A DNA stretch of 49,005 bases from Gammaproteobacteria bacterium (GTDB taxonomy: Bacteria > Pseudomonadota > Gammaproteobacteria > JBBQDK01). The position numbers and the translations under genes were made by a program. This document shows, one piece after another, positions 1-49,005 of this stretch (the stretch's first letter is position 1; the number at the start of each line of letters is the position of its first letter). The stretch is from the NCBI GenBank assembly GCA_041492115.1, contig JBGPWJ010000001.1:1-49005 (forward strand), written 5' to 3'. The notes below the pieces were generated by a model. The model ran no database searches, had not been told where the DNA came from, and saw only the letters and a program-made list of their open reading frames with translations.

Positions 1-1
1 G

Positions 2-1570
2 GCGGCGTGCGCGGATTGTCATACCACCGTGGCGTGGTCGCCCTCACATTTTGATCACAGTGGTGTGAGCGGGAGCTGCGCGAGTTGCCATAACGGCAAC
101 ACGGCAACGGGCAAACCGACCAACCATGTAAATACTTCGGCGGCCTGCGATACCTGTCATACCACTAGTGCCTGGACACCGGCCGGCTTCGATCATTCCG
201 GTGTCAGCGGCAATTGTATCAGTTGTCATAACGGCAGCACCGCCACGGGCAAGTCGTCTGCGCACATCGCTACCTCCGCTACGTGCGAGACCTGCCACGT
301 CACCAGTTCGTGGACCAGCGTGCATTTCGATCACAGCGCCGCGATAGGCGGTTGTTCAAGTTGTCACAACGGCAAGAACGCCACCGGCAAATCGGCCACC
401 CATGTCGCTACCAGTGCGACCTGCGAAATTTGTCATAGCACCGCGGCTTGGAAACCCGCGAATTTTGATCACAGTGCCGTCACCGGCAGCTGTGCCAGCT
501 GCCACAATGGCACGACCGCCACCGGCAAGTCGGCCACACACGTTACGACCAGTGCAAGCTGCGATACCTGTCATAGCAGCACGGCCTGGAAACCGGCGCA
601 TTTCGATCACAATGCCGTCACCGGCAGTTGTGCCAGTTGCCACAACGGCACGACAGCAACCGGCAAACCGTCTACCCACGTTGCCACCAGTGCCGCGTGC
701 GATACCTGTCATAGCAGTACCACTTCGTGGGCAGCAGCGACCTTCGATCACAGTGCCGTAACCGGTGTCTGCAGCACCTGCCATAATGGTAAGACCGCCA
801 CCGGGAAGACCACCACGCATATTGCCAGTACCACGGTCTGCGATGACTGCCATACCACGGCGGCGTGGAAGCCGGCGCATGTCGACCACAGTGCAGTGAC
901 TGGAACCTGCGCCAGTTGCCACAATGGCAAGACCGCCACGGGAAAACCAACCACGCATGTGGCTACCAGTGCGGCGTGTGACACTTGTCATACCACGACA
1001 GCCTGGTTACCCGCGCGTTTCGATCACAGCGCGGTAACCGGCAGTTGTTCGAGCTGTCATAACGGCACAACCGCCACCGGCAAGCCGGTCACGCACATCG
1101 CCAGCACCAACATCTGCGACGACTGCCACACCAGCGTGGCATGGAAGCCGGCACGGATTGATCACAGTGCCGTCATAGGCACCTGTGCCAGCTGTCACAA
1201 CGGCACGAAGGCGACCGGAAAGCCCGCAACACATGTGCCTACCAGCGCCAGTTGCGATGATTGTCACACCACCACGGCATGGACACCGGCGCGATTCGAT
1301 CACAATGCGGTGACCGGTGCATGCACGTCCTGCCACAACGGCACTACCGCCACCGGTAAGTCAACCACGCACGTCAGCACGTCATCGGATTGCGGATCAT
1401 GCCACAGCACAGTGGCCTGGACGCCTGCCAATTTCGATCACAATGCCGTGACCGGTTCCTGTTCCACCTGCCACAACGGCGTGACCGCCACCGGCAAGAC
1501 GACCTCGCACTTCGTGACATCGCTGCAGTGCGACACCTGCCACACCACGACGCTGTGGACTCAGCTTACC
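2..1570 (+). repeat. In-frame tandem repeat, period 138 bp (46 codons), 11 full copies plus partial first copy
   Basis: The FDH/VDH/IDH register recurs at aa 8, 54, 100, 146, 192, 239, 285, 331, 377, 423 and 469 of the ORF-track protein. One unit carries a single extra codon. Confidence 0.85.
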
Positions 1571-1816
1571 TTCCGGCACAGTTCGGGAAGTTATCCGGGT
1601 GACCATGCCGGGCAACTTGCCTGTAACGCCTGCCACACAAGCAACAGCCAGACGGTGGTTTATCCCTACTCTGCCTATAAACCGGATTGTGCGGGCTGTC
1701 ACGCAAATAAATACAAGGCGGATGACCACAACAATGTGCCTGTCGCCACCAACAGGGATTGCGCAGGAAGCTGCCATAGACACCGCGTCACGGATGGCAG
1801 CTTTGGAGGGGGCTGA
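2..1816 (+). CDS. Very large multiheme c-type cytochrome made of tandem diheme modules (5' end cut by window edge; the ORF-track GTG at 29 is internal)
   Basis: The frame is open from nt 2 (AACADCHTTVAW...), so the gene continues upstream of the window. I count 25 CXXCH motifs plus one CX3CH (CAGSCH). Eleven consecutive 46-aa units have the form FDH-x6-CxSCHNG-x2-ATGK-x3-H(V/I)-x5-CxxCH-x3-W. This resembles the doubled/paired-CXXCH cytochrome family. Confidence 0.9.
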   Translation, partial: AACADCHTTVAWSPSHFDHSGVSGSCASCHNGNTATGKPTNHVNTSAACDTCHTTSAWTPAGFDHSGVSGNCISCHNGSTATGKSSAHIATSATCETCHVTSSWTSVHFDHSAAIGGCSSCHNGKNATGKSATHVATSATCEICHSTAAWKPANFDHSAVTGSCASCHNGTTATGKSATHVTTSASCDTCHSSTAWKPAHFDHNAVTGSCASCHNGTTATGKPSTHVATSAACDTCHSSTTSWAAATFDHSAVTGVCSTCHNGKTATGKTTTHIASTTVCDDCHTTAAWKPAHVDHSAVTGTCASCHNGKTATGKPTTHVATSAACDTCHTTTAWLPARFDHSAVTGSCSSCHNGTTATGKPVTHIASTNICDDCHTSVAWKPARIDHSAVIGTCASCHNGTKATGKPATHVPTSASCDDCHTTTAWTPARFDHNAVTGACTSCHNGTTATGKSTTHVSTSSDCGSCHSTVAWTPANFDHNAVTGSCSTCHNGVTATGKTTSHFVTSLQCDTCHTTTLWTQLTFRHSSGSYPGDHAGQLACNACHTSNSQTVVYPYSAYKPDCAGCHANKYKADDHNNVPVATNRDCAGSCHRHRVTDGSFGGG

Positions 1817-1849
1817 GATGCGGCAAACAATCAACGAGAGACAACTAAC

Positions 1850-4015
1850 ATGAGACGTCTGATGAATTTTGCTTGCGCGGCCGGCGTCGCGTGTGTCATG
1901 GCATGCATGCCGCTGCGGGTCAGCGCGCAAGCGGATGTGCTTGGCATCCTCGATACCCTGGACGTCAGCAGTCATGACGAGGGTGCCGCAGTGACGATCA
2001 AGTTCAATGTGCCCATACATTATGTGCGTCACTTTCCGGTCGATGAGGGTGATGTTGTGCAGATCACCGTGCAGGCGGTGGCGGTGGGTACGTTGAACGA
2101 GGAGCAACTGCAACGTCGCGAGTCACTCACCTGGACACCAAGCCGGGAGTTGCCACTCTCCGATGTGAGCTATGAAGGCGACATCAGCAATGGTCCGAAT
2201 CTGATCGTGCGCTTTCGTCATCCGGTAAAATACAAAGTAGAGGAGGGGGCCGATTCGCGCAGTATCATCGTCACGGTCGCAAAACCACAAGCGCTGCCCG
2301 AGGCGCCGGCTGCTCCGCATCCCGCCCTGCCAGCTGCACCCGCACCTGTGACTGCGCCGAGCATACCGATGCTGGAACCAGCGTCCGACAGCAAGGCCGA
2401 GGAATGGATGAACCAGGGCCGCCAAGCCATGACCGCGAACGATTATCCGCAGGCGATCCGTGTTTTCACCAAGGTGCTGCAGCATCCCGGACACAAGTAT
2501 CTGCCCGAGGCCAAGGAGCTGCTTGGTCTGGCGCGTGAACGCAATAAGCAGCTCGCGCATGCCAGGGCCGAATACGAGGAATACCTTAGACTGTATCCAC
2601 AGGGTGAGGGCGCCGAGCGTGTCCGCCAGCGTCTCAATGCGCTGCTCACGGCGCGCGAACCCGGCAAAGAGAAACTGCGCGGTGCCAAAGGCGGCGTACA
2701 AGCGGCGGCCGGCGGCATGATAGTTAACGGCAGCGTGTCGCAGTATTACCGACGCGATGTCAACAGCACCGACCAGACGGGTGCGGTCGTCACTCAGTCA
2801 TCGCTCACCAATTATCTGGATCTCGGCAGTCGCTGGCGCGGAGAACGCTATGATATGCGCAGCCAGTTCACCGGCAGTTACATTCACGACTTTCTACGCA
2901 ATGTTGCCAGCGGCGGCACCACCAGTGGTGCGCGCGTGAGCTCACTTTACGTGGATGCCAGCGACCGCCAGCATCAACTGTCTGCCAAGGTCGGTCGGCA
3001 GACGCGCAGCAGCGGCGGTGTGCTGGGGCGTTTCGATGGCGGCTTGTTCAGTGTCGGCGTCATGCCGAAGTGGAAGCTCAATGCCGTGGCCGGCGCACCC
3101 GTGGATCTGAGTTCGGATAACGGCATTCAGACCGATCACACATTGTACGGCGCGAGTTTGGATGGCGGCACCTTCGCCCAACATTGGGATACCAGCTTCT
3201 TCGCCATCCATCAGACCGTGAACGGCATTACCGACCGGACCGCGATTGGCTCGGAGTTACGCTACATCACACCCACTGCCTCGGTATTCACGCTGGCCGA
3301 CTATGACGTTTCCTATGCGCTGTTGAATACCGTGCTCACCTTGGCCAACTGGCAGTTTGAAGGTGGTTCCGGACTCAACATGGTGCTGGACTACCGTCTG
3401 AGCCCGACCCTTACCACCAGCAATGCGCTGCAGGGTCAACCCTTCGCCAGCATTAAGGATATGTTGGCAGCCATGAGTGAGTCCCAGGTGCGGCAATTGG
3501 CGGTTGATCGCACGGCGCGCTCCAAATCGGCAACGCTCGGCGGCAATGTGCCGCTTAACCAGAAATTGCAACTCTCCGGCGACATCACACTGTCGAATCT
3601 TGGCAGTATGCCCGCCTCCGGCGGTGTTGATGCCGTCGATGGTACAGGCAACGAGTATATCTACTCCGTGCAACTGATTGGCAGCAGTCTACTCAAGGAA
3701 GGCGATGTCTCGATTCTCGGTGTACGCTACTACGATGCCAAAGACTCCAGGACCAGTTCGCTGATTGTCAACACCCGCTACCCGGTAACCAACGACTGGC
3801 GCATCAACCCGCGTCTGCGCATCGATTACAAGACCAGCACCACCAGCGGCAATACCGTCACCTACAAACCTCAACTGCGGACCGATTACCGTTTGCGCAA
3901 GGAGCTTACCTTTGAACTGGAAGGAGGTCTTGAGTGGGATGATCAGAGTGGTGTCGCCGCAGCGCAGAACTCAAAAGGCTATTACTTCAGCCTCGGCTAT
4001 CGATGGAATTTTTAG
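1850..4015 (+). CDS. Outer-membrane protein: signal peptide, AMIN-like N-domain (tentative), Pro/Ala linker, TPR segment, large C-terminal beta-barrel
   Basis: The Sec signal is MRRLMNFACAAGVACVMACMPLRVSA-QA. A PA-rich linker (PEAPAAPHPALPAAPAPVTAPSIP) follows. The TPR-like helices read NDYPQAIRVFTKVL...AEYEEYLRLYPQGEGAERVRQRL. About 430 aa of alternating beta-strand pattern end in YYFSLGYRWNF, a terminal aromatic typical of OMPs. The gene starts 34 nt after the cytochrome stop. Confidence 0.8.
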   Translation: MRRLMNFACAAGVACVMACMPLRVSAQADVLGILDTLDVSSHDEGAAVTIKFNVPIHYVRHFPVDEGDVVQITVQAVAVGTLNEEQLQRRESLTWTPSRELPLSDVSYEGDISNGPNLIVRFRHPVKYKVEEGADSRSIIVTVAKPQALPEAPAAPHPALPAAPAPVTAPSIPMLEPASDSKAEEWMNQGRQAMTANDYPQAIRVFTKVLQHPGHKYLPEAKELLGLARERNKQLAHARAEYEEYLRLYPQGEGAERVRQRLNALLTAREPGKEKLRGAKGGVQAAAGGMIVNGSVSQYYRRDVNSTDQTGAVVTQSSLTNYLDLGSRWRGERYDMRSQFTGSYIHDFLRNVASGGTTSGARVSSLYVDASDRQHQLSAKVGRQTRSSGGVLGRFDGGLFSVGVMPKWKLNAVAGAPVDLSSDNGIQTDHTLYGASLDGGTFAQHWDTSFFAIHQTVNGITDRTAIGSELRYITPTASVFTLADYDVSYALLNTVLTLANWQFEGGSGLNMVLDYRLSPTLTTSNALQGQPFASIKDMLAAMSESQVRQLAVDRTARSKSATLGGNVPLNQKLQLSGDITLSNLGSMPASGGVDAVDGTGNEYIYSVQLIGSSLLKEGDVSILGVRYYDAKDSRTSSLIVNTRYPVTNDWRINPRLRIDYKTSTTSGNTVTYKPQLRTDYRLRKELTFELEGGLEWDDQSGVAAAQNSKGYYFSLGYRWNF

Positions 4016-4136
4016 GCCGGATTATCAGATGATCAACCACTGCCTGCGAACGAACGTAAACGTCAATTCAACCACACCCTACCAAGCATTTGGCTGAACG
4101 TTTGGCGTAACCATTTTCTCAAGCGAGGAGATAGGC

Positions 4137-4410
4137 ATGACGAGACGTTCACAAGTGCAATGGCGTGATTTGTTTCGGGCGCAGGAGGCCAGTGGACAGA
4201 GCGCCGCGGCGTTTTGTAGCGAGCAAGATGTGGTGTGATCGTTTTGCAAACCCGAGGCGACGGGCTCACAGAAAAGGCGCCGACCATTCCCTGTCCAGTG
4301 CAACCGACTCCCTGTCTCTAATCGCATTAATCGGTTCGTCTCTTCGTTGCAATCGTCAAGGAGGAGGGTTGACGGTTACGAAAGACCCGTGGATGAGGAG
4401 GTGGAGGTGA
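4137..4410 (+). pseudogene. Possible degraded IS66-family accessory (TnpA-like) gene remnant
   Basis: An RBS (GAGGAG) precedes an ATG at 4137, giving MTRRSQVQWRDLFRAQEASGQSAAAFCSEQDVV followed by a stop. The pattern RRS-x2-W-x2-L-x3-Q-x2-SG-x-S-x2-AFC resembles the N-termini of IS66 accessory proteins as I recall them. The rest is out of frame and unrecognisable. It sits at the GC drop. Confidence 0.3.
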
Positions 4411-4593
4411 ATTATGTAAGTATTTGTCCTACAAGGAGCGGGCGTTATGTCCTATGTCCATGTGTTAGCATAATGTTAATATGAATTCAGTAATATTCAG
4501 CAGGAATGAACTGTCAGTACTAAACTTATCTTATTCCGTGCTGGTAAGACATTTTCTAATATAACAACAAGTTACCGATGTGACTTAATATTT

Positions 4594-7500
4594 ATGCCGT
4601 ACGCCTTCGATCTTAATAAAGTTCGCCTTCCTCGTGGAGCCGAGGTTTATCCCCGTACGCGGTTGTTCCGTTGGCTGGATCAGGCCTGCGCAGCTAACCC
4701 TATCATATGGATAGCCGGTCCCCCAGGGTCGGGAAAAACCACGCTCATCAATAGTTACCTCGCTTATCGTAACTTAACGAAAATTACTCACATTATCCAT
4801 CACTCAGATGCAAGCCCAGGCAATTTGCATGTGGCACTCGGGCGGCACTTGCAGTTGGATATACGGCCGGAAGGCGACGAACCAGACCAATCATACGCTG
4901 CAAGAGACACATCATGGTCTGTGTGCGAGAGCAGGACAATAAGTGGGTTGTGTGCGATAGCTGCCGCGCAGGTGATAGTGTTCGATGGTTGCGAGGAAAT
5001 ATCTGATGAAGCGGAGACATTTCAGTATCTTAGTGATGATTTTGAGCGTTTGCCTGAAGGTCGCACGATAATCTTCATCAGTCGCAGCGGACCACCATCA
5101 GCGTTCACGCGCTGGTCTGTAGACCAGCGGATGGCCGTTCTTGGCTGGGATGAGTTGCGTCTGACGCCGGAAGAGTCCTTGGGGATTGCGCGTCTGCGCG
5201 GATGCAAATCACGTGAACACGGTGCCGTGATGCAGGCGCATGAACGGGCTTCGGGCTGGCTGGCCGGGTTACTACTGATGCTGCAGGAGATGACGCCTGG
5301 GCGCCAAAAACATTCGTCTCTCACGCGCAGAGCGGAAAAGAACATCCACGATTATTTCCAATCGGAAATATTCGGTCGTTCAGATGCCCGCACACAAGAA
5401 TTCCTCATGGCGACCGCGTTGCTTCAGGGCATGACGGTGCAAATGGTAGAACAGTTGACCGGTGACCAAGCCGCACAGAATATGTTGGCGGACTTGTGTC
5501 ATAAGCATTACTTCACTGATCGTCATGCGCTGCAAAGTAATCTATACCAATACCATCCTTTGTTCAGACACTTTCTCCTGACCCAGGCAAATGCCTGCCT
5601 GCCCCCTGACCAGTTGGCCGGCTTGCAACGTCGTGCGGCTGAATTACTGGAGGGTAATGGTCAGATCGAAGGCGCCGCAATGCAGTTGATAAATGCACAG
5701 GATTGGGAGGGGTTATTGCGGCTGGTCTCGCGTCACTTCGCGGGACTGCTCAGGCAAGGGCGGGCGCAGACCGTGGAATCATGGTTGCATGCGTTGCCGA
5801 CGACAATTATGACCGCCGCTCCCTGGGCGCTTTATTGGATGGGGGCATGCCATCTTACACACTGTGACCGTTCCGGGTGCGCGGATTTTTCCCGTGCGTA
5901 CACCCTGTTCGACAAAGAGGGCAACGCGGAGGGCATGTTGCTGTCCTGGTCGGGAACGGTCGACTCGCTGCTTGCGGCGCATGAGTATCACGAGTTGGAT
6001 CAATGGATCGACAAAATGGATGAGTACCTGGGAAGTAACAGGGACTTTCCATCGCAGGACTGTGAGCATCGGGTTGCGGCGAGTATGTTTTCGGCGCTTT
6101 TGTACAGGCAGCCGGGACGGTGCGATTTTGGCCAATGGCAAGAGCGGGTCAAGACCTGTATGCATCAATCCGGAGATGCCGCGCAGATCATCGCTATGAC
6201 GCGTCGTCTGCTGCAGTACCAGATATGGTTCGGCAGCGCCGCCGCTTGCGCAGTGATTATGGATACGGTACGAATCCTGGCACAACTTCCCGACCAGGCG
6301 CCAGATATATTGATTCAATGCGGGCTGGCCGAATGTGTCCATTTGTGGTTTACGGCCGCGTTCGAAGAGTGCCTGAAAACAGTAAGCAGTACTCTGGATG
6401 TCGCGCGGGAGTCAGGTTTGCATCGCTGGGATAATGAATTATATGGCCTTGGCGTGTCCGCCAGCATGGGTCTGTCGAACTATCCGGAAGCTCAGGACTG
6501 GCTGCAGAAGATGAGCATGACCCTCTATTTAAGGCCGCGCTATGAGACGGCGCAGTATCACTTCCTGTCGGCATGGTGCGAGATGGCTTGTGGTGATGCC
6601 GAGAGTGCATTTGAGCATGCGGATACGGCACGCAGGATGTTTGTCGCTTCCGGTGCGATCCTGGATCTGGCGCTAACCGATGTCGGGCTTGCGCAAATAA
6701 GCTTCGAGTGTGGTGATGCCGAAATTGCGGCAGCTCATCTTGATGCCGCTCGTGAACTCGCATCAATTACTGGGAGTTCCCATCTCGCATTTCTATGTCA
6801 TATCATCCATTGCTCTCTCGATGGTGGTAAAGGTGCAAGAAATAGCTCCCGCGACAGGCTGGCACATGCCTTTGCGCTTGGCAGTCAATATGATTATCAA
6901 AACACATTCTGGTGGCAGCGCAAGCTGGTCGCGCAAGTATCATCTCTTGCATTGTCATATGGCATTGAGGTTGATTATGTTCAGTCCCTTGTGCGGCGAC
7001 ATGAACTCACGTTGGACAATCCGCCATTAGCCATCGAGAATTGGCCTTGGCTGCTCAAGATTTATACGCTTGGACGTTTCTCGCTGCTGAAGTATGACCA
7101 ACCTTTATTGGCCTCGCGCAAGGCGCAGCATAAACCGCTGGAGTTGATCAAGGTACTGATAGCATTTGGAGGCCGAGAGGTGAGTGTCGATCTGCTGGCC
7201 TCAGTTCTGTGGCCAGATGCGGAAGGTGATGCCGGGAAAAATGCCTTTGACATCACCTTGCATCGCCTCAGAAAAATGATTGGCGCGGATAAGGTTCTGA
7301 TCCTGAGGGATGGCAGGCTTACGCTGGATAGCCGCTATTGCTGGGTTGACACTTGGGCTCTGGAACGCATGATCGGCCAGGTCGACGTGGCGTTGCGGAG
7401 TGACCGCCAGGATGCCGATGTCATTATGCAGATGTCTTCTGCAATTCTTGCGCTTTACCAGGGTCATTACCTTGGCAAGGAATATTCTCAGCCGTGGTCG

Positions 7501-7794
7501 TTGAACCTTCGCGAGCGGTTGAGGAGTAAGTATCTGCGCCATGTCACGGATATCGCGCATTACCTGGAAAAAAATCAGCGTTGGGAAGATGCCATTGTGT
7601 ATTACCAGAAAGGATTGGAGGTCGATGACCTTGCTGAGCAGTTCTACCAGTCGTTCATGATTTGTTATCAACAGCTCGGGCGTCGCAGTGAAGCGCTGGC
7701 GGTTTACCGCCGCTGCCGAAGTGCGCTGTCAATTATCCTGGGCATCGAGCCATCCTCTGTAACCGAGTCTATTCGAAAAAGTCTGCTTTCCTGA
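4594..7794 (+). CDS. STAND-type (MalT-like) P-loop ATPase regulator with C-terminal OmpR-type winged helix plus BTAD (SARP-type) output
   Basis: Walker A GPPGSGKTT lies near aa 43. A long helical sensor region follows. The C-terminus matches the trans_reg_C plus BTAD pattern: LKIYTLGRFSLL...KPLELIKVLIAFGGREVSVDLLASVLWPD...ITLHRLRKMIG...ALYQGHYLGKEY..W...RERLRSKYL...AEQFYQSFMICYQQLGRRSEALAVYRRCRSALSIILGIEPS. Confidence 0.85.
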   Translation: MPYAFDLNKVRLPRGAEVYPRTRLFRWLDQACAANPIIWIAGPPGSGKTTLINSYLAYRNLTKITHIIHHSDASPGNLHVALGRHLQLDIRPEGDEPDQSYAARDTSWSVCESRTISGLCAIAAAQVIVFDGCEEISDEAETFQYLSDDFERLPEGRTIIFISRSGPPSAFTRWSVDQRMAVLGWDELRLTPEESLGIARLRGCKSREHGAVMQAHERASGWLAGLLLMLQEMTPGRQKHSSLTRRAEKNIHDYFQSEIFGRSDARTQEFLMATALLQGMTVQMVEQLTGDQAAQNMLADLCHKHYFTDRHALQSNLYQYHPLFRHFLLTQANACLPPDQLAGLQRRAAELLEGNGQIEGAAMQLINAQDWEGLLRLVSRHFAGLLRQGRAQTVESWLHALPTTIMTAAPWALYWMGACHLTHCDRSGCADFSRAYTLFDKEGNAEGMLLSWSGTVDSLLAAHEYHELDQWIDKMDEYLGSNRDFPSQDCEHRVAASMFSALLYRQPGRCDFGQWQERVKTCMHQSGDAAQIIAMTRRLLQYQIWFGSAAACAVIMDTVRILAQLPDQAPDILIQCGLAECVHLWFTAAFEECLKTVSSTLDVARESGLHRWDNELYGLGVSASMGLSNYPEAQDWLQKMSMTLYLRPRYETAQYHFLSAWCEMACGDAESAFEHADTARRMFVASGAILDLALTDVGLAQISFECGDAEIAAAHLDAARELASITGSSHLAFLCHIIHCSLDGGKGARNSSRDRLAHAFALGSQYDYQNTFWWQRKLVAQVSSLALSYGIEVDYVQSLVRRHELTLDNPPLAIENWPWLLKIYTLGRFSLLKYDQPLLASRKAQHKPLELIKVLIAFGGREVSVDLLASVLWPDAEGDAGKNAFDITLHRLRKMIGADKVLILRDGRLTLDSRYCWVDTWALERMIGQVDVALRSDRQDADVIMQMSSAILALYQGHYLGKEYSQPWSLNLRERLRSKYLRHVTDIAHYLEKNQRWEDAIVYYQKGLEVDDLAEQFYQSFMICYQQLGRRSEALAVYRRCRSALSIILGIEPSSVTESIRKSLLS

Positions 7795-8039
7795 GTTTCT
7801 TCAGTAACACCACCGCCTGTAGTTAGTCAGATTAAAACCACTCTCGCCAGTGATACGGCTGGAGTTGCCGTGCCTGTCATTCCGCACTTAGTCATTTCCT
7901 TTCAAATAGTCGCGAATCAAATCACACATTTTATCTGTCACAGCTTCTTGAGCATCGCTCAATCCGAATTTACATGGTGTTTACGGTCGAAGTAATTTGC
8001 CGCACTTTGATACTTGCCTGCCTTCATCAATATTCGAAT

Positions 8040-8058
8040 CTGTAAGTCATCTGTAAGT
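8040..8058 (+). promoter_or_regulatory. Exact direct repeat CTGTAAGT-N3-CTGTAAGT (11-bp phasing), candidate SARP-type activator site
   Basis: CTGTAAGT occurs at 8040-8047 and again at 8051-8058, about 62 bp upstream of the ATG at 8120. The heptamer TGTAAGT also occurs at 4415-4421 upstream of the STAND-SARP gene, followed by TGT-initiated heptamers at 4425, 4448, 4455 and 4461. Confidence 0.35.
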
Positions 8059-8119
8059 GCTTTGAAGGCAATCTACCCATGAGAAAAAATATTTATCAAT
8101 AAAACTAATAGGTGGATCA

Positions 8120-8326
8120 ATGGAAAATTACATCGTGCGTGTCTATCGGCGAGACATTCAAAACACATGCGGAGTCACTGGCCTTGTAGAAAACGTTGAG
8201 AACGAAGAGAAACTGGTGTTCCACAGTCTCGAAGAGCTTTGTTCAATTCTTTCGATAAATCCTGTGAAGGCGCAAGACGAGCAACATTTTGACGCTGTGC
8301 AAGTGGGGCCTCGGCAAAGAAGTTAG
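8120..8326 (+). CDS. Small hypothetical protein (68 aa)
   Basis: An RBS (AGGTGG) lies 5 nt before the ATG. The N-terminal IVRVYRRD...G.VE....E...F.SLEEL motif looks like a conserved small-protein family, but I cannot name it. Confidence 0.45.
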   Translation: MENYIVRVYRRDIQNTCGVTGLVENVENEEKLVFHSLEELCSILSINPVKAQDEQHFDAVQVGPRQRS

Positions 8327-8440
8327 ACGAAAATTTAATTATGCAATACGGCCATGTAGTTATTTGATTATCTGATCATGGCGGCTGGCATATAAAAATA
8401 CTGATTTTTTTAAAGATAACTAATTCATAAAGGTGATCAA

Positions 8441-9190
8441 ATGAATAAGAAAATATGCAATGCGCTGGTAGGAGTAGCGGTAGGTCTTGCGGTAAGTGGC
8501 GCGGCAGTGGCAAGCTCTGTGAGTTACTACCTGGATAAGTCAAATACGACCAGCCTGTTCCCTGACAACACCGATTATTTGCAAGTGACAATCGATGATC
8601 TTGGCCTTGCAAATGACAAGATATACTTCACTGTCACGCCGCTTGCCCCGCTGACATCAATCGCCGGGTCCAATTTCGGGATAGACAAATTCGCATTCAA
8701 TGGGCCGACGCTTGCTCAGTCAAATATCGGGCTGGCGGGGTGGTCATTGAGTAATAACAAGAACGTCTCCATTTTCGGCAAGTTCAACAACCTCCTTAAG
8801 GGTGGCGGTAATAGTCGCAGTAATCCGCTGACATTCTCTATAAGCGCCGGCAACGATACGATAGCCAGTTATGCGGCTGTACTATCGAATGGCTCTGCAT
8901 TCTTTGCTGCGCATGTGGCGGGTTTCGATATTGCCTGCAGCAATGGCGGATCTGATGATGAGAAATTTAACAAAAATATCAGAAGGAGCCACTCCTCGTT
9001 CATTCACCATTCAACATCGCATGAAGGTGACGGCGGCAATTGTGAACGTTCCACAAGTGCCTATTTCGGTGGGTCAACAAGTCGTCTTGTGCCGCTGACA
9101 AGTGCAGTGCCGGTGCCGGCAGCGGCTTGGCTGTTCGCAAGTGGCTTGATTGGCATGGTTTGTGTGTCACGTCGCAGCCGCACGAAATGA
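8441..9190 (+). CDS. PEP-CTERM / VPLPA-CTERM-type secreted protein (putative exosortase substrate)
   Basis: The N-terminal signal peptide is MNKKICNALVGVAVGLAVSGAAVA. The C-terminal sorting tail is VPVPAAAWLFASGLIGMVCVSRRSRTK (a Pro motif, a TM helix and a basic cluster). An RBS (AAGGTGA) is present. Confidence 0.85.
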   Translation: MNKKICNALVGVAVGLAVSGAAVASSVSYYLDKSNTTSLFPDNTDYLQVTIDDLGLANDKIYFTVTPLAPLTSIAGSNFGIDKFAFNGPTLAQSNIGLAGWSLSNNKNVSIFGKFNNLLKGGGNSRSNPLTFSISAGNDTIASYAAVLSNGSAFFAAHVAGFDIACSNGGSDDEKFNKNIRRSHSSFIHHSTSHEGDGGNCERSTSAYFGGSTSRLVPLTSAVPVPAAAWLFASGLIGMVCVSRRSRTK

Positions 9191-9388
9191 TGCGTCGTGA
9201 ATTGTATGGGTGTTAATCACACATAAGTCGGCAAGTAGCTTCTGTTAAGGAAACCCCTGTTATATAGGCTCTAAACATCGGCAGGCGTCATCTTACTTGC
9301 TGACTACTGAGTAAGTATTCCATGTGAACTTGTGCGTCATTAACAGTCATTAATCTATCATTATTGCTATTTAAAATGAGTTGCAAAA

Positions 9389-9557
9389 ATGAAATTCAAT
9401 AAACATATCACGGCAATGGCATTAGGGTTGGGATTTAGTGTTGAGGCCTGCCGGTAACTCTCCCGGCCTGGTGCCTCTCAGCAAGGTTCCTGCCGCTGCT
9501 TGGTTGTTTGACAGTGGTCTGGTTGGGTTGGCACGTCGTAAAAGTGGGAGCGCCTGA
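9389..9557 (+). pseudogene. Frameshifted mini PEP-CTERM gene remnant (signal peptide and sorting tail in different frames)
   Basis: Nt 9389-9457 encode MKFNKHITAMALGLGFSVEACR followed by a stop. A different frame (open from 9426 to the TGA at 9555-9557) encodes ...SPGLVPLSKVPAAAWLFDSGLVGLARRKSGSA, a clear PEP-CTERM-like tail. Confidence 0.5.
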
Positions 9558-9635
9558 AAGAGATGTTCGGGCGCGTCGTGGATCGTAAATAACCTTAATT
9601 ATTATTTATAACTAGCAGAATCCAAGGAGAGACCA

Positions 9636-10355
9636 ATGAAGATTAAAAATATGCTGTTAAAAATGCTTGCCGGTAGCGCCCTGCTGCTGGGTTCTTCAGC
9701 TGTACCCGCGGCAATCATCACGCTCAATGGGACGAACGTCAACTTTACCTATGACGATTCCCTTCTGGGTCTCTTTGGGGCGCCGACGGTGTCGGGAGAT
9801 ACCATTTATTTTACGCCCACGAACATCAAGGCGATCTCATTAAATGGCGCTGGATCGGTCATTGCAAGCTCAACCGTCAATGTTGTAGTAACCGCTCATC
9901 AAGGTGTCAATATGGGCGCCTTGAGCCTGCAAGAACGGGGTGACTATTCGTTGAGCGGTGAGGGTAGCTCAGTAGATCTGGGTGGGCAGTTGCGAGCTTT
10001 TGACATCAGCAATCCTCTGAACGTTGAAGACTCTTCCTTCATTACTACGAGTTCTGATTTAACTTTAAATGACGGTAAGTTCCATAACTGGGTTGGAACA
10101 GCTGACATTGATCTCAGCACCGCACTGTGGGTGAATACAACGTCAATCAATATGACGCTCGAGAATGTGCTGACCGCGACAACAATCGATTTCCCTTCCA
10201 CGGCATTTATTGAGAAAAAGTTCGCGGGAGTCGTCGTTACCGTGGGTGGAGTACCCCCGAGCGAAGTCCCTGTACCTGTGCCGGCTGCTGCTTGGTTGTT
10301 TGGTTCAGGCCTGATGGGCCTGGCGGGTGTGGCGAGACGTCGCGGTAAGGCTTAA
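9636..10355 (+). CDS. PEP-CTERM / VPLPA-CTERM-type secreted protein (putative exosortase substrate)
   Basis: An RBS (AAGGAGA) precedes the start. The signal peptide is MKIKNMLLKMLAGSALLLGSSAVPA. The C-terminal tail is VPVPVPAAAWLFGSGLMGLAGVARRRGKA. Confidence 0.85.
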   Translation: MKIKNMLLKMLAGSALLLGSSAVPAAIITLNGTNVNFTYDDSLLGLFGAPTVSGDTIYFTPTNIKAISLNGAGSVIASSTVNVVVTAHQGVNMGALSLQERGDYSLSGEGSSVDLGGQLRAFDISNPLNVEDSSFITTSSDLTLNDGKFHNWVGTADIDLSTALWVNTTSINMTLENVLTATTIDFPSTAFIEKKFAGVVVTVGGVPPSEVPVPVPAAAWLFGSGLMGLAGVARRRGKA

Positions 10356-10416
10356 TCCGATAGCTGTAAATTGGACCGTGAAATATTCATAAAGTGGTCT
10401 TCAAGAAAGTCATAAC

Positions 10417-10495
10417 AAGGAAGCAGGACAGCAGTGCTGCCCCACCATCTCAGACAGGATACTGAAGGATCAGGACAAGGATTAAGGAACAAGGG
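10417..10495 (+). other. GGA-rich purine tract (seven A/C-AGGA motifs plus AAGGG), candidate CsrA/RsmA-binding RNA segment or leader
   Basis: AGGA occurs at 10418, 10425, 10456, 10466, 10472, 10478 and 10485. Five of these fall within 33 nt: cAGGAtactgaAGGAtcAGGAcaAGGAttaAGGAacaAGGG. A strong plus-strand terminator lies at 10663-10690. Confidence 0.3.
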
Positions 10496-10536
10496 TAACA
10501 GTACGTTGAAACCTGATTAACAGAGGAGGTTGCGCA

Positions 10537-10710
10537 ATGAACAAAAGGCTTGGTCTTATTATGTCATCAGCAGTATCGATGGCTTTTATAGTCGATTCCG
10601 CAACCGCGAACACAGTAGACCTCACGACTGCGGGTAGCTGCGGTGCTATCAACGGTTCCCAGGGGAGCCCGTTGGGTTCCCTTTTTTATTGTTTCGAGGT
10701 CCCCCATTAA
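10537..10710 (+). CDS. Small ORF (57 aa) with signal-peptide-like N-terminus; doubtful or truncated
   Basis: A strong RBS (GAGGAGG) lies at 10524-10530 and the ATG at 10537. The product begins MNKRLGLIMSSAVSMAFIVDSATA. An intrinsic terminator lies inside the 3' end of the ORF, which argues against a full-length functional gene. Confidence 0.3.
   Translation: MNKRLGLIMSSAVSMAFIVDSATANTVDLTTAGSCGAINGSQGSPLGSLFYCFEVPH
10663..10690 (+). terminator. Rho-independent terminator (plus strand)
   Basis: The stem is GGGAGCCC-gtt-GGGTTCCC (8 bp including one G-U), immediately followed by TTTTTTATT. Confidence 0.6.
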
Positions 10711-10718
10711 AGTTACAT

Positions 10719-11732
10719 TCAGCTTTTCGCAGCCAGCCCTAAATTGACAATACGCTGGATGAACTGCTGATAGTTGACCCCGGCTCTTTCTGCAGACCTT
10801 GATGCCTCTTCATAACTGGCGATGCCGGGATTCGGATTGGCTTCCAGTACGAAAAGAGTGCCATCCGGACGCAGGCGCAAATCGATGCGGATATAACCGT
10901 TGAGATCCAGGACGCGGCAGATGCGCCGGCAGGTCTTGACGATGGTTTCCGGCATCTTGTCCGGCAGGTTGCGGGCGAACTGGAAATTGATGCCCCAACG
11001 CTCGCGATAATCGCCATCCCACTTAACCTTGTAAGTGGCCATGCGGGGCGCGCCTTCCTCGACTTGGTCGAAGGTCAGTTCGCGGATCGGGAAGGCCTGC
11101 AGACGCGTATTGCCAACGAGTGTGACGTAGAGTTCCCGGCCGACGATGTACTGTTCGGCGATGGCATCGCTTTGCGTGGTCTCGTGAATGATGCGAATGC
11201 GTTCCTTGAGTTGGTCATCGTTCTCCACGAACGATGCCTGTGCGATGCCAACGGAGCCCTCCTCGGTGAGCGACTTGACGATCAGCGGATATGGCAGGTT
11301 GGGGTGGGGTTTGTAGACGCGATTGCGCGGAAAGACCGCAAATTCCGGCGCGTGGATGTGGTGGTACTTGAGCAGTTTCTTGGACAGAGCCTTGTCGCGC
11401 GCCAGCAGCAGCCCGCGCGGTTTGCAGCCGGTGTAGGGGACGCGCATCATCTCCAGATAGCTGACGACGTAATAATCGAAATCGCCGCGGCCGGCAAATT
11501 CCTCCAGCAGGTTGAAGACGATGTGCGGCTGCCACTCCTCCAGAGTTTGGCGGATCGGCGCCAGTTCATCGTAGGCGCCAACCACGCGCACCTCATGACC
11601 CAGTGCCAGCAGGGCCTGCTTCACGTCGTATTCGGTATCACAGTCATCCAGCCGCGGATCATCAGGGCCGGTGACATCTTCAGGCGGGACCAGACTGCTG
11701 TGCACCAGCAACATGACGCGCAATTTTCTCAT
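10719..11732 (-). CDS. ATP-grasp enzyme, D-alanine--D-alanine ligase-like family
   Basis: The N-terminus MRKLRVMLLVHSSLVPPED is typical of this family, and the ATP-grasp C-terminal motif is YIRIDLRLRPDGTLFVLEANPNPG. There is a 4-nt start/stop overlap with the upstream gene. Confidence 0.85.
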   Translation of the reverse strand: MRKLRVMLLVHSSLVPPEDVTGPDDPRLDDCDTEYDVKQALLALGHEVRVVGAYDELAPIRQTLEEWQPHIVFNLLEEFAGRGDFDYYVVSYLEMMRVPYTGCKPRGLLLARDKALSKKLLKYHHIHAPEFAVFPRNRVYKPHPNLPYPLIVKSLTEEGSVGIAQASFVENDDQLKERIRIIHETTQSDAIAEQYIVGRELYVTLVGNTRLQAFPIRELTFDQVEEGAPRMATYKVKWDGDYRERWGINFQFARNLPDKMPETIVKTCRRICRVLDLNGYIRIDLRLRPDGTLFVLEANPNPGIASYEEASRSAERAGVNYQQFIQRIVNLGLAAKS

Positions 11733-12922
11733 AGGGCGACGTGAAAGCCTCCGTTGTTGAGATGATTCATGACCAGCATGGTGGCGCAGGCGACAGTATC
11801 CAGCTTCAGCCGCGGGTCATCCCGCGCCACGTGCAGCTTGAGACGTTCGCTGCGCTGGATCAGAACCTGGATGATCTGATCGACGCGATAGCGATATTCA
11901 TAACTCCAGCGTGAGATGATCTCGCTGATCTCCGGACGCAGGCGTTGCAGATAACGGGCCGCCGTTTCATGGCGGCGGTGCTCGGCCTGATTGGAGAACA
12001 GCCGCAGCATGTGCCGGTCGTAGAAATCAGGAGTCTCGACGATGTAGGTGGCCTGCTTCTCGGCATAATATTCCCCCAGCGTCATGCGCAGATTGCTGAC
12101 CGGCTCAACAAATTTGCGCGAGCGCACACGCGCCGGCTGGTCATGGATCTCCGTCATCAGCGCATCGACAAAGCGCAGTTTCTTCAGCGCCGACCAGCCG
12201 CGATAGCGCTGCCGCCAGTCGGAATTGGGCTTCAGCCAGACTGCAAAGGTCTCCGCCCAGTCTTCATGCGGATGGCTCTGCGCATACCAGCCGTTCAGGT
12301 GTACGACGAAGCGCTTGCTGTACGGCTTGGGCAGATAGGTCTCGGGATAGGTCTGGGTGGGACTGCCAAAGTGTTCGCGCCATTGCTTGCGGCGCTGCAC
12401 TTGGTAGGCATTGGCGATGGCGTGGCCGGTTTCGTGACGCAGCAGTTTCATGCACCAGTCGCGGTTGCCGCCCTCGACATCGAGCATGTGAGCCTTTTCC
12501 AATTTCTTCAGACGCGGGTGTGCGAGAAAAAAAGGAATCGCCACACCGGGCACGCCGTCCGGGCTGAACCACTCGCTGGACAACCAGAAGTGCGGACGGA
12601 ACCGGATGTCACGCCGTTCCAGTTCGGCGTTGAGTTGCAGGATGCAGTCTTCAAGTTCGCTGCCGGGGATCTTGAGATCAAGATCGCAGATGCGCCATTT
12701 GAGCAATGCGGCATCGGACAGCTGCGGCCACTGGCGCCGCGGGTTCTGTACTGTGCGTCGGGTAGCTATGATCTGATCTCCGTACAGGCCGCCGTGCGCG
12801 GACTGGTACGGGCATAGTACCGGTAAAAATTCCGGATAGGAACCCGGCCCTGCGCCGGCGCTGTCAGTGGAAGATGCCGAAGGTCTTGCTGTGTTGTGCG
12901 CGGTGCTGTTCGAGCAGATCAA
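11729..12922 (-). CDS. Putative zinc-binding metallopeptidase-like protein (HExxH); start uncertain
   Basis: The HExxH motif is LLRHETGHAIANAY. The conserved SDAALLKWRICDLDLKI...FRPHFWLSSEWFSPDGVPGVAIPFFLAHPRL segment matches the family that is usually adjacent to an ATP-grasp gene. The only ATG (12922) overlaps the upstream gene by 59 nt. Confidence 0.75.
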   Translation of the reverse strand: MICSNSTAHNTARPSASSTDSAGAGPGSYPEFLPVLCPYQSAHGGLYGDQIIATRRTVQNPRRQWPQLSDAALLKWRICDLDLKIPGSELEDCILQLNAELERRDIRFRPHFWLSSEWFSPDGVPGVAIPFFLAHPRLKKLEKAHMLDVEGGNRDWCMKLLRHETGHAIANAYQVQRRKQWREHFGSPTQTYPETYLPKPYSKRFVVHLNGWYAQSHPHEDWAETFAVWLKPNSDWRQRYRGWSALKKLRFVDALMTEIHDQPARVRSRKFVEPVSNLRMTLGEYYAEKQATYIVETPDFYDRHMLRLFSNQAEHRRHETAARYLQRLRPEISEIISRWSYEYRYRVDQIIQVLIQRSERLKLHVARDDPRLKLDTVACATMLVMNHLNNGGFHVAL

Positions 12923-14780
12923 GCAGATCCTTGCGGCCCGAGTTCCTGGCGAGACTCAGCGCGGTCTCGCGCTTCTTGTTGCGCAGATCGCTGTCAGCAC
13001 CCGCGCCGAGCAGGACCTGAATTGCGGCAGCGTGGCCACGCTGCACGGCGAATATCAGCGCGGTATTGCCGAGCGCATTGCGGGTATCGACAGCCGCGCC
13101 GCCTGCGAGCAGCGTCGTGAGAACTTCAGAGTGACCTTGCTCAGCGGCCAGCATCAGCGCGGTATTGCCCTGCGCACTGGCGACATCGACACTGGCATGC
13201 GCAGCCAGTAAGACTTTGATAGCAACGACATTGCCACGCCAGGCCGCGCGCGCCAAGGCACTCTGGCCGTCCTTGTCGCGGCTGTTCACCGCAGCGCCGG
13301 CGCCGATGAGTGCGTGCAGTACCTCGGTCTTGCCATTATCTGTTGCCAGCCACAGTGCATCGTGATTTTCACCGTCTGCAGTAGCGCTGCTCGCACCGTG
13401 CGCGAGCAGGGCCCGCACGCTGTCTGCATCGCCACCGCGCGCGGCATGCAGCAGAGCGGTCATATGATCGGATGTGCGCAGATTGACATCAGTGCCACCG
13501 GCAATCAAAGCGGCAACAACATCACTGTGGCCGCCACGCGCCGCTTCGATCAATGCCGTCGTGCCATCGCGCTGCAGGGCATTCGCATCAACGCCGTGTT
13601 TGAGCAGTGCCGACAACGCGCCGCTCTGACCGGTGCGTGCTGCGAGCATCAGCGCCGTCGTGCCGTCATCGAGGGTCAATCCTGCATCGGCATGTGCATC
13701 GAGCAGCATCTGCACAAGCGCCGAGTGACCTTTCTCTGCGGCGCGCATCAGAGCGGTATGGCCGTCCGGATCACGCGCATCGACCGCGCTGGTGGTCGCG
13801 AGAAGAGCGCGCGCCATATCGGTCTGGCCGCGCCAAGCTGCGACGTTGAGCGCCGGCCAATCGTGGTATGGTTGTCCGGGAATGGTTGTCGGCAGCGTCA
13901 GATGTTCAGCAGAGGGTTGTTGATCAGTGGCTTTAGTCGCGGGCACACGCGCACCGGCGGACTGCAGGCGGCGCAGCACCACAGTTTGATTTCGAAGCTG
14001 TGCAAATTGCAGAGCGCTGCGGCCATCGCGGTCGGTGGCATTGACATCGGCGTGCTGCGCAATGAGCGCGTCGACCAGCGTGGCGTTGCCGTTGCGCGCC
14101 GCCAGCATCAGCGCTGTGGCACCGAGCTGATCGCGCGCATTGACGTCAGCACCCGCGGTCATCAGTCGCTTGCCGGTCGCGGTCTGATCAAGATCGGCGG
14201 CTTCCATGAGCAGCGTCCTGCCGCCGGCATTATGAGTATTGGCAGCGGCGCCGTGCGTCAGCAGTACATCGAGTTGCGTGACATCACCGCGTCGTACCGC
14301 TGACCACAGTGCCTCGCCATCGGCCGGCGCCGTCGCGGGTGCCGCGTGCAGATCCTCAAGCTTGGTGCTCGCCATGGCCACGCCCTGCGCGGCAGCAAGT
14401 TCCAACCAGTGGCGCGCCTGCGCCGGATCGGCCGTCGTGCCCCAGCCATTCAGATACAACACGCCAAGATTGTATTGCGCCTGCGCATGCGCTTGCGCGG
14501 CGGCCTTGCTGAACCAGTTGAAGGCCGCAGTGTAATCCTTGGCGACGCCGCGCCCGGTGCGGTACAACACACCCAGATTGTATTGTGCTTCGGCGTTGCC
14601 TTGTTCGGCCAGCGGCCGCCAGAGTTGAAATGCCTGTTCGAAATCGCGCGCGTTGACGGCGGCGTGCGCCTCATCGGCCGTGTCGGCGTGGCATAGGCTA
14701 GTCGGTGCCCAGAGCAGGAAAGAAACCGCCAGGGCACCAAGTACTTTCACATCGCGCATCTGATTGTCACGCCGTGCCAT
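12864..14780 (-). CDS. Secreted Sel1-repeat plus ankyrin-repeat protein (about 14 ANK repeats)
   Basis: An RBS (GGAGA) lies 6 nt before the ATG at 14780. The signal peptide ends LLWAPTSLCHA. The Sel1 repeats read GNAEAQYNLGVLYRTGRGVAKD and AQAQYNLGVLYLNGWGTTAD. A long run of ANK repeats of the form G-TALM-AA--G------LL--GADVN follows. Confidence 0.9.
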   Translation of the reverse strand: MARRDNQMRDVKVLGALAVSFLLWAPTSLCHADTADEAHAAVNARDFEQAFQLWRPLAEQGNAEAQYNLGVLYRTGRGVAKDYTAAFNWFSKAAAQAHAQAQYNLGVLYLNGWGTTADPAQARHWLELAAAQGVAMASTKLEDLHAAPATAPADGEALWSAVRRGDVTQLDVLLTHGAAANTHNAGGRTLLMEAADLDQTATGKRLMTAGADVNARDQLGATALMLAARNGNATLVDALIAQHADVNATDRDGRSALQFAQLRNQTVVLRRLQSAGARVPATKATDQQPSAEHLTLPTTIPGQPYHDWPALNVAAWRGQTDMARALLATTSAVDARDPDGHTALMRAAEKGHSALVQMLLDAHADAGLTLDDGTTALMLAARTGQSGALSALLKHGVDANALQRDGTTALIEAARGGHSDVVAALIAGGTDVNLRTSDHMTALLHAARGGDADSVRALLAHGASSATADGENHDALWLATDNGKTEVLHALIGAGAAVNSRDKDGQSALARAAWRGNVVAIKVLLAAHASVDVASAQGNTALMLAAEQGHSEVLTTLLAGGAAVDTRNALGNTALIFAVQRGHAAAIQVLLGAGADSDLRNKKRETALSLARNSGRKDLLDLLEQHRAQHSKTFGIFH

Positions 14781-16077
14781 ATTTGGTCTCCACTTGTATA
14801 CCCATCTCCTTCAGAAAGGCTGTGGGCAGTACACCGCCGGCGCTGACGATGATGGCATCGTTGCGCAGCGGCAGCAGTACACCGTTCTGTTCAATGAGCA
14901 CGCGGTCGGGAGTGATGGATTTTACCTGCGAGCGGTACAACACGCGCAAGCGTCCGGCCTGTTCGGCGGCCACGACCCGGGCGCGGTTCTTGTCCTTGGC
15001 GCGACTGAATGATTCGCCACGGTAAGACAGACTCACAGTGGTGCCGTCCTCGTCAGCAATGCTGCACGCCGCTTCCAATGCGCTGTCGCCGCCGCCCACC
15101 ACCAACACATGCCGGCCGCGATATTGTTCGGGATCGATCAGACGATACACCACTTTGGACAGTTCCTCGCCGGGCACATCGAGCGTGCGCGGCGTGCCGC
15201 GCCGGCCGATGGCGAGCAGCAGGGCGCGGGTCTGGTAGGTATTGCGCGTGGTCTTTACCAGAAAGTTGTCGCCGGCGCGCGTTACCGACTCGACGCGCTC
15301 CTGATAGTTGATCCTGACTCCGCTCTGGCGCGCCGCTTTCTCCCAGAATGCCAGCAGGGCCTCCTTGCTGGTTTCGCCGATCTTCACCTTGCCGATGATC
15401 GGGAGTTGCACCGGCGCGGTCATGACGACCTTGCCGCGCGGATAGTGCGCCACCGTGCCGCCGAGGCTGTCCTGTTCCACGGTGACGAAGCGCAACTTGC
15501 GTTCCAGCGCCGCGAGCGAGGCGGAAAAACCCGCCGGGCCCGCGCCCACAATCATGACATCCAGGGCATCGGCCGGAGTTTTACCGCTTTGTTTGGCAAT
15601 GGCATCCATCGCCTGACGGCCCTGAGTGATGGCGTTGCGGATCAGGCCCATGCCGCCGAGTTCGCCGGCGATGAAGATGCCGGGCACATTGGTTTCGAAG
15701 TTGGCTTGCACGAGGGGAATGTCGACGCCGCGCTTTTCACTGCCGAATACCAGCGTGATGGCGTCGACCGGACAGGCGGCGCGACAGGCGCCGTGACCGA
15801 TGCAATGGGTGGGATCGATCAGGTGTGCCTTGCCATCGATGACGCCGAGCACATTCTGTTCCGGGCAGGCTTTGGCGCAGGAGCCGCAGCCGATGCAGCG
15901 GACGTAATCGATGCTGGGATGCAGTGACGCAGGTTCGACCAGTCCGGTGGAACGCGCCAGATTGAGAGCAGCGAGACTGTGCGCTTGAGACCGCGCGCGG
16001 CAGCGCAGATAGTAAGTCGAGATCACCAGAAACGGCGTGAGGTAGACGAGCAGCAGTGAGTAATCTGTTGAAGGCAT
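14767..16077 (-). CDS. Membrane-anchored 2x[4Fe-4S] ferredoxin-domain / FAD-dependent pyridine nucleotide-disulfide oxidoreductase (thioredoxin-reductase-like)
   Basis: The protein has an N-terminal TM helix. The Fe-S motifs are CIGCGSCAKACP and CIGHGACRAACP. The dinucleotide motifs are VMIVGAGPAGFSASL and VLVVGGGDSALEAA. It overlaps the downstream gene by 14 nt. Confidence 0.85.
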   Translation of the reverse strand: MPSTDYSLLLVYLTPFLVISTYYLRCRARSQAHSLAALNLARSTGLVEPASLHPSIDYVRCIGCGSCAKACPEQNVLGVIDGKAHLIDPTHCIGHGACRAACPVDAITLVFGSEKRGVDIPLVQANFETNVPGIFIAGELGGMGLIRNAITQGRQAMDAIAKQSGKTPADALDVMIVGAGPAGFSASLAALERKLRFVTVEQDSLGGTVAHYPRGKVVMTAPVQLPIIGKVKIGETSKEALLAFWEKAARQSGVRINYQERVESVTRAGDNFLVKTTRNTYQTRALLLAIGRRGTPRTLDVPGEELSKVVYRLIDPEQYRGRHVLVVGGGDSALEAACSIADEDGTTVSLSYRGESFSRAKDKNRARVVAAEQAGRLRVLYRSQVKSITPDRVLIEQNGVLLPLRNDAIIVSAGGVLPTAFLKEMGIQVETKYGTA

Positions 16078-16125
16078 CAGCGCGTTGTGGGCAATGTGAG
16101 TACGGTATTGCGCCTAACAGAATGA

Positions 16126-16160
16126 GTCCCCTCTCCCCCCGGAAGAGGGACAGGGTGAGG
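16126..16160. repeat. REP-like hairpin element, copy 1
   Basis: The sequence is tcccctctccccccggaagagggacagggtgaggg. It has the same CCCTCTCCC-loop-GGAGAGGG hairpin plus flanking CCCTCACCC arm seen at five other sites in the window. Confidence 0.6.
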
Positions 16161-16331
16161 GTATCATTGGCATCGAAACCGAAACCGCTTATTCACGTGT
16201 TCTCCCGGCCGGAGAGTTGTTTCGACATCCACGGGCAATTATGTGGCATGCGGCTTGTTAACGGCAGCCTGCCGCCGCGAATTCGTGCGGCAGGTCACAC
16301 TTTGCTGCGATCAATCTCAGAAAGCGACTGT

Positions 16332-16357
16332 CGTAGGGTGTGCTTGCGCACCCTACG
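16332..16357 (-). terminator. Candidate terminator hairpin downstream of ccmI
   Basis: The stem-loop is CGTAGGGTG-8 nt-CACCCTACG (9-bp perfect stem), 18 nt after the ccmI stop. Only a weak T-run (CTTTCT) follows on the minus strand. A second perfect hairpin, CCTGCCGC-N11-GCGGCAGG, lies at 16268-16294. Confidence 0.3.
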
Positions 16358-16374
16358 TTCGTGGTCGACCAGAT

Positions 16375-17688
16375 CTACGGCACCACCTGATTGATCGTGA
16401 TGTTCACCGGTTGTGCATCCTTGGTCTGCAAGGCATCGCTCAGGCTCTGCAGATCGCCGCTCGCGGGCATGGCATTGCCGGACTTGGAGATGCGCGCTCC
16501 CACCACCACCTCGGCGAAGTTGGATAATTTCATGGCCGGCATCATGGCCTGCGAGTCATCGAGTACTACGTCGATCGGTAGGTCCTTGACCTGTTTGCGC
16601 ACGATGGCCAGCGGCATGGGCGGACCTTTCACAGCACGCGCGAAGATGAACACGGTGTCATCGGCCGCCACCTTCGCGGCGATCGCCGGATCGAGCGCAA
16701 CGTGTACCTTGAGCGCCGTCGCGCCGCCGGCAGCGGGCTGTTCCGGTGAGCTTTCCTGCGGAGCGGCTTCTGTACCGCTGGGCATGATCGACTCGATCGG
16801 TTTACCGTTGCGTGCCTGGGACAGGTAGTCCTGCAGCATCTTGCCCTGCTCGCTGTCGGCTTGCGTAACCTTCTGCAGCGGCTCCCAGTACGTCAATGCG
16901 GTTTTATAGTCGGCCTTCTGAAATGCGGCCATCCCGGCCAGCCACAGGGTGTTGGGGTTGTTGGGTTGCAGCTTGAGCGCTTTCGCTATCAGGCGTTCGG
17001 GCGCACCGCTCATGCGGTCGCCATTGGCCATCGACAGGGCCTGGGCATATTCAGTGAGCACTTGCGCATCAGGCGGATCAGTCAAGGTCTCGGCCTGCGC
17101 GTAGGCGCGCACCGCATCCGGATAACGGTTTGAGTAGATATAACTGCGCCCCAGCATCAGCCAGCCTTTCGCGTTGCTGGGATCCTTGGCGAGTTTGTCC
17201 TCCAGCTTCTTGATCATCTCTTCGATAGGCGGCATCGTCCCCGTCGGGGTGCCGTCCGCGGCTGCCGCGGCTTGCGTGCCAGTGGGCGTCTCTGCCGTTA
17301 TTGCCGCCGGATGCGAAGCCGATTCCAGCACGCGCCAGTCACCGAGTTTGTAGTACAGCCCCAGAGCCAGCACAGGCAGAATGACCGCGATCGCCAGCGC
17401 GCTGAAACGGCTGCCGGGTTTGGCAGGGACAGAGGCGGCACTGTCCGGCGCGCCGGACAGTTCCTGCAGCAACTCACGCTCCAGGTCATCGCGTGCTTGT
17501 GCGAACTGTGTCTCGTTGAGCACGCCATTGGCGAGATCGGCCTCGAGTTCAACAAGCCGCTTGCGGTGCAACACGATATTGAGTTCGTTCTGCCCCGGCC
17601 CTGTGGTACGGCCCTGTCTGAGCAGCGGCGGCAAAACAAACAGCAGCGCAACGACGAGCATCGCCGCGAATATCATCCAGAGCGTCAT
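16375..17688 (-). CDS. ccmI: Cytochrome c-type biogenesis protein CcmI (TPR)
   Basis: The N-terminal TM MTLWMIFAAMLVVALLFVLPPLL is followed by a second TM and TPR repeats (PDAVRAYAQAETL..., YKTALTYWEPLQKV). It is the last gene of the ccm operon and overlaps ccmH by 4 nt. Confidence 0.85.
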   Translation of the reverse strand: MTLWMIFAAMLVVALLFVLPPLLRQGRTTGPGQNELNIVLHRKRLVELEADLANGVLNETQFAQARDDLERELLQELSGAPDSAASVPAKPGSRFSALAIAVILPVLALGLYYKLGDWRVLESASHPAAITAETPTGTQAAAAADGTPTGTMPPIEEMIKKLEDKLAKDPSNAKGWLMLGRSYIYSNRYPDAVRAYAQAETLTDPPDAQVLTEYAQALSMANGDRMSGAPERLIAKALKLQPNNPNTLWLAGMAAFQKADYKTALTYWEPLQKVTQADSEQGKMLQDYLSQARNGKPIESIMPSGTEAAPQESSPEQPAAGGATALKVHVALDPAIAAKVAADDTVFIFARAVKGPPMPLAIVRKQVKDLPIDVVLDDSQAMMPAMKLSNFAEVVVGARISKSGNAMPASGDLQSLSDALQTKDAQPVNITINQVVP

Positions 17689-18167
17689 GAACCTTTTTCC
17701 TCATCCTGCCCGCGCAGCAAAGCCTGCACCTGGCGGTGTTGTTCGTCATTGAGTGTCACCGGCGCGCGGCGCCCGCGGCGACGGATTGTGATCACGGCGA
17801 TCAGCACACCGAGTGCCAGCAAGGCGAACGGCCCGTACCACAGCATCAGGGTGGTCGGTTTCACCGGCGGGTTGTAGAGCACGAAGTCACCGTAGCGCGC
17901 CACCAGGAAATCGGTGATTTGCTTATCACTTTGACCCTGGACCATCTTCTCGCGGATCTCACGGCGCAGGTCGGCGGCAAGTTCGGCATCGGAATCGGCC
18001 AGTGTCTCGTTCTGACACACCAGACAACGCAGCTCGTCAATGAGCGCCTTGTAACGGACCTCGTACTGTTCCGGCAGGTCGATGCCGTCAAGTCTGGCGG
18101 CCGAGGCGGGTTGTACAGACGTTGCACACAGCAGGATGGCGGCAACCGCACAGATCATCAGCCGCAT
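17685..18167 (-). CDS. ccmH: Cytochrome c-type biogenesis protein CcmH
   Basis: The LRCLVCQNETLADS motif (LRCxxCQ) is present. I set the start at MRLMICAVAAILL (ATG at 18167). The 50 extra N-terminal codons in the ORF track translate REP elements (PLPPGEGWGEGG..LSLSRRERG). Confidence 0.85.
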   Translation of the reverse strand: MRLMICAVAAILLCATSVQPASAARLDGIDLPEQYEVRYKALIDELRCLVCQNETLADSDAELAADLRREIREKMVQGQSDKQITDFLVARYGDFVLYNPPVKPTTLMLWYGPFALLALGVLIAVITIRRRGRRAPVTLNDEQHRQVQALLRGQDEEKGS

Positions 18168-18179
18168 TATAAGTAGACG

Positions 18180-18268
18180 TCCCCTCTCCCTTCGGGAGAG
18201 GGACAGGGTGAGGGGTGTTGATCGCTTATTACCTCCCTCACCCCAGCCCTCTCCCGGAGGGAGAGGGA
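18180..18268. repeat. Two REP-like elements in inverted orientation (copies 2 and 3) in the ccmG-ccmH spacer
   Basis: Nt 18180-18215 read tcccctctcccttcgggagagggacagggtgagggg. Nt 18234-18268 read tccctcaccccagccctctcccggagggagaggga. The flanking arms are mutually complementary. Confidence 0.65.
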
Positions 18269-18316
18269 GTCGAAGCGTTGCAGGTCTAGTTAACAGCACC
18301 GCCATTAACATGTTCA

Positions 18317-18847
18317 TTATTGCGCCGCCTGTAGTTTACGCACCACCGGCATGATCTTGGTGTCGAGATCGTTCTGCGTCACCGGGCCGATATGTTTGTA
18401 GCGGATCACACCGCTGCGGTCGACCACGAAGGTTTCTGGTACGCCGTACACACCCCAGTCGATGCCGACGCGGCCGTCGGCATCGAAGGCGCTGGCGATG
18501 TATGGGTTGCCGAACATCTGCAGCCAGCGCTGCGCATCCGCGCGCTGGTCTTTGTAGTTCAGTCCGTAAAGCTCGACTTGCTTGCCGCGTGCGAACTCGG
18601 TCAGCACCGGTTGTTCATCGCGGCACGACACGCACCACGAGGCCCAGACGTTGAGCAGATACACTTTGCCGAGCAGATCCTGCCGCGACAGATTCTTGCC
18701 GGCGTCCTGCAGCTGCGGCAAGGTGAAGGCCGGCGCCGGTTTGTCGATCAGCGGCGAGGGCACCTCGCGCGGATTCAGGCTCAGGCCGACGAACAACAGG
18801 GCAACCAGTGCGCCGAAGATGCCCAGTGGTAATAAATAACGTGTCAT
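18317..18847 (-). CDS. ccmG: Thiol:disulfide interchange protein CcmG/DsbE
   Basis: The protein has a TM anchor, the thioredoxin motif WASWCVSCRDE, and GVYGVPETFVVD. Confidence 0.9.
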   Translation of the reverse strand: MTRYLLPLGIFGALVALLFVGLSLNPREVPSPLIDKPAPAFTLPQLQDAGKNLSRQDLLGKVYLLNVWASWCVSCRDEQPVLTEFARGKQVELYGLNYKDQRADAQRWLQMFGNPYIASAFDADGRVGIDWGVYGVPETFVVDRSGVIRYKHIGPVTQNDLDTKIMPVVRKLQAAQ

Positions 18848-18856
18848 AGTTTGTCG

Positions 18857-20824
18857 TCAGGCACGTGCGGTCACTGCGCCGTCAGTCAGCGGCTTGGTCG
18901 CGCGTACTGCCACCCGATAGCGCTTATCGCTGGCCGCGAACATACCGCCCAGCGCCATGATCAGCGCGCCCATCCAGATCCAGCGGATGAACGGTTTGTA
19001 GTAGACGCGCACGCTCCAGGCACCGTTGTCGACCGGTTCACCGAGAGAGATATACAGATCGCGGAACACGCCGATGTCGATGTCTGACTCAGTCATCGGC
19101 ATGGTCTGCACAAGGTAAGTGCGCTTCTGCGGATGGAGCGTGGCGATCTCCTTGCCATTGCGCGTGACATGCATGGTGCCCTGATTCGCGGTGTAGTTCG
19201 GTCCCTTCATTTCCTTGACGCCGTCGAAGGTGAAGGTGTAGCCGGCGATGGTCACCGTGCTGCCGCGATCCATGCGCAGATCTTTCTCGATGTTGTAGGC
19301 GCCGGTGAGGGTCACGCCGAGGACGAATATGCCCACGCCAATGTGCGCCAGCGTCATGCCGATGAAGGCGCGCGGCAGACCGCCCCAGCCGCCCTGGCCT
19401 TTACGCGCGCGTTGGAACAGGCCACGCAGTGCGGTGACGATTACCCACAGACCGATCACCACGCTGAGCGCGGTCATGATGCTCATGTGTTGGGCCAGCG
19501 CGTAGAGCAGCGCCAGTCCACTGACAGTAACGCCGAGCAGCGTCGGCAGCAGTCGGCGCACGACGCTGCCCGCCTCATCCTGTTTCCAGCGTGTCATCGG
19601 ACCGATGCCTATCAGTACCGCGAGCGGTAGCATCAGCGGCACGAACACCGTGGAGAAGTAGGGCGGGCCGACGGAAATTTTGCCCAGGCCGAGGGCGTCG
19701 AGTATCAGCGGATACAAAGTGCCGAGCAGCACGCTGACTGCGGCCGTTACCAGGATCACGTTGTTGACCAGCAGCAGTGATTCGCGCGAGAAGCCCGAGA
19801 AGGTGCCGCCGCTCTTCACGCGCGGCGCGCGCCACGCATACAGCGCCAGCGAGCTGCCGATGACGGTGGTGAGAAACGCCAGAATGAAAATGCCGCGCCG
19901 CGGATCGGTGGCGAAGGCATGCACCGACACCAGCACGCCGGAGCGCACCAGGAATGTCCCGAGCAGCGACAGTGAGAAGGCGAAGATCGCCAGCAATACC
20001 GTCCAGGGTTTGAACGCGCCGCGTTTTTCAGTCACGGCCAGCGAGTGGATCAGCGCCGTGCCGACCAGCCAGGGCATGAACGAGGCGTTCTCGACAGGAT
20101 CCCAGAACCACCAGCCGCCCCAGCCGAGTTCGTTATAGGCCCACCAACTGCCGAGCGAGATGCCGGTGGTGAGGAAGGTCCAGGAGATGATGGTCCAGGG
20201 CCGTGACCAGCGCGCCCAGGTGGAATCGAGATGGCCGCCGAGCAAGGCGGCGATGGCGAAGGCGAAGGCCACCGAGAAGCCGACGTAACCCATGTAAAGC
20301 ATCGGCGGGTGCATGACCATGCCGGGGTCCTGCAACAGCGGATTGAGATCGCGGCCTTCCAGCGCGGCGGGGAACAGGCGCTCGAAAGGATTGGAGGTCA
20401 TCAGCATGAACAGCAGGAAGCCGATGCTGACCAAGCCCATCACGCCGATGACGCGTGCCACCATCGCCTGCGGCAGCGTGCGGCTGAACACGGTCACGGC
20501 CACGGTCCAGATACTGAGGATGAAGGCCCACAGCAGCAGCGAGCCTTCGTGCGCGCCCCATACCGCCGCGATGCGGTAATAGAACGGCAATGCGGAGTTG
20601 GAGTTTGATGCTACATACAGCACCGAGAAATCATTCACCAGGAATGCATACATCAGACTCAGGAAGGCGATCAGCATGAATACGAACTGGCCATGTGCCG
20701 CAGGCCGCGCCAGGGCCATCCACGCCAGATTGCCGCGATGTGCGCCGATCAGCGGCAGGATGCTCTGCGCCAACGCCAGGCACAGTGCGATGATCAAGGC
20801 GAAATGACCGAGTTCAGGGATCAT
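18857..20824 (-). CDS. ccmF: Cytochrome c heme lyase subunit CcmF
   Basis: This is a 655-aa polytopic protein with the WWD motif WGGWWFWDPVENASFMPW. Confidence 0.95.
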   Translation of the reverse strand: MIPELGHFALIIALCLALAQSILPLIGAHRGNLAWMALARPAAHGQFVFMLIAFLSLMYAFLVNDFSVLYVASNSNSALPFYYRIAAVWGAHEGSLLLWAFILSIWTVAVTVFSRTLPQAMVARVIGVMGLVSIGFLLFMLMTSNPFERLFPAALEGRDLNPLLQDPGMVMHPPMLYMGYVGFSVAFAFAIAALLGGHLDSTWARWSRPWTIISWTFLTTGISLGSWWAYNELGWGGWWFWDPVENASFMPWLVGTALIHSLAVTEKRGAFKPWTVLLAIFAFSLSLLGTFLVRSGVLVSVHAFATDPRRGIFILAFLTTVIGSSLALYAWRAPRVKSGGTFSGFSRESLLLVNNVILVTAAVSVLLGTLYPLILDALGLGKISVGPPYFSTVFVPLMLPLAVLIGIGPMTRWKQDEAGSVVRRLLPTLLGVTVSGLALLYALAQHMSIMTALSVVIGLWVIVTALRGLFQRARKGQGGWGGLPRAFIGMTLAHIGVGIFVLGVTLTGAYNIEKDLRMDRGSTVTIAGYTFTFDGVKEMKGPNYTANQGTMHVTRNGKEIATLHPQKRTYLVQTMPMTESDIDIGVFRDLYISLGEPVDNGAWSVRVYYKPFIRWIWMGALIMALGGMFAASDKRYRVAVRATKPLTDGAVTARA

Positions 20825-21282
20825 GGTTTCTGTCCTGGTTTGATGTGCATGGCTTCCATGGCCGCTTTCTTGATGGCGTAGGAGGCTTCGGGTGGCATGT
20901 ATTTCTCATCGTGCTTGGCGAGTACTTCTTCGGCGATGAAGGCGCCGCCGTCATTGAGCCGACCCATGGCGACGATGCCCTGACCTTCGCGGAACAGGTC
21001 GGGCAGAATGCCTTTATAGGTGACAGGAATGCTCTTGGCCGTGTCGGTCACAGTGAAATGCACGGTAAGTCCGTCGGATTCGCGCTTGACGCTGCCGGTC
21101 TCGACCAATCCGCCGACGCGGAAGGCGCGGCCCTTGGGCGCCGCGCCTTCGGCGACCTGCGAGGGCGTGTAGAAATACAGCAAGTTCTGTTTGAATGCCG
21201 ACAATCCCAGCGCGGCGGCGGTACTGATGCCGAGCACGATCAGGAAGACAAAGATCAGGCGTTTCTTGCGCTGCGGTCTCAT
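20821..21282 (-). CDS. ccmE: Heme chaperone CcmE
   Basis: The heme-binding motif is VLAKHDEKYMPPE. The protein has a single N-terminal TM helix and overlaps ccmF by 4 nt. Confidence 0.95.
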   Translation of the reverse strand: MRPQRKKRLIFVFLIVLGISTAAALGLSAFKQNLLYFYTPSQVAEGAAPKGRAFRVGGLVETGSVKRESDGLTVHFTVTDTAKSIPVTYKGILPDLFREGQGIVAMGRLNDGGAFIAEEVLAKHDEKYMPPEASYAIKKAAMEAMHIKPGQKP

Positions 21283-21446
21283 GCTAAGCCCTCGCGACGT
21301 AGCTTGCCGATCAGGTCACGGCGTTGTCGGCGGGCGTTCACCATCGGTACCAGCAGATTGGCGATGAGGATCACGGCGGCCAGCCCGTAGGAGGTCCAGA
21401 CGTAGAAGGCGTAGCCGCCCATGTGCAGGAATTCGGTTAATGTCAT
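21279..21446 (-). CDS. ccmD: Heme exporter protein CcmD (55 aa; below the ORF-track size cutoff)
   Basis: The minus-strand ORF encodes MTLTEFLHMGGYAFYVWTSYGLAAVILIANLLVPMVNARRQRRDLIGKLRREGLA. It shares an ATGA overlap with the ccmE start and occupies the canonical position between ccmC and ccmE. Confidence 0.75.
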   Translation of the reverse strand: MTLTEFLHMGGYAFYVWTSYGLAAVILIANLLVPMVNARRQRRDLIGKLRREGLA

Positions 21447-21480
21447 ATCGATCTCTGATGCTCAAACAAATTAAAAATAC

Positions 21481-21504
21481 TCTCTCCCCGGAGGGGAGGG
21501 GGGG
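21481..21504. repeat. REP-like hairpin, copy 4, in the ccmC-ccmD spacer
   Basis: The sequence tctctccccggaggggaggggggg abuts the ccmC stop codon. Confidence 0.5.
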
Positions 21505-22269
21505 CTATGGTTGCAGCAATACCTCACGCACCCAACTGCTGCCGCGTTCGCGCTCCAGCAGCACCGTGCGTGCGCGCATCATCACTACCGTGATGAAATA
21601 CAATTTGAAGGCCAGCGCCATCACCAGCAGCGGGATCAGCATCGAGGTGGCGATTGACGGCGCGCCCAGCTTGGTCACGGTGGAGCCCTGGTGCAGGGTG
21701 TTCCACCACACCACCGAGTAATGAATGATCGGGATGTTGACCACGCCGACCAGGGCCAGCACCGTCGAGGCGCGTGCCGCGGTGCGGGTGTCGTCGATGG
21801 CGGCCTGCAGGGCGATGTACCCTAAGTACAGAAACAGCAGCATAAGTTCCGAAGTCAGGCGCGCATCCCACACCCACCAAGTGCCCCACATCGGTTTGCC
21901 CCACAGCGAACCGGTGACCAGGGCCAGAAAGGTGAACGAGGCGCCGAGCGGGGCGCAACTCGCCGCCATGATGTCGGCCAGCTTGATCTTCCACACCATG
22001 CCGATGGCGCCAGCCCCGGCCATGACCATGTAGATGAACATGGACATCCAGGCAGCGGGCACGTGGATGAAGATGATGCGGTAACTGTCACCCTGCTGGT
22101 AATCGCTGGGTGCCAGCACCAGACCATCATACAGCCCGTAGCCGAACAGCAGCACAGTGACGACGCCGAACCACGGGATCAGCCGTCCGGAAAGTGCGTA
22201 GAAATATTTCGGCGAGGCCAGCTTATGGAAGAAGGTCCACATCGGTTTAGAGGGCTCCCGCTTGTTCAA
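21505..22269 (-). CDS. ccmC: Heme exporter protein CcmC
   Basis: The WWD motif is WGKPMWGTWWVWDARLTSE, in a polytopic membrane protein. Confidence 0.95.
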   Translation of the reverse strand: MNKREPSKPMWTFFHKLASPKYFYALSGRLIPWFGVVTVLLFGYGLYDGLVLAPSDYQQGDSYRIIFIHVPAAWMSMFIYMVMAGAGAIGMVWKIKLADIMAASCAPLGASFTFLALVTGSLWGKPMWGTWWVWDARLTSELMLLFLYLGYIALQAAIDDTRTAARASTVLALVGVVNIPIIHYSVVWWNTLHQGSTVTKLGAPSIATSMLIPLLVMALAFKLYFITVVMMRARTVLLERERGSSWVREVLLQP

Positions 22270-22367
22270 GTCTGTAATGGCACATGTACCACATGGTAAA
22301 TACGATTAGTAGCCTGGGTTAAGCTTGCGGCTGTGGCCTGCGGCGCGCTTTGCGCTTTATCAATATT

Positions 22368-23045
22368 TTAACTGACGCTGATGCGCAGCGCCGCTGCCGC
22401 GGCCATGGGCGCCAGCGTCAGCGCCAGGGCCAGTAGCGCGGCCAGGAAATACAGTTGCGCCAGCACCGGCAGGCCGATGGCGGCGTCGGATACAGCGCTG
22501 GCCGCGAAGATCAGCACCGGCACGTACAGCGGCAACACCAGCAGCGATAACAGCACGCCGCCGCGCCGCAATCCCACCGTGAGCGCCACACCGATGGCGC
22601 CGATCAGACTCAGTACCGGCGTGCCCAGCGCCAAACTGGCCAGCAATGCGCCCATCGAAGTCGGCGGCAGGTGCAACAAGACGCCCAATAAAGGCGCCAC
22701 CAGGATCAGTGGTATGCCAGTGACAATCCAATGGGCGATGATCTTTGTCAATACCAGAAGTGCTGTCGGGTGCGGGCTGAGCAGCAGTTGTTCCAGGCTG
22801 CCGTCCTCGAAATCGGAACGGAAGATGCCCTCCAGCGACAGTAGTGCCGCCAGCAGCGCCGCCACCCAGATCACTCCTGGCGCGATAGTTTGCAGAGTAT
22901 GCGAGTCCGGGCCCACGCCGAGTGGGAACAGGCTCACAACCATGACAAAAAACAGCAGCGGATTGGCCAGTTCACCGCGATGCCGCAAGGCCAGGGTCAG
23001 ATCACGGCGCAGTAATGCGAGACAGGCTTGGTTCAGATTGGGCAT
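22368..23045 (-). CDS. ccmB: Heme exporter permease CcmB
   Basis: I set the start at MPNLNQACLALLRRDLTLALR (ATG at 23045, 2 nt after the ccmA stop), which matches the typical CcmB N-terminus. The 12 upstream codons in the ORF track overlap ccmA. Confidence 0.9.
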   Translation of the reverse strand: MPNLNQACLALLRRDLTLALRHRGELANPLLFFVMVVSLFPLGVGPDSHTLQTIAPGVIWVAALLAALLSLEGIFRSDFEDGSLEQLLLSPHPTALLVLTKIIAHWIVTGIPLILVAPLLGVLLHLPPTSMGALLASLALGTPVLSLIGAIGVALTVGLRRGGVLLSLLVLPLYVPVLIFAASAVSDAAIGLPVLAQLYFLAALLALALTLAPMAAAAALRISVS

Positions 23046-23047
23046 GA

Positions 23048-23716
23048 TCAGGCGCCGATCTGCAGGCTCAGCGGCGTGCATTGCTGCAGCACCACCGGCT
23101 GATGCGTGGTGAGCACGGCGATGCCACCGTTACGGCTGTGGGTTTCGAGCAGGGATTCGATCAGGGCCTTGCCGGTGCGGTCCAGCGCGGTGAAAGGTTC
23201 ATCGAGCACCCACAGGCGCGCGTCCAGTACCAGCAGCCGCGCCAGTGCCACGCGCCGCCGTTGTCCCGCCGACAAAGTGCGCGCCGGCAGATCCTCGAAG
23301 CCATACAGGCCGACCTGTTTGATGACCTCGTCCAGCGTAACCCCGGCGCGCGGGCGGCCCAGGGACTGGGACATGCGCAGATTCTCGCGCGGACTGAGGT
23401 CCTCCTTGATGCCGTGCATATGGCCGACATAGGCGACATCGGCCAGGAACTCGTGGCGCATGTCCTGGATATCCGTGCCCTGCCAACGCACACAGCCCTG
23501 CGCCGGCAGCAGCAGGCCGCAGAGCATCCGCAGCAGGCTGGTTTTGCCGCTGCCGTTGGGGCCTTCCACTTGGAGGATCTGGCCGGGCAGGAGGGTGAAG
23601 CTGAGTCCGGCGAACAGGGTGCGGTCATGGCGCACGCAGTGCAGGTCCAATGCCTCGAAACAGTTCTGCGTAAGGGGTATAGCGGCGGTGGGCATGCTGG
23701 CGGGGGATGAATCCAT
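23048..23716 (-). CDS. ccmA: Heme exporter ATP-binding protein CcmA
   Basis: Walker A is GPNGSGKTSLLRML, the ABC signature is LSAGQRRRVALARL, and Walker B is LWVLDEP. Confidence 0.9.
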   Translation of the reverse strand: MDSSPASMPTAAIPLTQNCFEALDLHCVRHDRTLFAGLSFTLLPGQILQVEGPNGSGKTSLLRMLCGLLLPAQGCVRWQGTDIQDMRHEFLADVAYVGHMHGIKEDLSPRENLRMSQSLGRPRAGVTLDEVIKQVGLYGFEDLPARTLSAGQRRRVALARLLVLDARLWVLDEPFTALDRTGKALIESLLETHSRNGGIAVLTTHQPVVLQQCTPLSLQIGA

Positions 23717-23781
23717 GGCCTGTTAGCTTAGCTAAATCGCGGGCCAGTATACACACTTTTCCTGTTGATCTGGGCGCGCCC

Positions 23782-24540
23782 TCAGGCCGGCACTGCTTCC
23801 GCGTATTCCTTTAGCGCTTTTTCACTGTACTCGAAACGGCCATCGTCGCGATGCCGCAGAATCCCTTGACGTTTCAAGTCCGCCAAGATCCGACTGACGC
23901 TCTCCGCAGTGATGTCCAGCATGGCCGCGATATCCTCGCCCTTCAGCAGCACGACTCTGGATTTACGCTCATCATCGGTGATCTCGGACAGCCAGCAGAT
24001 CAGGTGAGCGACACGTTGTTTCACATTGCCTGACAGCACCATCATGATGTAATCGTCGGTCTGGAACAGCGCGGAAGCCCAACGTTCCATCAACTGACGG
24101 TAGAAACGCGGCTTCTCCATATCCAGTTGCCGCAGCACGCCGATCGGGATGCGGCAGGCATTGACCGGTTGCAGGGCGATCGCCGTGTGGCCATAGGGAC
24201 GTCCGAGCACGCGTTCAAGGCCGATCGAATCAGCGGTCTTCATGAGACGGATGATCCGCTCTCTGCCATCGGGCAGATAGCGCACCAGTTTCACCAGGCC
24301 GCTGCGGATGGTGTAGATGGCGTTATCGTCACTGCCCTGCTGGTAGATGACCGAGCCCTTCTCGTAGCTGAATTCATCGATGGGCTCGTAAATACCCTGG
24401 ATGATGTGGTTGAGATCGCCTGAAGACAGGTCGCTGAACAGTACTTCGTGCAGGATATTGCAGGTGCGGCACACCGACCGTCCGACCCAGGTCGGATAGC
24501 ACATGCATGGGCTGTGATTCTTCATGTTCATAACAAGCAT
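23782..24540 (-). CDS. CRP/FNR-family transcriptional regulator with N-terminal Cys cluster (CxC-x9-CxxC)
   Basis: The N-terminus HSPCMCYPTWVGRSVCRTCNI carries the Cys cluster. A cNMP-binding-like beta-roll (IYQQGSDDNAIYTIRSGLVKL) follows. The C-terminal HTH carries the FNR-type E--SR recognition motif (ITAESVSRIL). Confidence 0.85.
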   Translation of the reverse strand: MLVMNMKNHSPCMCYPTWVGRSVCRTCNILHEVLFSDLSSGDLNHIIQGIYEPIDEFSYEKGSVIYQQGSDDNAIYTIRSGLVKLVRYLPDGRERIIRLMKTADSIGLERVLGRPYGHTAIALQPVNACRIPIGVLRQLDMEKPRFYRQLMERWASALFQTDDYIMMVLSGNVKQRVAHLICWLSEITDDERKSRVVLLKGEDIAAMLDITAESVSRILADLKRQGILRHRDDGRFEYSEKALKEYAEAVPA

Positions 24541-24698
24541 CCGTTTTGCTGATCAGATTCGCCTGGCCGCGCCTGAGTCACAAAGGCTCCAGCATGGATC
24601 CTCTCAGCGTTGGCTATGCCTGACGAGCCTCTTTGTCGGTCCAATGAGAGCAGATTTTTGCCTTGCTGTAATTGCGTTTCATCAAGAAAAGAGGCGAT
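24231..24698. repeat. Segmental duplication, copy A (5' third of the FNR-like gene plus its upstream region)
   Basis: This segment aligns by eye with 28347-28790 at high identity, for example cagcggtcttcatgagacgg versus cagcggccctcatgaggcgg and gattcgcctggccgc in both. Copy A carries an extra insert of about 35 bp in the noncoding part. Confidence 0.8.
24672..24685. promoter_or_regulatory. FNR-box-like site TTGCG-TTTC-ATCAA upstream of the FNR-like gene
   Basis: The right half-site is perfect and the left matches 3 of 5 positions. The site is conserved in the duplicated copy at 28757-28770. Confidence 0.35.
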
Positions 24699-24794
24699 TT
24701 TCTTCCTGTCCGCGACAGTTGCTGATCACGCGCCCCACCGGAACAACGCGGGGCCGGCCGGTACTCAGGAATGACTTCCACTCAATTCCTGCGG

Positions 24795-25175
24795 CTACTT
24801 CTTCTTGGGCGCGTAGAGCGCCGCGTTCTTGGCAGCATCCTGCTTGGGCTGCTTGGCGATGACCAGTCCCTTCACGTCCTGATAGGTTCCCTCAGGCAGA
24901 ATCTTGTGGGTGAGCAGATGCGCCTTGGTGGCGTAAGGACGGCCAGCGATGATCTTGTCGGCATCAGCATCGCTGACACCAGGGAGTTGCTTCAGTTCTT
25001 CTTTCTTTGCACTGTTGATGTCGACCAGTTCGGTCTTGGCGCTTTTCGGGCTCACTTTGGCCATGCTGGCGGCTTGCTGCGGCGCGTCCGCTGTATTTTC
25101 AGCGGCAAAGGACAGGTTGGCGCTGAGCAGCAGCGCTGCTGCAGTCAGGGCAATGGAGATAGAGTGGCGTTTCAT
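24795..25175 (-). CDS. Secreted helix-hairpin-helix (ComEA-like) protein
   Basis: I set the start at MKRHSISIALTAAALLLSANLSFA (ATG at 25175, RBS AAGGA). The HhH motif is DINSAKKEELKQLPGVSDADADKIIAGRPY. The longer ORF-track form would overlap the upstream cytochrome gene and its hairpins. Confidence 0.75.
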   Translation of the reverse strand: MKRHSISIALTAAALLLSANLSFAAENTADAPQQAASMAKVSPKSAKTELVDINSAKKEELKQLPGVSDADADKIIAGRPYATKAHLLTHKILPEGTYQDVKGLVIAKQPKQDAAKNAALYAPKKK

Positions 25176-25196
25176 AAAATTCCTTTTGAAAAGGAT

Positions 25197-25224
25197 AACC
25201 CGGATCCGTTGCCGCATCCGGGTT
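25197..25224 (-). terminator. Hairpin with partial T-run downstream of the decaheme gene (possible attenuating terminator)
   Basis: The stem-loop is AACCCGGAT-N10-ATCCGGGTT (9-bp perfect stem), followed on the minus strand by ATCCTTTTC. A second perfect hairpin, CGGGGCAC-N8-GTGCCCCG, lies at 25245-25268. Confidence 0.4.
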
Positions 25225-25284
25225 AGCTTGTTAAGTCCAGCGAGCGGGGCACGATACACTGTGCCCCGACTTTGCTGGGGTGGA

Positions 25285-28272
25285 TCATTGTTGATGAATG
25301 GCGACAGCGTCCACGAGAGTGCCGGAACCATGGCAAGCGAGGCATGCCTCGGCTTTGCCGGCATTTACGCTGGTGGCGCGTGCTTCGTAGATTGCCCCAC
25401 CGTTCGTCGTCATATGCGCCTTTGCCGTACTGGTGTCGTGGCAGGAGTAACAGGCCGAGGCTATCGGTGAATTCACCAGCGTGGTGCTTTGCGCTGGAAC
25501 GGTCTCCCCGCCAGCTCCGGCGATATGCGCCGCTACAGTGACTCCCGCGCCCCCACTGCCATCGGAAGGCGTATAGCCGGCGACAACTGCCCCTTCAGGA
25601 GTGTAGGTGAAGCCATTACCATAGTCATACCCGGTGGTGATATAGGGCGACGTGTTAGCGCCCGCAGAAGTTTTCCCGGTTGCGTCTGTGCTCCACACCA
25701 ATTTTGGTGCCACGGTAGTGCCGCCAGTGGCGCCGAAATTAACGGCGTTAGTCACGTGGCACTGGTTGCAGTCCTTCAGCACGCCCGGATACTGAAGCGT
25801 TGACCAGTCCTTATTCCAGGTGTAGGCCACCGTCCGTTTGCTGCCACCGTGGATGCCATGGATATAGGTGCTGGAATCAACGGCCCAACCACTATTGACG
25901 CGATTACCGTTATGGCAGATGTTGCACGCCGTCGGGTCGTTACGCGCACCACCGTGGAACTCGGGCGAGGTGCCGAGCTGGTCGTGACAGCTGTTGCACT
26001 TGGCGACATCGGTAATCACCCGTCGTGCCGTGTAACCCGTGGCAGCGAGCTTTTTCAGCATTGCCTTGACGATCACGCCACCCGAAGCCGAGGTGTTTGG
26101 ATTAACCGACACGTTGGCGGCGGTGTAGGGATAGTCCGTCACAGTCTTCTGCGTGAAAGTTCCGATCAAAGCACCCGTAACCATTTTAGCAGTGGTGGGT
26201 ATCACAATCGGAGACGGGTTGACGCAGTTGCCGGTTATGGCGCTCGTGCTCGTATTTTGTAAGCAGGTGGCAGTGACAGGCTGCCCGACTGTGTCACCGG
26301 TCAGTGTGGCCGTGAAGTAGCCGTTGGTATCCGCCTGGTAGGCACCGCTGGAAACGGTATTACTCAGACTGCCCGCTTTAGGCGAGCCGGCGTCGACCAG
26401 CAGGTTGGCAAGAGAGACACTGGAGGACGCGTTGAAGTCAGCCGGTGCAGTGATGCCATCCTGAGGCACGGCGTAGGCCACGTACAGGCTCGGGCCGCCC
26501 GCAAATCCGGGTATCGGCTCGTAGGTGGGAGATACTTGCTGAGCACCACCCTTTGCGTTTGTAACCAGAGTCGGCACGGCAAGTGACGTCACCGCAACCC
26601 CATCCATGGTGATCTTGAACGTGATCACTGGCTGTTTGCTGCCGTTCACGGTTACGCTCTTGATGTCGTAAGAGATCGTGGATGCCACATGGGTTCTACC
26701 GTTCTTCCAGGCCCCGGCTATCGAGTTGTTCGCAGTGGCAGTGTTGGTCTGGTGGTAGACAGGAATGGTCGTTGCGTCATGACACAAGGCGCATTGGCTG
26801 TTATCGGGTTTTGCACCACCGACGTGGCCCGTCGCCGTCGTACCGACTGGGTTTTTCGCAGCAACATCCGTATTCCTGTTAGCCAGGGTTATTCCTGAGC
26901 CGGTGGCAAAGTTGATGCCGTCGTGGCAGGAGCCGCAGGCCAGAATGCTGGGTTTGTTCTTCCAGTTGTCGCCATCCGAGGTCATGTTGACTGCGGTTGC
27001 CGAACCATCGTGGCACTTGGTGCAATCCCGCTGGTCCTGCGGGAAGCCGACCAGGTTGTAGCACTGGCCGAGATTCGCAACAGCCTTTGTGGAGTCATAG
27101 CCAACGGCTCCAGGAGTGTTGCAATGGCCATTCAGGTTGTAGCCGGTCTTGACCAGTTGGTCACCCATGTGCGTCTGGTGGATCATGCGGGGGTAGGTGA
27201 ACGCTGCCTCGCCAGTGGTTGTCCTGTAGTATTTTGTCGTAAGGGCGGGAGAACCGTTCGAATTCGTACCCTCGACTACATTGGCAAAACCGTATTTGGT
27301 CTGGTCGGTGTGGCAGGTCACGCAGAGTCTCGGATCATTGCGACCGACAAATGACCCAGGAGGAATCCCGTTGGTAGCACTGGTGGTGCTGACATGGCCG
27401 ATACCCTTGCCATCGTGGCACGCGGTGCAGGAGGCTTTCTCGACGATGTCGCGCATGGTCGCGACAGCTCCACCGGCGGGAACGAAGTCATAGCCTATGT
27501 TGAAGGTATTAACCAGGGGAACAGGAGTCGTTACTTGCACGGCATTCGGGGTATTGGTACCGGTACCAGGTTGGCTGCCTTGGATAACGATTCCCAGACG
27601 GTGCGTCAGAGTCGGTTCATAGCTCACGTCGCCCAGATCGGCTTTAATGTGAGTGGCGTCATCCGTCAGGCCGGCAGCAATTGTAGCGGCCTGCTTGATA
27701 TCCCGGTAGAAAGTGTACTGGTAGGTGCCGTCACCATTGTCGACCAGGGTGCCTTCCTGATCAGGAGTCGGGTAGGTACCTGCCCAAGTCACCCCTCCGT
27801 TCACCACTGCTCCGGTGGTTCCCGTCGCAACCGGTTTGGTTACCAGGTAGTTAACCCACTTGCTGGGGTCGCCGTTCGTGCCGGGTACCAGCTTGGCCAG
27901 CGTAAAGAAAAAGTTGTAGTTCTTGGGAGTAAGCGCGGTGGCGGATTGGGATTGACCGCCAAGCCCAACCACCGGATAGCCATATTGATCGGTCACCTTG
28001 AATTTCACCACGGGTGGGCTGTTGATGCTGACAGTAATGCTGGTGGGATCAATGCTGGGTCTGAGTGCTGTCCACTGGGCAGCCGTCAGGATCGCTCCAT
28101 TTACCGTAGCGGTGGCGTCCTTACCAGGGGCGCCAGGGGCACCAGGAGCGCCAGGAGCGCCAGGGATACCAGCACCAGGGACGCTAACGGTTCCGCTGGA
28201 TCCACCGCCGCAACCGGTCAGCGTACCGATCACCAGGGCCACCAGGCCCAGTCGAACAAGCTTGGATTTCAT
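25285..28272 (-). CDS. OmcA/MtrC-family decaheme c-type cytochrome lipoprotein (995 aa)
   Basis: The lipobox is LTGC (Cys21), followed by a collagen-like stretch GAGIPGAPGAPGAPGAPGK. The ten CXXCH motifs are arranged 5+5 around a central beta-rich domain: CTACH, CVTCH, CTKCH, CGSCH, CALCH / CNSCH, CNICH, CNQCH, CYSCH, CLACH. It is a paralog of the gene at 30859 (shared LVD-GDGTY-YT-Y, Y-PTLTHR-GI and ACGSCHD-INF). Confidence 0.9.
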   Translation of the reverse strand: MKSKLVRLGLVALVIGTLTGCGGGSSGTVSVPGAGIPGAPGAPGAPGAPGKDATATVNGAILTAAQWTALRPSIDPTSITVSINSPPVVKFKVTDQYGYPVVGLGGQSQSATALTPKNYNFFFTLAKLVPGTNGDPSKWVNYLVTKPVATGTTGAVVNGGVTWAGTYPTPDQEGTLVDNGDGTYQYTFYRDIKQAATIAAGLTDDATHIKADLGDVSYEPTLTHRLGIVIQGSQPGTGTNTPNAVQVTTPVPLVNTFNIGYDFVPAGGAVATMRDIVEKASCTACHDGKGIGHVSTTSATNGIPPGSFVGRNDPRLCVTCHTDQTKYGFANVVEGTNSNGSPALTTKYYRTTTGEAAFTYPRMIHQTHMGDQLVKTGYNLNGHCNTPGAVGYDSTKAVANLGQCYNLVGFPQDQRDCTKCHDGSATAVNMTSDGDNWKNKPSILACGSCHDGINFATGSGITLANRNTDVAAKNPVGTTATGHVGGAKPDNSQCALCHDATTIPVYHQTNTATANNSIAGAWKNGRTHVASTISYDIKSVTVNGSKQPVITFKITMDGVAVTSLAVPTLVTNAKGGAQQVSPTYEPIPGFAGGPSLYVAYAVPQDGITAPADFNASSSVSLANLLVDAGSPKAGSLSNTVSSGAYQADTNGYFTATLTGDTVGQPVTATCLQNTSTSAITGNCVNPSPIVIPTTAKMVTGALIGTFTQKTVTDYPYTAANVSVNPNTSASGGVIVKAMLKKLAATGYTARRVITDVAKCNSCHDQLGTSPEFHGGARNDPTACNICHNGNRVNSGWAVDSSTYIHGIHGGSKRTVAYTWNKDWSTLQYPGVLKDCNQCHVTNAVNFGATGGTTVAPKLVWSTDATGKTSAGANTSPYITTGYDYGNGFTYTPEGAVVAGYTPSDGSGGAGVTVAAHIAGAGGETVPAQSTTLVNSPIASACYSCHDTSTAKAHMTTNGGAIYEARATSVNAGKAEACLACHGSGTLVDAVAIHQQ

Positions 28273-28290
28273 GTTTCACCCCTCGCGTTA

Positions 28291-28656
28291 TTAATCATAA
28301 TTGCAACCCGGATAAGAAAACCCGTATTTAAAAACATTTAAAAAAACAGCGGCCCTCATGAGGCGGTTGATCAGCGCTCTGCCATCGGGCAGATGGCGCG
28401 CCAGTTTCACCAGGCCGCTGCGGACGGTGTAGATGGCGTTATCATCACAGCCATGCTGGTAGATGACCGCACCCTTCTCGTAGCTGAGTTCATCGATGGG
28501 CGCGTAAATACCCTGGATGATATGGTCCAACTCGCCTGGAGACCGATCGCTGAACAGTACTTCGTGAAGGATGTTGGAGGTGCGGCATACCGACCGTCCA
28601 ACCCAGGTCGGATAGCACATGCATGGACTATGATTCTTCTGGTTTATCACAAGCAT
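28291..28656 (-). pseudogene. Truncated duplicate of the FNR-like regulator (N-terminal ~103 aa only)
   Basis: MLVINQKNHSPCMCYPTWVGRSVCRTSNILHEVLFSD... parallels the gene at 23782-24540 until homology stops at about 28347. The frame then reads into unrelated sequence. The fourth Cys is replaced (CRTC becomes CRTS). No HTH is present. Confidence 0.7.
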
Positions 28657-28790
28657 CCACTTTGCTGATTAGATTCGCCTGGCCGCTCTTAGCGTTGACC
28701 ATGCCTGCAAGCCTCTTTAGTCAGTTTAATGAGATCAAATTTTTGCCTTGCCGTAATTGCGTATTATCAATATCAAAAAAAAGAAGCGAT
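28347..28790. repeat. Segmental duplication, copy B
   Basis: This is the counterpart of 24231-24698. Together the two copies bracket the ComEA-like and OmcA/MtrC-like genes. Confidence 0.8.
28757..28770. promoter_or_regulatory. FNR-box-like site TTGCG-TATT-ATCAA in the duplicated promoter
   Basis: This is the same half-conserved box as at 24672-24685. It now lies upstream of the pseudo-fnr and decaheme gene pair. Confidence 0.35.
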
Positions 28791-28974
28791 GAAGGAACAT
28801 ATGGAATGATTCAGCGCGTAGCGCGATGTACGACGCTGGAATTGTGTTTTGTCAAAGAGAGCAGCGATGAAGGAGTGCTTTGAGCAATTCTGCGCGAAGC
28901 GCATAGAGCAAGGTATGACGGCTCCCGCGTAGCCGGAGGGCCGGATGTTTTATCGGAGTTCACGCGAAAGCGCG
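28781..28974. repeat. Imperfect direct repeats (78-bp spacing, third partial copy) in a noncoding spacer
   Basis: GCGATGAAGGA occurs at 28786 and 28864. TTC-N-GCGCG-N-AGCGC occurs at 28810 and 28888, and in degenerate form at 28959. Confidence 0.45.
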
Positions 28975-29148
28975 GGTGGATACAAAATATAAAGGCAACC
29001 GGTCCGGCGTCAGTCAGTGTGGGAACTGTGGCGCGGTGCGCAAGATGTCGCGGGCGCCGAAGGCATAAAACTGCCGCCAACTTCTCGCTCCCGAGGGAGC
29101 TAGGGATATCCCGTCGGGTTTCGCGAAAAATGGCGGCACCGTGCCGTG

Positions 29149-29775
29149 TTATTCAGATTCCGCGTAATCCTTCGGCAGTTTATGGCCAATGCCCTTGTGG
29201 CAATCGATGCAGGTTTCCCCCGATGCCTGCTGGTGTTCGAGCGTGTGCTTCTTGCGCGCGCTCTTATCCTGCAGTTCGGTATTCATCGATTCAAAGGAAT
29301 GGCAGTTGCGGCATTCCCGTGAATCGGTTTTTTTCATCTTGGCCCAGACATCCTTGGCAAGACTGAGGCGTACTGCTGTGAACTTTTCCTTGGTGTTAAG
29401 GGTGCCCATCAACCATATAGGTAATTCATTCAGCGTGGCCGCAATCTTGGCTTTCATTTTCGGTAAAAAAACTTTTGGGACGTGACAATCGGAACAGATG
29501 GCCCGCACACCGCTGGCATTCTTGTAATGCACGCTTTCCTGGTATTCAGCGAACATGTTGTCTTTCATTTCATGACAGGAATTTGCGCAGAACTCCAGAC
29601 TATTGGTGTAATGCAGTACCTCCTCGAAGCCGGCCCAAATGGCACTGCCAATAAATAACGCCAGGAATCCGCCGAGCGGTACGCCCACCATCCACCAGAC
29701 TTTGGATCTGCGCCATACGAAATGCCTGTGGGAATCAGGGTCGTGACTTTCTTTTGGATCGGACATGCACAGCAC
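29149..29775 (-). CDS. NapC/NirT-family membrane-anchored tetraheme cytochrome c (CymA-like quinol dehydrogenase)
   Basis: The N-terminal TM is VWWMVGVPLGGFLALFIGSAIWAGF. The four CXXCH motifs are CANSCH-context CHEM, CSDCH, CRNCH and CIDCH. Confidence 0.9.
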   Translation of the reverse strand: MLCMSDPKESHDPDSHRHFVWRRSKVWWMVGVPLGGFLALFIGSAIWAGFEEVLHYTNSLEFCANSCHEMKDNMFAEYQESVHYKNASGVRAICSDCHVPKVFLPKMKAKIAATLNELPIWLMGTLNTKEKFTAVRLSLAKDVWAKMKKTDSRECRNCHSFESMNTELQDKSARKKHTLEHQQASGETCIDCHKGIGHKLPKDYAESE

Positions 29776-29839
29776 CTCTCGTTAAGCCGTTAGACAAGCG
29801 CGAGCCTTCGCGCCACCTGGAATCGCCATTTCATCCGTA

Positions 29840-30472
29840 TTATTGGAAGCTTCCGAAATAGTTGATGAGGTCGTCGATATCCGTTTTTTGCAGCTTCTCG
29901 AGTTTAGGCTGCATTTTTTTCGGGACGGGACGCTTGTTGGAAGTGAACTCATCAAACGTGTGCTGGATATACGGCATCCACTGTCCGGCCAGAATGCCGG
30001 CATCGTCATCCGGCGAGCTGCCGCCGTTGTCATGGCATTTCTTGCAGTTGGCGTCATGCAGTATCTTGCCGCGCTTGGCCTTGTCCGCATCGAAAGTCTG
30101 TTTTGCGCGGACGAACGGTTTGGAGGATAAATAACCCGCGATGAGTTTCATATCTTCATCCGACAGATCCTTGGTGACCTTGCACATATCCATGGGTTCG
30201 CCTTTGTGTGGGCCGGCGTTGAACTTCACCTCAGGACATGGCCGGTCCTTGTTCTTGTAGTTCTTAAGACTGTCGGTTAGGTAGGCCGCCGAATAACCGC
30301 CGATGATCGGCACATCCGAGGTGGTACTGGCGCCGTCCTTGCCGTGGCAGTCGGCGCAGGTTTCAACTAATTTGTTTACGTCGGCGGCGTCTGCGCTGCT
30401 GACGATGGTTAAACTGCACAGTGCGGTTCCAGCCAACAGCATTGCATATGCGGTGGTCATTTTCGTCTTCAC
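29840..30472 (-). CDS. Periplasmic diheme class-I-type cytochrome c
   Basis: The signal peptide is MKTKMTTAYAMLLAGTALCSLTIVSSADA. The two CXXCH motifs are CADCH and CKKCH. The stop lies 64 nt upstream of the CymA-like gene on the same strand. Confidence 0.85.
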   Translation of the reverse strand: MKTKMTTAYAMLLAGTALCSLTIVSSADAADVNKLVETCADCHGKDGASTTSDVPIIGGYSAAYLTDSLKNYKNKDRPCPEVKFNAGPHKGEPMDMCKVTKDLSDEDMKLIAGYLSSKPFVRAKQTFDADKAKRGKILHDANCKKCHDNGGSSPDDDAGILAGQWMPYIQHTFDEFTSNKRPVPKKMQPKLEKLQKTDIDDLINYFGSFQ

Positions 30473-30656
30473 GTACTGCCCTCCAATTTAAGCGTCGGAA
30501 TCTACGGTTACCCGGCAAGCGCACACATGTCTCAACTCGGCGCTGCGTCGTACCTGGCCCTTAACCTCAGGGATTGCGCGGGTATACTGAGCAACTGCTC
30601 GCAGCAACCAGCGATCTGCTGGATTATCGTATAGCAGACTCCGGCGCGACCTTACA

Positions 30657-30670
30657 TTGACAATTATCAA
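30657..30670. promoter_or_regulatory. FNR/CRP-type box TTGAC-AATT-ATCAA
   Basis: The site matches the TTGAT-N4-ATCAA consensus at 9 of 10 positions. It lies in the divergent promoter region between the diheme/CymA-like operon and mtrCAB. Confidence 0.55.
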
Positions 30671-30755
30671 ACATGAAAGACTCAAGACTGCATATTGATT
30701 ATTTTCTGCACCAAGCAGAACGGCCATTCACTCATCATTCTTGATTTCTCTTCTA

Positions 30756-30769
30756 TTGATTATTGTCAA
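30756..30769. promoter_or_regulatory. FNR/CRP-type box TTGAT-TATT-GTCAA
   Basis: The site matches the consensus at 9 of 10 positions and ends 90 bp upstream of the mtrC-like ATG at 30859. Confidence 0.55.
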
Positions 30770-30858
30770 CGAATCATCAGGCGCGCTATGGCATATGTAG
30801 GCCAAGGTTTTCAGGCATGCAGTATTCTGCAGGTCAACATCCATACAGGAGACGTGCT

Positions 30859-33483
30859 ATGTTCCGGTCTTGCGTAGATTTTCAGTGGGTCAAGCGCATC
30901 CTTGTAGCCGGCGTGATCTCGGTCGCCCTGGGTGGATGTGGTGGCGGGGGTGGCGGGGGCGGTGGCGGCGCGGGCGTGCCGCCCGGCAGCGGCGGCACAG
31001 GTGACGGCGGAACGCCCACATCCAAGCCCTTCCCGAAACCGCCGGCGACGGCGCTCAATATGACGATCAACAGCGTCACCCTCCCACCTAACAGCAGTAG
31101 CCCGCCTGTCCTGGCCGTTGTGCAGTTCACCGTCACGAATGAGAAAGGCGAACGCTTCACAGGGCTGCTCCCCGCTGACCTGCGCTTTAACATCGCCAAG
31201 CTGACACCGGGTACCGGCGGCAATCCGAGCAGGTGGCAGAACTATGTCAACTCCACCCGGCAGAACACAGCGAAAACCGTAACGGCGATGCGAGGGAATG
31301 TGGAAACACCCAAGCTCTACGCACTGGATGGTTCGCCAGACGTAGCAACGGCGGGCACGCTGGTCGATCACGGTGACGGCACCTATACCTACACTTATTA
31401 CACCGATCTCAGCGACGTCTCCGTGACTTGCCCTGCACCGTGCGTGGACGCGCAGGGTAATGCGTTGGATACCACCTATGACCCAACCTTGACGCACCGC
31501 GTCGGCATTTATACCCGCAGCCCTTTGCCGACGGTGAACGGGATCAAAGACGTCAGGCCGTCGGATGGCGCCACCAGCAATCTGTTCTCGCGCGAAATCG
31601 TCACCACGGCGAAGTGCAACGAGTGCCACAACAAGCTCAACGTTCACGGCGGGCGCATCGATACCCAATTGTGCGCCACCTGCCACAACCCGGGTTCCTG
31701 GGAAGCCAACACCGGCAATACCGTGGATTTCAAGGTCTACATCCATAAAATCCATCGCGGGACAAGTCTGCCAAGCACCGTTGCCGGTACGCCCTATATG
31801 ATCGGGACAGACGATTTCTCGGATGTAGTCTTTCCGCAGGAAATCCGCAATTGCACGAAATGCCATGATGGCACCGTTGGCGCGCTGAACGCGACCGCCG
31901 AGGGCGACAACTGGAAAACCGGTCTGAGCCGGGCAGCCTGCGGCTCGTGCCATGACAATATTAATTTCTTAGTGAGCGGGCAAGCGACTTACACGGCCAC
32001 CCCGATAGCCCAACGGACCGGCCACTCGGGCGGTGTCATGACGGACGACTCTCAGTGCAGCACTTGCCACGTAGTGGGTGGGTTTGCCGGTAGCGTCGCG
32101 GCAGTTCATAACAACACCGAGGCGGGTGTGTTCATGGCCAAAGTGCAAAGGGCTAAGTTCCAATTCAATATCATTGAAATCTGCGGCACAGCCGTTGCTG
32201 CAAATCCAGTGTGCGCACCGGGCGTGACACCGACGGTGAAATTCTCGGTGACCGATCCGACGGGTGCGACAACGCACGGTCATGGCAACGCCTACAAGCT
32301 CTTTCCCGATGCCAGTGCTGCCGATCCCGAGTTCTGGGACACGGGTACGGCCAAGGCGGTCGGCAGCATGAGCGTTGACATCGCCTGGGATACGCGCGAC
32401 TACAACAACACGGGTGGCTATGCCGCGCGTCCGGCCCGCGCCAACCAGGTCAATGTCTTTGGCGCCGCCGCCGCGACCAACTACGGCTTCGCGTCGGTCC
32501 AACTCCCGCTCTATCCCAAGGCTACGGACAATGGGGATGGCACATATACCGTCACAGCACTGGGACCGATCCCGGACGGTACCGTGTTCCCGAATGTTGC
32601 CGCCACGGGCAGTGGCGCGGTCGCGATAGAAGGCCGCGCAACCGCGGATCCGCTCAGCACCATTCCTGCCACGACCGCCAGGCTTCGGATACCGATCAAG
32701 GGCGAAGTCGCCTACTTCCGCATCACCGATACCACGCCGGTAGCGCGTCGGGTTGCGGTGGACGCCATCACCAAGTGCGACAACTGTCACGATCAGCTGA
32801 GCCTGCACGGCGGCAGCCGTAATGACAATGTCCAGCTCTGCGTTCTCTGCCACAACCCGAACAATACCGACGCGCCCGCGAGTGCACGCATCAAGTTCGC
32901 CAATGGCCTGTCGACCGGCGTGGCGGCCGCCGGCAAGCCGGATGACGGCAAGAAGGAGGAGGCCATCGACTTCAAGCGCATGATTCACGGCATCCATGCC
33001 GGTGGGGCCACCTCGCTGGACGGCAGCACGACCCTAAACGGTTTCCGCACCAAGGGCATCATGGTCAGCGGCACCGACTTCAGCGATGTGCGCTTCCCGG
33101 GCATCCTCAATGACTGCACCACCTGCCACAACACCGGCACATATGAGTTGAAGGGGATCTGGGAAACGCCGACGCAAAATCATATCCTGGCGAGCACTGT
33201 CGACTCGACGCCAGGCCTGACATCGTCGAACACGTCCACCGAAGTCAATAACGCGCTGAAAAATCCGGGGGATGACTATAACATCTCGCCGATTGCGGCG
33301 GTGTGCTCGTCCTGCCATGACAGCGATGTGCAGAAGAGTCACATGCGGGACCAGGGCGCGTTATTTGGCGACGATCTTGGCAACTCCATACAGAGCCTGA
33401 TACCGGACGTCGGTGAGAGCTGCCCGGTATGCCACGGTCCTAACACTCTCTTGGATGTGAAGGTCGTCCATAATGTGCCGTAA
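30859..33483 (+). CDS. mtrC: OmcA/MtrC-family decaheme c-type cytochrome lipoprotein
   Basis: I set the start at MFRSCVDFQWVKRILVAGVISVALGGC (RBS AGGAG, 7 nt before the ATG). The lipobox Cys27 is followed by ten Gly. The ten CXXCH motifs are arranged 5+5: CNECH, CATCH, CTKCH, CGSCH, CSTCH / CDNCH, CVLCH, CTTCH, CSSCH, CPVCH. It sits first in an mtrC-A-B gene order. Confidence 0.9.
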   Translation: MFRSCVDFQWVKRILVAGVISVALGGCGGGGGGGGGGAGVPPGSGGTGDGGTPTSKPFPKPPATALNMTINSVTLPPNSSSPPVLAVVQFTVTNEKGERFTGLLPADLRFNIAKLTPGTGGNPSRWQNYVNSTRQNTAKTVTAMRGNVETPKLYALDGSPDVATAGTLVDHGDGTYTYTYYTDLSDVSVTCPAPCVDAQGNALDTTYDPTLTHRVGIYTRSPLPTVNGIKDVRPSDGATSNLFSREIVTTAKCNECHNKLNVHGGRIDTQLCATCHNPGSWEANTGNTVDFKVYIHKIHRGTSLPSTVAGTPYMIGTDDFSDVVFPQEIRNCTKCHDGTVGALNATAEGDNWKTGLSRAACGSCHDNINFLVSGQATYTATPIAQRTGHSGGVMTDDSQCSTCHVVGGFAGSVAAVHNNTEAGVFMAKVQRAKFQFNIIEICGTAVAANPVCAPGVTPTVKFSVTDPTGATTHGHGNAYKLFPDASAADPEFWDTGTAKAVGSMSVDIAWDTRDYNNTGGYAARPARANQVNVFGAAAATNYGFASVQLPLYPKATDNGDGTYTVTALGPIPDGTVFPNVAATGSGAVAIEGRATADPLSTIPATTARLRIPIKGEVAYFRITDTTPVARRVAVDAITKCDNCHDQLSLHGGSRNDNVQLCVLCHNPNNTDAPASARIKFANGLSTGVAAAGKPDDGKKEEAIDFKRMIHGIHAGGATSLDGSTTLNGFRTKGIMVSGTDFSDVRFPGILNDCTTCHNTGTYELKGIWETPTQNHILASTVDSTPGLTSSNTSTEVNNALKNPGDDYNISPIAAVCSSCHDSDVQKSHMRDQGALFGDDLGNSIQSLIPDVGESCPVCHGPNTLLDVKVVHNVP

Positions 33484-33671
33484 GTCTGCTCACTGAAAGA
33501 GTCTGGGGGCCGCGTGTCGGCTCCCCAGGCGGGAAGGTCATAACAGTGCCGGCCCTCTGAGCAATGCAGGCGGCGGCGACCGATGGACGAATCGACTGCC
33601 GGCAGCCCGCGGCGGTGGCCTCGCAATGAAGAACGGTTACCAAAGGCAACTTAACCACATTGGCTGACGAC

Positions 33672-34649
33672 ATGAATGACAAACACACACCGATGTATGC
33701 ATTGCTCTTCCTGCTGTGTTTCTTAGTGGGTGTTGCAGCCCGAGCCGAGGCGCCAGCCGCAGCCAGTCAGACATCGGCAACCGAGGATGCCAATAAAGCA
33801 TCGGCCTATACGGAAAAAGGCGCCGACACCTGTCTCAAATGTCACGATGAGGATTCGGAGTTCCCGGTCTTCGACATCTTCAAGACCAAACACGCGCAGC
33901 CGGCGGACAAGCGCTCGCCTTTTGCCGGCCTGCAGTGCGAAGCCTGTCATGGGCCCGGTGCCAATCATGCCAAGCAGGTCCCAAAAGGTCATAAACAAGC
34001 GCCAATTATCAAATACGGCGCCAAATCCTGGGTCTCCACCGAAAAGCAGAACCAGGTCTGTCTCGGCTGTCATGAGAACCAGAATCGCATTACCTGGAAG
34101 GGCGGCGCGCACAGCAACGGCGATGTCGCCTGTGTCAGTTGCCACAAGATCCACACCCCGCATGATCAGATTCTGAGTACCACCGAACAGCCGGATGTCT
34201 GCTACAAATGCCATAAGCAGCAGCGCGCTGACTTCATGAAACCGTCCACCCATCCGGTGCGTGCCGGGCAGATGGCTTGCAGCGACTGCCACAAGGTGCA
34301 CGGTGCGGTCACAGCCAATCTGCTGATCAAACCGACGCTCAACGAAACCTGTTATACCTGTCATGCCGAAAAGCGCGGACCGTTCCTGTGGGAGCATGCT
34401 CCGGTGGCCGAAGATTGCAGCAACTGTCACACAGTGCATGGCTCGATTCATCCGTCATTGCTTACCAAACGGGCGCCGCTGCTTTGTCAGCAGTGCCATT
34501 CGCAGGCCGGTCATCCGAGCACCGAGCATGGTCCTGGAGATTTACCCAGCGGCACTCCATCAGGCTTCCTACTGTCGGGCGCCTGTCTCAACTGCCATTC
34601 GCAAGTTCACGGGTCGAACCATCCTTCCGGTGTGAAACTGATGCGCTGA
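33672..34649 (+). CDS. mtrA: MtrA/DmsE-family periplasmic decaheme c-type cytochrome
   Basis: The protein has a signal peptide (YALLFLLCFLVGVAARAEA) and ten CXXCH motifs in about 300 aa. The family-typical C-terminus is CLNCHSQVHGSNHPSG. I prefer the ATG at 33672 over the TTG at 33660. Confidence 0.92.
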   Translation: MNDKHTPMYALLFLLCFLVGVAARAEAPAAASQTSATEDANKASAYTEKGADTCLKCHDEDSEFPVFDIFKTKHAQPADKRSPFAGLQCEACHGPGANHAKQVPKGHKQAPIIKYGAKSWVSTEKQNQVCLGCHENQNRITWKGGAHSNGDVACVSCHKIHTPHDQILSTTEQPDVCYKCHKQQRADFMKPSTHPVRAGQMACSDCHKVHGAVTANLLIKPTLNETCYTCHAEKRGPFLWEHAPVAEDCSNCHTVHGSIHPSLLTKRAPLLCQQCHSQAGHPSTEHGPGDLPSGTPSGFLLSGACLNCHSQVHGSNHPSGVKLMR

Positions 34650-34731
34650 CGGGCGGCAGCGGGTATGCGGCGAGCCGGAGCCGCGCGCAGACGACAGAGA
34701 CACAGAGTGGGATGTCACAGAGGCTACGACG

Positions 34732-36816
34732 ATGAACCGAAATACGACGATGAAGACTGCCAATGGTCTGGCCCTGATCGTGCTCGCGACGCTTGCCTTG
34801 TGCCTGCCGGCACCGGCCAGAGCGGATGACCAGACCGCGGCCGCGCCGGGCACTTCCAAGTGGAAATGCAAGTTCTGCCTGTTCGAGGAAGGACGCAGCG
34901 GCCTACTGGATCTCGGTGTCGGCTCTGTCTCAAACAATTCTTTCAAATTCGACGAATACGCCGGTTTCAATCAACTGGGCCACTTCCTGGTCGGTAACGC
35001 GACCGGTCGTTATCGCGGTAAAGACGCGGCCTATCTGGATCTTTCCGTGACCGACCTTGGGCTGGATTCACGCATCCTGGGCATCGAAGGCGGCAAGCAG
35101 GGCAGATACAAACTGTTTCTGAAATACGCTGAGCTGCCGCATAACATCTCCGACACGGCGCAGACGCCTTTCAGTGGCGCAGGCAGTTCTACCTTGACCT
35201 ATACCGGCGTGCTGCAAGGCGTGGATCTCGACACGCAACGCAAGCGCATTGACCTGGGCGGGTCACTGATTCCTGTTACGCACTGGGAGTATGCCGTCAA
35301 GTTTCGACACGAGACCAAGGATGGCCAGCGCGGTATGGCCGGCACTTTCTTCTTCAGCGCGGCGCAACTGATCCAGCCGGTGGATTACGTCACCGATGAG
35401 GTCGATGTCTCCGCGGCGTACAGCGCCTCGAAATGGCAGGCCAAGTTGGCGTACTACGGCTCGACATTCAAAAACAGCGACGCGTCTCTGACTTGGCAGA
35501 ATCCCTATCTTCCGCCGGACACGCTCCCTGACAAAGGACAGCTCGCGCTGCCGCCCAGCAATCAGTTTCACCAGATCGTGCTCTCGTCCGGCTATCAGTT
35601 CACCGACCGGACCCGTGCCATGGGCGAAGTCGCCATCGGCCGCATGACGCAGGACGAGGCATTTCTTCCCGTCACGACCAATACCAATCTCCCGGCTATC
35701 ACCTTGCCGCGCGCCTCATTGAATGGTCAGGTCGACACCGTAAACGCCAACTTCAAGGTCGTCTCAGCCCCCATCGATAAACTCCGGCTCAATGCGGCTT
35801 ACACCTACAGTGACAGAAACAACAAGACGCCGCAGTCGGCGTACGAGTGGGTGACGACCGATATCTTCCCGCGCCCGGCACGCACCAATCAGCCGTACAG
35901 CTTCACGCGCAACCTGCTCAATCTGAGCGCGGATTACCGTCTCCCGAAGTATGCGAAGCTCGGCGCCGGTTATGACTATGACACCTACAAACGGAATCTG
36001 CAGGATTTCAACAAGACCACAGAGAACACCCTTTGGGGGAAAGTCAGCACTACCGTTGGCGAGAATGTGGATATGATGCTCAAGGCCGCCCACGCTTCAC
36101 GCAATGTCTCGGACTACCAACCCAATCCCGAGATCGATCCTGCGCAGAATCCGCTGATGCGCAAATACAATATGGCGGACCGCGACCGTAACACGGTGGG
36201 CTTTCATGCCGGCATCACACCGCTGCAGCGGCTCAACATCGGCGTTGGCGTCGATTATGCCTGGGATAACTATTCGAAGTCGCTGGTCGGGTTGTTGGAC
36301 GGCGTACAAAGTGATCTGAGCGGTGATGCATCACTGATACTGACAGAAAAAACCAGCCTGACGCTCTTTGCCAATCATGAGATGATCAAGTCGAGCCAGG
36401 GCGGTAGCCAGGCCGTCCTCACCATACAGGATTGGTCTGCACGGAACCGCGACACGACCGATACCGCCGGTCTCGGCGTCAAGTACCGCGCCAACGCGAA
36501 ACTGGATATCGGCGCCGATTATTCCGCCTCGCGCTCCACCGGGCGGATCTCAGTCAGAGACTTTTCCCTGGCTCAGGCTGACCAGCCATTCCCCGATCTC
36601 ACCACGAAACTCGACACCGTGAAGATCTACGGCACCTATCGTCTGAAACCGGCGGTAGCTTTGCACGCGGCCTATTGGTATGAACGCTACAACAGCACTG
36701 ACTGGACCCTCGATGGCATTACACCCTTCACTATTCCCAATGTCATCACCCTGGGCCAGCTCAGCCCTTCGTATCACGTCAACGTGGTGACCCTGTCGGT
36801 GCGGTATAGCTTCTGA
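34732..36816 (+). CDS. mtrB: MtrB/PioB-family decaheme-associated outer-membrane beta-barrel
   Basis: The protein has a signal peptide and an N-terminal CXXC (KWKCKFCLFEE). A beta-barrel of about 650 aa ends in VVTLSVRYSF. The gene lies immediately downstream of mtrA. Confidence 0.9.
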   Translation: MNRNTTMKTANGLALIVLATLALCLPAPARADDQTAAAPGTSKWKCKFCLFEEGRSGLLDLGVGSVSNNSFKFDEYAGFNQLGHFLVGNATGRYRGKDAAYLDLSVTDLGLDSRILGIEGGKQGRYKLFLKYAELPHNISDTAQTPFSGAGSSTLTYTGVLQGVDLDTQRKRIDLGGSLIPVTHWEYAVKFRHETKDGQRGMAGTFFFSAAQLIQPVDYVTDEVDVSAAYSASKWQAKLAYYGSTFKNSDASLTWQNPYLPPDTLPDKGQLALPPSNQFHQIVLSSGYQFTDRTRAMGEVAIGRMTQDEAFLPVTTNTNLPAITLPRASLNGQVDTVNANFKVVSAPIDKLRLNAAYTYSDRNNKTPQSAYEWVTTDIFPRPARTNQPYSFTRNLLNLSADYRLPKYAKLGAGYDYDTYKRNLQDFNKTTENTLWGKVSTTVGENVDMMLKAAHASRNVSDYQPNPEIDPAQNPLMRKYNMADRDRNTVGFHAGITPLQRLNIGVGVDYAWDNYSKSLVGLLDGVQSDLSGDASLILTEKTSLTLFANHEMIKSSQGGSQAVLTIQDWSARNRDTTDTAGLGVKYRANAKLDIGADYSASRSTGRISVRDFSLAQADQPFPDLTTKLDTVKIYGTYRLKPAVALHAAYWYERYNSTDWTLDGITPFTIPNVITLGQLSPSYHVNVVTLSVRYSF

Positions 36817-36917
36817 TCTGTTGCCCGAAGCAATTGGCGGCGGGCAATGTAAGAGGTGGGTTATGTAGGGGCGAGTTTGAAGCCTGCTCGCCTCCACGCA
36901 GCAGGTTCAGTTACAAC

Positions 36918-37736
36918 TTATATTTCCTGCAACGAATAACTGTAGCGAGAATCGGTGAGCGGATCAGCGGCTGCATCTTCGTTGTGCGTTTGCCGGGGCC
37001 GCGCCGCGCCACCGACGCCGTTCGGGGGCGCGAGGTGCAGAGGACTGCCGGCCAGCATCTGCAACTGGTTGCGATCGCGGATATGGATGCCGCCGCGCGG
37101 TGCGTCGATGATGCCGTCACGCTGCAATCTGGCCATGATACGGCTGACCGTTTCCACGGTGAGCCCCAGCACCTCCGCTATTTCACTCCGCGACAGGTGC
37201 AGTGGCAGGAGCTCCTCCAGCATATCATCGGTTCTTTTTGGCGCGAGACTCAACAGAAAGGAGGCAAGTTTCTCGATGGAACTTTTCTGTCCCAGCACGC
37301 GTATCAGACTGCGTGCCTGAACCAGTTGTTCATTCATCGCCTGCAACACGTTCAGCGATACTTTTGGATTTTCAGCCAGAACCTGCATCATGTCTCGATG
37401 CTTGATTCTGCACACCACGGTCGGCGTGAGACATTCCGCCGTATAGCTGTGGACAGCATCGCCGATGTTGTCGAAGCCCAGCAGGTAACCGGCGCCGACC
37501 AGCCCGATGATATGCTCGTTGCCATCGATACCCGATGTGGTCAGTTTGATCTGACCACTGCGGATCATGAACAGATACTGTGACGGTTCGCTGGAACGAA
37601 ACAGCACATCATGCGCGTCGCTGACGTGCCGACTGAGCATGCCGCGGATCTCACACACCTGCCCTTCGGTAAGGCCCGCGTAGAGTTTCGCCTCGCAGAA
37701 CAGGCACTCTTCGTTATGGCATGAACAGACACTCAT
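36918..37736 (-). CDS. CRP/FNR-family transcriptional regulator with N-terminal Cys cluster (CxC-x4-CxxC)
   Basis: The N-terminus is MSVCSCHNEECLFCEAKLY. It is followed by a cNMP-like beta-roll and an HTH with the E--SR motif (LTVETVSRIM). Confidence 0.85.
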   Translation of the reverse strand: MSVCSCHNEECLFCEAKLYAGLTEGQVCEIRGMLSRHVSDAHDVLFRSSEPSQYLFMIRSGQIKLTTSGIDGNEHIIGLVGAGYLLGFDNIGDAVHSYTAECLTPTVVCRIKHRDMMQVLAENPKVSLNVLQAMNEQLVQARSLIRVLGQKSSIEKLASFLLSLAPKRTDDMLEELLPLHLSRSEIAEVLGLTVETVSRIMARLQRDGIIDAPRGGIHIRDRNQLQMLAGSPLHLAPPNGVGGAARPRQTHNEDAAADPLTDSRYSYSLQEI

Positions 37737-37838
37737 TTTCTTCTCTCCCGGACGGTTGACCTTGCGTGCGGCTATGCCGACGCACTGCCGTACCTCCGTT
37801 CCTATGAGTTCACTGTACAGAGACGAGCTAACGATTTA

Positions 37839-37852
37839 TTGACGATTGTCAA
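37839..37852. promoter_or_regulatory. Perfect palindrome TTGAC-GATT-GTCAA (FNR/FixK-type TTGA-N6-TCAA box)
   Basis: The site lies about 100 bp upstream of the CRP/FNR gene start at 37736. Confidence 0.5.
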
Positions 37853-38900
37853 TTGAAGTGTAAATGCGGCAATCCTCCGCAAGATCACTTTCAGAGTATC
37901 TTGTGCGCAATTATTTCAGCGTGACTTATGCCGGATTGGACTGGCTCCAGACATCGCTGCATGCAACAGGCGGAATATGCGCATCTTTCCTGCGCTGCGG
38001 ATAAGGAACCTGCGCGCCGGTTATGGGCGTCATACCCAACACTGGCAGCACCGCTAGCCGTGAAAAATTCGGCGCGATTGATAAATCCCAATGCAATGAA
38101 TTCCCCCAATGCCTAACGTGTGACCTAGGAGAATACAGGCGCAGCGGTAGTTCCCGTCATTTCGCAACGGCTAAACCTGCCATCCCCATCAGTGGCAGTT
38201 GGATGACCAAGCCTGGGCGGGGTGCCCTGTGGCGCTGTCACTCCCCGTTTCGGCAAGACAGATAACGCCGGGAGGTCACAGTCATGTACACCACGACGCA
38301 GTTACTTTTATTGCTGTTTGCATTGACGGGGGCTGGTGGTCCCGCGCCGTCGTATGGTCAGAGTCGGAATGAGGTCGCGTCGACCGCTGCTGTGAATGTT
38401 CTTGCCACGGTCAACGGCACGCCAATCGCTTCACCCAACGTAGAGTTCGCAGCGCATAAGTCGCGCGCGAAGACCATCCAGGTTCTGCGGGACAGGTCCC
38501 ACATTTTGTATACGAAGCATGTCCAAAGACAGACGACGATTTCACGTTTGGATCAATAGGCGGGCAAGCGGGGCGTAAGTATTGAATGCGTAGTCAATGA
38601 GCCCGTGGGCCAGCCGTGCAACCTTCCGGCAAATCATCGATCTGGCCGGTGGATTGAAACGCTTGCGGAACCGTGAGAAAGGCAGCATCGATGGCGTCGC
38701 GACGGCAACCTTGACCGAGGTGTTGCAGACAATCGATGCGATGATCCGGCATGCCGACGAACCGCTGTCGACAAGCTAAGCTTCATACGAGGGCAATGGA
38801 TCGTCGAACAAGTACAGGCAATTGGATGCACAAAGGGCAGAGCGCAGCTATCCCGCTGAGATTTGCCTACTTTCCAGCTAACTTTAACAAGGAGATGGCC

Positions 38901-39290
38901 ATGAACAACCATTCTTACAGCCTCCCGCATACTGTCAATACTCTAATACTCCTGTTCAGCCTACTGGTCAGTATGGGCGCGCTGGCGCAGGACGATACCT
39001 ACACTGCGGTGGAATACCGGGCGGGGATGCCGCTCACGCCGGCAGCAACGGCACTGCAGACCCCATCCAATAATGACTGCTACAGGGGTGACCGGAACAC
39101 ACGGCTCATGCTGAGGATCAAAGATCTTTCATCCCTCTGGCATTACGCAGCCCGCATTCTCATGCCCTCAGCTGGCGCCAGCGCGGTGCCACGCAATGAT
39201 ATGGACGCGCGCAAAACCGAGAAGGGGCTGGTCTGGCGGGTCGGCACTGAAAATGGCGGAGTGGTTGTGTCAGCGAACCTGGCCTGGTAA
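38901..39290 (+). CDS. Hypothetical secreted protein (129 aa)
   Basis: An RBS (AAGGAG) lies 6 nt before the ATG at 38901. The signal-like N-terminus is TLILLFSLLVSMGALAQD. I recognised no other motif. Confidence 0.4.
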   Translation: MNNHSYSLPHTVNTLILLFSLLVSMGALAQDDTYTAVEYRAGMPLTPAATALQTPSNNDCYRGDRNTRLMLRIKDLSSLWHYAARILMPSAGASAVPRNDMDARKTEKGLVWRVGTENGGVVVSANLAW

Positions 39291-39414
39291 CCGTTGCATA
39301 TCCTATCGGCAACCCAGCCACCGCTGGTCGGGTAAGTGTGGAAGATATCGATGTAGAGTGGGTTAGCGGCGCGGCCGCGTAACCCACCCTGCATTGTTTC
39401 AATTACAGCCGCCG

Positions 39415-40224
39415 CTACGGATACATCGACTTGATCATTTTGATGTCGGTCGCGGATGCGGTGTTGTTGGTGTTGGTCGGTCCCAGGCCGTCGGCGAACA
39501 GTGCGCCATCGAATGCATAGAGCATGATCGACTTGGGGTCGAACCGTGTCGCGCTGATGCCGGTCGGGGAATATTTCTGCAGTACGTTGGATTTTATGTC
39601 GGCGGGCGACCAATAGTTCGGCGGTCCCTGGAAATATTTCATGACCGCGGCGGTATCCCATTTGCGGGTGAACTTCGGTTGCTGATGTTCATGAATACAG
39701 CCGAGCGCGTGGCCGAATTCGTGCAGCACGACACGGGAATATTCAGCGTCGTCGGTTTTGTCGCGCAGCCAGCCGTAGTTCATGGTCGGTTGGTGCAGGG
39801 GGAAGTAGCTGTGGTTCAGCGCATCCCTGCCGACGGCCGACCAGGACCCGTCGTCGGCATAGAAAGAGATGCGGATCTCGGCCGGGCCGGTGGCGACGAA
39901 CTTGAACCTGATGTCGCAGTACTGTTCCCAGCGGTGGGCGACGGCCTCGACCTTTTTGCGCATCTTCGCGCTGCCGTCGAGAAAGCGACAGCGCAGGGTG
40001 GTGCCGGGCTGCCATTTTTTGGAATTGATCACCGCCATGCGGGCGATATGCGCCAGGTCTTCGGCATTCAGTTTCTTGCCGCTGCCGGCCGCCATGTGGT
40101 CGCGCAGTGTCCGTCGAATCGAGCGTTCTGGGTCAAGCTCGTCGGGAATGATGCGCTCGAAACAGATCTTTACTTTTTGATCGGTGTCAGACGGGGTTGC
40201 TGCCGAGGTGGATTTCTTTGCCAT
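39415..40224 (-). CDS. Astacin-like metzincin zinc peptidase, no signal peptide seen
   Basis: The extended zinc motif is HEFGHALGCIHEHQ (HExxHxxGxxHE), and a Met-turn candidate is SIMLY. The N-terminus MAKKSTSAATPSDTDQKV is hydrophilic. Confidence 0.8.
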   Translation of the reverse strand: MAKKSTSAATPSDTDQKVKICFERIIPDELDPERSIRRTLRDHMAAGSGKKLNAEDLAHIARMAVINSKKWQPGTTLRCRFLDGSAKMRKKVEAVAHRWEQYCDIRFKFVATGPAEIRISFYADDGSWSAVGRDALNHSYFPLHQPTMNYGWLRDKTDDAEYSRVVLHEFGHALGCIHEHQQPKFTRKWDTAAVMKYFQGPPNYWSPADIKSNVLQKYSPTGISATRFDPKSIMLYAFDGALFADGLGPTNTNNTASATDIKMIKSMYP

Positions 40225-40268
40225 GTCGAATCTCCTTGTCTACGAGGTTGGGAAACCGCAGAAAAAAT

Positions 40269-40290
40269 CCTCTCTCTCCGGGAGAGGGGT
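40269..40290. repeat. REP-like hairpin, copy 5
   Basis: The sequence is cctctctctccgggagaggggt, just upstream of the metzincin start. Confidence 0.5.
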
Positions 40291-40542
40291 CGTGCGCTAT
40301 GCCGTCACGTCGGAAAGGCTGAGTTTGGAATTCGCGACGTCGAGCGCAGTGCTTCCTTGTTGTGTGCGCAGGAGTGACGTGTGTTGAAGAGAGATCAAGC
40401 GTACCGCTTCTTCCATGATCATCGCCGCCCGGTGCTGTGGGACAGCGTCAGGCCTGCTTCTGCCTGCTGCACCTTGATCAAGAGCTGAATCATGTCGCTG
40501 TGCAGTGGCAAAATCAAGCGCGGGCATGTGACACGGCGAAGT

Positions 40543-41049
40543 CTAGCGCTTGTCCATGCCCCGCCCACCGGCGCTGCCTGCGTCTTGAGGACGACGCCGG
40601 TCATCGCCATTCCAGTCCCGGTGTAGCGGCCAGAACTTTTCCATGGCGAGATAGGTATAGGAGGCCGACCAGGTGATCATCAGCAGGCCGGTCAGCGTTT
40701 CCACGCCGGCGATCAGCCGCAGATCGCCGACCGGATAGACATCGCCGAAGCCCAACGAGGTATAGGTCACGGTGGAGAAATACAGATAATCCTTGAAGGC
40801 CGCGCCGAACAGGCCGCCGAAGCCGCCCAGGTTAAGATGATTGGCGAGCACGTAAAAAGCCACGGCGTGCAGCCAGACCTCCAGGGTGTGAGCGGTGAAC
40901 ATGCCGGTGATCACGACCAGCATACGCAGCCGCGGCGCGATGTGGATGTGCGGCAGCAGCCGGTCGGTGACACGCAACGATTCGTAATGAATCATGACCG
41001 ACAGAAACACCAGCAGCGTGCTGATGACCATTGCGATGAGCATATTCAT
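40543..41049 (-). CDS. Two-TM potassium-channel-family protein (Ion_trans_2-like)
   Basis: The pore signature is TVTYTSLGFGDVYP, flanked by TM helices. Confidence 0.8.
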   Translation of the reverse strand: MNMLIAMVISTLLVFLSVMIHYESLRVTDRLLPHIHIAPRLRMLVVITGMFTAHTLEVWLHAVAFYVLANHLNLGGFGGLFGAAFKDYLYFSTVTYTSLGFGDVYPVGDLRLIAGVETLTGLLMITWSASYTYLAMEKFWPLHRDWNGDDRRRPQDAGSAGGRGMDKR

Positions 41050-41317
41050 GCAAGCTGTCCTCGTGTGCTGTTACAGTCGGCGCAGTATACGTAATTTGCC
41101 CGGCGCGCAGGAGTCTGTGCATATTCAGGCATCCTCCACCCGCGAACCAGGCATCTCCAACGCCGCTGAATGATCACGACCCCGTTCGAGAGTAAGATAG
41201 GGCGGGAGAGGCTGACATGTCCACGATGCCCGGAGCGCGTCCCACCAACGCTGTCACGGTCAGTGCCCGGAACTACCCGGTGTTTCAAAGCAACCACAAA
41301 CGAAAGGAGACCGCACC

Positions 41318-41821
41318 ATGAAAACAATCCACATGCTGTTGCTCGCTTTAACCGTCATCGCCTGCCTGCCCGCGCCGTCGTTCGCCGACGACCCCAGTAT
41401 CCAAGGCACTTACCAACTCGAAAGCCGCGACCTGCCCGGCGGTAAAAAGCAGATGCCGCCCGCCGTCACCGGCCTGGTCACCTACACCAAGGATTACCGC
41501 AACTTCAACGTCAGCTGGATGAACCCCGACGGCAAACGCACCTCCATCGCCTACACTGCGAAATACCGCCTCACCGCGGCCGTCTACCAGGAAACCCCGA
41601 TCTACTGGATGACCAACAACTTGGGCGGCGAAGGCGTGAGCTATAAAATGCCCGCCAACAAGGGCGCCGAAAACGCGGTCACTGTCAAAGACGGCACGAT
41701 CACATTTCCAATCGCCGGCGAACCACCGGTACTGGAGTTCACGGCAGGCGGCATGACCGCGACCGCGAAGGGTCTGCTGGGAATGATGATCTTTGTGGAT
41801 CATTGGAAGAAGGTGGAGTGA
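41318..41821 (+). CDS. Secreted lipocalin-like domain protein (hypothetical)
   Basis: The signal peptide is MKTIHMLLLALTVIACLPAPSFA. The GTYQLES...G...GLVTYT pattern is typical of small beta-barrel lipocalin-like proteins. Confidence 0.7.
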   Translation: MKTIHMLLLALTVIACLPAPSFADDPSIQGTYQLESRDLPGGKKQMPPAVTGLVTYTKDYRNFNVSWMNPDGKRTSIAYTAKYRLTAAVYQETPIYWMTNNLGGEGVSYKMPANKGAENAVTVKDGTITFPIAGEPPVLEFTAGGMTATAKGLLGMMIFVDHWKKVE

Positions 41822-41890
41822 GCCGCGGCGTCCCCCTTCCGTGTTCGCAGTGAGACAGAATGCGGGATTGGCAGTCGCCCAACAGCCGTC

Positions 41891-42724
41891 ATGGCGGACG
41901 AGGGAATGATGGGCCCGCTGTTAACTCTGAAAGTGCATGAAACATTGCGCGCGGCGGCGCGCGCCGGTGCGGCCACTGTTGAGTGTTCGTTGGATCTGGA
42001 TCGTTCGACGACGCTGGTCGATGTGAGCGAAGCTGGATGGATCTTTCAAGGTCAGCAATTCCCTTATCTGGAAACCTGTAAGGATAGGACCATTTACCAC
42101 TGGATTGACGAGACCTTCCAGCCGGTGGCGCGTTTCACGACGTCGCTGATCAAGTTGGTGCCGACGGAGTGGGGGCCGCCGACTTTTGAAATCGATGGCA
42201 TCAAGATGTTACCCACGGCGCAAGTCTCGCCCTATGCGGATGCCGAACGCAAAGTCGGCTTGATACAACCGCGCGGCAAGGTGATTTTGGATACCTGCGG
42301 CGGTCTTGGCTATTTTGCGGCGTGGTGTTTGCAGGGTCAGGCTAGGCAGGTGCTTTCTTACGAGAAGAACCCTGACGTGATTTGGCTGCGCAGCCTCAAT
42401 CCCTGGTCGCCTGAGATTGGCAGTGGCTTGACGTTAACCGAGGGCGACATTGCCGAGCAGATTGCTGTGCTGCCCAGCGCGTCGGTCGACGCCATTTTGC
42501 ACGACCCACCGCGTTTCGGTATCGCCGGCGAACTTTACTCGCAAGTCTTTTATGACCACCTGGCCAGGGTGCTCAAGCGCAAAGGCAAGCTGTTTCATTA
42601 CACCGGCACACCGAACAAACTCACCAGCGGACGCGATGTGCCAAACGAAGTGTCGAAACGTTTGCGGCACGCCGGGTTTATCGCGGAGTTGAATGGTGAT
42701 GGTGTGTTGGCGGTAAAGAAGTAA
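41891..42724 (+). CDS. Class I SAM-dependent methyltransferase
   Basis: The SAM motif I is VILDTCGGLGYFAAW and the catalytic-type motif is ILHDPPRF. Confidence 0.8.
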   Translation: MADEGMMGPLLTLKVHETLRAAARAGAATVECSLDLDRSTTLVDVSEAGWIFQGQQFPYLETCKDRTIYHWIDETFQPVARFTTSLIKLVPTEWGPPTFEIDGIKMLPTAQVSPYADAERKVGLIQPRGKVILDTCGGLGYFAAWCLQGQARQVLSYEKNPDVIWLRSLNPWSPEIGSGLTLTEGDIAEQIAVLPSASVDAILHDPPRFGIAGELYSQVFYDHLARVLKRKGKLFHYTGTPNKLTSGRDVPNEVSKRLRHAGFIAELNGDGVLAVKK

Positions 42725-42896
42725 CGCTTCCACAAAAAAGATCAAGGGGGTGACTCCATGATTCCTTTTCTGGATGCTGCGAAAGGCTGCCCCTGACCGT
42801 GAGTAGCCGTTCGCTCCAAATTCGCTTGCGGTGCTTCAGTCGCTGCGCTGCATCCGCGCTGCATCAATAAGACTTCCTGTCCATATTCTGTCTGTC

Positions 42897-45191
42897 TCAA
42901 CGCACCGCCGGCGTCGGCACGCCGGGTGGGATCACGTCGTTGGTGCGGAACGCCGCGTCGATGGCGAAGTTGAGATCACTTATCACTTGGCCGCCTTTGT
43001 TGACGTTGGCGAGGAAGCAGCGCAGTTCGAACAATAACGAGGCGTCGACGAAACTCAGGAACAGGACGGCGGGTTCGAGGCCGGGGTCCTTGAGCACCAT
43101 GGGGTGCGCGTGCGCGACCTCGAGCAGCAGTCGCTTGATGACTGCGGGATCATTGCCCGTGAAGGCGACCTTGACCGGCACGTGGATGCGGCCGTGTTTG
43201 TCGGCCAACGTCCAGTTGGTGACCCGGCCGGAGATCAGTTCCGAGTTGGGCACGATCACGTCGGCGTGATCGAAGGTCTGGATCCGCGTGGAGCGGATGC
43301 TGATGCGTTTCACGTAACCTTCGGTGTCGCCCACCACAATCCAGTCGCCGGTTTTGATCGGCCGCTCGAACAGCAGGATCAGGCCCGATACGAAATTGTT
43401 GACGATGTTCTGCAGGCCGAAGCCGATGCCCACCGACAGGGCGCCGGCGAGGATGGCGAGATTGGAAAACTCCATGCCGGCGATGCTCAGTGCTACCAGC
43501 ACGGCAATGGCGGCGCCGGTGTAGCCGGTGATGGTGACCAGCGCTTCGCGCGCGCTGCGTTCCATGTTGGTGCCTTGCAGCCAGTTGCGCTCCAACTGTC
43601 CCTTGAACCAACCACTGAAACCCAGCAGTAGCGTGAGGATGAGCGCGGCCAGTGCGATGCGTCCCGGCACGATGTGCAGCGATCCCACCGCGACGCCTTC
43701 CAGCAGATAGCCGTGCAATTGCTGGAAGCCGAGATCGGACAGGCCCCAGGTCCAGAGCACGCCCAGCAGGCAGGCGCTGACTATCGCCAGTGTCGTGAGC
43801 GGACGCAGCCAGGCCAGACCGGGCACGCTGTCGCCGGGTTTGATGCCGAGCGCGCCGCGCAGACGTTGCTGCCAGCGATGCGTGCCGCTGTCGAGGCCGT
43901 CATAGAATTCGCGCAGCAGACGCGACAACAGCATGGCGAGGCCGAGCAGCAGCAGGGTGCCGAACAGTCCGCGCAAGCTTGCTTGCGACAGATTGCGATA
44001 CCCCAGCCATTCCGCCGCGACGTTGAATAACAACGCCAGTTCAATACTGCGCCGCGGCCAGCGCACGGTGTTGAAGTAAGGCACATGCCCGAGCAGCCAC
44101 AGCGCCCACACCAGATTGAGTGCGAACACTACGATGAACACGGCGCGCAGCAGCAGCAGCGCCGGTTCGGGCAGGGCCTGTTCGAGCACAGTGGCGAACA
44201 GCAGGTAGCCGACGTAGAGCAGCAAGGCCAGCAGGCCGAGCCGGCGCATCAGCGCCTTGGCGATCGGTTCCGACAGCGCCAAACATACGCTGGTGGTGCC
44301 GGTGACGATGAACAGGCGGAACAGACACAGTAGCAGGATATAGATCGGCAGGCCGTAGGCGGCCAGATTGAGCAGCGGCAGTTCCGGTTGTGTGTGTCCG
44401 GCGGCGTAGAAGAAGGCCGCGATCAGCAGACTCGGCAGCAATGCCGGCAGGTAACGCACCAGCACTTGTGCGGCGGCGCGGTTCAGCGTGCTTCCAGGCG
44501 CGCTGTCCGCCGCGCTGTCCGGTCTGTTGCGGCGCAGCCGGCGACACAATGCCAGGCCGACTCCGAGGCCGAGCAGCGCCAGCCCGAGGAGAGACAAAAT
44601 GTCGTCCCTGCTGAGCTGTTCCATGCCGCTGCGTGTGCGAAGGTAGTCGTGGCTGGCAGCGATCCAGTCGGGTGCCTGCTGGAGATTTTCGCGCAGCAGG
44701 TTATTGACGCTGGGTCCGCGTGCCAACAATCGGTTGGTCAGCAATTGCTGTTGCAGTGTGCCGGCCTTTTTCAGCAGATCATCGCTGCGTAGAATCAGCA
44801 AATGACAAGTCGAGAGTAATTTTTCAGCATCGGCCTTGTTGGTGTTGAGGTCAGTCCGTGCGCGCGTCACATCGCGCGCTTCGCCGGGCAACGCGGCGCC
44901 CAGGGTTTGCATCTTTTGTAGCGTCTCGGCGAGCCTACCCTGAGTGTCGACGATGCAATCGCGGGCATGATCACGCAGTGCGCCCGCCTGCCGCAGCCAA
45001 GTGGTGTTGAGCGTGCTGTCCGTCGTGCCTTGCTTGAGTCCCTGTTCTATGGTGTCGAGCGTCTGGTCCATGGCCTTGGCATCGTCCACCGTGGCCGGTG
45101 TCTGGGCGGACAGCGCGACAGCGTGCAGCGCCAGCAGCAGCGCGAACAGCATCCGACGCACGAAGAGAAGACAGGGTCGTGTGTGCATCAT
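42897..45191 (-). CDS. Mechanosensitive channel, MscK/KefA-like (large MscS family)
   Basis: The protein has a signal peptide, a long periplasmic helical domain and multiple TM helices. The MscS core is GFGLQNIVNNFVSGLILLFERPIKTGDWIVVGDTEGYVKRISIRSTRI. Confidence 0.9.
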   Translation of the reverse strand: MMHTRPCLLFVRRMLFALLLALHAVALSAQTPATVDDAKAMDQTLDTIEQGLKQGTTDSTLNTTWLRQAGALRDHARDCIVDTQGRLAETLQKMQTLGAALPGEARDVTRARTDLNTNKADAEKLLSTCHLLILRSDDLLKKAGTLQQQLLTNRLLARGPSVNNLLRENLQQAPDWIAASHDYLRTRSGMEQLSRDDILSLLGLALLGLGVGLALCRRLRRNRPDSAADSAPGSTLNRAAAQVLVRYLPALLPSLLIAAFFYAAGHTQPELPLLNLAAYGLPIYILLLCLFRLFIVTGTTSVCLALSEPIAKALMRRLGLLALLLYVGYLLFATVLEQALPEPALLLLRAVFIVVFALNLVWALWLLGHVPYFNTVRWPRRSIELALLFNVAAEWLGYRNLSQASLRGLFGTLLLLGLAMLLSRLLREFYDGLDSGTHRWQQRLRGALGIKPGDSVPGLAWLRPLTTLAIVSACLLGVLWTWGLSDLGFQQLHGYLLEGVAVGSLHIVPGRIALAALILTLLLGFSGWFKGQLERNWLQGTNMERSAREALVTITGYTGAAIAVLVALSIAGMEFSNLAILAGALSVGIGFGLQNIVNNFVSGLILLFERPIKTGDWIVVGDTEGYVKRISIRSTRIQTFDHADVIVPNSELISGRVTNWTLADKHGRIHVPVKVAFTGNDPAVIKRLLLEVAHAHPMVLKDPGLEPAVLFLSFVDASLLFELRCFLANVNKGGQVISDLNFAIDAAFRTNDVIPPGVPTPAVR

Positions 45192-46204
45192 TGCCAGGCG
45201 TTACCGAGTGCGGCGGTGCGGGTTTTGTGGTGCAGGGTGAGCAGGCTGAGCAGCAGCAGGGCGGCCAGGGCGTTGTGCGCGGTGGCGAGCACGATGGGAA
45301 TACTGGTGAGCACGGCGCTGATGCCGATCAGGATTTCGGTGAGCAGCAACAGGAATACGGTGATGCCGCTGTCGCGGTAGATGCCGCCGGCACGGATCGC
45401 CAGGGCCGCGGTCCAGCCGAGGATCAGGAATGTCATCCAGGCGCCGAGGCGGTGCGCGCTGTGGATGGCTTGGGCCTCGTCGCCGCCGCTGACCACACCG
45501 GCCGCGTTCACCGGCAACACGCGCAGGATATCGAAGGCCGTGGTGATGGCCGGGCCCGGCAGCCAGGAGCCGTGACAATCCGGGAAGCTGGTGCAGGCGA
45601 GCGCAGCGAAATTGGCGCTGGTCAGACTGCCGAGCAGGATCTGTGCGCTCAGTACCAGCAGGCCCACGCTGATCCAGGTGTGCAGCGTGCGCGGCGTGGC
45701 GTAGCCGCCGCCGGTGTATCTGCGCGTGCGCAACCACAATAACCAGAGCAGCACCAGCATGCCGAAGCCGCCGATCAGATTACCCAGCACCACGGCCGGC
45801 CGGTGCAGATCGCCGGACCAGTTGCCGAGCACGGCGAGGAATACCGTGAGAGCCAGCAGCAGCAACGGTATCAGTACCGGAGCGCCTTTGCGGTGGCGCG
45901 CCAGGGATGCGACTGTCAGGGCGATGATGCCGATGCCGAGCAGGCTGGCGATAAAGCGGTGCGCGGCAGTTGCCCAGCCCTGCGGTGCGTGCTTTTCATT
46001 GACCAGTTGCTGGTAGGCTGAGACGGTGTCCGCCGTCGAGTGGCCGGCGGGATGCGCGGCAATTGTGCCGATCCGGCCGTAGCAGGCCGGCCACTCGGCG
46101 CAGCCCAGGCCGGCGTGATTGAAGCGGATGTAGGCGCTCAGCACTACCAGGGCGGCGACCAGCGCCAGACACACGATCACGAGTGATTGCAGAGTCCGGT
46201 TCAC
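45188..46204 (-). CDS. ctaA: Heme A synthase (COX15/CtaA)
   Basis: The N-terminal motif is AYIRFNHAGLGCAEWPACYG. The protein is polytopic with paired His-containing helices. Its stop forms an ATGA overlap with the downstream MscK-like start. Confidence 0.85.
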   Translation of the reverse strand: MNRTLQSLVIVCLALVAALVVLSAYIRFNHAGLGCAEWPACYGRIGTIAAHPAGHSTADTVSAYQQLVNEKHAPQGWATAAHRFIASLLGIGIIALTVASLARHRKGAPVLIPLLLLALTVFLAVLGNWSGDLHRPAVVLGNLIGGFGMLVLLWLLWLRTRRYTGGGYATPRTLHTWISVGLLVLSAQILLGSLTSANFAALACTSFPDCHGSWLPGPAITTAFDILRVLPVNAAGVVSGGDEAQAIHSAHRLGAWMTFLILGWTAALAIRAGGIYRDSGITVFLLLLTEILIGISAVLTSIPIVLATAHNALAALLLLSLLTLHHKTRTAALGNAWQ

Positions 46205-46269
46205 GAGGCTTGGCTGCGGGTGAAAAATGAATCAGTGGGATTACAGTTGCCGCATGCCACGTTTGATGC

Positions 46270-46306
46270 CCCCTCACCCTGGCCCTCTCCCCGGTGGGGA
46301 GAGGGG
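46270..46306. repeat. REP-like hairpin element, copy 6
   Basis: The sequence is cccctcaccctggccctctccccggtggggagagggg, between the DUF1566 gene and ctaA. Confidence 0.6.
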
Positions 46307-46323
46307 ATTGTTTTCATCTGCTG

Positions 46324-47019
46324 CTAATCATCCGGGTCCTTGACCTGAATCGCAAGTGTTCCGCGCACCAGGCGCAGGTATTTGGGGGTTTTCTTCCAGT
46401 CGACGCGGTCATAGCCGTAATCGAAACTCCAGGCCCAGGCGCCGGCGTAATGCGACCCGTAGGCGACGCCGGTCCAATACTGCGCCGCGTGTATGTCAGG
46501 GAAAAACCGCGTGTCGATCGTGGGACCGGGGTAGGTGATGCGCGGATCGTTGATGGTGGACAGTTCCTTTTGTGTTGGCAGGCGCCAGTCATGGGTGCCG
46601 CACAGGCTCTGGACATTCACGGCTTCGACATAGGCCGTGGTGTCGCAGGCGCTGCCGCTGCATTTGCCGCCATTGCGCATGCCGGCATTGCCGGCGTTGT
46701 GCTGTTTGTCGGGGTTGTACCAGGTGTAGGTATTGTCCTTGCTGCGCAGGCCGGCCTGCGTCGTTTTCACTTCCCAGATGAGGCCGGTGTGGCGATCAGT
46801 GACGCAGCTCCACGGTTGTGTCGCGAAGTCACCGTTGCCGGTGTAGGGCGCGCCATCGACGTTGAGGCGTTGAAAATCGAATGCCGGTGTCTGCGCGTTG
46901 TGGCCGGTGCCGCGACCGCAGGCGGTGAGCGTTATTACGCTGCACAGTGCGAGGCAATATAGGGCGCTTCGAACGCTACGTGTTGTGATCATGGTGTTGC
47001 TCCGTCTGAATGCCCGCAC
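46324..47019 (-). CDS. DUF1566 (Lcl C-terminal domain) lipoprotein
   Basis: The lipobox is LTAC, and the motif HDWRLPTQKEL is typical of DUF1566. Confidence 0.8.
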   Translation of the reverse strand: MRAFRRSNTMITTRSVRSALYCLALCSVITLTACGRGTGHNAQTPAFDFQRLNVDGAPYTGNGDFATQPWSCVTDRHTGLIWEVKTTQAGLRSKDNTYTWYNPDKQHNAGNAGMRNGGKCSGSACDTTAYVEAVNVQSLCGTHDWRLPTQKELSTINDPRITYPGPTIDTRFFPDIHAAQYWTGVAYGSHYAGAWAWSFDYGYDRVDWKKTPKYLRLVRGTLAIQVKDPDD

Positions 47020-47119
47020 GAAGCGAACAGGGTAGGGCGAGTATTACGCGCTGATCAAGCCGCAAGTGCATCAGCAGTGGCTAATGTACTGCATCATATC
47101 CGCAAAGAGTTTCCCCAGC

Positions 47120-47133
47120 TTGATTTATATCAA
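47120..47133. promoter_or_regulatory. Perfect consensus FNR/ANR/DNR box TTGAT-TTAT-ATCAA
   Basis: The site matches the consensus at 10 of 10 positions. It is centred about 76 bp upstream of the ATG at 47203, the first gene of the oxidase-like operon. Confidence 0.65.
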
Positions 47134-47202
47134 GTCGCAGACCATGGCAAATACAGTACAACTGCGTCACTGCGCACAACTGACGTTATATCGAGGTGAG
47201 CC

Positions 47203-47361
47203 ATGGCCGACCAGAGCAATCCGAACGAAGCCGATATTCCGGTAATGCAGAAGGTACTCGACAATCCCTTCCTGTTGCTGTTCCTGGGCGTGGTGATGCC
47301 CACGGTGTTCTACATTCTCTGGGGTGTGATGGAGATCGTCACCATCCCGATGGCCAAATAA
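47203..47361 (+). CDS. Small single-TM protein (52 aa), possible accessory subunit of the downstream heme-copper enzyme
   Basis: An RBS (GAGGTGAG) precedes the start. The product is MADQSNPNEADIPVMQKVLDNPFLLLFLGVVMPTVFYILWGVMEIVTIPMAK. The stop lies 16 nt before the subunit II start. The ORF is below the ORF-track size cutoff. Confidence 0.55.
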   Translation: MADQSNPNEADIPVMQKVLDNPFLLLFLGVVMPTVFYILWGVMEIVTIPMAK

Positions 47362-47377
47362 GACTGAGGAAACGCCC

Positions 47378-47941
47378 ATGAGCGCTATAGAACCGCCCGC
47401 GCAACGCATCTGGTGGAATCAACCTATCGATCGCGTCGAAGGTACCTGGATCGCGATCGCGCTGATCTGGTGTCTGATTCTGTTTGCCATGATGCCGTAC
47501 TGGCATGTGTACGGGAAACAGAATCTGTCCAACGAGGCCTACCGCACCACGCCCGAGGCCTATGCGGCCAAGGCCGAGGCCATGATCGCCAAGTACAAGG
47601 TGCGCACCCACGAGCAATCGGGGATGCCGGTCGTGCACCCGCCGGCGGGCAGCGATGTGTATCTGATCGCGCGCTTCTATCAGTGGTATCCGCTGCTTGA
47701 ATTCGAGCAGGGCAAGAGTTACCGCGTGCACCTGTCATCGATGGATTACCAGCACGGCTTCTCGCTGCAGCCGCTCAACATCAACATGCAGGTCATCCCC
47801 GGCTACGAGACCGTGGTCACACTCACGCCCGACTCGTCCGGTGAATTCACCATCGTGTGCAACGAATACTGCGGCATCGGTCACCACACCATGCTCGGTA
47901 AGATCTTCGTCGTCAAGTCAGGAGCGGACCATGGCAAATAA
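47378..47941 (+). CDS. Heme-copper oxidase-superfamily subunit II with CuA site (B-family/ba3-like)
   Basis: The protein has one TM helix followed by a cupredoxin domain. The CuA ligands are present: YQHGFS and CNEYCGIGHHTM. Confidence 0.9.
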   Translation: MSAIEPPAQRIWWNQPIDRVEGTWIAIALIWCLILFAMMPYWHVYGKQNLSNEAYRTTPEAYAAKAEAMIAKYKVRTHEQSGMPVVHPPAGSDVYLIARFYQWYPLLEFEQGKSYRVHLSSMDYQHGFSLQPLNINMQVIPGYETVVTLTPDSSGEFTIVCNEYCGIGHHTMLGKIFVVKSGADHGK

Positions 47942-49005
47942 CGAACTTTACAGAGTCTGTCCCCGCACCGGTCTGCAATACCACAAACCGGCGGAACTGC
48001 TGATGAAGGCCAACGCGGTCGCCGCAGTGGTCATCCTGCTGATCGGTGGTGTGCTGGCGCTGCTGGTAACCCTGACGCGCTGGCCGGCGGTGCATCTGCT
48101 GCCCGCCGACGGTTTCTATCAGGCGCTGACCGCGCACGGCCTCGACATGCTGATCTTCTGGATCATCTTCTTCGAAATCGCAATACTCTATTTCACGTCG
48201 AGTACGATATTGCGCTGCCGGCTGGCCACGCCGCGCATCGCCTGGCTGGGCTTCGCGCTGATGATCATCGGCGTGGCGACCGTCAACATCGCCATCCTGG
48301 GCGGCGATTCCAGTGTGATGATGACATCGTATGTGCCGATGCCGGCCAATCCGAAGTTCTATCTTGGGTTGATCCTGTTCGCGGTCGGCGCGTTGCTCGG
48401 TTGTTTTATTTTCCTCGGCACGCTGGTGATCGCCAAGGCGGAGCGTACCTATGAAGGTTCGATCCCGCTGGTGACCTTCGGCGCCTTGACGGCCTGCATC
48501 ATCGCCATCTTCACCATCGCTTCGGGCGCCATCATCCTGATTCCGACTTTCCTCTGGTCGATCGGTTATGTCAGCCATATTGATCCGCTGATGTACCGCG
48601 TAATCTGGTGGGCGATGGGTCACTCTTCGCAGCAGATCAACGTCGCGGCGCATGTCTCGGTGTGGTACGCGATCGCGGCGATCGTGTTCGGCGCCAAGCC
48701 GATGTCCGAGCGTGTCAGTCGCGGCGCCTTCCTGCTCTACATCCTGTTTCTGCAGTTGGCTTCGGCGCATCACATCCTGGTCGATCCCGGCATCAGTTCC
48801 GAGTGGAAGATCTTCAACACCAGCTATGCGATGTACCTCGCGGTGCTGGCGAGCATGATCCACGGCCTGACTGTGCCGGGCTCCATCGAGGTCGCACAGC
48901 GCGGCAAGGGCTTCAACAAGGGCCTGTTCGAGTGGATCCGCAAAGCACCCTGGGGCAATCCGGTGTTCTCCGGCATGTTCATGTCGCTGATCGGATTTGG
49001 CTTCA
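47931..49005 (+). CDS. Heme-copper oxidase-superfamily subunit I, B-family-like, atypical active site (3' end cut by window edge)
   Basis: The gene is not in the ORF track because no stop occurs before the window end. The frame is open from the ATG at 47931 (RBS AGGAGC, 11-nt overlap with subunit II). The product begins MANNELYRVCPRTGLQYHKPAELLMKANAV.... Recognisable motifs are TAHGLDMLIFW (low-spin heme His), WWAMGHSSQQINV (CuB His, with Gln at the position of the cross-link Tyr) and LASAHHILVD (the HH pair). Confidence 0.9.
   Translation, partial: MANNELYRVCPRTGLQYHKPAELLMKANAVAAVVILLIGGVLALLVTLTRWPAVHLLPADGFYQALTAHGLDMLIFWIIFFEIAILYFTSSTILRCRLATPRIAWLGFALMIIGVATVNIAILGGDSSVMMTSYVPMPANPKFYLGLILFAVGALLGCFIFLGTLVIAKAERTYEGSIPLVTFGALTACIIAIFTIASGAIILIPTFLWSIGYVSHIDPLMYRVIWWAMGHSSQQINVAAHVSVWYAIAAIVFGAKPMSERVSRGAFLLYILFLQLASAHHILVDPGISSEWKIFNTSYAMYLAVLASMIHGLTVPGSIEVAQRGKGFNKGLFEWIRKAPWGNPVFSGMFMSLIGFGF

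What the first reader, a model, noticed from the sequence alone, without database searches (positions are those of the whole stretch)
1..4015. Tandem-module giant multiheme cytochrome paired with a TPR/beta-barrel outer-membrane protein: candidate uncharacterised electron conduit
**Seen.**
- At least 605 codons of a cytochrome continue beyond the left edge of the window.
- The visible part is 11 near-identical 46-aa modules (138-bp DNA period).
- Each module has two CXXCH motifs plus two further invariant His (the T-H-V/I and F-D-H positions). That gives four His per two hemes, as expected for bis-His ligation, at about 23 residues per heme. I count 25 CXXCH plus one CX3CH in the visible part.
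- Thirty-four nt downstream starts a 721-aa protein with a Sec signal, a Pro/Ala linker, TPR helices and a ~430-aa barrel ending in aromatic F.

**Inference.**
- The pairing resembles a porin-cytochrome unit, but the barrel is unrelated in layout to the MtrB gene at 34732. MtrB has no TPR domain and carries a CXXC motif; this protein has TPR and no CXXC.
- The cytochrome looks like a modular heme wire grown by tandem duplication.
- I do not recognise this pair as a described system.
Basis: partly seen in the sequence, partly recalled or inferred. Interest (0 to 1): 0.8.

Follow-up and report, generated by a model that had tools for sequence, protein, structure and literature searches.

The report
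PCC3 porin-cytochrome gene cluster, partial
The left edge of the window holds the last two genes of a "PCC3" cluster, a predicted electron conduit made of giant multiheme cytochromes and an outer-membrane barrel that was described from genomes in 2017 and is widespread but has never been tested experimentally, so the find is real but not new.

Summary
Window 2-1816 encodes the C-terminal 604 aa of a multiheme cytochrome. It has 25 CXXCH plus 1 CX3CH motifs and eleven 46-aa two-heme modules. These modules are 49-80% identical to one another, so they are not "near-identical". Window 1850-4015 encodes a 721-aa outer-membrane protein: signal peptide, N-terminal beta-sandwich, Pro/Ala linker, TPR domain and a predicted 22-strand barrel.

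The pair is not an undescribed system. It fits the published definition of the PCC3 cluster (He et al. 2017; Sideroxydans ES-1 Slit_1446-1449).
- In relatives 83-86% identical, the two genes are preceded by a 21-heme cytochrome built of 7 triheme repeats.
- Before that lies a ~320-aa, five-helix membrane protein carrying SGXXG and two WX3HX13H motifs.
- Among the 80 best related loci, 68 of 72 informative ones have a multiheme cytochrome gene directly upstream of the barrel gene. 33 of 38 have all four genes in the same order.
- The barrel matches no polysaccharide-export family and is unrelated to the window's MtrB.

The conduit function is inferred, not shown; as of 2026 the literature still calls PCC3 uncharacterised. 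I could not align the window proteins directly to the type PCC3 proteins.

Possibly unreported details:
- The barrel protein's periplasmic N-terminal domain is swapped among homologues (AMIN, SPOR, SH3).
- The variable cytochrome has a conserved C-terminal domain.
- The variable cytochrome has no lipoprotein signal.

The parts
2..1816 (+). 3' part of the gene for the variable ('extracellular') PCC3 multiheme cytochrome. It gives the C-terminal 604 aa plus the stop codon; the N-terminus lies beyond the left edge of the window.
   Evidence: Open frame. 25 CXXCH plus 1 CX3CH; T, A, S and G make up 308 of 604 residues; no Met. Pfam Cytochrome_C7 and Paired_CXXCH_1 match. Aligns at 68% identity to aa 145-801 of the complete 802-aa orthologue in L002.
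8..1528 (+). Tandem array of eleven two-heme modules (46 aa / 138 bp each), covering aa 3-509.
   Evidence: Tandem Repeats Finder period 138/276 bp. Module boundaries and 23-aa heme spacing. Module identity 49-80%, with invariant CXXCH x2, DH and tH positions.
1529..1813 (+). Non-repeat C-terminal domain of the cytochrome (aa 510-604), with 3 CXXCH plus the CX3CH motif.
   Evidence: Conserved in the cytochrome directly upstream of the barrel gene in most related loci (phmmer E = 1e-20 to 1e-48). 47 of 54 sequences keep a CX3CH near the C-terminus, and the conserved columns were mapped.
1817..1849 (+). 33-nt intergenic spacer. Both genes are on the same strand and in the same frame, so co-transcription is likely (inferred).
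   Evidence: Sequence read. No terminator-like site on the + strand between the genes.
1850..4015 (+). Gene for the PCC3 outer-membrane protein (721 aa).
   Evidence: ORF. 566 homologues found. 517 relatives in species-representative genomes. AlphaFold2 model.
1850..1927 (+). Signal peptide (aa 1-26, with a ...RVSA/QA cleavage site read by eye).
   Evidence: Sequence. Model shows helix 2-18 followed by a disordered stretch. No signal-peptide predictor was available.
1949..2281 (+). Periplasmic N-terminal beta-sandwich domain (aa 34-144).
   Evidence: Strands 34-144 with pLDDT about 70-87. No Pfam hit. Homologues carry AMIN, SPOR or SPOR+SH3 domains upstream of the TPR instead.
2285..2383 (+). 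Pro/Ala-rich disordered linker (aa 146-178).
   Evidence: pLDDT below 50 over aa 149-174. Sequence.
2387..2650 (+). TPR domain (aa 180-267), similar to BamD/YfiO and CpoB.
   Evidence: Pfam TPR_2, TPR_16 and YfiO at aa 181-263. NCBIfam BamD and YbgF matches below cut-off. PDB profile hits to BamD and CpoB. Five helices in the model.
2714..4012 (+). Beta-barrel domain (aa 289-721): 22 predicted strands, a helical insert at aa 523-553, and a C-terminal Phe.
   Evidence: AlphaFold2 strands. Foldseek finds only generic barrels with TM <= 0.33 normalised to the query. No Pfam family at E <= 0.01.
4594..7794 (+). 1066-aa regulator with a MalT-like NTPase N-terminus and a BTAD/SARP C-terminus. Its link to the cluster is tentative.
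   Evidence: Pfam and NCBIfam matches. Found downstream of the barrel gene only in the closest relatives L001-L004.

Best explanation
Window 1-4015 is the distal half of a four-gene PCC3 cluster ('porin-cytochrome c complex 3', He et al. 2017).

**Gene order**
In close relatives the order is:
1. a five-helix inner-membrane protein;
2. a 21-heme periplasmic cytochrome;
3. a cytochrome with a variable number of hemes;
4. the outer-membrane barrel protein.

The window starts inside gene 3 and contains all of gene 4.

**Proposed mechanism (inferred, not shown)**
- The inner-membrane protein binds two b-type hemes through its two WX3HX13H motifs and exchanges electrons with the quinone pool.
- The 21-heme cytochrome (seven triheme repeats) bridges the periplasm.
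- The barrel, held in place by its periplasmic TPR and N-terminal domains, sheaths the junction across the outer membrane.
- The bis-His cytochrome, rich in Thr, Ser, Ala and Gly at about 23 residues per heme, is docked by its conserved C-terminal domain. Its tandem two-heme modules act as a wire whose length changes by gain and loss of modules.

The direction of electron flow and the natural partner (Fe(II), minerals or another donor or acceptor) are unknown.
For: **Shown here**
- Synteny in close relatives. In L002 (barrel 83% identical) and L003 (86%), the barrel gene is preceded by an 802/883-aa cytochrome with 31/33 CXXCH and a Sec signal. Before that come a 522-aa cytochrome with 21 CXXCH and a ~320-aa membrane protein.
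- Synteny across 80 loci spanning Gammaproteobacteria, Nitrospirota, Desulfuromonadales, Thermodesulfobacteriota, Binatia, Hyphomicrobiales and Omnitrophota. 68 of 72 loci have an MHC ORF directly upstream on the same strand. 33 of 38 loci with at least 7 kb of upstream sequence have all four genes in order.
- Membrane protein. All 36 of 36 carry two WX3HX13H motifs and an SGXXG motif. Five hydrophobic helices are predicted in L002. These are the published PCC3/PCC4 signatures.
- Second cytochrome. It has 21 hemes in 27 of 35 loci and 24 in 3. It shows seven repeats of about 67 aa at 24.9 aa per heme. The published Riftia-symbiont PCC3 protein has 7 repeats of about 66 aa, 21 hemes and a ratio of 26.
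- Window cytochrome. It is T/A/S/G-rich, repetitive and has about 23 aa per heme, as published for the PCC3 'extracellular' MHC. The Riftia-symbiont protein shows the same spacing of about 23 aa between repeats.
- Gene order. ES-1 Slit_1446-1449 runs IMP, cyt-c_p, cyt-c_e, porin, the same as here.
- Barrel. 22 strands are predicted; 22 transmembrane regions were reported for the L. cholodnii PCC3 porin.
- Context. The window also carries cytochrome c maturation genes, a CymA-like NapC/NirT protein and MtrCAB.
Against: - I could not align the window proteins directly to the type PCC3 proteins (Slit_0867-0870, Slit_1446-1449, L. cholodnii). Result lists are capped at 80 or 120 rows and were filled by unnamed metagenome sequences.
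- Genes 1 and 2 are not in the window. Their presence upstream is inferred from relatives.
- No experiment supports electron transfer, complex formation or surface exposure. In ES-1 the clusters were downregulated on Fe(II), and the 'extracellular' cytochrome was not detected in proteomes.
- The variable cytochrome has a plain Sec signal and no lipobox in 30 of 31 complete loci. This differs from MtrC, so how it would reach the cell surface is unexplained.
- The membrane-protein model (pLDDT 72) has no fold match in the PDB. The di-heme-b assignment therefore rests on motifs alone.
Confidence: 0.85

Rival explanations
1. Both cytochromes stay in the periplasm. The system would be a periplasmic electron store (capacitor) or wire, anchored to the outer membrane and peptidoglycan by the barrel protein. 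It would not be a conduit that crosses the outer membrane.
For: - The variable cytochrome has only a Sec signal and no lipobox.
- Its 'extracellular' label in the literature comes from localisation predictors.
- Barrel homologues carry the peptidoglycan-binding domains AMIN, SPOR and SH3, plus a periplasmic TPR.
- Hoover et al. raise a capacitor role themselves.
- The ES-1 'extracellular' cytochrome was never detected in proteomes.
Against: - A conserved 22-strand barrel is more than an anchor needs.
- The strict adjacency of the cytochrome gene to the barrel gene, together with a conserved C-terminal cytochrome domain, resembles MtrA-MtrB logic.
- Variable wire length (7 to 89 hemes) has no obvious use within a periplasm of fixed width.
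Confidence: 0.15
2. The barrel protein is a TPR-barrel exporter of the BcsC/PgaA/PelB/AlgK-AlgE kind for a polysaccharide or another polymer, and it lies next to the cytochrome gene by chance.
For: - The layout of a periplasmic TPR followed by a C-terminal barrel is shared with those exporters (established knowledge).
- AlgE appears among the Foldseek hits (rank 13).
- PEP-CTERM/VPLPA-CTERM proteins lie 4-6 kb downstream.
Against: - The whole protein and the barrel domain alone match no Pfam or NCBIfam exporter family.
- The AlgE match is generic (TM 0.26 normalised to the query, 0.38 to the target), like dozens of unrelated barrels.
- No synthase genes flank it.
- 68 of 72 related loci across many phyla keep a multiheme cytochrome gene directly upstream.
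Confidence: 0.03
3. The barrel is a secretion or assembly pore, comparable to an usher. It would thread the linear cytochrome out of the cell, and possibly assemble it into a longer surface fibre, rather than acting as a static sheath.
For: - The top Foldseek hits are the FimD and PapC ushers.
- The cytochrome lacks a lipobox and needs some export route.
- Its thin, low-complexity chain with small side chains could pass through a pore.
Against: - The usher matches are weak (TM about 0.3, 9% identity).
- Covalently bound hemes make the mature protein bulky.
- No chaperone-like gene is present in the cluster.
- There is no evidence of polymerisation.
Confidence: 0.07

Closest known systems
PCC3 gene cluster (He et al. 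2017, Front Microbiol 8:1584; e.g. Sideroxydans lithotrophicus ES-1 Slit_1446-1449 and Slit_0867-0870, Leptothrix cholodnii SP-6, Riftia endosymbiont)
   Same: - Four-gene content and order.
- A 21-heme cytochrome built of seven triheme repeats of about 67 aa.
- A repetitive, T/S/A/G-rich cytochrome with a variable heme count, at about 23-25 aa per heme.
- A ~300-aa, five-helix membrane protein with SGXXG and two WX3HX13H motifs.
- An outer-membrane barrel encoded last.

   Different: No defining feature differs. This copy belongs to an unnamed gammaproteobacterial MAG lineage, with the nearest barrels 72-87% identical and the rest 50% or less.

The PCC3 papers I read and a full-text search (PCC3 + 'tetratricopeptide') do not mention three details:
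- the barrel protein's N-terminal domain plus TPR architecture;
- the swapping of AMIN, SPOR and SH3 domains among homologues;
- the conserved C-terminal domain of the variable cytochrome.
MtrCAB / MtoAB / PioAB porin-cytochrome complexes
   Same: - The logic is the same: a barrel gene next to a multiheme cytochrome gene.
- The cytochrome modules match the 'doubled CXXCH' domain found in MtrA/DmsE.
- There is a weak PDB match to an MtrA chain, 6r2q_A. That 6R2Q is the MtrCAB complex is from my own knowledge.
   Different: - The barrel has no MtrB_PioB Pfam match and no BLASTP similarity to the window's MtrB.
- The barrel has 22 predicted strands; MtrB has 26 (my knowledge).
- The barrel has no CXXC motif.
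- The barrel has additional TPR and N-terminal periplasmic domains.
- The cytochromes carry 21 and about 30 or more hemes rather than 10.
- The outer cytochrome is not a lipoprotein.
- PCC3 has its own dedicated inner-membrane protein rather than CymA.
PCC4 cluster (He et al. 2017)
   Same: The inner-membrane protein has the same motif pattern: five transmembrane helices, SGXXG and two WX3HX13H motifs.
   Different: PCC4 has three periplasmic cytochromes with 4, 5 and 10 hemes and no extracellular cytochrome. That does not match the 21-heme plus roughly 30-heme pair found here.
TPR-barrel polymer exporters (BcsC, PgaA, PelB, AlgK/AlgE)
   Same: A periplasmic TPR followed by a C-terminal outer-membrane barrel.
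   Different: - No sequence-family match.
- Only generic fold similarity.
- A short TPR of about 90 aa.
- Conserved neighbours are cytochromes, not synthases.

Membership tests
PCC3 (He et al. 2017) | [quoted passage not shown] | tested here: met
   The barrel gene starts 33 nt after the cytochrome's stop codon. A 22-strand barrel is predicted. The adjacency holds in 68 of 72 related loci.
PCC3 (He et al. 2017) | The 'extracellular' MHC has many hemes, is low-complexity and T/S/A/G-rich, is built of repeats each carrying at least one heme, and has a low aa:heme ratio (published examples 26 and 30). | tested here: met
   26 heme motifs in the 604 visible aa (23 aa per heme). T 106, A 81, S 74, G 47. 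Eleven two-heme modules. Orthologues have 31 and 33 CXXCH.
PCC3 (He et al. 2017) | The periplasmic MHC has about 21 (21/24/27) hemes and is encoded in the same cluster. | tested here: met
   This gene is not in the window because it lies off the left edge. It is present directly upstream in the relatives L002 and L003 (83-86% identical barrels), with 21 CXXCH in seven repeats of about 67 aa. It has 21 hemes in 27 and 24 hemes in 3 of 35 related loci.
PCC3 (He et al. 2017) | The conserved inner-membrane protein is about 300 aa, has five transmembrane helices, SGXXG on TM4 and WX3HX13H on TM3 and TM5. | tested here: met
   This gene is not in the window. All 36 of 36 membrane proteins in related loci have both motif types in the expected order. 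Five hydrophobic helices are predicted in L002.
PCC3 (He et al. 2017) | Gene order is IMP, periplasmic MHC, extracellular MHC, porin, as in ES-1 Slit_1446-1449. | tested here: met
   The same order is found in 33 of 38 loci with at least 7 kb of upstream sequence.
PCC3 (He et al. 2017) | Significant sequence similarity to the type PCC3 proteins (S. lithotrophicus ES-1, L. cholodnii SP-6). | not testable with these tools
   The type sequences could not be retrieved. Hit lists are capped at 80 or 120 rows and were filled by unnamed MAG and metagenome proteins. The paper supplements hold no sequences.
PCC3 (He et al. 2017) | The components form a complex that spans the envelope and transfers electrons. 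| not testable with these tools
   No member has been tested experimentally. The literature still describes PCC3 as predicted or uncharacterised in 2025-2026.
MtrCAB / MtoAB / PioAB | The barrel belongs to the MtrB/PioB family (PF11854, TIGR03509). | tested here: not met
   No MtrB_PioB match. BLASTP against the window's own MtrB gives E = 1.0, whereas that MtrB scores 575 bits against PF11854.
MtrCAB / MtoAB / PioAB | The cytochrome is a DmsE/MtrA-family decaheme or an OmcA/MtrC-family decaheme. | tested here: not met
   TIGR03508 scores 114.5 bits against a cut-off of 192.2, and only through repeated partial matches. There is no TIGR03507 match.
PCC4 (He et al. 2017) | [quoted passage not shown] | tested here: not met
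   Relatives carry a 21-heme cytochrome plus a cytochrome of about 31-33 hemes.
TPR-barrel polysaccharide exporters (BcsC/PgaA/PelB) | Sequence-family match of the barrel or TPR region, and neighbouring synthase genes. | tested here: not met
   Pfam and NCBIfam give only generic TPR, BamD and YbgF hits. The barrel domain alone gives nothing at E <= 0.01. The neighbours are cytochromes and a regulator.

The most novel reading that the evidence does not exclude
The PCC3 'porin' may not be a simple porin. It may be a three-part scaffold made of a barrel, a TPR and an interchangeable peptidoglycan-binding or beta-sandwich N-terminal domain (AMIN, SPOR, SH3 or the window's unassigned fold). Such a scaffold would fix a periplasm-spanning 21-heme wire to the cell wall. 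It would also dock a non-lipoprotein outer cytochrome through that cytochrome's conserved C-terminal domain of 3 CXXCH plus 1 CX3CH motifs. The outer wire's length would then be tuned in evolution by gain and loss of 46-aa two-heme modules (7 to 89 hemes seen across loci). This would be an electron-conduit architecture distinct from MtrCAB. The PCC3 papers I could search describe none of it at this level.
Probability: 0.35. Interest if true: 0.6.

Novelty: new member of a known kind. Interest (0 to 1): 0.38.

Why it matters
PCC3 is one of the most widespread predicted extracellular-electron-transfer systems, yet it has no experimental support.
- The barrel family has at least 517 relatives among species-representative genomes.
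- The membrane-protein family has more than 3,500 clusters at 90% identity.
- These span many phyla and habitats.

If PCC3 is a true conduit, a large and unrecognised share of bacteria could exchange electrons with minerals or with partner cells.

This window adds a member that sits on the same 49-kb stretch as MtrCAB, a CymA-like protein and the cytochrome maturation genes. It also supplies anatomical details that give concrete targets for mutagenesis and structural work: the TPR and N-terminal domains of the barrel protein, the conserved C-terminal domain of the variable cytochrome, and the absence of a lipobox.

It does not reveal a new kind of system.

Tried and rejected
- **Extending the contig leftwards.** An exact-protein lookup of the window's barrel found nothing. 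The near-identical public contig L001 matches window 65-10829 at 99.72% identity, but it breaks inside the same repeat array. I used the relatives L002 and L003 instead.
- **Direct link to named PCC3 proteins.**
  - The barrel search, the genome scan and the membrane-protein search returned almost only unnamed metagenome or MAG sequences.
  - The supplements of He 2017 and Hoover 2023 contain no sequences.
  - A tblastn search of plasmids found nothing.
- **Solved structures.**
  - A profile search with the barrel alignment hit only TPR proteins such as BamD and CpoB.
  - The cytochrome gave only weak MtrA/MtrC-like hits.
  - Foldseek on the barrel model gave only generic barrels.
  - Foldseek on the membrane-protein model gave no hit at E <= 0.001. 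The proposed resemblance to ferric-reductase or cytochrome b proteins could therefore not be supported structurally.
- **N-terminal domain.** A Pfam scan of the window's N-terminal domain alone gave no hit, so it cannot be called AMIN.
- **Polysaccharide-exporter and MtrB readings.** Both were considered and rejected.
- **Terminator and promoter scan of 1700-4700.** It gave nothing above shuffle expectation.
- **Long antisense ORFs** across the repeat region (for example 356-991 on the minus strand). I take these to be by-products of G+C-rich repetitive coding sequence.

Full report
**1. The observation**

Reading frame 2 of the + strand is open from base 2 to a stop at 1814-1816, giving 604 aa, and it continues beyond the left edge of the window.
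- It holds 25 CXXCH and one CX3CH (CAGSCH). Consecutive motifs are 23 aa apart, with one spacing of 24 aa.
- Tandem Repeats Finder reports periods of 138 and 276 bp over 144-1548, with 67-75% matches.
- Splitting at every second motif gives eleven modules, ten of 46 aa and one of 47 aa. The consensus is C..CH.t.aW.pa.fDHsav.G.C.sCHNG.tATGK..tHv.tsa. The two extra His positions are invariant.
- The visible protein has 56 His, 52 Cys and no Met. Bis-His ligation is therefore the only simple option.
- The modules are clearly homologous but not near-identical. Protein identity averages 65% (range 49-80%) and DNA identity averages 68%.

After a 33-nt spacer, a 721-aa ORF starts at 1850.
- Pfam sees only TPR/YfiO-type matches at aa 181-263.
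- An AlphaFold2 model built on 25 homologues (mean pLDDT 79) shows five parts:
  - a signal helix;
  - a disordered Pro/Ala linker;
  - five TPR-like helices at aa 180-267;
  - a 22-strand barrel at aa 289-720, with a helical insert at aa 523-553.
- The mature protein has no Cys.

**2. What it is**

The barrel protein has 566 detectable homologues in the large protein collection. It has at least 517 relatives among species-representative genomes. Only nine proteins are 72-87% identical; the rest are 50% identical or less.

A public contig, L001, matches window 65-10829 at 99.72% identity. It breaks in the same cytochrome gene.

Two relatives give the full context: L002 (barrel 83% identical) and L003 (86%). 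The gene order there is as follows:
1. a ~320-aa membrane protein;
2. a 522-aa cytochrome with 21 CXXCH and a signal peptide;
3. an 802- or 883-aa repeat cytochrome with 31 or 33 CXXCH and a signal peptide;
4. the barrel.

The window cytochrome aligns to aa 145-801 of the L002 protein at 68% identity. The L002 stretch is 54 residues longer than the window's. That size would fit one extra 46-aa module plus a short C-terminal insert, but I did not inspect the gaps.

I scanned all 80 related loci for ORFs with at least 4 CXXCH. I also searched them by phmmer with each of the four proteins.
- 68 of 72 loci with at least 600 bp of upstream sequence have a multiheme cytochrome ORF ending just before the barrel gene on the same strand.
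- 33 of 38 loci with at least 7 kb of upstream sequence have all four genes in the same order.
- The second cytochrome has 21 hemes in 27 of 35 cases and 24 in three.
- The cytochrome next to the barrel varies from 7 to 89 CXXCH. Its last ~100 aa are nevertheless conserved (E = 1e-20 to 1e-48), and the CX3CH motif is kept in 47 of 54 sequences.
- All 36 membrane proteins carry two WX3HX13H motifs with an SGXXG between them. L002's shows five hydrophobic helices.

**3. Comparison with what is known**

This is the anatomy published as "PCC3" by He et al. 2017 (PMC5566968). Their definition comprises:
- a porin;
- an 'extracellular' MHC (median 34 hemes, rich in T/S/A/G, built of repeats);
- a periplasmic MHC (median 21 hemes);
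- a ~300-aa inner-membrane protein with five helices, SGXXG on TM4 and WX3HX13H on TM3 and TM5.

Further points of agreement:
- Their supplement reports, for the Riftia endosymbiont, a 21-heme protein with seven repeats of about 66 aa. It also reports an 'extracellular' protein whose repeats recur about every 23 aa. For L. cholodnii it reports a porin with 22 predicted transmembrane regions.
- In L002 the 21 hemes fall into seven units of about 67 aa, at 24.9 aa per heme.
- ES-1's second cluster, Slit_1446-1449, is listed as IMP, cyt-c_p, cyt-c_e, porin. That is the same order as here.
- Hoover et al. 2023 report 21, 24 or 27 hemes for the periplasmic subunit and 10-35 for the extracellular one in Gallionellaceae.

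PCC4, with cytochromes of 4, 5 and 10 hemes, does not fit. Neither does the Mtr family:
- there is no MtrB_PioB match;
- BLASTP against the window's own MtrB gives E = 1.0;
- the cytochrome scores below the cut-offs for the DmsE and GSU2203 families.

The one test I could not run is a direct alignment to the type proteins. I could not retrieve them, because the capped hit lists were filled by unnamed metagenome sequences and the paper supplements carry no sequences.

**4. Rivals**

*A polysaccharide exporter of the BcsC/PgaA/PelB type.* This is excluded as far as sequence can tell.
- No family match for the whole protein or for the barrel domain alone.
- Foldseek finds only generic barrels, led by FimD at TM about 0.3.
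- No synthase genes are nearby.
- The conserved neighbours are cytochromes.

*A purely periplasmic role for both cytochromes.* The system could be an electron store or an anchored wire. This remains open.
- The variable cytochrome has a Sec signal but no lipobox in 30 of 31 complete loci.
- Its extracellular label rests on localisation predictors.
- It was not detected in ES-1 proteomes.
- ES-1 downregulated both clusters on Fe(II).

*An usher-like export pore.* This rests only on weak fold hits.

**5. Mechanism**

The following are shown:
- the gene linkage;
- the heme-motif anatomy;
- His-only ligation capacity;
- the barrel, TPR and N-terminal domain architecture;
- the conserved C-terminal domain;
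- variation in module copy number.

The following are inferred:
- the membrane protein binds two b-type hemes and couples to quinones (motifs only; its model has no PDB fold match);
- the 21-heme protein spans the periplasm;
- the barrel sheaths the junction between the cytochromes;
- the TPR docks a cytochrome;
- the N-terminal domain contacts peptidoglycan, since homologues carry AMIN, SPOR or SPOR+SH3 domains there;
- the repeat cytochrome acts as the outward wire.

The direction of electron flow and the substrate are unknown. The literature still calls PCC3 predicted or uncharacterised in 2025-2026.

**6. Verdict**

This is a real and well-conserved system. It has, however, been described and named since 2017 and is very common, so this copy is a new member of a known kind.

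The points that may be new are anatomical:
- the three-domain 'porin' with interchangeable N-terminal domains;
- the conserved C-terminal domain of the variable cytochrome;
- the absence of a lipoprotein signal on that cytochrome.

A full-text search for PCC3 together with 'tetratricopeptide' found no relevant paper.

**7. Context in the window**

The 49-kb window is dense in electron-transfer genes:
- a MalT/SARP-like regulator (4594-7794), conserved next to the cluster only in the closest relatives;
- cytochrome c maturation genes, system I (about 16375-23716, minus strand);
- a Crp/Fnr-type regulator (23782-24540, minus strand);
- a second MtrC/OmcA-like protein (25285-28272, minus strand);
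- a NapC/NirT (CymA-like) protein (29149-29775, minus strand);
- a diheme cytochrome c (29840-30472, minus strand);
- MtrC, MtrA and MtrB (30763-36816).

Noticed in passing
window 30763-36816 (+), 25285-28272 (-), 29149-30472 (-): There is a complete MtrC-MtrA-MtrB cluster (TIGR03507 470 bits, TIGR03508 305 bits, PF11854 575 bits). Nearby are a second 995-aa MtrC/OmcA-like cytochrome, a NapC/NirT (CymA-like) tetraheme protein and a diheme cytochrome c. The organism therefore carries two different porin-cytochrome systems within 49 kb.
   Followed up: partly
window 16375-24540 (-): A system I cytochrome c maturation cluster (CcmA, B, C, E, F, a thioredoxin-like CcmG, CcmH and CcmI/CycH) is followed by a Crp/Fnr-type regulator. 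It lies between the PCC3 and Mtr clusters.
   Followed up: partly
window 1-64; L001; 30 of the 80 related loci: Both assemblies of this organism end inside the repeat cytochrome gene. In addition, 30 of the 80 related loci have a contig end inside the multiheme cytochrome gene upstream of the barrel. The 138-bp tandem modules evidently break short-read assemblies, so heme counts for these proteins in databases are often underestimates.
   Followed up: yes
window 4594-7794 (+): A 1066-aa regulator has a MalT-like NTPase N-terminus and a BTAD/SARP C-terminus. It sits downstream of the barrel gene only in the closest relatives (L001-L004), so it may be a lineage-specific regulator of the cluster.
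   Followed up: partly
window 8441-9190 and 9636-10355 (+): Two small secreted proteins carry VPLPA-CTERM/PEP-CTERM sorting tails, which implies an exosortase system in this organism. They have no obvious link to the cytochromes.
   Followed up: no
window 12864-14780 (-): A 638-aa protein contains many ankyrin repeats plus Sel1 repeats, which is unusual for a free-living bacterium. It sits next to a Fer4/pyridine-nucleotide-disulfide oxidoreductase gene (14767-16077, minus strand).
   Followed up: no
L037 9974-12889: A barrel-family member (971-aa ORF, Gammaproteobacteria bin397 chromosome) has no ORF with at least 4 CXXCH within 10 kb on either side. It is the one clear case found of this barrel without a cytochrome partner.
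   Followed up: partly
L073 289-9669 and 12433-20703; L064 3440-9904; L047 2670-8153: Some clusters have extreme cytochromes. In a Desulfuromonas MAG the barrel gene is flanked by two giant ORFs with at least 76 and at least 72 CXXCH. An Omnitrophota MAG has a 2155-aa ORF with 89 CXXCH. A Sedimenticolaceae chromosome has an 1828-aa ORF with 73 CXXCH.
   Followed up: no
L002 7559-9967 and 30 other loci (N-termini of the variable cytochrome): After a plain Sec signal with no lipobox, the variable cytochromes start with a conserved FDHxxTGFPLxGAH motif. This motif also recurs in the repeats of the 21-heme protein, which suggests the two cytochromes share ancestry at their N-terminal ends.
   Followed up: partly
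window 44-2113 (-) and 402-761 (+): Several long ORFs lie antisense to, or out of frame with, the repeat cytochrome gene (for example 356-991 on the minus strand, 211 aa). They are Gly/Arg/Ala-rich and look like by-products of G+C-rich repetitive coding sequence rather than genes.
   Followed up: no

Follow-up and report, generated by a model that had tools for sequence, protein, structure and literature searches.

A complete Mtr-type porin-cytochrome gene cluster predicted to connect the quinol pool with the cell surface in a gammaproteobacterium

Gene Content of the Locus

The 49,005-nt stretch of DNA analysed here (the window) carries a genuine and complete gene cluster that very probably encodes an Mtr-type porin-cytochrome pathway connecting the inner-membrane quinol pool with the cell surface. 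Clusters of this type are already on record from many environmental bacteria, and what the initial annotation had marked as unusual is normal for this branch of the family. In the scheme of Baker et al. (2022, PMC8805035) it fits Group 3, the mtrCAB/pdsA/cymA type, to which it was assigned by association with named relatives, and it is a mosaic of a Group 3-type core and a Group 4-type module composed of a long cytochrome and a helix-hairpin-helix (HhH) protein. The nine main genes are all intact ORFs. The features of the locus and its surroundings are as follows.

16375–23716 (−): ccmA, B, C, (D), E, F, G, H, I, System I cytochrome c maturation, adjoining the locus
23782–24540 (−): fnrI, full-length Crp/FNR-family regulator (Pfam cNMP_binding, HTH_Crp_2)
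24795–25175 (−): small, secreted, ComEA-like HhH protein (126 aa; Pfam HHH_3; visible signal peptide)
25285–28272 (−): long OmcA/MtrC-family decaheme lipoprotein, "Group 4-type" MtrC (995 aa, lipobox LTGC, 10 CXXCH)
28291–28656 (−): truncated fnrI copy (about 100 sensor-domain codons and an unrelated 20-aa tail)
28657–29148: duplicated regulator promoter and leader with FNR-like boxes (at most two mismatches) at 28725, 28757 and 28763
29149–29766 (−): membrane-anchored NapC/NirT-family (CymA-like) tetraheme quinol dehydrogenase (one N-terminal transmembrane helix)
29840–30472 (−): PdsA-like periplasmic diheme cytochrome c (2 CXXCH)
30473–30858: divergent pdsA/mtrC control region with two predicted FNR boxes
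30859–33483 (+): MtrC, decaheme surface lipoprotein, "Group 3-type" (874 aa, lipobox LGGC, 10 CXXCH)
33672–34649 (+): MtrA, periplasmic decaheme cytochrome (10 CXXCH, CLNCHSQVHGSNHPSG tail)
34732–36816 (+): MtrB, outer-membrane beta-barrel sheath (694 aa, CKFC at residues 45–48)
36918–37736 (−): fnrH, FNR-type regulator (Pfam cNMP_binding, HTH_Crp_2, Crp)

The initial annotation had described a locus for Mtr-type extracellular electron transfer that combines mtrCAB and a second surface decaheme with a NapC/CymA-like quinol dehydrogenase, a diheme carrier and FNR-type regulators. All these genes are present with the heme counts given, as supported by matches to NCBIfam, Pfam and the S. baltica MtrAB crystal structure (6R2Q). 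The profile searches it had proposed place the conduit proteins above the NCBIfam curated cut-offs: MtrC and the long paralog scored 470 and 421 bits with the OmcA/MtrC family model TIGR03507 (cut-off 209), MtrA scored 305 bits with the DmsE/MtrA model TIGR03508 (cut-off 192), and MtrB scored 493 bits with the MtrB/PioB model TIGR03509 (cut-off 240) and 575 bits with Pfam MtrB_PioB. The 6R2Q structure is matched end to end by both MtrA (chain A, full length, E 1e-94) and MtrB (chain B, residues 28–693, E 3e-85), and CKFC of MtrB lies opposite CKGC. NCBI holds a protein identical to MtrC; the length of 874 aa follows the start codon used in the public annotation, the longer ORF form having 906 aa. 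By MtrA, the nearest named relative is a Steroidobacteraceae MAG (73%). The whole 21-kb layout is shared with two related loci (L085 and L086) and one JGI contig. FNR-type regulators had been placed on both flanks of the region 25285–37736; the right one lies within it, whereas the full-length left one (23782–24540, −) lies outside, and the region contains only the shortened copy (28291–28656, −).

The NapC-like protein matches Pfam Cytochrom_NNT (E 1e-60) and scores 208 bits with TIGR02161, under the cut-off of 310. It has only three canonical CXXCH motifs; its first heme site, CANSCH (CX3CH), was overlooked in the initial annotation and aligns with CXXCH in 15 of 18 relatives, CX3CH being found also in L019 and L051. 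The diheme cytochrome is matched over its full length by the PdsA model NF049874 (E 3e-44), but its 151 bits stay under the 330-bit cut-off. Because both scores fall short of the NCBIfam cut-offs, the exact roles of these two proteins rest on gene context, and the cymA-pdsA pair is likewise divergent from mtrC in ten named relatives, including Marinobacter (L006, L008, L011, L012, L019, L023, L024, L041, L057, L080).

Within the adjoining ccm operon, hits above the NCBIfam cut-offs were obtained for CcmA, CcmB, CcmC, CcmE, the CcmF/NrfE family, DsbE/CcmG and CcmI, and a CcmH/NrfF-like hit falls below its cut-off; ccmD, which is annotated in relatives, received no call within the window. The adjacency of ccm and mtr genes is repeated in related contigs, and the operon would mature the 46 predicted heme sites of the system. 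Shewanella requires type II secretion and menaquinone genes for its Mtr pathway; no genes of either kind were found on this contig.

Domain Structure of the Surface Cytochromes

The lengths of the two surface cytochromes (995 and 875 aa) had been singled out as notable. Such lengths are typical among hundreds of environmental homologs: relatives of the 874-aa MtrC mostly have 780–870 aa and those of the 995-aa paralog mostly 900–1150 aa. The estimate of about 270 residues before the first heme motif was roughly right, as this motif begins at residue 282 in the long paralog and 253 in MtrC. An N-terminal extension was rejected, the alignment with TIGR03507 starting at residue 82 in the long paralog and at residue 118 in MtrC (906-aa form). 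Structure modelling, suggested earlier for the presumed extensions, instead returned the standard four domains and a short disordered linker for both proteins (AlphaFold; pLDDT 85 and pTM 0.79 for the long paralog, pLDDT 82 and pTM 0.76 for MtrC). Disorder is predicted only at residues 7–53 of the long paralog and 24–55 of MtrC, segments that correspond to the signal peptide and a Gly/Pro linker; the roughly 250–280 residues ahead of heme 1 consist of a disordered lipoprotein linker and the usual domain I. In Foldseek searches, OmcA, MtrC, UndA and MtrF are the only proteins matched by either model, with alignments that span the full length, 13 significant matches for the long paralog and target-normalised TM-scores of 0.67–0.73 for MtrC against OmcA and MtrC structures.

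The long paralog is 26% identical to the core MtrC, and its nearest named relative is a copy in a Burkholderiales MAG (56%). Among related loci, 10 of the 14 long-type cytochromes are followed immediately by an HhH gene, versus none of the 56 MtrC-type ones, and the small secreted HhH gene thus belongs with the long paralog; its product matches a ComEA-related protein (PDB 2DUY, E 8e-6). This gene was noted earlier beside the long "Group 4-type" MtrC (Baker et al. 2022, PMC8805035). The long decaheme and its secreted partner form a separate module, which would act either as an alternative cap or, like OmcA of Shewanella, as a peripheral partner.

FNR-Type Regulators and Their Predicted Sites

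Both full-length regulators carry the E--SR recognition-helix motif. FnrI (ESVSR) has an N-terminal cysteine cluster (C12, C14, C24, C27) and a central cysteine, and weakly matches the NCBIfam FNR and FixK models; FnrH (ETVSR) has Cys4, 6, 11 and 14 and a central cysteine, and scores 111 bits with the FNR model NF008365, below its cut-off. The position of fnrH is the same in L001 and L002. FNR-like boxes precede fnrI (24672–24685) and fnrH (37839–37852), and the divergent pdsA/mtrC region holds TTGACAATTATCAA at 30657 and TTGATTATTGTCAA at 30756, each with one mismatch; the window has just one further site at this level. Every promoter region of the locus is enriched in boxes of this type, with seven in 1,418 nt of intergenic DNA versus 0.48 expected, a count reached in none of 5,000 shuffles. 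The two regulators would most likely activate the system at low oxygen via these TTGAT-N4-ATCAA boxes.

The truncated fnrI copy stops 18 nt ahead of the start codon of the long cytochrome. Two pairs of direct repeats connect it with the full gene, 24228–24527 with 28344–28643 (89%) and 24632–24685 with 28717–28770 (83%), and the alignment of 28657–29148 with the fnrI upstream region starts at the box. The breakpoint of the copy is identical in L085 and L086. The partial duplication of the regulator is ancient and sets its promoter before the long paralog; 28657–29148 is the putative promoter shared by the truncated fnr copy, the long-cytochrome gene and the HhH gene. Full-length fnrI is about 85% identical to its L085 ortholog over codons 4–100 with a dN/dS of 0.14, pointing to strong purifying selection, versus 0.39 for the truncated copy.

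That the locus was acquired horizontally and survives only as a non-functional remnant is very improbable: mobility is known for mtr clusters, and the truncated regulator and the non-canonical CX3CH heme motif 1 of the NapC-like protein could be taken as decay, but the nine main genes are intact with all other heme motifs kept, CX3CH recurs independently in two further intact homologs, the full regulator is under the selection just described, and the full layout, including the truncated ORF, persists in lineages with just 65–72% identity between their MtrC and long-cytochrome proteins.

Predicted Electron Path and Its Direction

By homology, we infer a four-step path. The membrane-anchored NapC/CymA-like tetraheme would oxidise quinol, and the PdsA-like diheme cytochrome would shuttle electrons through the periplasm. 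Decaheme MtrA inside the MtrB barrel would then carry them across the outer membrane to the lipoprotein MtrC, which would cap the conduit outside and deliver them to soluble shuttles, minerals or electrodes.

The direction of flow cannot be read from sequence, a caution expressed in the initial annotation and shared by Baker et al. (2022, PMC8805035), who found that MtoAB and PioAB form no function-specific clade. Clustering with Mto/Pio clades, once proposed as a test against outward flow, is therefore non-discriminating. The N-terminal CXXC of MtrB had been taken to favour outward flow as a trait of metal-reducing Gammaproteobacteria that MtoB/PioB homologs of Fe(II) oxidisers lack. This account of the literature is correct (Wee et al. 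2014, as cited in PMC12175506), and a C42A change of this motif in S. oneidensis MtrB is described in PMC12175506 as abolishing Fe(III) reduction. The directional argument does not hold, as 67 of the 72 related MtrBs carry a CXXC, among them MtrBs from lineages that bear the names of iron or sulfur oxidizers, with examples in Gallionellaceae, Thiodiazotropha, Thioalkalivibrio and Acidiferrobacteraceae MAGs. MtrA and MtrB of the window group with complete mtrCAB loci and separately from a clade that lacks both mtrC and CXXC (L072, L076, L081). CXXC speaks for affiliation with the MtrC-associated MtrB class and not for a direction.

The same machinery might work mainly inward, supplying the quinone pool with electrons drawn from cathodes, Fe(II) or reduced sulfur minerals as proposed for MtoAB/PioAB, which we consider unlikely. 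MtrA relatives with 50–58% identity occur in Gallionellaceae, Thiodiazotropha, Thioalkalivibrio, Acidiferrobacteraceae and Woeseiaceae MAGs, all of which keep the MtrB CXXC; the JGI label of the diheme cytochrome is "sulfide dehydrogenase cytochrome subunit"; and, besides the lack of a separate Mto/Pio clade, S. oneidensis MtrCAB can run in reverse (Baker et al. 2022, PMC8805035). Against inward flow stand the two forms of surface MtrC, the PdsA-like carrier in place of MtoD, the absence of carbon-fixation and sulfur-oxidation genes from the contig, and the anaerobic induction suggested by FNR-type control. This predicted low-oxygen control would favour outward, respiratory flow.

Comparison with Known Systems

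The closest counterparts are the Group 3 clusters of Gamma- and Betaproteobacteria in the survey by Baker et al. (2022, mBio, PMC8805035), which covers clusters of the mtrCAB/pdsA/cymA type along with ccm "passenger" genes, additional copies of mtrC and the HhH gene. They share with the window a cymA-pdsA pair divergent from mtrC-mtrA-mtrB, adjacent ccmA-I and an extra mtrC copy, and the listed Group 3 taxa Marinobacter, Thioalkalivibrio, Wenzhouxiangellaceae and Niveibacterium are the named relatives of the window. In contrast, the additional copy in the window is of the Group 4-type, is accompanied by HhH and is encoded on the other strand, preceded by the duplicated promoter of the regulator, and the locus is flanked by FNR-type regulators, whereas that survey makes no mention of FNR or Crp.

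The MtrCAB and OmcA proteins of Shewanella oneidensis and S. baltica (6R2Q, 4LM8, 4LMH) show the same three-part conduit with decaheme MtrA and MtrC, an N-terminal CXXC in MtrB, a second surface decaheme and a four-domain fold in both surface cytochromes. However, the surface cytochromes of the window are only 15–21% identical to them over the structural alignment and, compared with the TIGR03507 model, contain insertions totalling about 120 and 240 residues. The locus itself includes cymA and the gene for a PdsA-type carrier, whereas cymA, fccA and cctA of Shewanella lie elsewhere in the genome (PMC8805035). The Group 2 clusters of Aeromonas and Vibrio (Conley et al. 2018, 2020, as cited in PMC8805035) likewise have a periplasmic diheme PdsA-type shuttle beside mtrCAB. 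They differ in lacking extra mtrC copies (PMC8805035); the PdsA match of the window stays below the NCBIfam cut-off (151 versus 330 bits), and its quinol dehydrogenase is NapC/CymA-like, NetBCD being the alternative inner-membrane enzyme in mtrCAB/pdsA clusters (Baker et al., PMC8805035).

Finally, the Fe(II)-oxidation conduits MtoAB (Sideroxydans, Gallionella) and PioAB (Rhodopseudomonas palustris) combine a homologous MtrA-type decaheme with an MtrB-type barrel, and Mto loci also have a NapC-family partner (MtoC). Those loci are without MtrC, whereas the window has two MtrC-family genes; Mto-type loci encode MtoD (Baker et al.) where the window has a diheme PdsA-like carrier; and, in the analysed set, the three loci without mtrC and CXXC form a clade separate from the window.

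Gene content and family assignment of the mtr locus

The window corresponds to an entire 49,005-nt contig of an unannotated NCBI MAG. Its mtr locus and the immediate flanks contain the following genes:
16375-23716, minus strand: complete System I ccm operon, adjoining the mtr locus
23782-24540, minus strand: full-length left-hand Crp/FNR regulator (fnrI)
24795-25175, minus strand: ComEA-like HhH protein of 126 aa, secreted, directly downstream of the long cytochrome
25285-28272, minus strand: long OmcA/MtrC-family lipoprotein of 995 aa (long paralog), 10 CXXCH motifs
28291-28656, minus strand: truncated regulator copy
29149-29766, minus strand: NapC/NirT-type cytochrome, one transmembrane helix, 3 CXXCH and 1 CX3CH motifs
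29840-30472, minus strand: diheme cytochrome c, PdsA-like
30859-33483, plus strand: core MtrC, 874-aa lipoprotein, 10 CXXCH motifs, lipobox LGGC
33672-34649, plus strand: MtrA, ten-heme cytochrome, 10 CXXCH motifs, C-terminal end CLNCHSQVHGSNHPSG
34732-36816, plus strand: MtrB, 694 aa, CKFC at residues 45-48
36918-37736, minus strand: Crp/FNR-family regulator (fnrH), convergent to mtrB

Every gene described in the initial annotation was recovered by ORF listing and motif counting, and its three conduit families were borne out by NCBIfam models. Core MtrC and the long paralog score 470 and 421 bits against TIGR03507 (OmcA/MtrC family, cut-off 209), MtrA scores 305 bits against TIGR03508 (DmsE family, cut-off 192) and MtrB 493 bits against TIGR03509 (MtrB/PioB family, cut-off 240); Pfam is consistent with these placements. 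The start codon used for core MtrC is that of the identical NCBI protein. In comparison with the S. baltica MtrAB crystal structure, MtrA matches 6R2Q_A over its full length (E 1e-94) and residues 28-693 of MtrB match 6R2Q_B (E 3e-85). The mtrB gene lies directly 3' of mtrA after a gap of 82 nt, a gene for an OmcA/MtrC-family decaheme lipoprotein adjoins mtrAB, and the PdsA-like and NapC-family genes are located beside mtrCAB, divergent from mtrC. The diheme cytochrome matches NF049874 over its full length (E 3e-44) with 151 bits, below the cut-off of 330, and is PdsA-like by architecture and context, not PdsA proper. An Rfam scan of the whole window gave zero matches.

The NapC-like protein scores clearly above the Pfam gathering threshold for Cytochrom_NNT (205 bits vs. 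24) and below the NCBIfam cut-off for TIGR02161 (208 bits vs. 310). Its earlier description as a tetraheme NapC/NirT protein thus holds for the family; as for the hemes, only three motifs are canonical, and heme site 1 reads CANSCH (CX3CH, residues 60-65), a position occupied by CXXCH in 15 of 18 relatives. The CHEM context that follows this site is retained. A CX3CH motif occupies the same column in two of 17 related NapC-like proteins, CSSACH in locus L019 and CGTTCH in locus L051, as independent variants, which makes a sequencing error at CANSCH unlikely.

Length and fold of the surface cytochromes

The initial annotation had singled out both surface cytochromes as unusually long, each with an extension before the first heme motif. 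Among their relatives, these lengths turn out to be normal: database relatives mostly span 780-870 aa for core MtrC and 900-1150 aa for the long paralog, with medians of 783 aa for the MtrC type and 950 aa for the long type across 80 related loci, nearly all of them decaheme. In the long paralog the TIGR03507 alignment starts at residue 82, in MtrC (906-aa ORF form) at residue 118, and the pre-heme region is therefore the normal domain I of the family.

AlphaFold2 models, computed from alignments of 87 sequences for the long paralog and 82 for core MtrC, were confident for both proteins (pLDDT 85 and pTM 0.79 for the long paralog; pLDDT 82 and pTM 0.76 for core MtrC). Predicted disorder is confined to residues 7-53 and 24-55, respectively, which correspond in both models to the signal peptide, the lipobox and a Gly/Pro-rich linker, and the supposed extension amounts to domain I plus this linker. 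Foldseek searches against the PDB gave 13 significant matches per model, all of them to OmcA, MtrC, UndA or MtrF and covering essentially the entire length; no other fold was significant for either model. Core MtrC shows the four-domain fold, with target-normalised TM-scores of 0.67-0.73 to OmcA and MtrC. The confident models and the exclusively OmcA/MtrC/UndA/MtrF-type full-length matches rule out an extra domain in the long cytochromes, and the additional 120-240 residues are predicted to be loop and sheet expansions spread over the four standard domains. With 26% identity between them, the two paralogs represent distinct subfamilies and not a recent duplication.

Among the core MtrC homologs, two non-heme cysteine pairs are conserved in 90% or more of 82 sequences: the pair 191/195 (CPAPC) in domain I and the pair 442/452 (CX9C) where domain III begins. 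The latter is located at approximately the position of the conserved disulfide of Shewanella MtrC. No comparable conserved cysteine pair was found in the family of the long paralog.

Related loci and modular assembly

Genomes were scanned with an MtrA profile, and in the best 80 loci, all from named genomes (identity of at least 46%), ORFs were called and searched with the window proteins; Sideroxydans, Gallionella isolates, Rhodopseudomonas and Shewanella are absent from these 80 nearest loci. A cymA-pdsA pair divergent from mtrC-mtrA-mtrB was found in ten of them, including that of Marinobacter azerbaijanicus. The entire gene order of the locus is common to two Logan contigs and one JGI contig, in which ccm, the regulator, the HhH gene, the long cytochrome, a short ORF, cymA and pdsA are followed by mtrC on the opposite strand. 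The short ORF measures 120 aa in both Logan contigs and was called with 62 aa in the JGI contig; identity to the window proteins is 65% for MtrC and 72% for the long cytochrome.

The components of the locus have different nearest relatives. The closest of the loci examined belongs to a Steroidobacteraceae MAG (L005; MtrA 73%, MtrB 49% identity), and the host lineage is probably related to this family. According to BLASTP, core MtrC is closest to gammaproteobacterial loci of the cymA-pdsA type (43-44%), and the long paralog to a Burkholderiales copy (56%; 40% to the long cytochrome of the Steroidobacteraceae MAG). A neighbour-joining tree of the loci examined here placed the window MtrA among loci of Group 3 taxa (Niveibacterium L056, Marinobacter L023 and Wenzhouxiangellaceae L068), the groups being the mtr cluster groups of Baker et al. 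2022.

An HhH gene lies directly 3' of ten of the 14 long-type cytochromes and of none of the 56 MtrC-type ones in the 80 related loci; the linkage was noted in the window and in L005, L010, L016, L020, L025, L048, L051, L056 and L079. In Betaproteobacteria, the long cytochrome and the HhH gene are usually located directly upstream of mtrAB, and in the nearest locus by MtrA, L005, only the long form lies in front of mtrAB. We found this linkage mentioned only by Baker et al. 2022 (PMC8805035), where Niveibacterium and Aquincola are described as having an HhH gene behind a "Group 4-type" mtrC.

The locus is a clean example of the modular assembly of Mtr clusters from a core conduit, a pair of quinol dehydrogenase and periplasmic carrier, ccm genes, and a second surface cytochrome with its HhH partner.

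Predicted regulation and the duplicated regulator

The initial annotation had placed FNR-type regulators on both sides of the locus (25285-37736). The right-hand one stands as described; on the left, the full-length gene is located outside that interval, and what lies inside is the truncated copy. Both regulators possess a cysteine cluster near the N terminus, a further cysteine in the centre and the E--SR recognition-helix motif (ETVSR and ESVSR), an FNR-like combination. With 111 and 64 bits they do not reach the NCBIfam FNR cut-off of 228, and the cysteine spacing is unlike that of E. coli FNR; both are thus putative oxygen sensors.

Two of the three TTGAT-N4-ATCAA sites detected in the window with at most one mismatch fall within the 386-bp pdsA/mtrC intergenic region. 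When up to two mismatches are allowed, predicted FNR boxes occur in all promoter regions of the locus, among them those at 24672, 28757, 30657, 30756 and 37839. The total is seven boxes in 1,418 nt vs. an expectation of 0.48 based on composition-matched shuffles; seven or more were never obtained in 5,000 shuffles. Promoter and terminator scans were uninformative, since their counts were at or below the shuffle expectation. The predicted boxes in all promoter regions provide a testable regulatory model. The sole perfect FNR box of the window, TTGATTTATATCAA (47120-47133), precedes a CoxB/cupredoxin-like gene (47378-47941, plus strand) by about 250 nt, and this oxidase-related gene may be controlled by the same regulators.

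The truncated copy duplicates fnrI from its FNR-like box to approximately codon 100 with 83-89% identity, then breaks into an AT-rich junction and ends 18 nt before the start codon of the long cytochrome. The breakpoint is identical in the two Logan contigs (L085, with the ORF at 7221-7583, and L086), and the duplication is therefore old. The copy has been kept as an ORF of about 120 codons even at an MtrC identity of only 65% between the lineages, and the between-lineage dN/dS of the fragment is 0.39, compared with 0.14 for the full gene. Within the window genome, fragment and full copy differ by just 0.21 at synonymous sites, a low value that hints at gene conversion, a process that could mimic constraint on the fragment. 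One cysteine of the cluster has been lost in the truncated copy of the window (CRTSN vs. CRTCN). This copy may be a pseudogene, a leader or a small protein.

A Campbell-type single crossover as the origin of the flanking repeat is unsupported, as the module-bearing betaproteobacterial loci have no such regulator. We infer that an FNR-responsive promoter and leader came to the acquired long cytochrome-HhH module through the duplication. A broader scenario, to which we would assign a rather low probability, is that the long cytochrome and the HhH protein form an exchangeable surface module replacing or supplementing MtrC on MtrAB, with HhH as a required accessory, for instance a subunit for docking or for anchoring to matrix or DNA, and with the module brought under oxygen control in this lineage by the captured promoter and leader of the duplicate regulator.

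Other features of the contig

The contig starts within a 5'-truncated polyheme cytochrome gene (2-1816, plus strand), in which at least 25 CXXCH motifs recur with a strict period of about 23 residues. It is followed by a gene for a 721-aa protein (1850-4015, plus strand) with TPR/BamD-like repeats and a C-terminal segment resembling an outer-membrane barrel (ending in GYRWNF), and the two may constitute a second, different porin-cytochrome system. Extra 11-heme and 19-heme ORFs (947-2818, plus strand, and 3559-6369, minus strand) were also observed upstream of the mtr cluster in the gammaproteobacterial locus L031. Between the polyheme gene and ccm, a 1066-aa MalT/LuxR-type regulator (4594-7794, plus strand) and two small ORFs (8441-9190 and 9636-10355, both plus strand), one of them PEP-CTERM-like, have a GC content of 0.47-0.52 vs. 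about 0.60 elsewhere, and this stretch may have been acquired separately.

The MtrB CXXC motif and the direction of electron flow

The CKFC motif of MtrB aligns with CKGC of the S. baltica protein (6R2Q). The initial annotation had described such a motif as characteristic of metal-reducing Gammaproteobacteria, and this agrees with the literature as far as it is cited in PMC12175506, where Wee et al. 2014 is quoted for the proposal and where the C42A substitution in S. oneidensis MtrB is stated to abolish Fe(III) reduction. The argument for outward flow built upon it did not survive comparison with the related loci: CXXC is present in 67 of 72 aligned MtrBs, including those of MAGs assigned to Gallionellaceae, Thiodiazotropha, Thioalkalivibrio and Acidiferrobacteraceae, lineages named for iron or sulfur oxidizers. 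The clear exceptions, L072, L076 and L081, group together as a separate clade of the MtrA tree, and mtrC was not detected in these three loci; the absences in L016 and L031 are alignment or frameshift artefacts. In three other loci, CXXC is present and mtrC is absent within the fetched flanks. This distribution indicates that the motif marks the MtrC-associated class of MtrB and not a physiological direction; for specialists, CXXC is thus unsuitable as a marker of reductive flow. According to Baker et al. 2022 (PMC8805035), MtoAB and PioAB form no function-specific clade and net direction cannot be inferred, so clustering with Mto or Pio proteins, which had been suggested as a counter-test, would not discriminate.

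The best-supported model is a quinol-to-surface conduit, all steps of which derive from homology and gene context. Electrons would pass from the NapC-like dehydrogenase to the PdsA-like carrier, then to MtrA inside MtrB and finally to MtrC, with the long cytochrome and HhH as a putative peripheral or alternative surface module and the adjacent ccm genes presumably maturing the hemes. Induction of the system at low oxygen is probable and would favour outward respiratory flow without proving it.

Comparison with known Mtr systems

Baker et al. 2022 (PMC8805035) reported mtrCAB/pdsA/cymA clusters both in Group 2 and in those Gammaproteobacteria that belong to Group 3. In the same study, ccmA-I are passenger genes of mtr clusters, and 29% of Group 3 have additional mtrC copies. 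The window locus follows the mosaic pattern described in that study and is a further example of a catalogued kind, to which the FNR boxes, the promoter capture, the CX3CH site and the tight HhH linkage are modest additions. It leaves the current understanding of Mtr systems unchanged and extends the likely electroactive bacteria by a further uncultured proteobacterial lineage. Similar to what is described for most Group 3 Gammaproteobacteria, the locus has a PdsA-like and a NapC-family (cymA-type) gene beside mtrCAB, whereas it differs from the MtoAB and PioAB loci of Fe(II) oxidation, which comprise mtrAB homologs without mtrC, in possessing two MtrC-family genes.

Follow-up and report, generated by a model that had tools for sequence, protein, structure and literature searches.

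A probable eNOR-type nitric oxide reductase operon with an upstream FNR-type box in an uncultured gammaproteobacterium

Introduction

The eNOR family of nitric oxide (NO) reductases was reportedly named in 2008 by Hemp and Gennis. Its members are relatives of the B-family oxygen reductases and have a CuA subunit (PMC11214002). They are diagnosed by a Gln at the position of the cross-linked Tyr, Gln-323 of the published alignment (PMC8756737, section 2.7.1 and Table A4). The order eNOR II, eNOR I, haem o synthase, sco1 is very common in their operons (bioRxiv 10.64898/2026.01.22.701106), in which ctaA is also common (PMC11214002). The purified enzyme of R. marinus reduces NO at 0.68 per s, does not reduce O2 with several electron donors, and binds haem As, a modified haem a that occupies both haem sites; beyond this enzyme, such evidence is limited to spectra of the M. 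magnetotacticum enzyme (PMC11214002). In open papers, we found no sequence data on the 'cytochrome a1-like' haemoprotein of M. magnetotacticum.

Here, we analyse one end of a 49,005-nt window, by which we mean the whole stretch of DNA under study (contig JBGPWJ010000001.1, positions 1 to 49,005), from a gammaproteobacterial metagenome-assembled genome (MAG). A preliminary description of this DNA had proposed that the window end encodes a non-canonical NO reductase with a CuA site, derived from a B-type oxidase. Judging by the diagnostic residues, the operon content, and a neighbor-joining (NJ) tree, we consider it very probable that an eNOR-type NO reductase operon begins at the window end, with its promoter and its first three genes located there.

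Results

Subunit I has a Gln in place of the cross-linked Tyr

The gene for eNOR subunit I (47931..49005, + strand) runs past the window end, which leaves codons 1 to 358 of 568 within the window. The 358 N-terminal residues, translated from 47931-49004 (+), belong to the COX1 family (Pfam PF00115, E 3e-41). The preliminary description had called for the full-length protein, and we obtained it from an identical public contig: the complete subunit I is 568 aa, and both the protein (P0001) and the locus (L001) are 100% identical to the window. The best PDB matches are all to ba3 and other B-type enzymes (about 1e-46), with A-type enzymes at about 1e-7.

The preliminary description had listed a low-spin haem His, a CuB His, an HH pair, and a Gln four residues after the CuB His, and all of them are present where it placed them. 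H69, in the motif LTAHG, is the His of the low-spin haem; H231 (codon 48621-48623) is the first of the metal His residues; and H280/H281 (codons 48768-48773) form the HH pair. H385 and H387 (VPGHFH) lie past the window end and were read from the full-length protein. All six His residues are invariant in the subunit I alignment, so the axial haem ligands and the three His ligands of the non-haem metal are kept. Codon 48633-48635 encodes Gln235, inside WWAMGHSSQQ. The His-cross-linked Tyr that B-family O2 reductases carry at the end of HPxVY, at +4 from the first CuB His, is thus absent. In a HMMER alignment to the T. thermophilus ba3 oxidase (E about 5e-46), H231 corresponds to H233, Gln235 to Y237, and H280/H281 to H282/H283.

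The same alignment addresses the proton-channel residues, a check that had been proposed for this enzyme. By sequence, the matches to the ba3 K-channel are kept: Y246 corresponds to Y248, S259 to S261, S308 to S309, and T314 to T315. S308 and Y246 are invariant across both the Gln-type and the Tyr-type groups of relatives. One Tyr, Y299, is invariant and specific to the Gln-type clade; it corresponds to ba3 V300, on helix VIII at about the height of the binuclear centre.

In C-family oxidases, helix VII provides the active-site Tyr, which precedes the HH pair by six residues (in P. stutzeri cbb3, Y251 and H257/H258). A Tyr from another helix had been named beforehand as the observation that would count against the NO reductase proposal. 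In subunit I, no Tyr was found six residues before the HH pair; the residue at this C-family position is Leu274, and we therefore set aside a C-family-style migration. The nearest Tyr on the HH-pair helix is Y270, at position -10.

Close relatives share the Gln and form one clade

Subunit I has more than 8,000 close homologues, and the named database matches are all labelled cytochrome c oxidase subunit I or even cbb3-type oxidase. We fetched 82 loci, comprising 80 relatives and two with the window's own sequence. Cultured bacteria with a 72 to 79% identical operon include Noviherbaspirillum sp. ST 5-3 (L022), Elongatibacter sediminis CH-27 (L031), Piscinibacter caeni MQ-18 (L056), and Curvibacter sp. 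PAE-UM (L059). All 82 subunit I sequences translated from these loci have the motif GH[SAP]SQQ. In the NJ tree, which contained no labelled eNOR reference (R. marinus or M. magnetotacticum), the Gln-type sequences form one clade that includes a haloarchaeal member (P0129, Natrarchaeobius). The 17 Tyr-type B-family sequences fall outside this clade, with the Tyr-retaining archaeal enzymes beside it. The number of homologues, the invariant active-site residues, and the intact operon led us to reject a pseudogene or relic.

Two homologue searches were started from other members. A locus from a MAG labelled 'Rhodothermales' (L047) returned proteobacterial relatives only; its contig is probably mis-binned, because an identical protein is also labelled Lysobacterales. 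A representative with 55% identity (P0121) returned only MAGs labelled Deltaproteobacteria.

A CuA subunit and a small membrane protein precede subunit I

Subunit II (47378..47941, + strand; Pfam COX2) is 187 aa long, with one transmembrane helix and a cupredoxin domain, and the start of subunit I overlaps its 3' end by 11 nt. It aligns to the CuA domain of ba3 (E about 1e-15), and its best PDB matches are to the CuA domain of ba3 subunit II. The complete CuA site claimed for it is borne out: the H, C, C, H, and M ligands all align to those of ba3, the first as the H in YQHGF and the others in C-NEY-C-GIG-H-HT-M.

The first gene of the operon encodes a 52-aa single-helix membrane protein (47203..47361, + strand). 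The preliminary description had placed an FNR box upstream of the operon's first gene, which is correct; it counted this gene and left it undescribed, and we refine the account by identifying the gene as the 52-aa ORF. A tblastn search of the 82 fetched loci (two of them the window's own sequence) places a homologue immediately before subunit II in 79. Identity among the relatives is 50 to 88%, the conserved motif is P..Q..LDNPF.LLF.G...P...Y..WG, and differences at the first, second, and third codon positions number 1165, 566, and 2039. Searches of Pfam, NCBIfam, and PDB gave no match to the protein, apart from one chance match in PDB at thresholds up to E 10, so a sequence link to ba3 subunit IIa is absent. 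Gene position and topology suggest that the protein is probably a third subunit, a candidate positional analogue of ba3 subunit IIa. With the small ORF first, then subunit II and subunit I, the gene order is similar to cbaDBA of the ba3 operon.

On L001 and a second fetched locus, L002, the small ORF, subunit II, and subunit I are followed by haem o synthase and SCO1. The haem o synthase belongs to the UbiA family (TIGR01473, 258 bits, above the cut-off). On the other side of the operon, in divergent orientation, lie an Lcl_C/DUF1566 lipoprotein gene (46324..47019, - strand; PF07603, E 4e-26) and, beyond it, the haem A synthase gene ctaA (CtaA/COX15; 45188..46204, - strand; PF02628, E 5.6e-43). 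A distance of 999 bp separates ctaA from the operon's first gene, in agreement with the 1 kb given in the preliminary description. Many related loci have a ctaA homologue on the same side, and about 28 related gammaproteobacterial loci have an Lcl_C homologue in the same position. The layout with downstream haem o synthase and SCO1 and divergent ctaA occurs in most of the 80 related loci.

An FNR-type box is conserved upstream of related operons

The 183-bp divergent intergenic region between Lcl_C-ctaA and the eNOR operon contains an exact FNR/CRP-family box, TTGATTTATATCAA, at 47120..47133. It matches TTGAT-N4-ATCAA at all 10 defined positions, as claimed earlier; the ATG at 47203 lies 76 bp, and the Lcl_C start 107 bp, from the centre of the box. 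The window has no other exact match, and shuffles lead us to expect 0.05. When up to 1 mismatch is allowed, 39 of 75 related loci have such a box within 300 bp upstream, compared to 0.39 expected. FNR boxes are enriched about 30-fold upstream of the related operons.

In an alignment of seven upstream regions (49% mean identity), only the box, a TAnnnT element, and the start codon are conserved. The TAnnnT element points to a candidate -10 region, TACAGT or TACAAC, at 47152..47162 (+ strand), 19 to 24 nt past the box, and the alignment columns of A47153 and T47157 do not vary. A sigma-70 consensus scan of 46900-47420 found no full promoter, as expected for an activator-dependent promoter that has no -35 element.

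The window encodes two candidate regulators. One is an FNR-type regulator and candidate binder of the box (36918..37736, - strand), for which NCBIfam Fnr is the best match at 111 bits, below the cut-off. Its Cys residues include C4, C6, C11, and C14 near the N-terminus and one in the central part, and its recognition helix, VETVSR, shows the E--SR motif. The second candidate belongs to the Crp/Fnr family (23782..24540, - strand; cNMP_binding and HTH_Crp_2 domains), with N-terminal Cys residues and an AESVSR helix. An FNR-type regulator acting at the box would probably tie eNOR expression to low O2, with activation as the putative direction.

The box might instead serve the divergent Lcl_C-ctaA genes, or repress the eNOR operon rather than activate it, a possibility that we take seriously without favouring it. 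The intergenic region is shared, with the box centre 107 bp from one start and 76 bp from the other. In Ca. Accumulibacter, an enzyme annotated as a ba3 oxidase has an FNR motif, yet the FNR-motif genes annotated as ba3 oxidase and haem A synthesis belong to the expression cluster with higher levels at high O2 (PMC6446978). According to Murali et al., eNOR occurs in many Accumulibacter strains, and for its expression they refer to that study (PMC11214002); from this citation, not by sequence, we take the ba3-annotated enzyme to be an eNOR. If it is, the box may repress rather than activate. Against these points stands the spacing of the box: its distance to the small ORF start is fairly constant, at 86 to 134 bp, in most related loci, among them loci without Lcl_C or ctaA on that side. 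In addition, the TAnnnT element that follows the box is conserved on the eNOR strand, and the geometry is close to that of a class II activated promoter. Activation of the eNOR operon is the reading that we retain.

A large cluster resembling MtrCAB/OmcA is also present in the window and has two near-consensus FNR boxes. The 49 kb contain none of the nir, nos, or nar genes and thus lend no support to a denitrification context.

Discussion

The features of the predicted enzyme match the published hallmarks of eNOR, which supports the earlier idea of a CuA NO reductase that arose from a B-type oxidase. The idea was very probably right, though not new, because the eNOR family had already been described and biochemically tested. 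It had carried a name since 2008. Its biochemical characterisation followed in 2024 (PMC11214002), and the novelty implied earlier falls away. The enzyme is very probably a further member of the described family and leaves knowledge of that family unchanged. Two points are modest additions. The conserved FNR-type box upstream of eNOR operons had earlier been seen only indirectly, as the motif of PMC6446978. For the upstream 52-aa ORF, we found no mention in the eNOR literature that we consulted.

We propose that the CuA site of subunit II would take electrons from a periplasmic carrier and hand them to the low-spin haem (H69/H387). Electrons would then pass to a binuclear site in which the high-spin haem (H385) is paired with a putative non-haem metal held by H231, H280, and H281. 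With Gln235 in its place, the redox-active His-Tyr cofactor for four-electron O2 reduction is absent, and for this reason the site would carry out the two-electron reaction 2 NO + 2 H+ + 2 e- -> N2O + H2O, the chemistry being taken from the literature. Protons would probably come from the cytoplasm, consistent with the retained K-channel matches (Y246, S259, S308, and T314), in which case NO reduction would be electrogenic. Haem o synthase, SCO1, and the divergent ctaA would supply haem a-type cofactors and copper.

A fuller picture would join the operon to the rest of the window: in this proteobacterial clade, eNOR would have three subunits, among them the previously undescribed 52-aa protein, and would be co-regulated with the Mtr/OmcA conduit through shared FNR-type boxes, which would make NO reduction the energy-conserving last step of microoxic, iron-coupled electron transfer in a gammaproteobacterium. 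We offer this picture tentatively and regard it, taken as a whole, as rather unlikely.

It is quite improbable, in our view, that this eNOR homologue has a role other than respiratory denitrification, such as NO detoxification or the use of another substrate, for example as an electron sink tied to Mtr-type extracellular electron transfer. Detoxifying or alternative roles of eNOR homologues are discussed in PMC8756737 and in the F. straubiae preprint, and the window has an MtrCAB/OmcA-like cluster with FNR boxes and no nir or nos; however, no activity other than NO reduction has been demonstrated in the eNOR family, and a 49-kb window without nir is a poor guide to the whole genome. This alternative concerns physiology and not mechanism, because the reaction is the same in either role. 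That the enzyme is still an O2 reductase, a B-family variant that has a redox-active Tyr from another helix or needs none, is highly improbable: the overall ba3-type architecture (CuA, K-channel residues, and haem a biosynthesis genes), the clade-specific Y299, and the database label of cytochrome c oxidase would fit such an enzyme, but Leu274 occupies the C-family Tyr position, according to Murali et al., models of the B-derived NOR families contain no migrated Tyr (PMC11214002), the purified R. marinus eNOR did not reduce O2 (PMC11214002), and the label is only at the Pfam level. We therefore retain NO reduction by an eNOR.

Because eNOR genes are mislabelled as oxidases, genomes that carry them are scored as having no NO reductase, and their contribution to N2O is missed. 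Recognition of this operon adds one uncultured gammaproteobacterium, which also carries an Mtr-type metal-redox conduit, to the likely N2O producers. The conserved FNR-type box and the small ORF offer handles for the study of eNOR regulation and subunit composition.

Comparison with known systems

The closest described system is the eNOR of R. marinus DSM 4252, which we compared by its published description. The two have in common a B-family origin, Gln in place of Tyr, three metal His ligands, and a CuA subunit II, as well as K-channel-like residues, haem o synthase and SCO1 in the operon, and ctaA nearby. They differ in source: the member in the window comes from an uncultured gammaproteobacterium.

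The closest solved structure to subunit I is that of T. thermophilus ba3 (PDB 1EHK and 1XME), at about 28% identity. The haem and CuB His ligands, the CuA domain, and the K-path residues Y248, S261, S309, and T315 are matched. Five differences are invariant in the Gln-type clade: Y237 is replaced by Gln235, I235 by Ser, T277 by Gln, V300 by Tyr, and F369 by Glu. In addition, T312 is replaced by His and Y244 by Val in the window enzyme.

The cNOR and qNOR enzymes (NorB) share the superfamily and the proposed reaction with the window enzyme; however, they have Glu as a fourth FeB ligand at the equivalent position, where the window enzyme has Gln, and they receive electrons via cytochrome c (NorC) or quinol and have no cytoplasmic proton channel (PMC11214002), whereas the window enzyme has CuA. 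The sNOR/bNOR, gNOR, and nNOR enzymes are B-family relatives without the active-site Tyr, like the window enzyme. We rejected an identity with cNOR, qNOR, or nNOR on the basis of Gln rather than Glu, the CuA partner, and His/His ligation of the low-spin haem (His/Met in nNOR). An sNOR/bNOR would be expected to have Asn at the Tyr position, where we found Gln235. A gNOR would be expected to have Asp in place of a metal His and a cupredoxin without CuA, whereas the window enzyme has all three His residues and all CuA ligands.

Operon organization and active-site residues

Three tightly packed plus-strand genes run from position 47203 to the end of the window: an ORF of 52 aa (47203-47361), a 187-aa ORF for subunit II (47378-47941, Pfam COX2), and a subunit I ORF that starts at 47931, overlaps the subunit II stop by 11 nt, and continues for 358 codons to the window's end (Pfam COX1, E = 3e-41). 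Public data supplied the full-length subunit I, a 568-aa protein (P0001) with 100% identity to that of the window. It is encoded on two short contigs, one in assembly GCA_041491105.1, and on both it is followed by genes for haem o synthase (TIGR01473, 258 bits, above cut-off) and a SCO1/SenC copper chaperone. Divergently upstream of the operon are genes for haem A synthase CtaA (45188-46204; its end lies 999 bp from the first ATG, matching the 1 kb originally noted), an MscK-like channel, and, between ctaA and the operon, a DUF1566/Lcl_C lipoprotein (46324-47019, minus strand). The lipoprotein gene occupies the same place in approximately 28 related gammaproteobacterial loci. No nir or nos genes were found within the window.

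The preliminary description proposed a CuA-containing, B-family-like enzyme without the cross-linked Tyr, a candidate non-canonical NO reductase. Its sequence features were all recovered: the low-spin haem ligand H69 within LTAHG (TAHG in the description), the first metal (CuB) ligand H231 (codon 48621-48623), the H280/H281 pair (codons 48768-48773), and Gln235 (codon 48633-48635) inside WWAMGHSSQQ. In a HMMER alignment to subunit I of the Thermus thermophilus B-family O2 reductase ba3 (E about 5e-46), H231 corresponds to H233, Q235 to the cross-linked Y237, and the HH pair to H282/H283, while VPGHFH of the full-length protein corresponds to H384/H386. K-path equivalents also align (S308 with ba3 S309, Y246 with Y248, S259 with S261, and T314 with T315). 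Subunit II, aligned to the ba3 CuA domain, has the full set of ligands, bearing out the complete CuA site first described, and its single transmembrane helix is a trait of B-family enzymes. The best PDB matches were to ba3 only, and the PDB entries searched include no eNOR structure.

The published diagnostic of eNOR, an NO reductase family of haem-copper oxidoreductases, is a Gln in place of the Tyr (PMC8756737, section 2.7.1, Table A4); at this position cNOR/qNOR carry Glu, sNOR carries Asn, and O2 reductases carry Tyr (PMC8756737). eNORs descend from the B family; they have a CuA subunit, and their proton path resembles the K-channel and contains a Ser equivalent to ba3 S309 (Murali et al., PMC11214002). 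The sequence pattern supports assignment of the window operon to this known family.

Relatives of subunit I

A scan of GTDB genomes yielded 80 loci, mostly from Gamma- and Betaproteobacteria, with subunit I genes 71 to 85% identical; four are from cultured strains (Noviherbaspirillum sp. ST 5-3, Elongatibacter sediminis CH-27, Piscinibacter caeni MQ-18, and Curvibacter sp. PAE-UM). GH[S/A/P]SQQ, LTxHG, and VPGHFH occur in every one of the 82 subunit I sequences translated; these residues and their conservation are directly observed. In a wider, full HMMER search against 1.84 billion cluster representatives, the Gln-type representatives were P0121 (55% identity; related to MAGs labelled Deltaproteobacteria) and P0129 (41% identity; motif GHGTQQ, from the haloarchaeon Natrarchaeobius). 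Full-length relatives at the next level, with 34 to 44% alignment identity, have GHxxQY and therefore keep the Tyr; those with names are archaea (Hodarchaeales, Thermoproteota). In a neighbour-joining tree containing no labelled reference eNORs, the Gln-type sequences group as a single clade that has the GHxxQY Tyr-type enzymes as its sister and lies far from canonical ba3-like sequences. Invariant in this clade, with another residue in Tyr-type enzymes, are S233 (ba3 I235), Q235 (Y237), Q275 (T277), N296 (H298), Y299 (V300), and E370 (F369).

Three distant homologues (P0184, P0189, and P0202; 31 to 33% identity, one from a Dehalococcoidia MAG) have FH[VI][NY]HY in helix VI and FLYH instead of the HH pair, an unusual active-site pattern. 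One locus (JBLHGQ010000126.1) is binned as Rhodothermales; its subunit I is identical to a protein bearing the NCBI label Lysobacterales, its close relatives are all proteobacterial, and the bin assignment is probably wrong.

In two related loci (L004, 9652-13692; L022, 9428-13021), the operon runs past sco1 with three more genes: a cytochrome b/4Fe-4S/FlpD fusion protein, a COX1-like paralogue of 450 to 480 aa, and, seen in L004, a cytochrome c. The window and L001, a contig with the window's own operon sequence, stop before the paralogue's position. In the paralogue, the haem His residues and the first metal His (GHVLQF) are conserved but the HH pair is missing; therefore, no CuB/FeB site is possible. 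This paralogue is probably the "eNOR scaffold protein" of a 2026 preprint on Ferrigenium straubiae (10.64898/2026.01.22.701106).

A conserved small ORF

Of the 82 loci fetched, which include two with the window's own sequence, 79 have a homologue of the 52-aa ORF directly preceding subunit II, and the gap to the subunit II match start is 9 to 67 nt in all loci but one. Its conserved core reads P..Q..LDNPF.LLF.G...P...Y..WG. Relative to the window copy, there are 1165, 566, and 2039 differences at codon positions 1, 2, and 3, as expected for a protein under purifying selection. The ORF had no match in Pfam, NCBIfam, or PDB. The first gene of the ba3 operon encodes a small single-helix subunit (IIa, gene cbaD). 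Because subunit II has a single helix as in the B family, and the ba3 operon likewise begins with IIa, we infer that the product is a third subunit, by analogy rather than demonstrated homology to IIa.

An FNR-type box upstream of the operon

The 10/10 TTGAT-N4-ATCAA box reported about 76 bp upstream is present as TTGATTTATATCAA (47120-47133), centred 76 bp from the first ATG, and is the sole exact occurrence in the window (0.05 expected from shuffles). Boxes with at most one mismatch occur within 300 bp of the small ORF in 39 of the 75 related loci with enough upstream sequence, compared to 0.39 loci for shuffled upstream regions, and their density is 1.83 per kb upstream versus 0.06 per kb in the remainder of these loci. 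Most are 86 to 134 bp from the small-ORF match start, taken as the ORF start. When seven upstream regions (49% mean identity) were aligned, conservation was confined to the block CTTGAT-N4-ATCAA, a TAnnnT element approximately 20 to 25 nt downstream of it, and the start codon. This arrangement is roughly that of class II promoters activated by FNR; in the window, the box centre is 25.5 or 30.5 nt from the candidate hexamer, depending on the hexamer chosen. The divergent Lcl_C-ctaA genes share the intergenic region with the box. Two Crp/Fnr-family proteins (23782-24540 and 36918-37736), each with an E--SR recognition helix and an N-terminal Cys cluster, are encoded in the window.

In Ca. Accumulibacter, an FNR motif accompanies the genes annotated ba3 oxidase and haem A synthesis, yet their expression was higher at higher O2 (PMC6446978). 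Many Accumulibacter strains have eNOR according to Murali et al. (PMC11214002), who refer to PMC6446978 for its expression; from this citation, not from sequence, we take the enzyme annotated ba3 to be eNOR. Regulation through the box could therefore be of either sign.

Between the box and the first start codon is an inverted repeat, CAACTGCGTCACTGCGCACAACTG (plus strand, 47159-47182), which a scan reported as terminator-like on the minus strand and which could fold into a hairpin within the 5' leader.

Other genes in the window

An Mtr/OmcA-type extracellular electron transfer cluster (25285-36816) encodes two MtrC/OmcA-like multihaem proteins (25285-28272, minus strand; 30763-33483, plus strand), a NapC/NirT/CymA-like protein (29149-29775, minus), a dihaem cytochrome c (29840-30472, minus), an MtrA-like decahaem protein (33660-34649), and an MtrB/PioB porin (34732-36816, E = 2e-172). 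The intergenic region just before the plus-strand MtrC/OmcA-like gene holds two FNR-like boxes, TTGACAATTATCAA (30657-30670) and TTGATTATTGTCAA (30756-30769), each with a single mismatch. The window has no near-matches beyond these and the box of the eNOR operon, which suggests a regulator common to the Mtr cluster and that operon.

Adjoining the Crp/Fnr gene at 23782-24540 is a complete cytochrome c maturation (System I) cluster (16375-23716, minus strand; ccmA, B, C, E, F, G-like redoxin, H, and I/CycH). Another ORF, at 28291-28656, is truncated and encodes a cNMP-binding domain alone. The window also encodes two VPLPA-CTERM/PEP-CTERM sorting-signal proteins (8441-9190 and 9636-10355) and a large ankyrin and Sel1 repeat protein (12864-14780, minus strand).

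Comparison with a characterized eNOR

Purified Rhodothermus marinus eNOR turns over NO at 0.68 per s (25 °C), shows no O2 reduction, and contains a modified haem a (As) at both sites (PMC11214002). If the chemistry of this characterized member carries over, electrons from a periplasmic carrier would flow through CuA and the low-spin haem to the high-spin haem and non-haem metal site, where an active site without the His-Tyr cofactor would carry out the two-electron reduction of 2 NO to N2O. Protons would probably come from the cytoplasm via the K-like path, and the reaction would then be electrogenic; haem o synthase, CtaA, and SCO1 would supply cofactors. ctaA is part of many eNOR operons, and because CtaA needs O2, the eNOR system would fit microoxic denitrification, as argued by Murali et al. 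(PMC11214002).

The initial reading as a non-canonical NO reductase is thus supported by the eNOR pattern, but its newness is not, given that the family is known and biochemically validated. The gene order on L001 is that of the usual operon in the F. straubiae preprint (eNOR II, eNOR I, haem o synthase, sco1), to which the present analysis makes modest additions: a widely conserved FNR-type box and a conserved small ORF.
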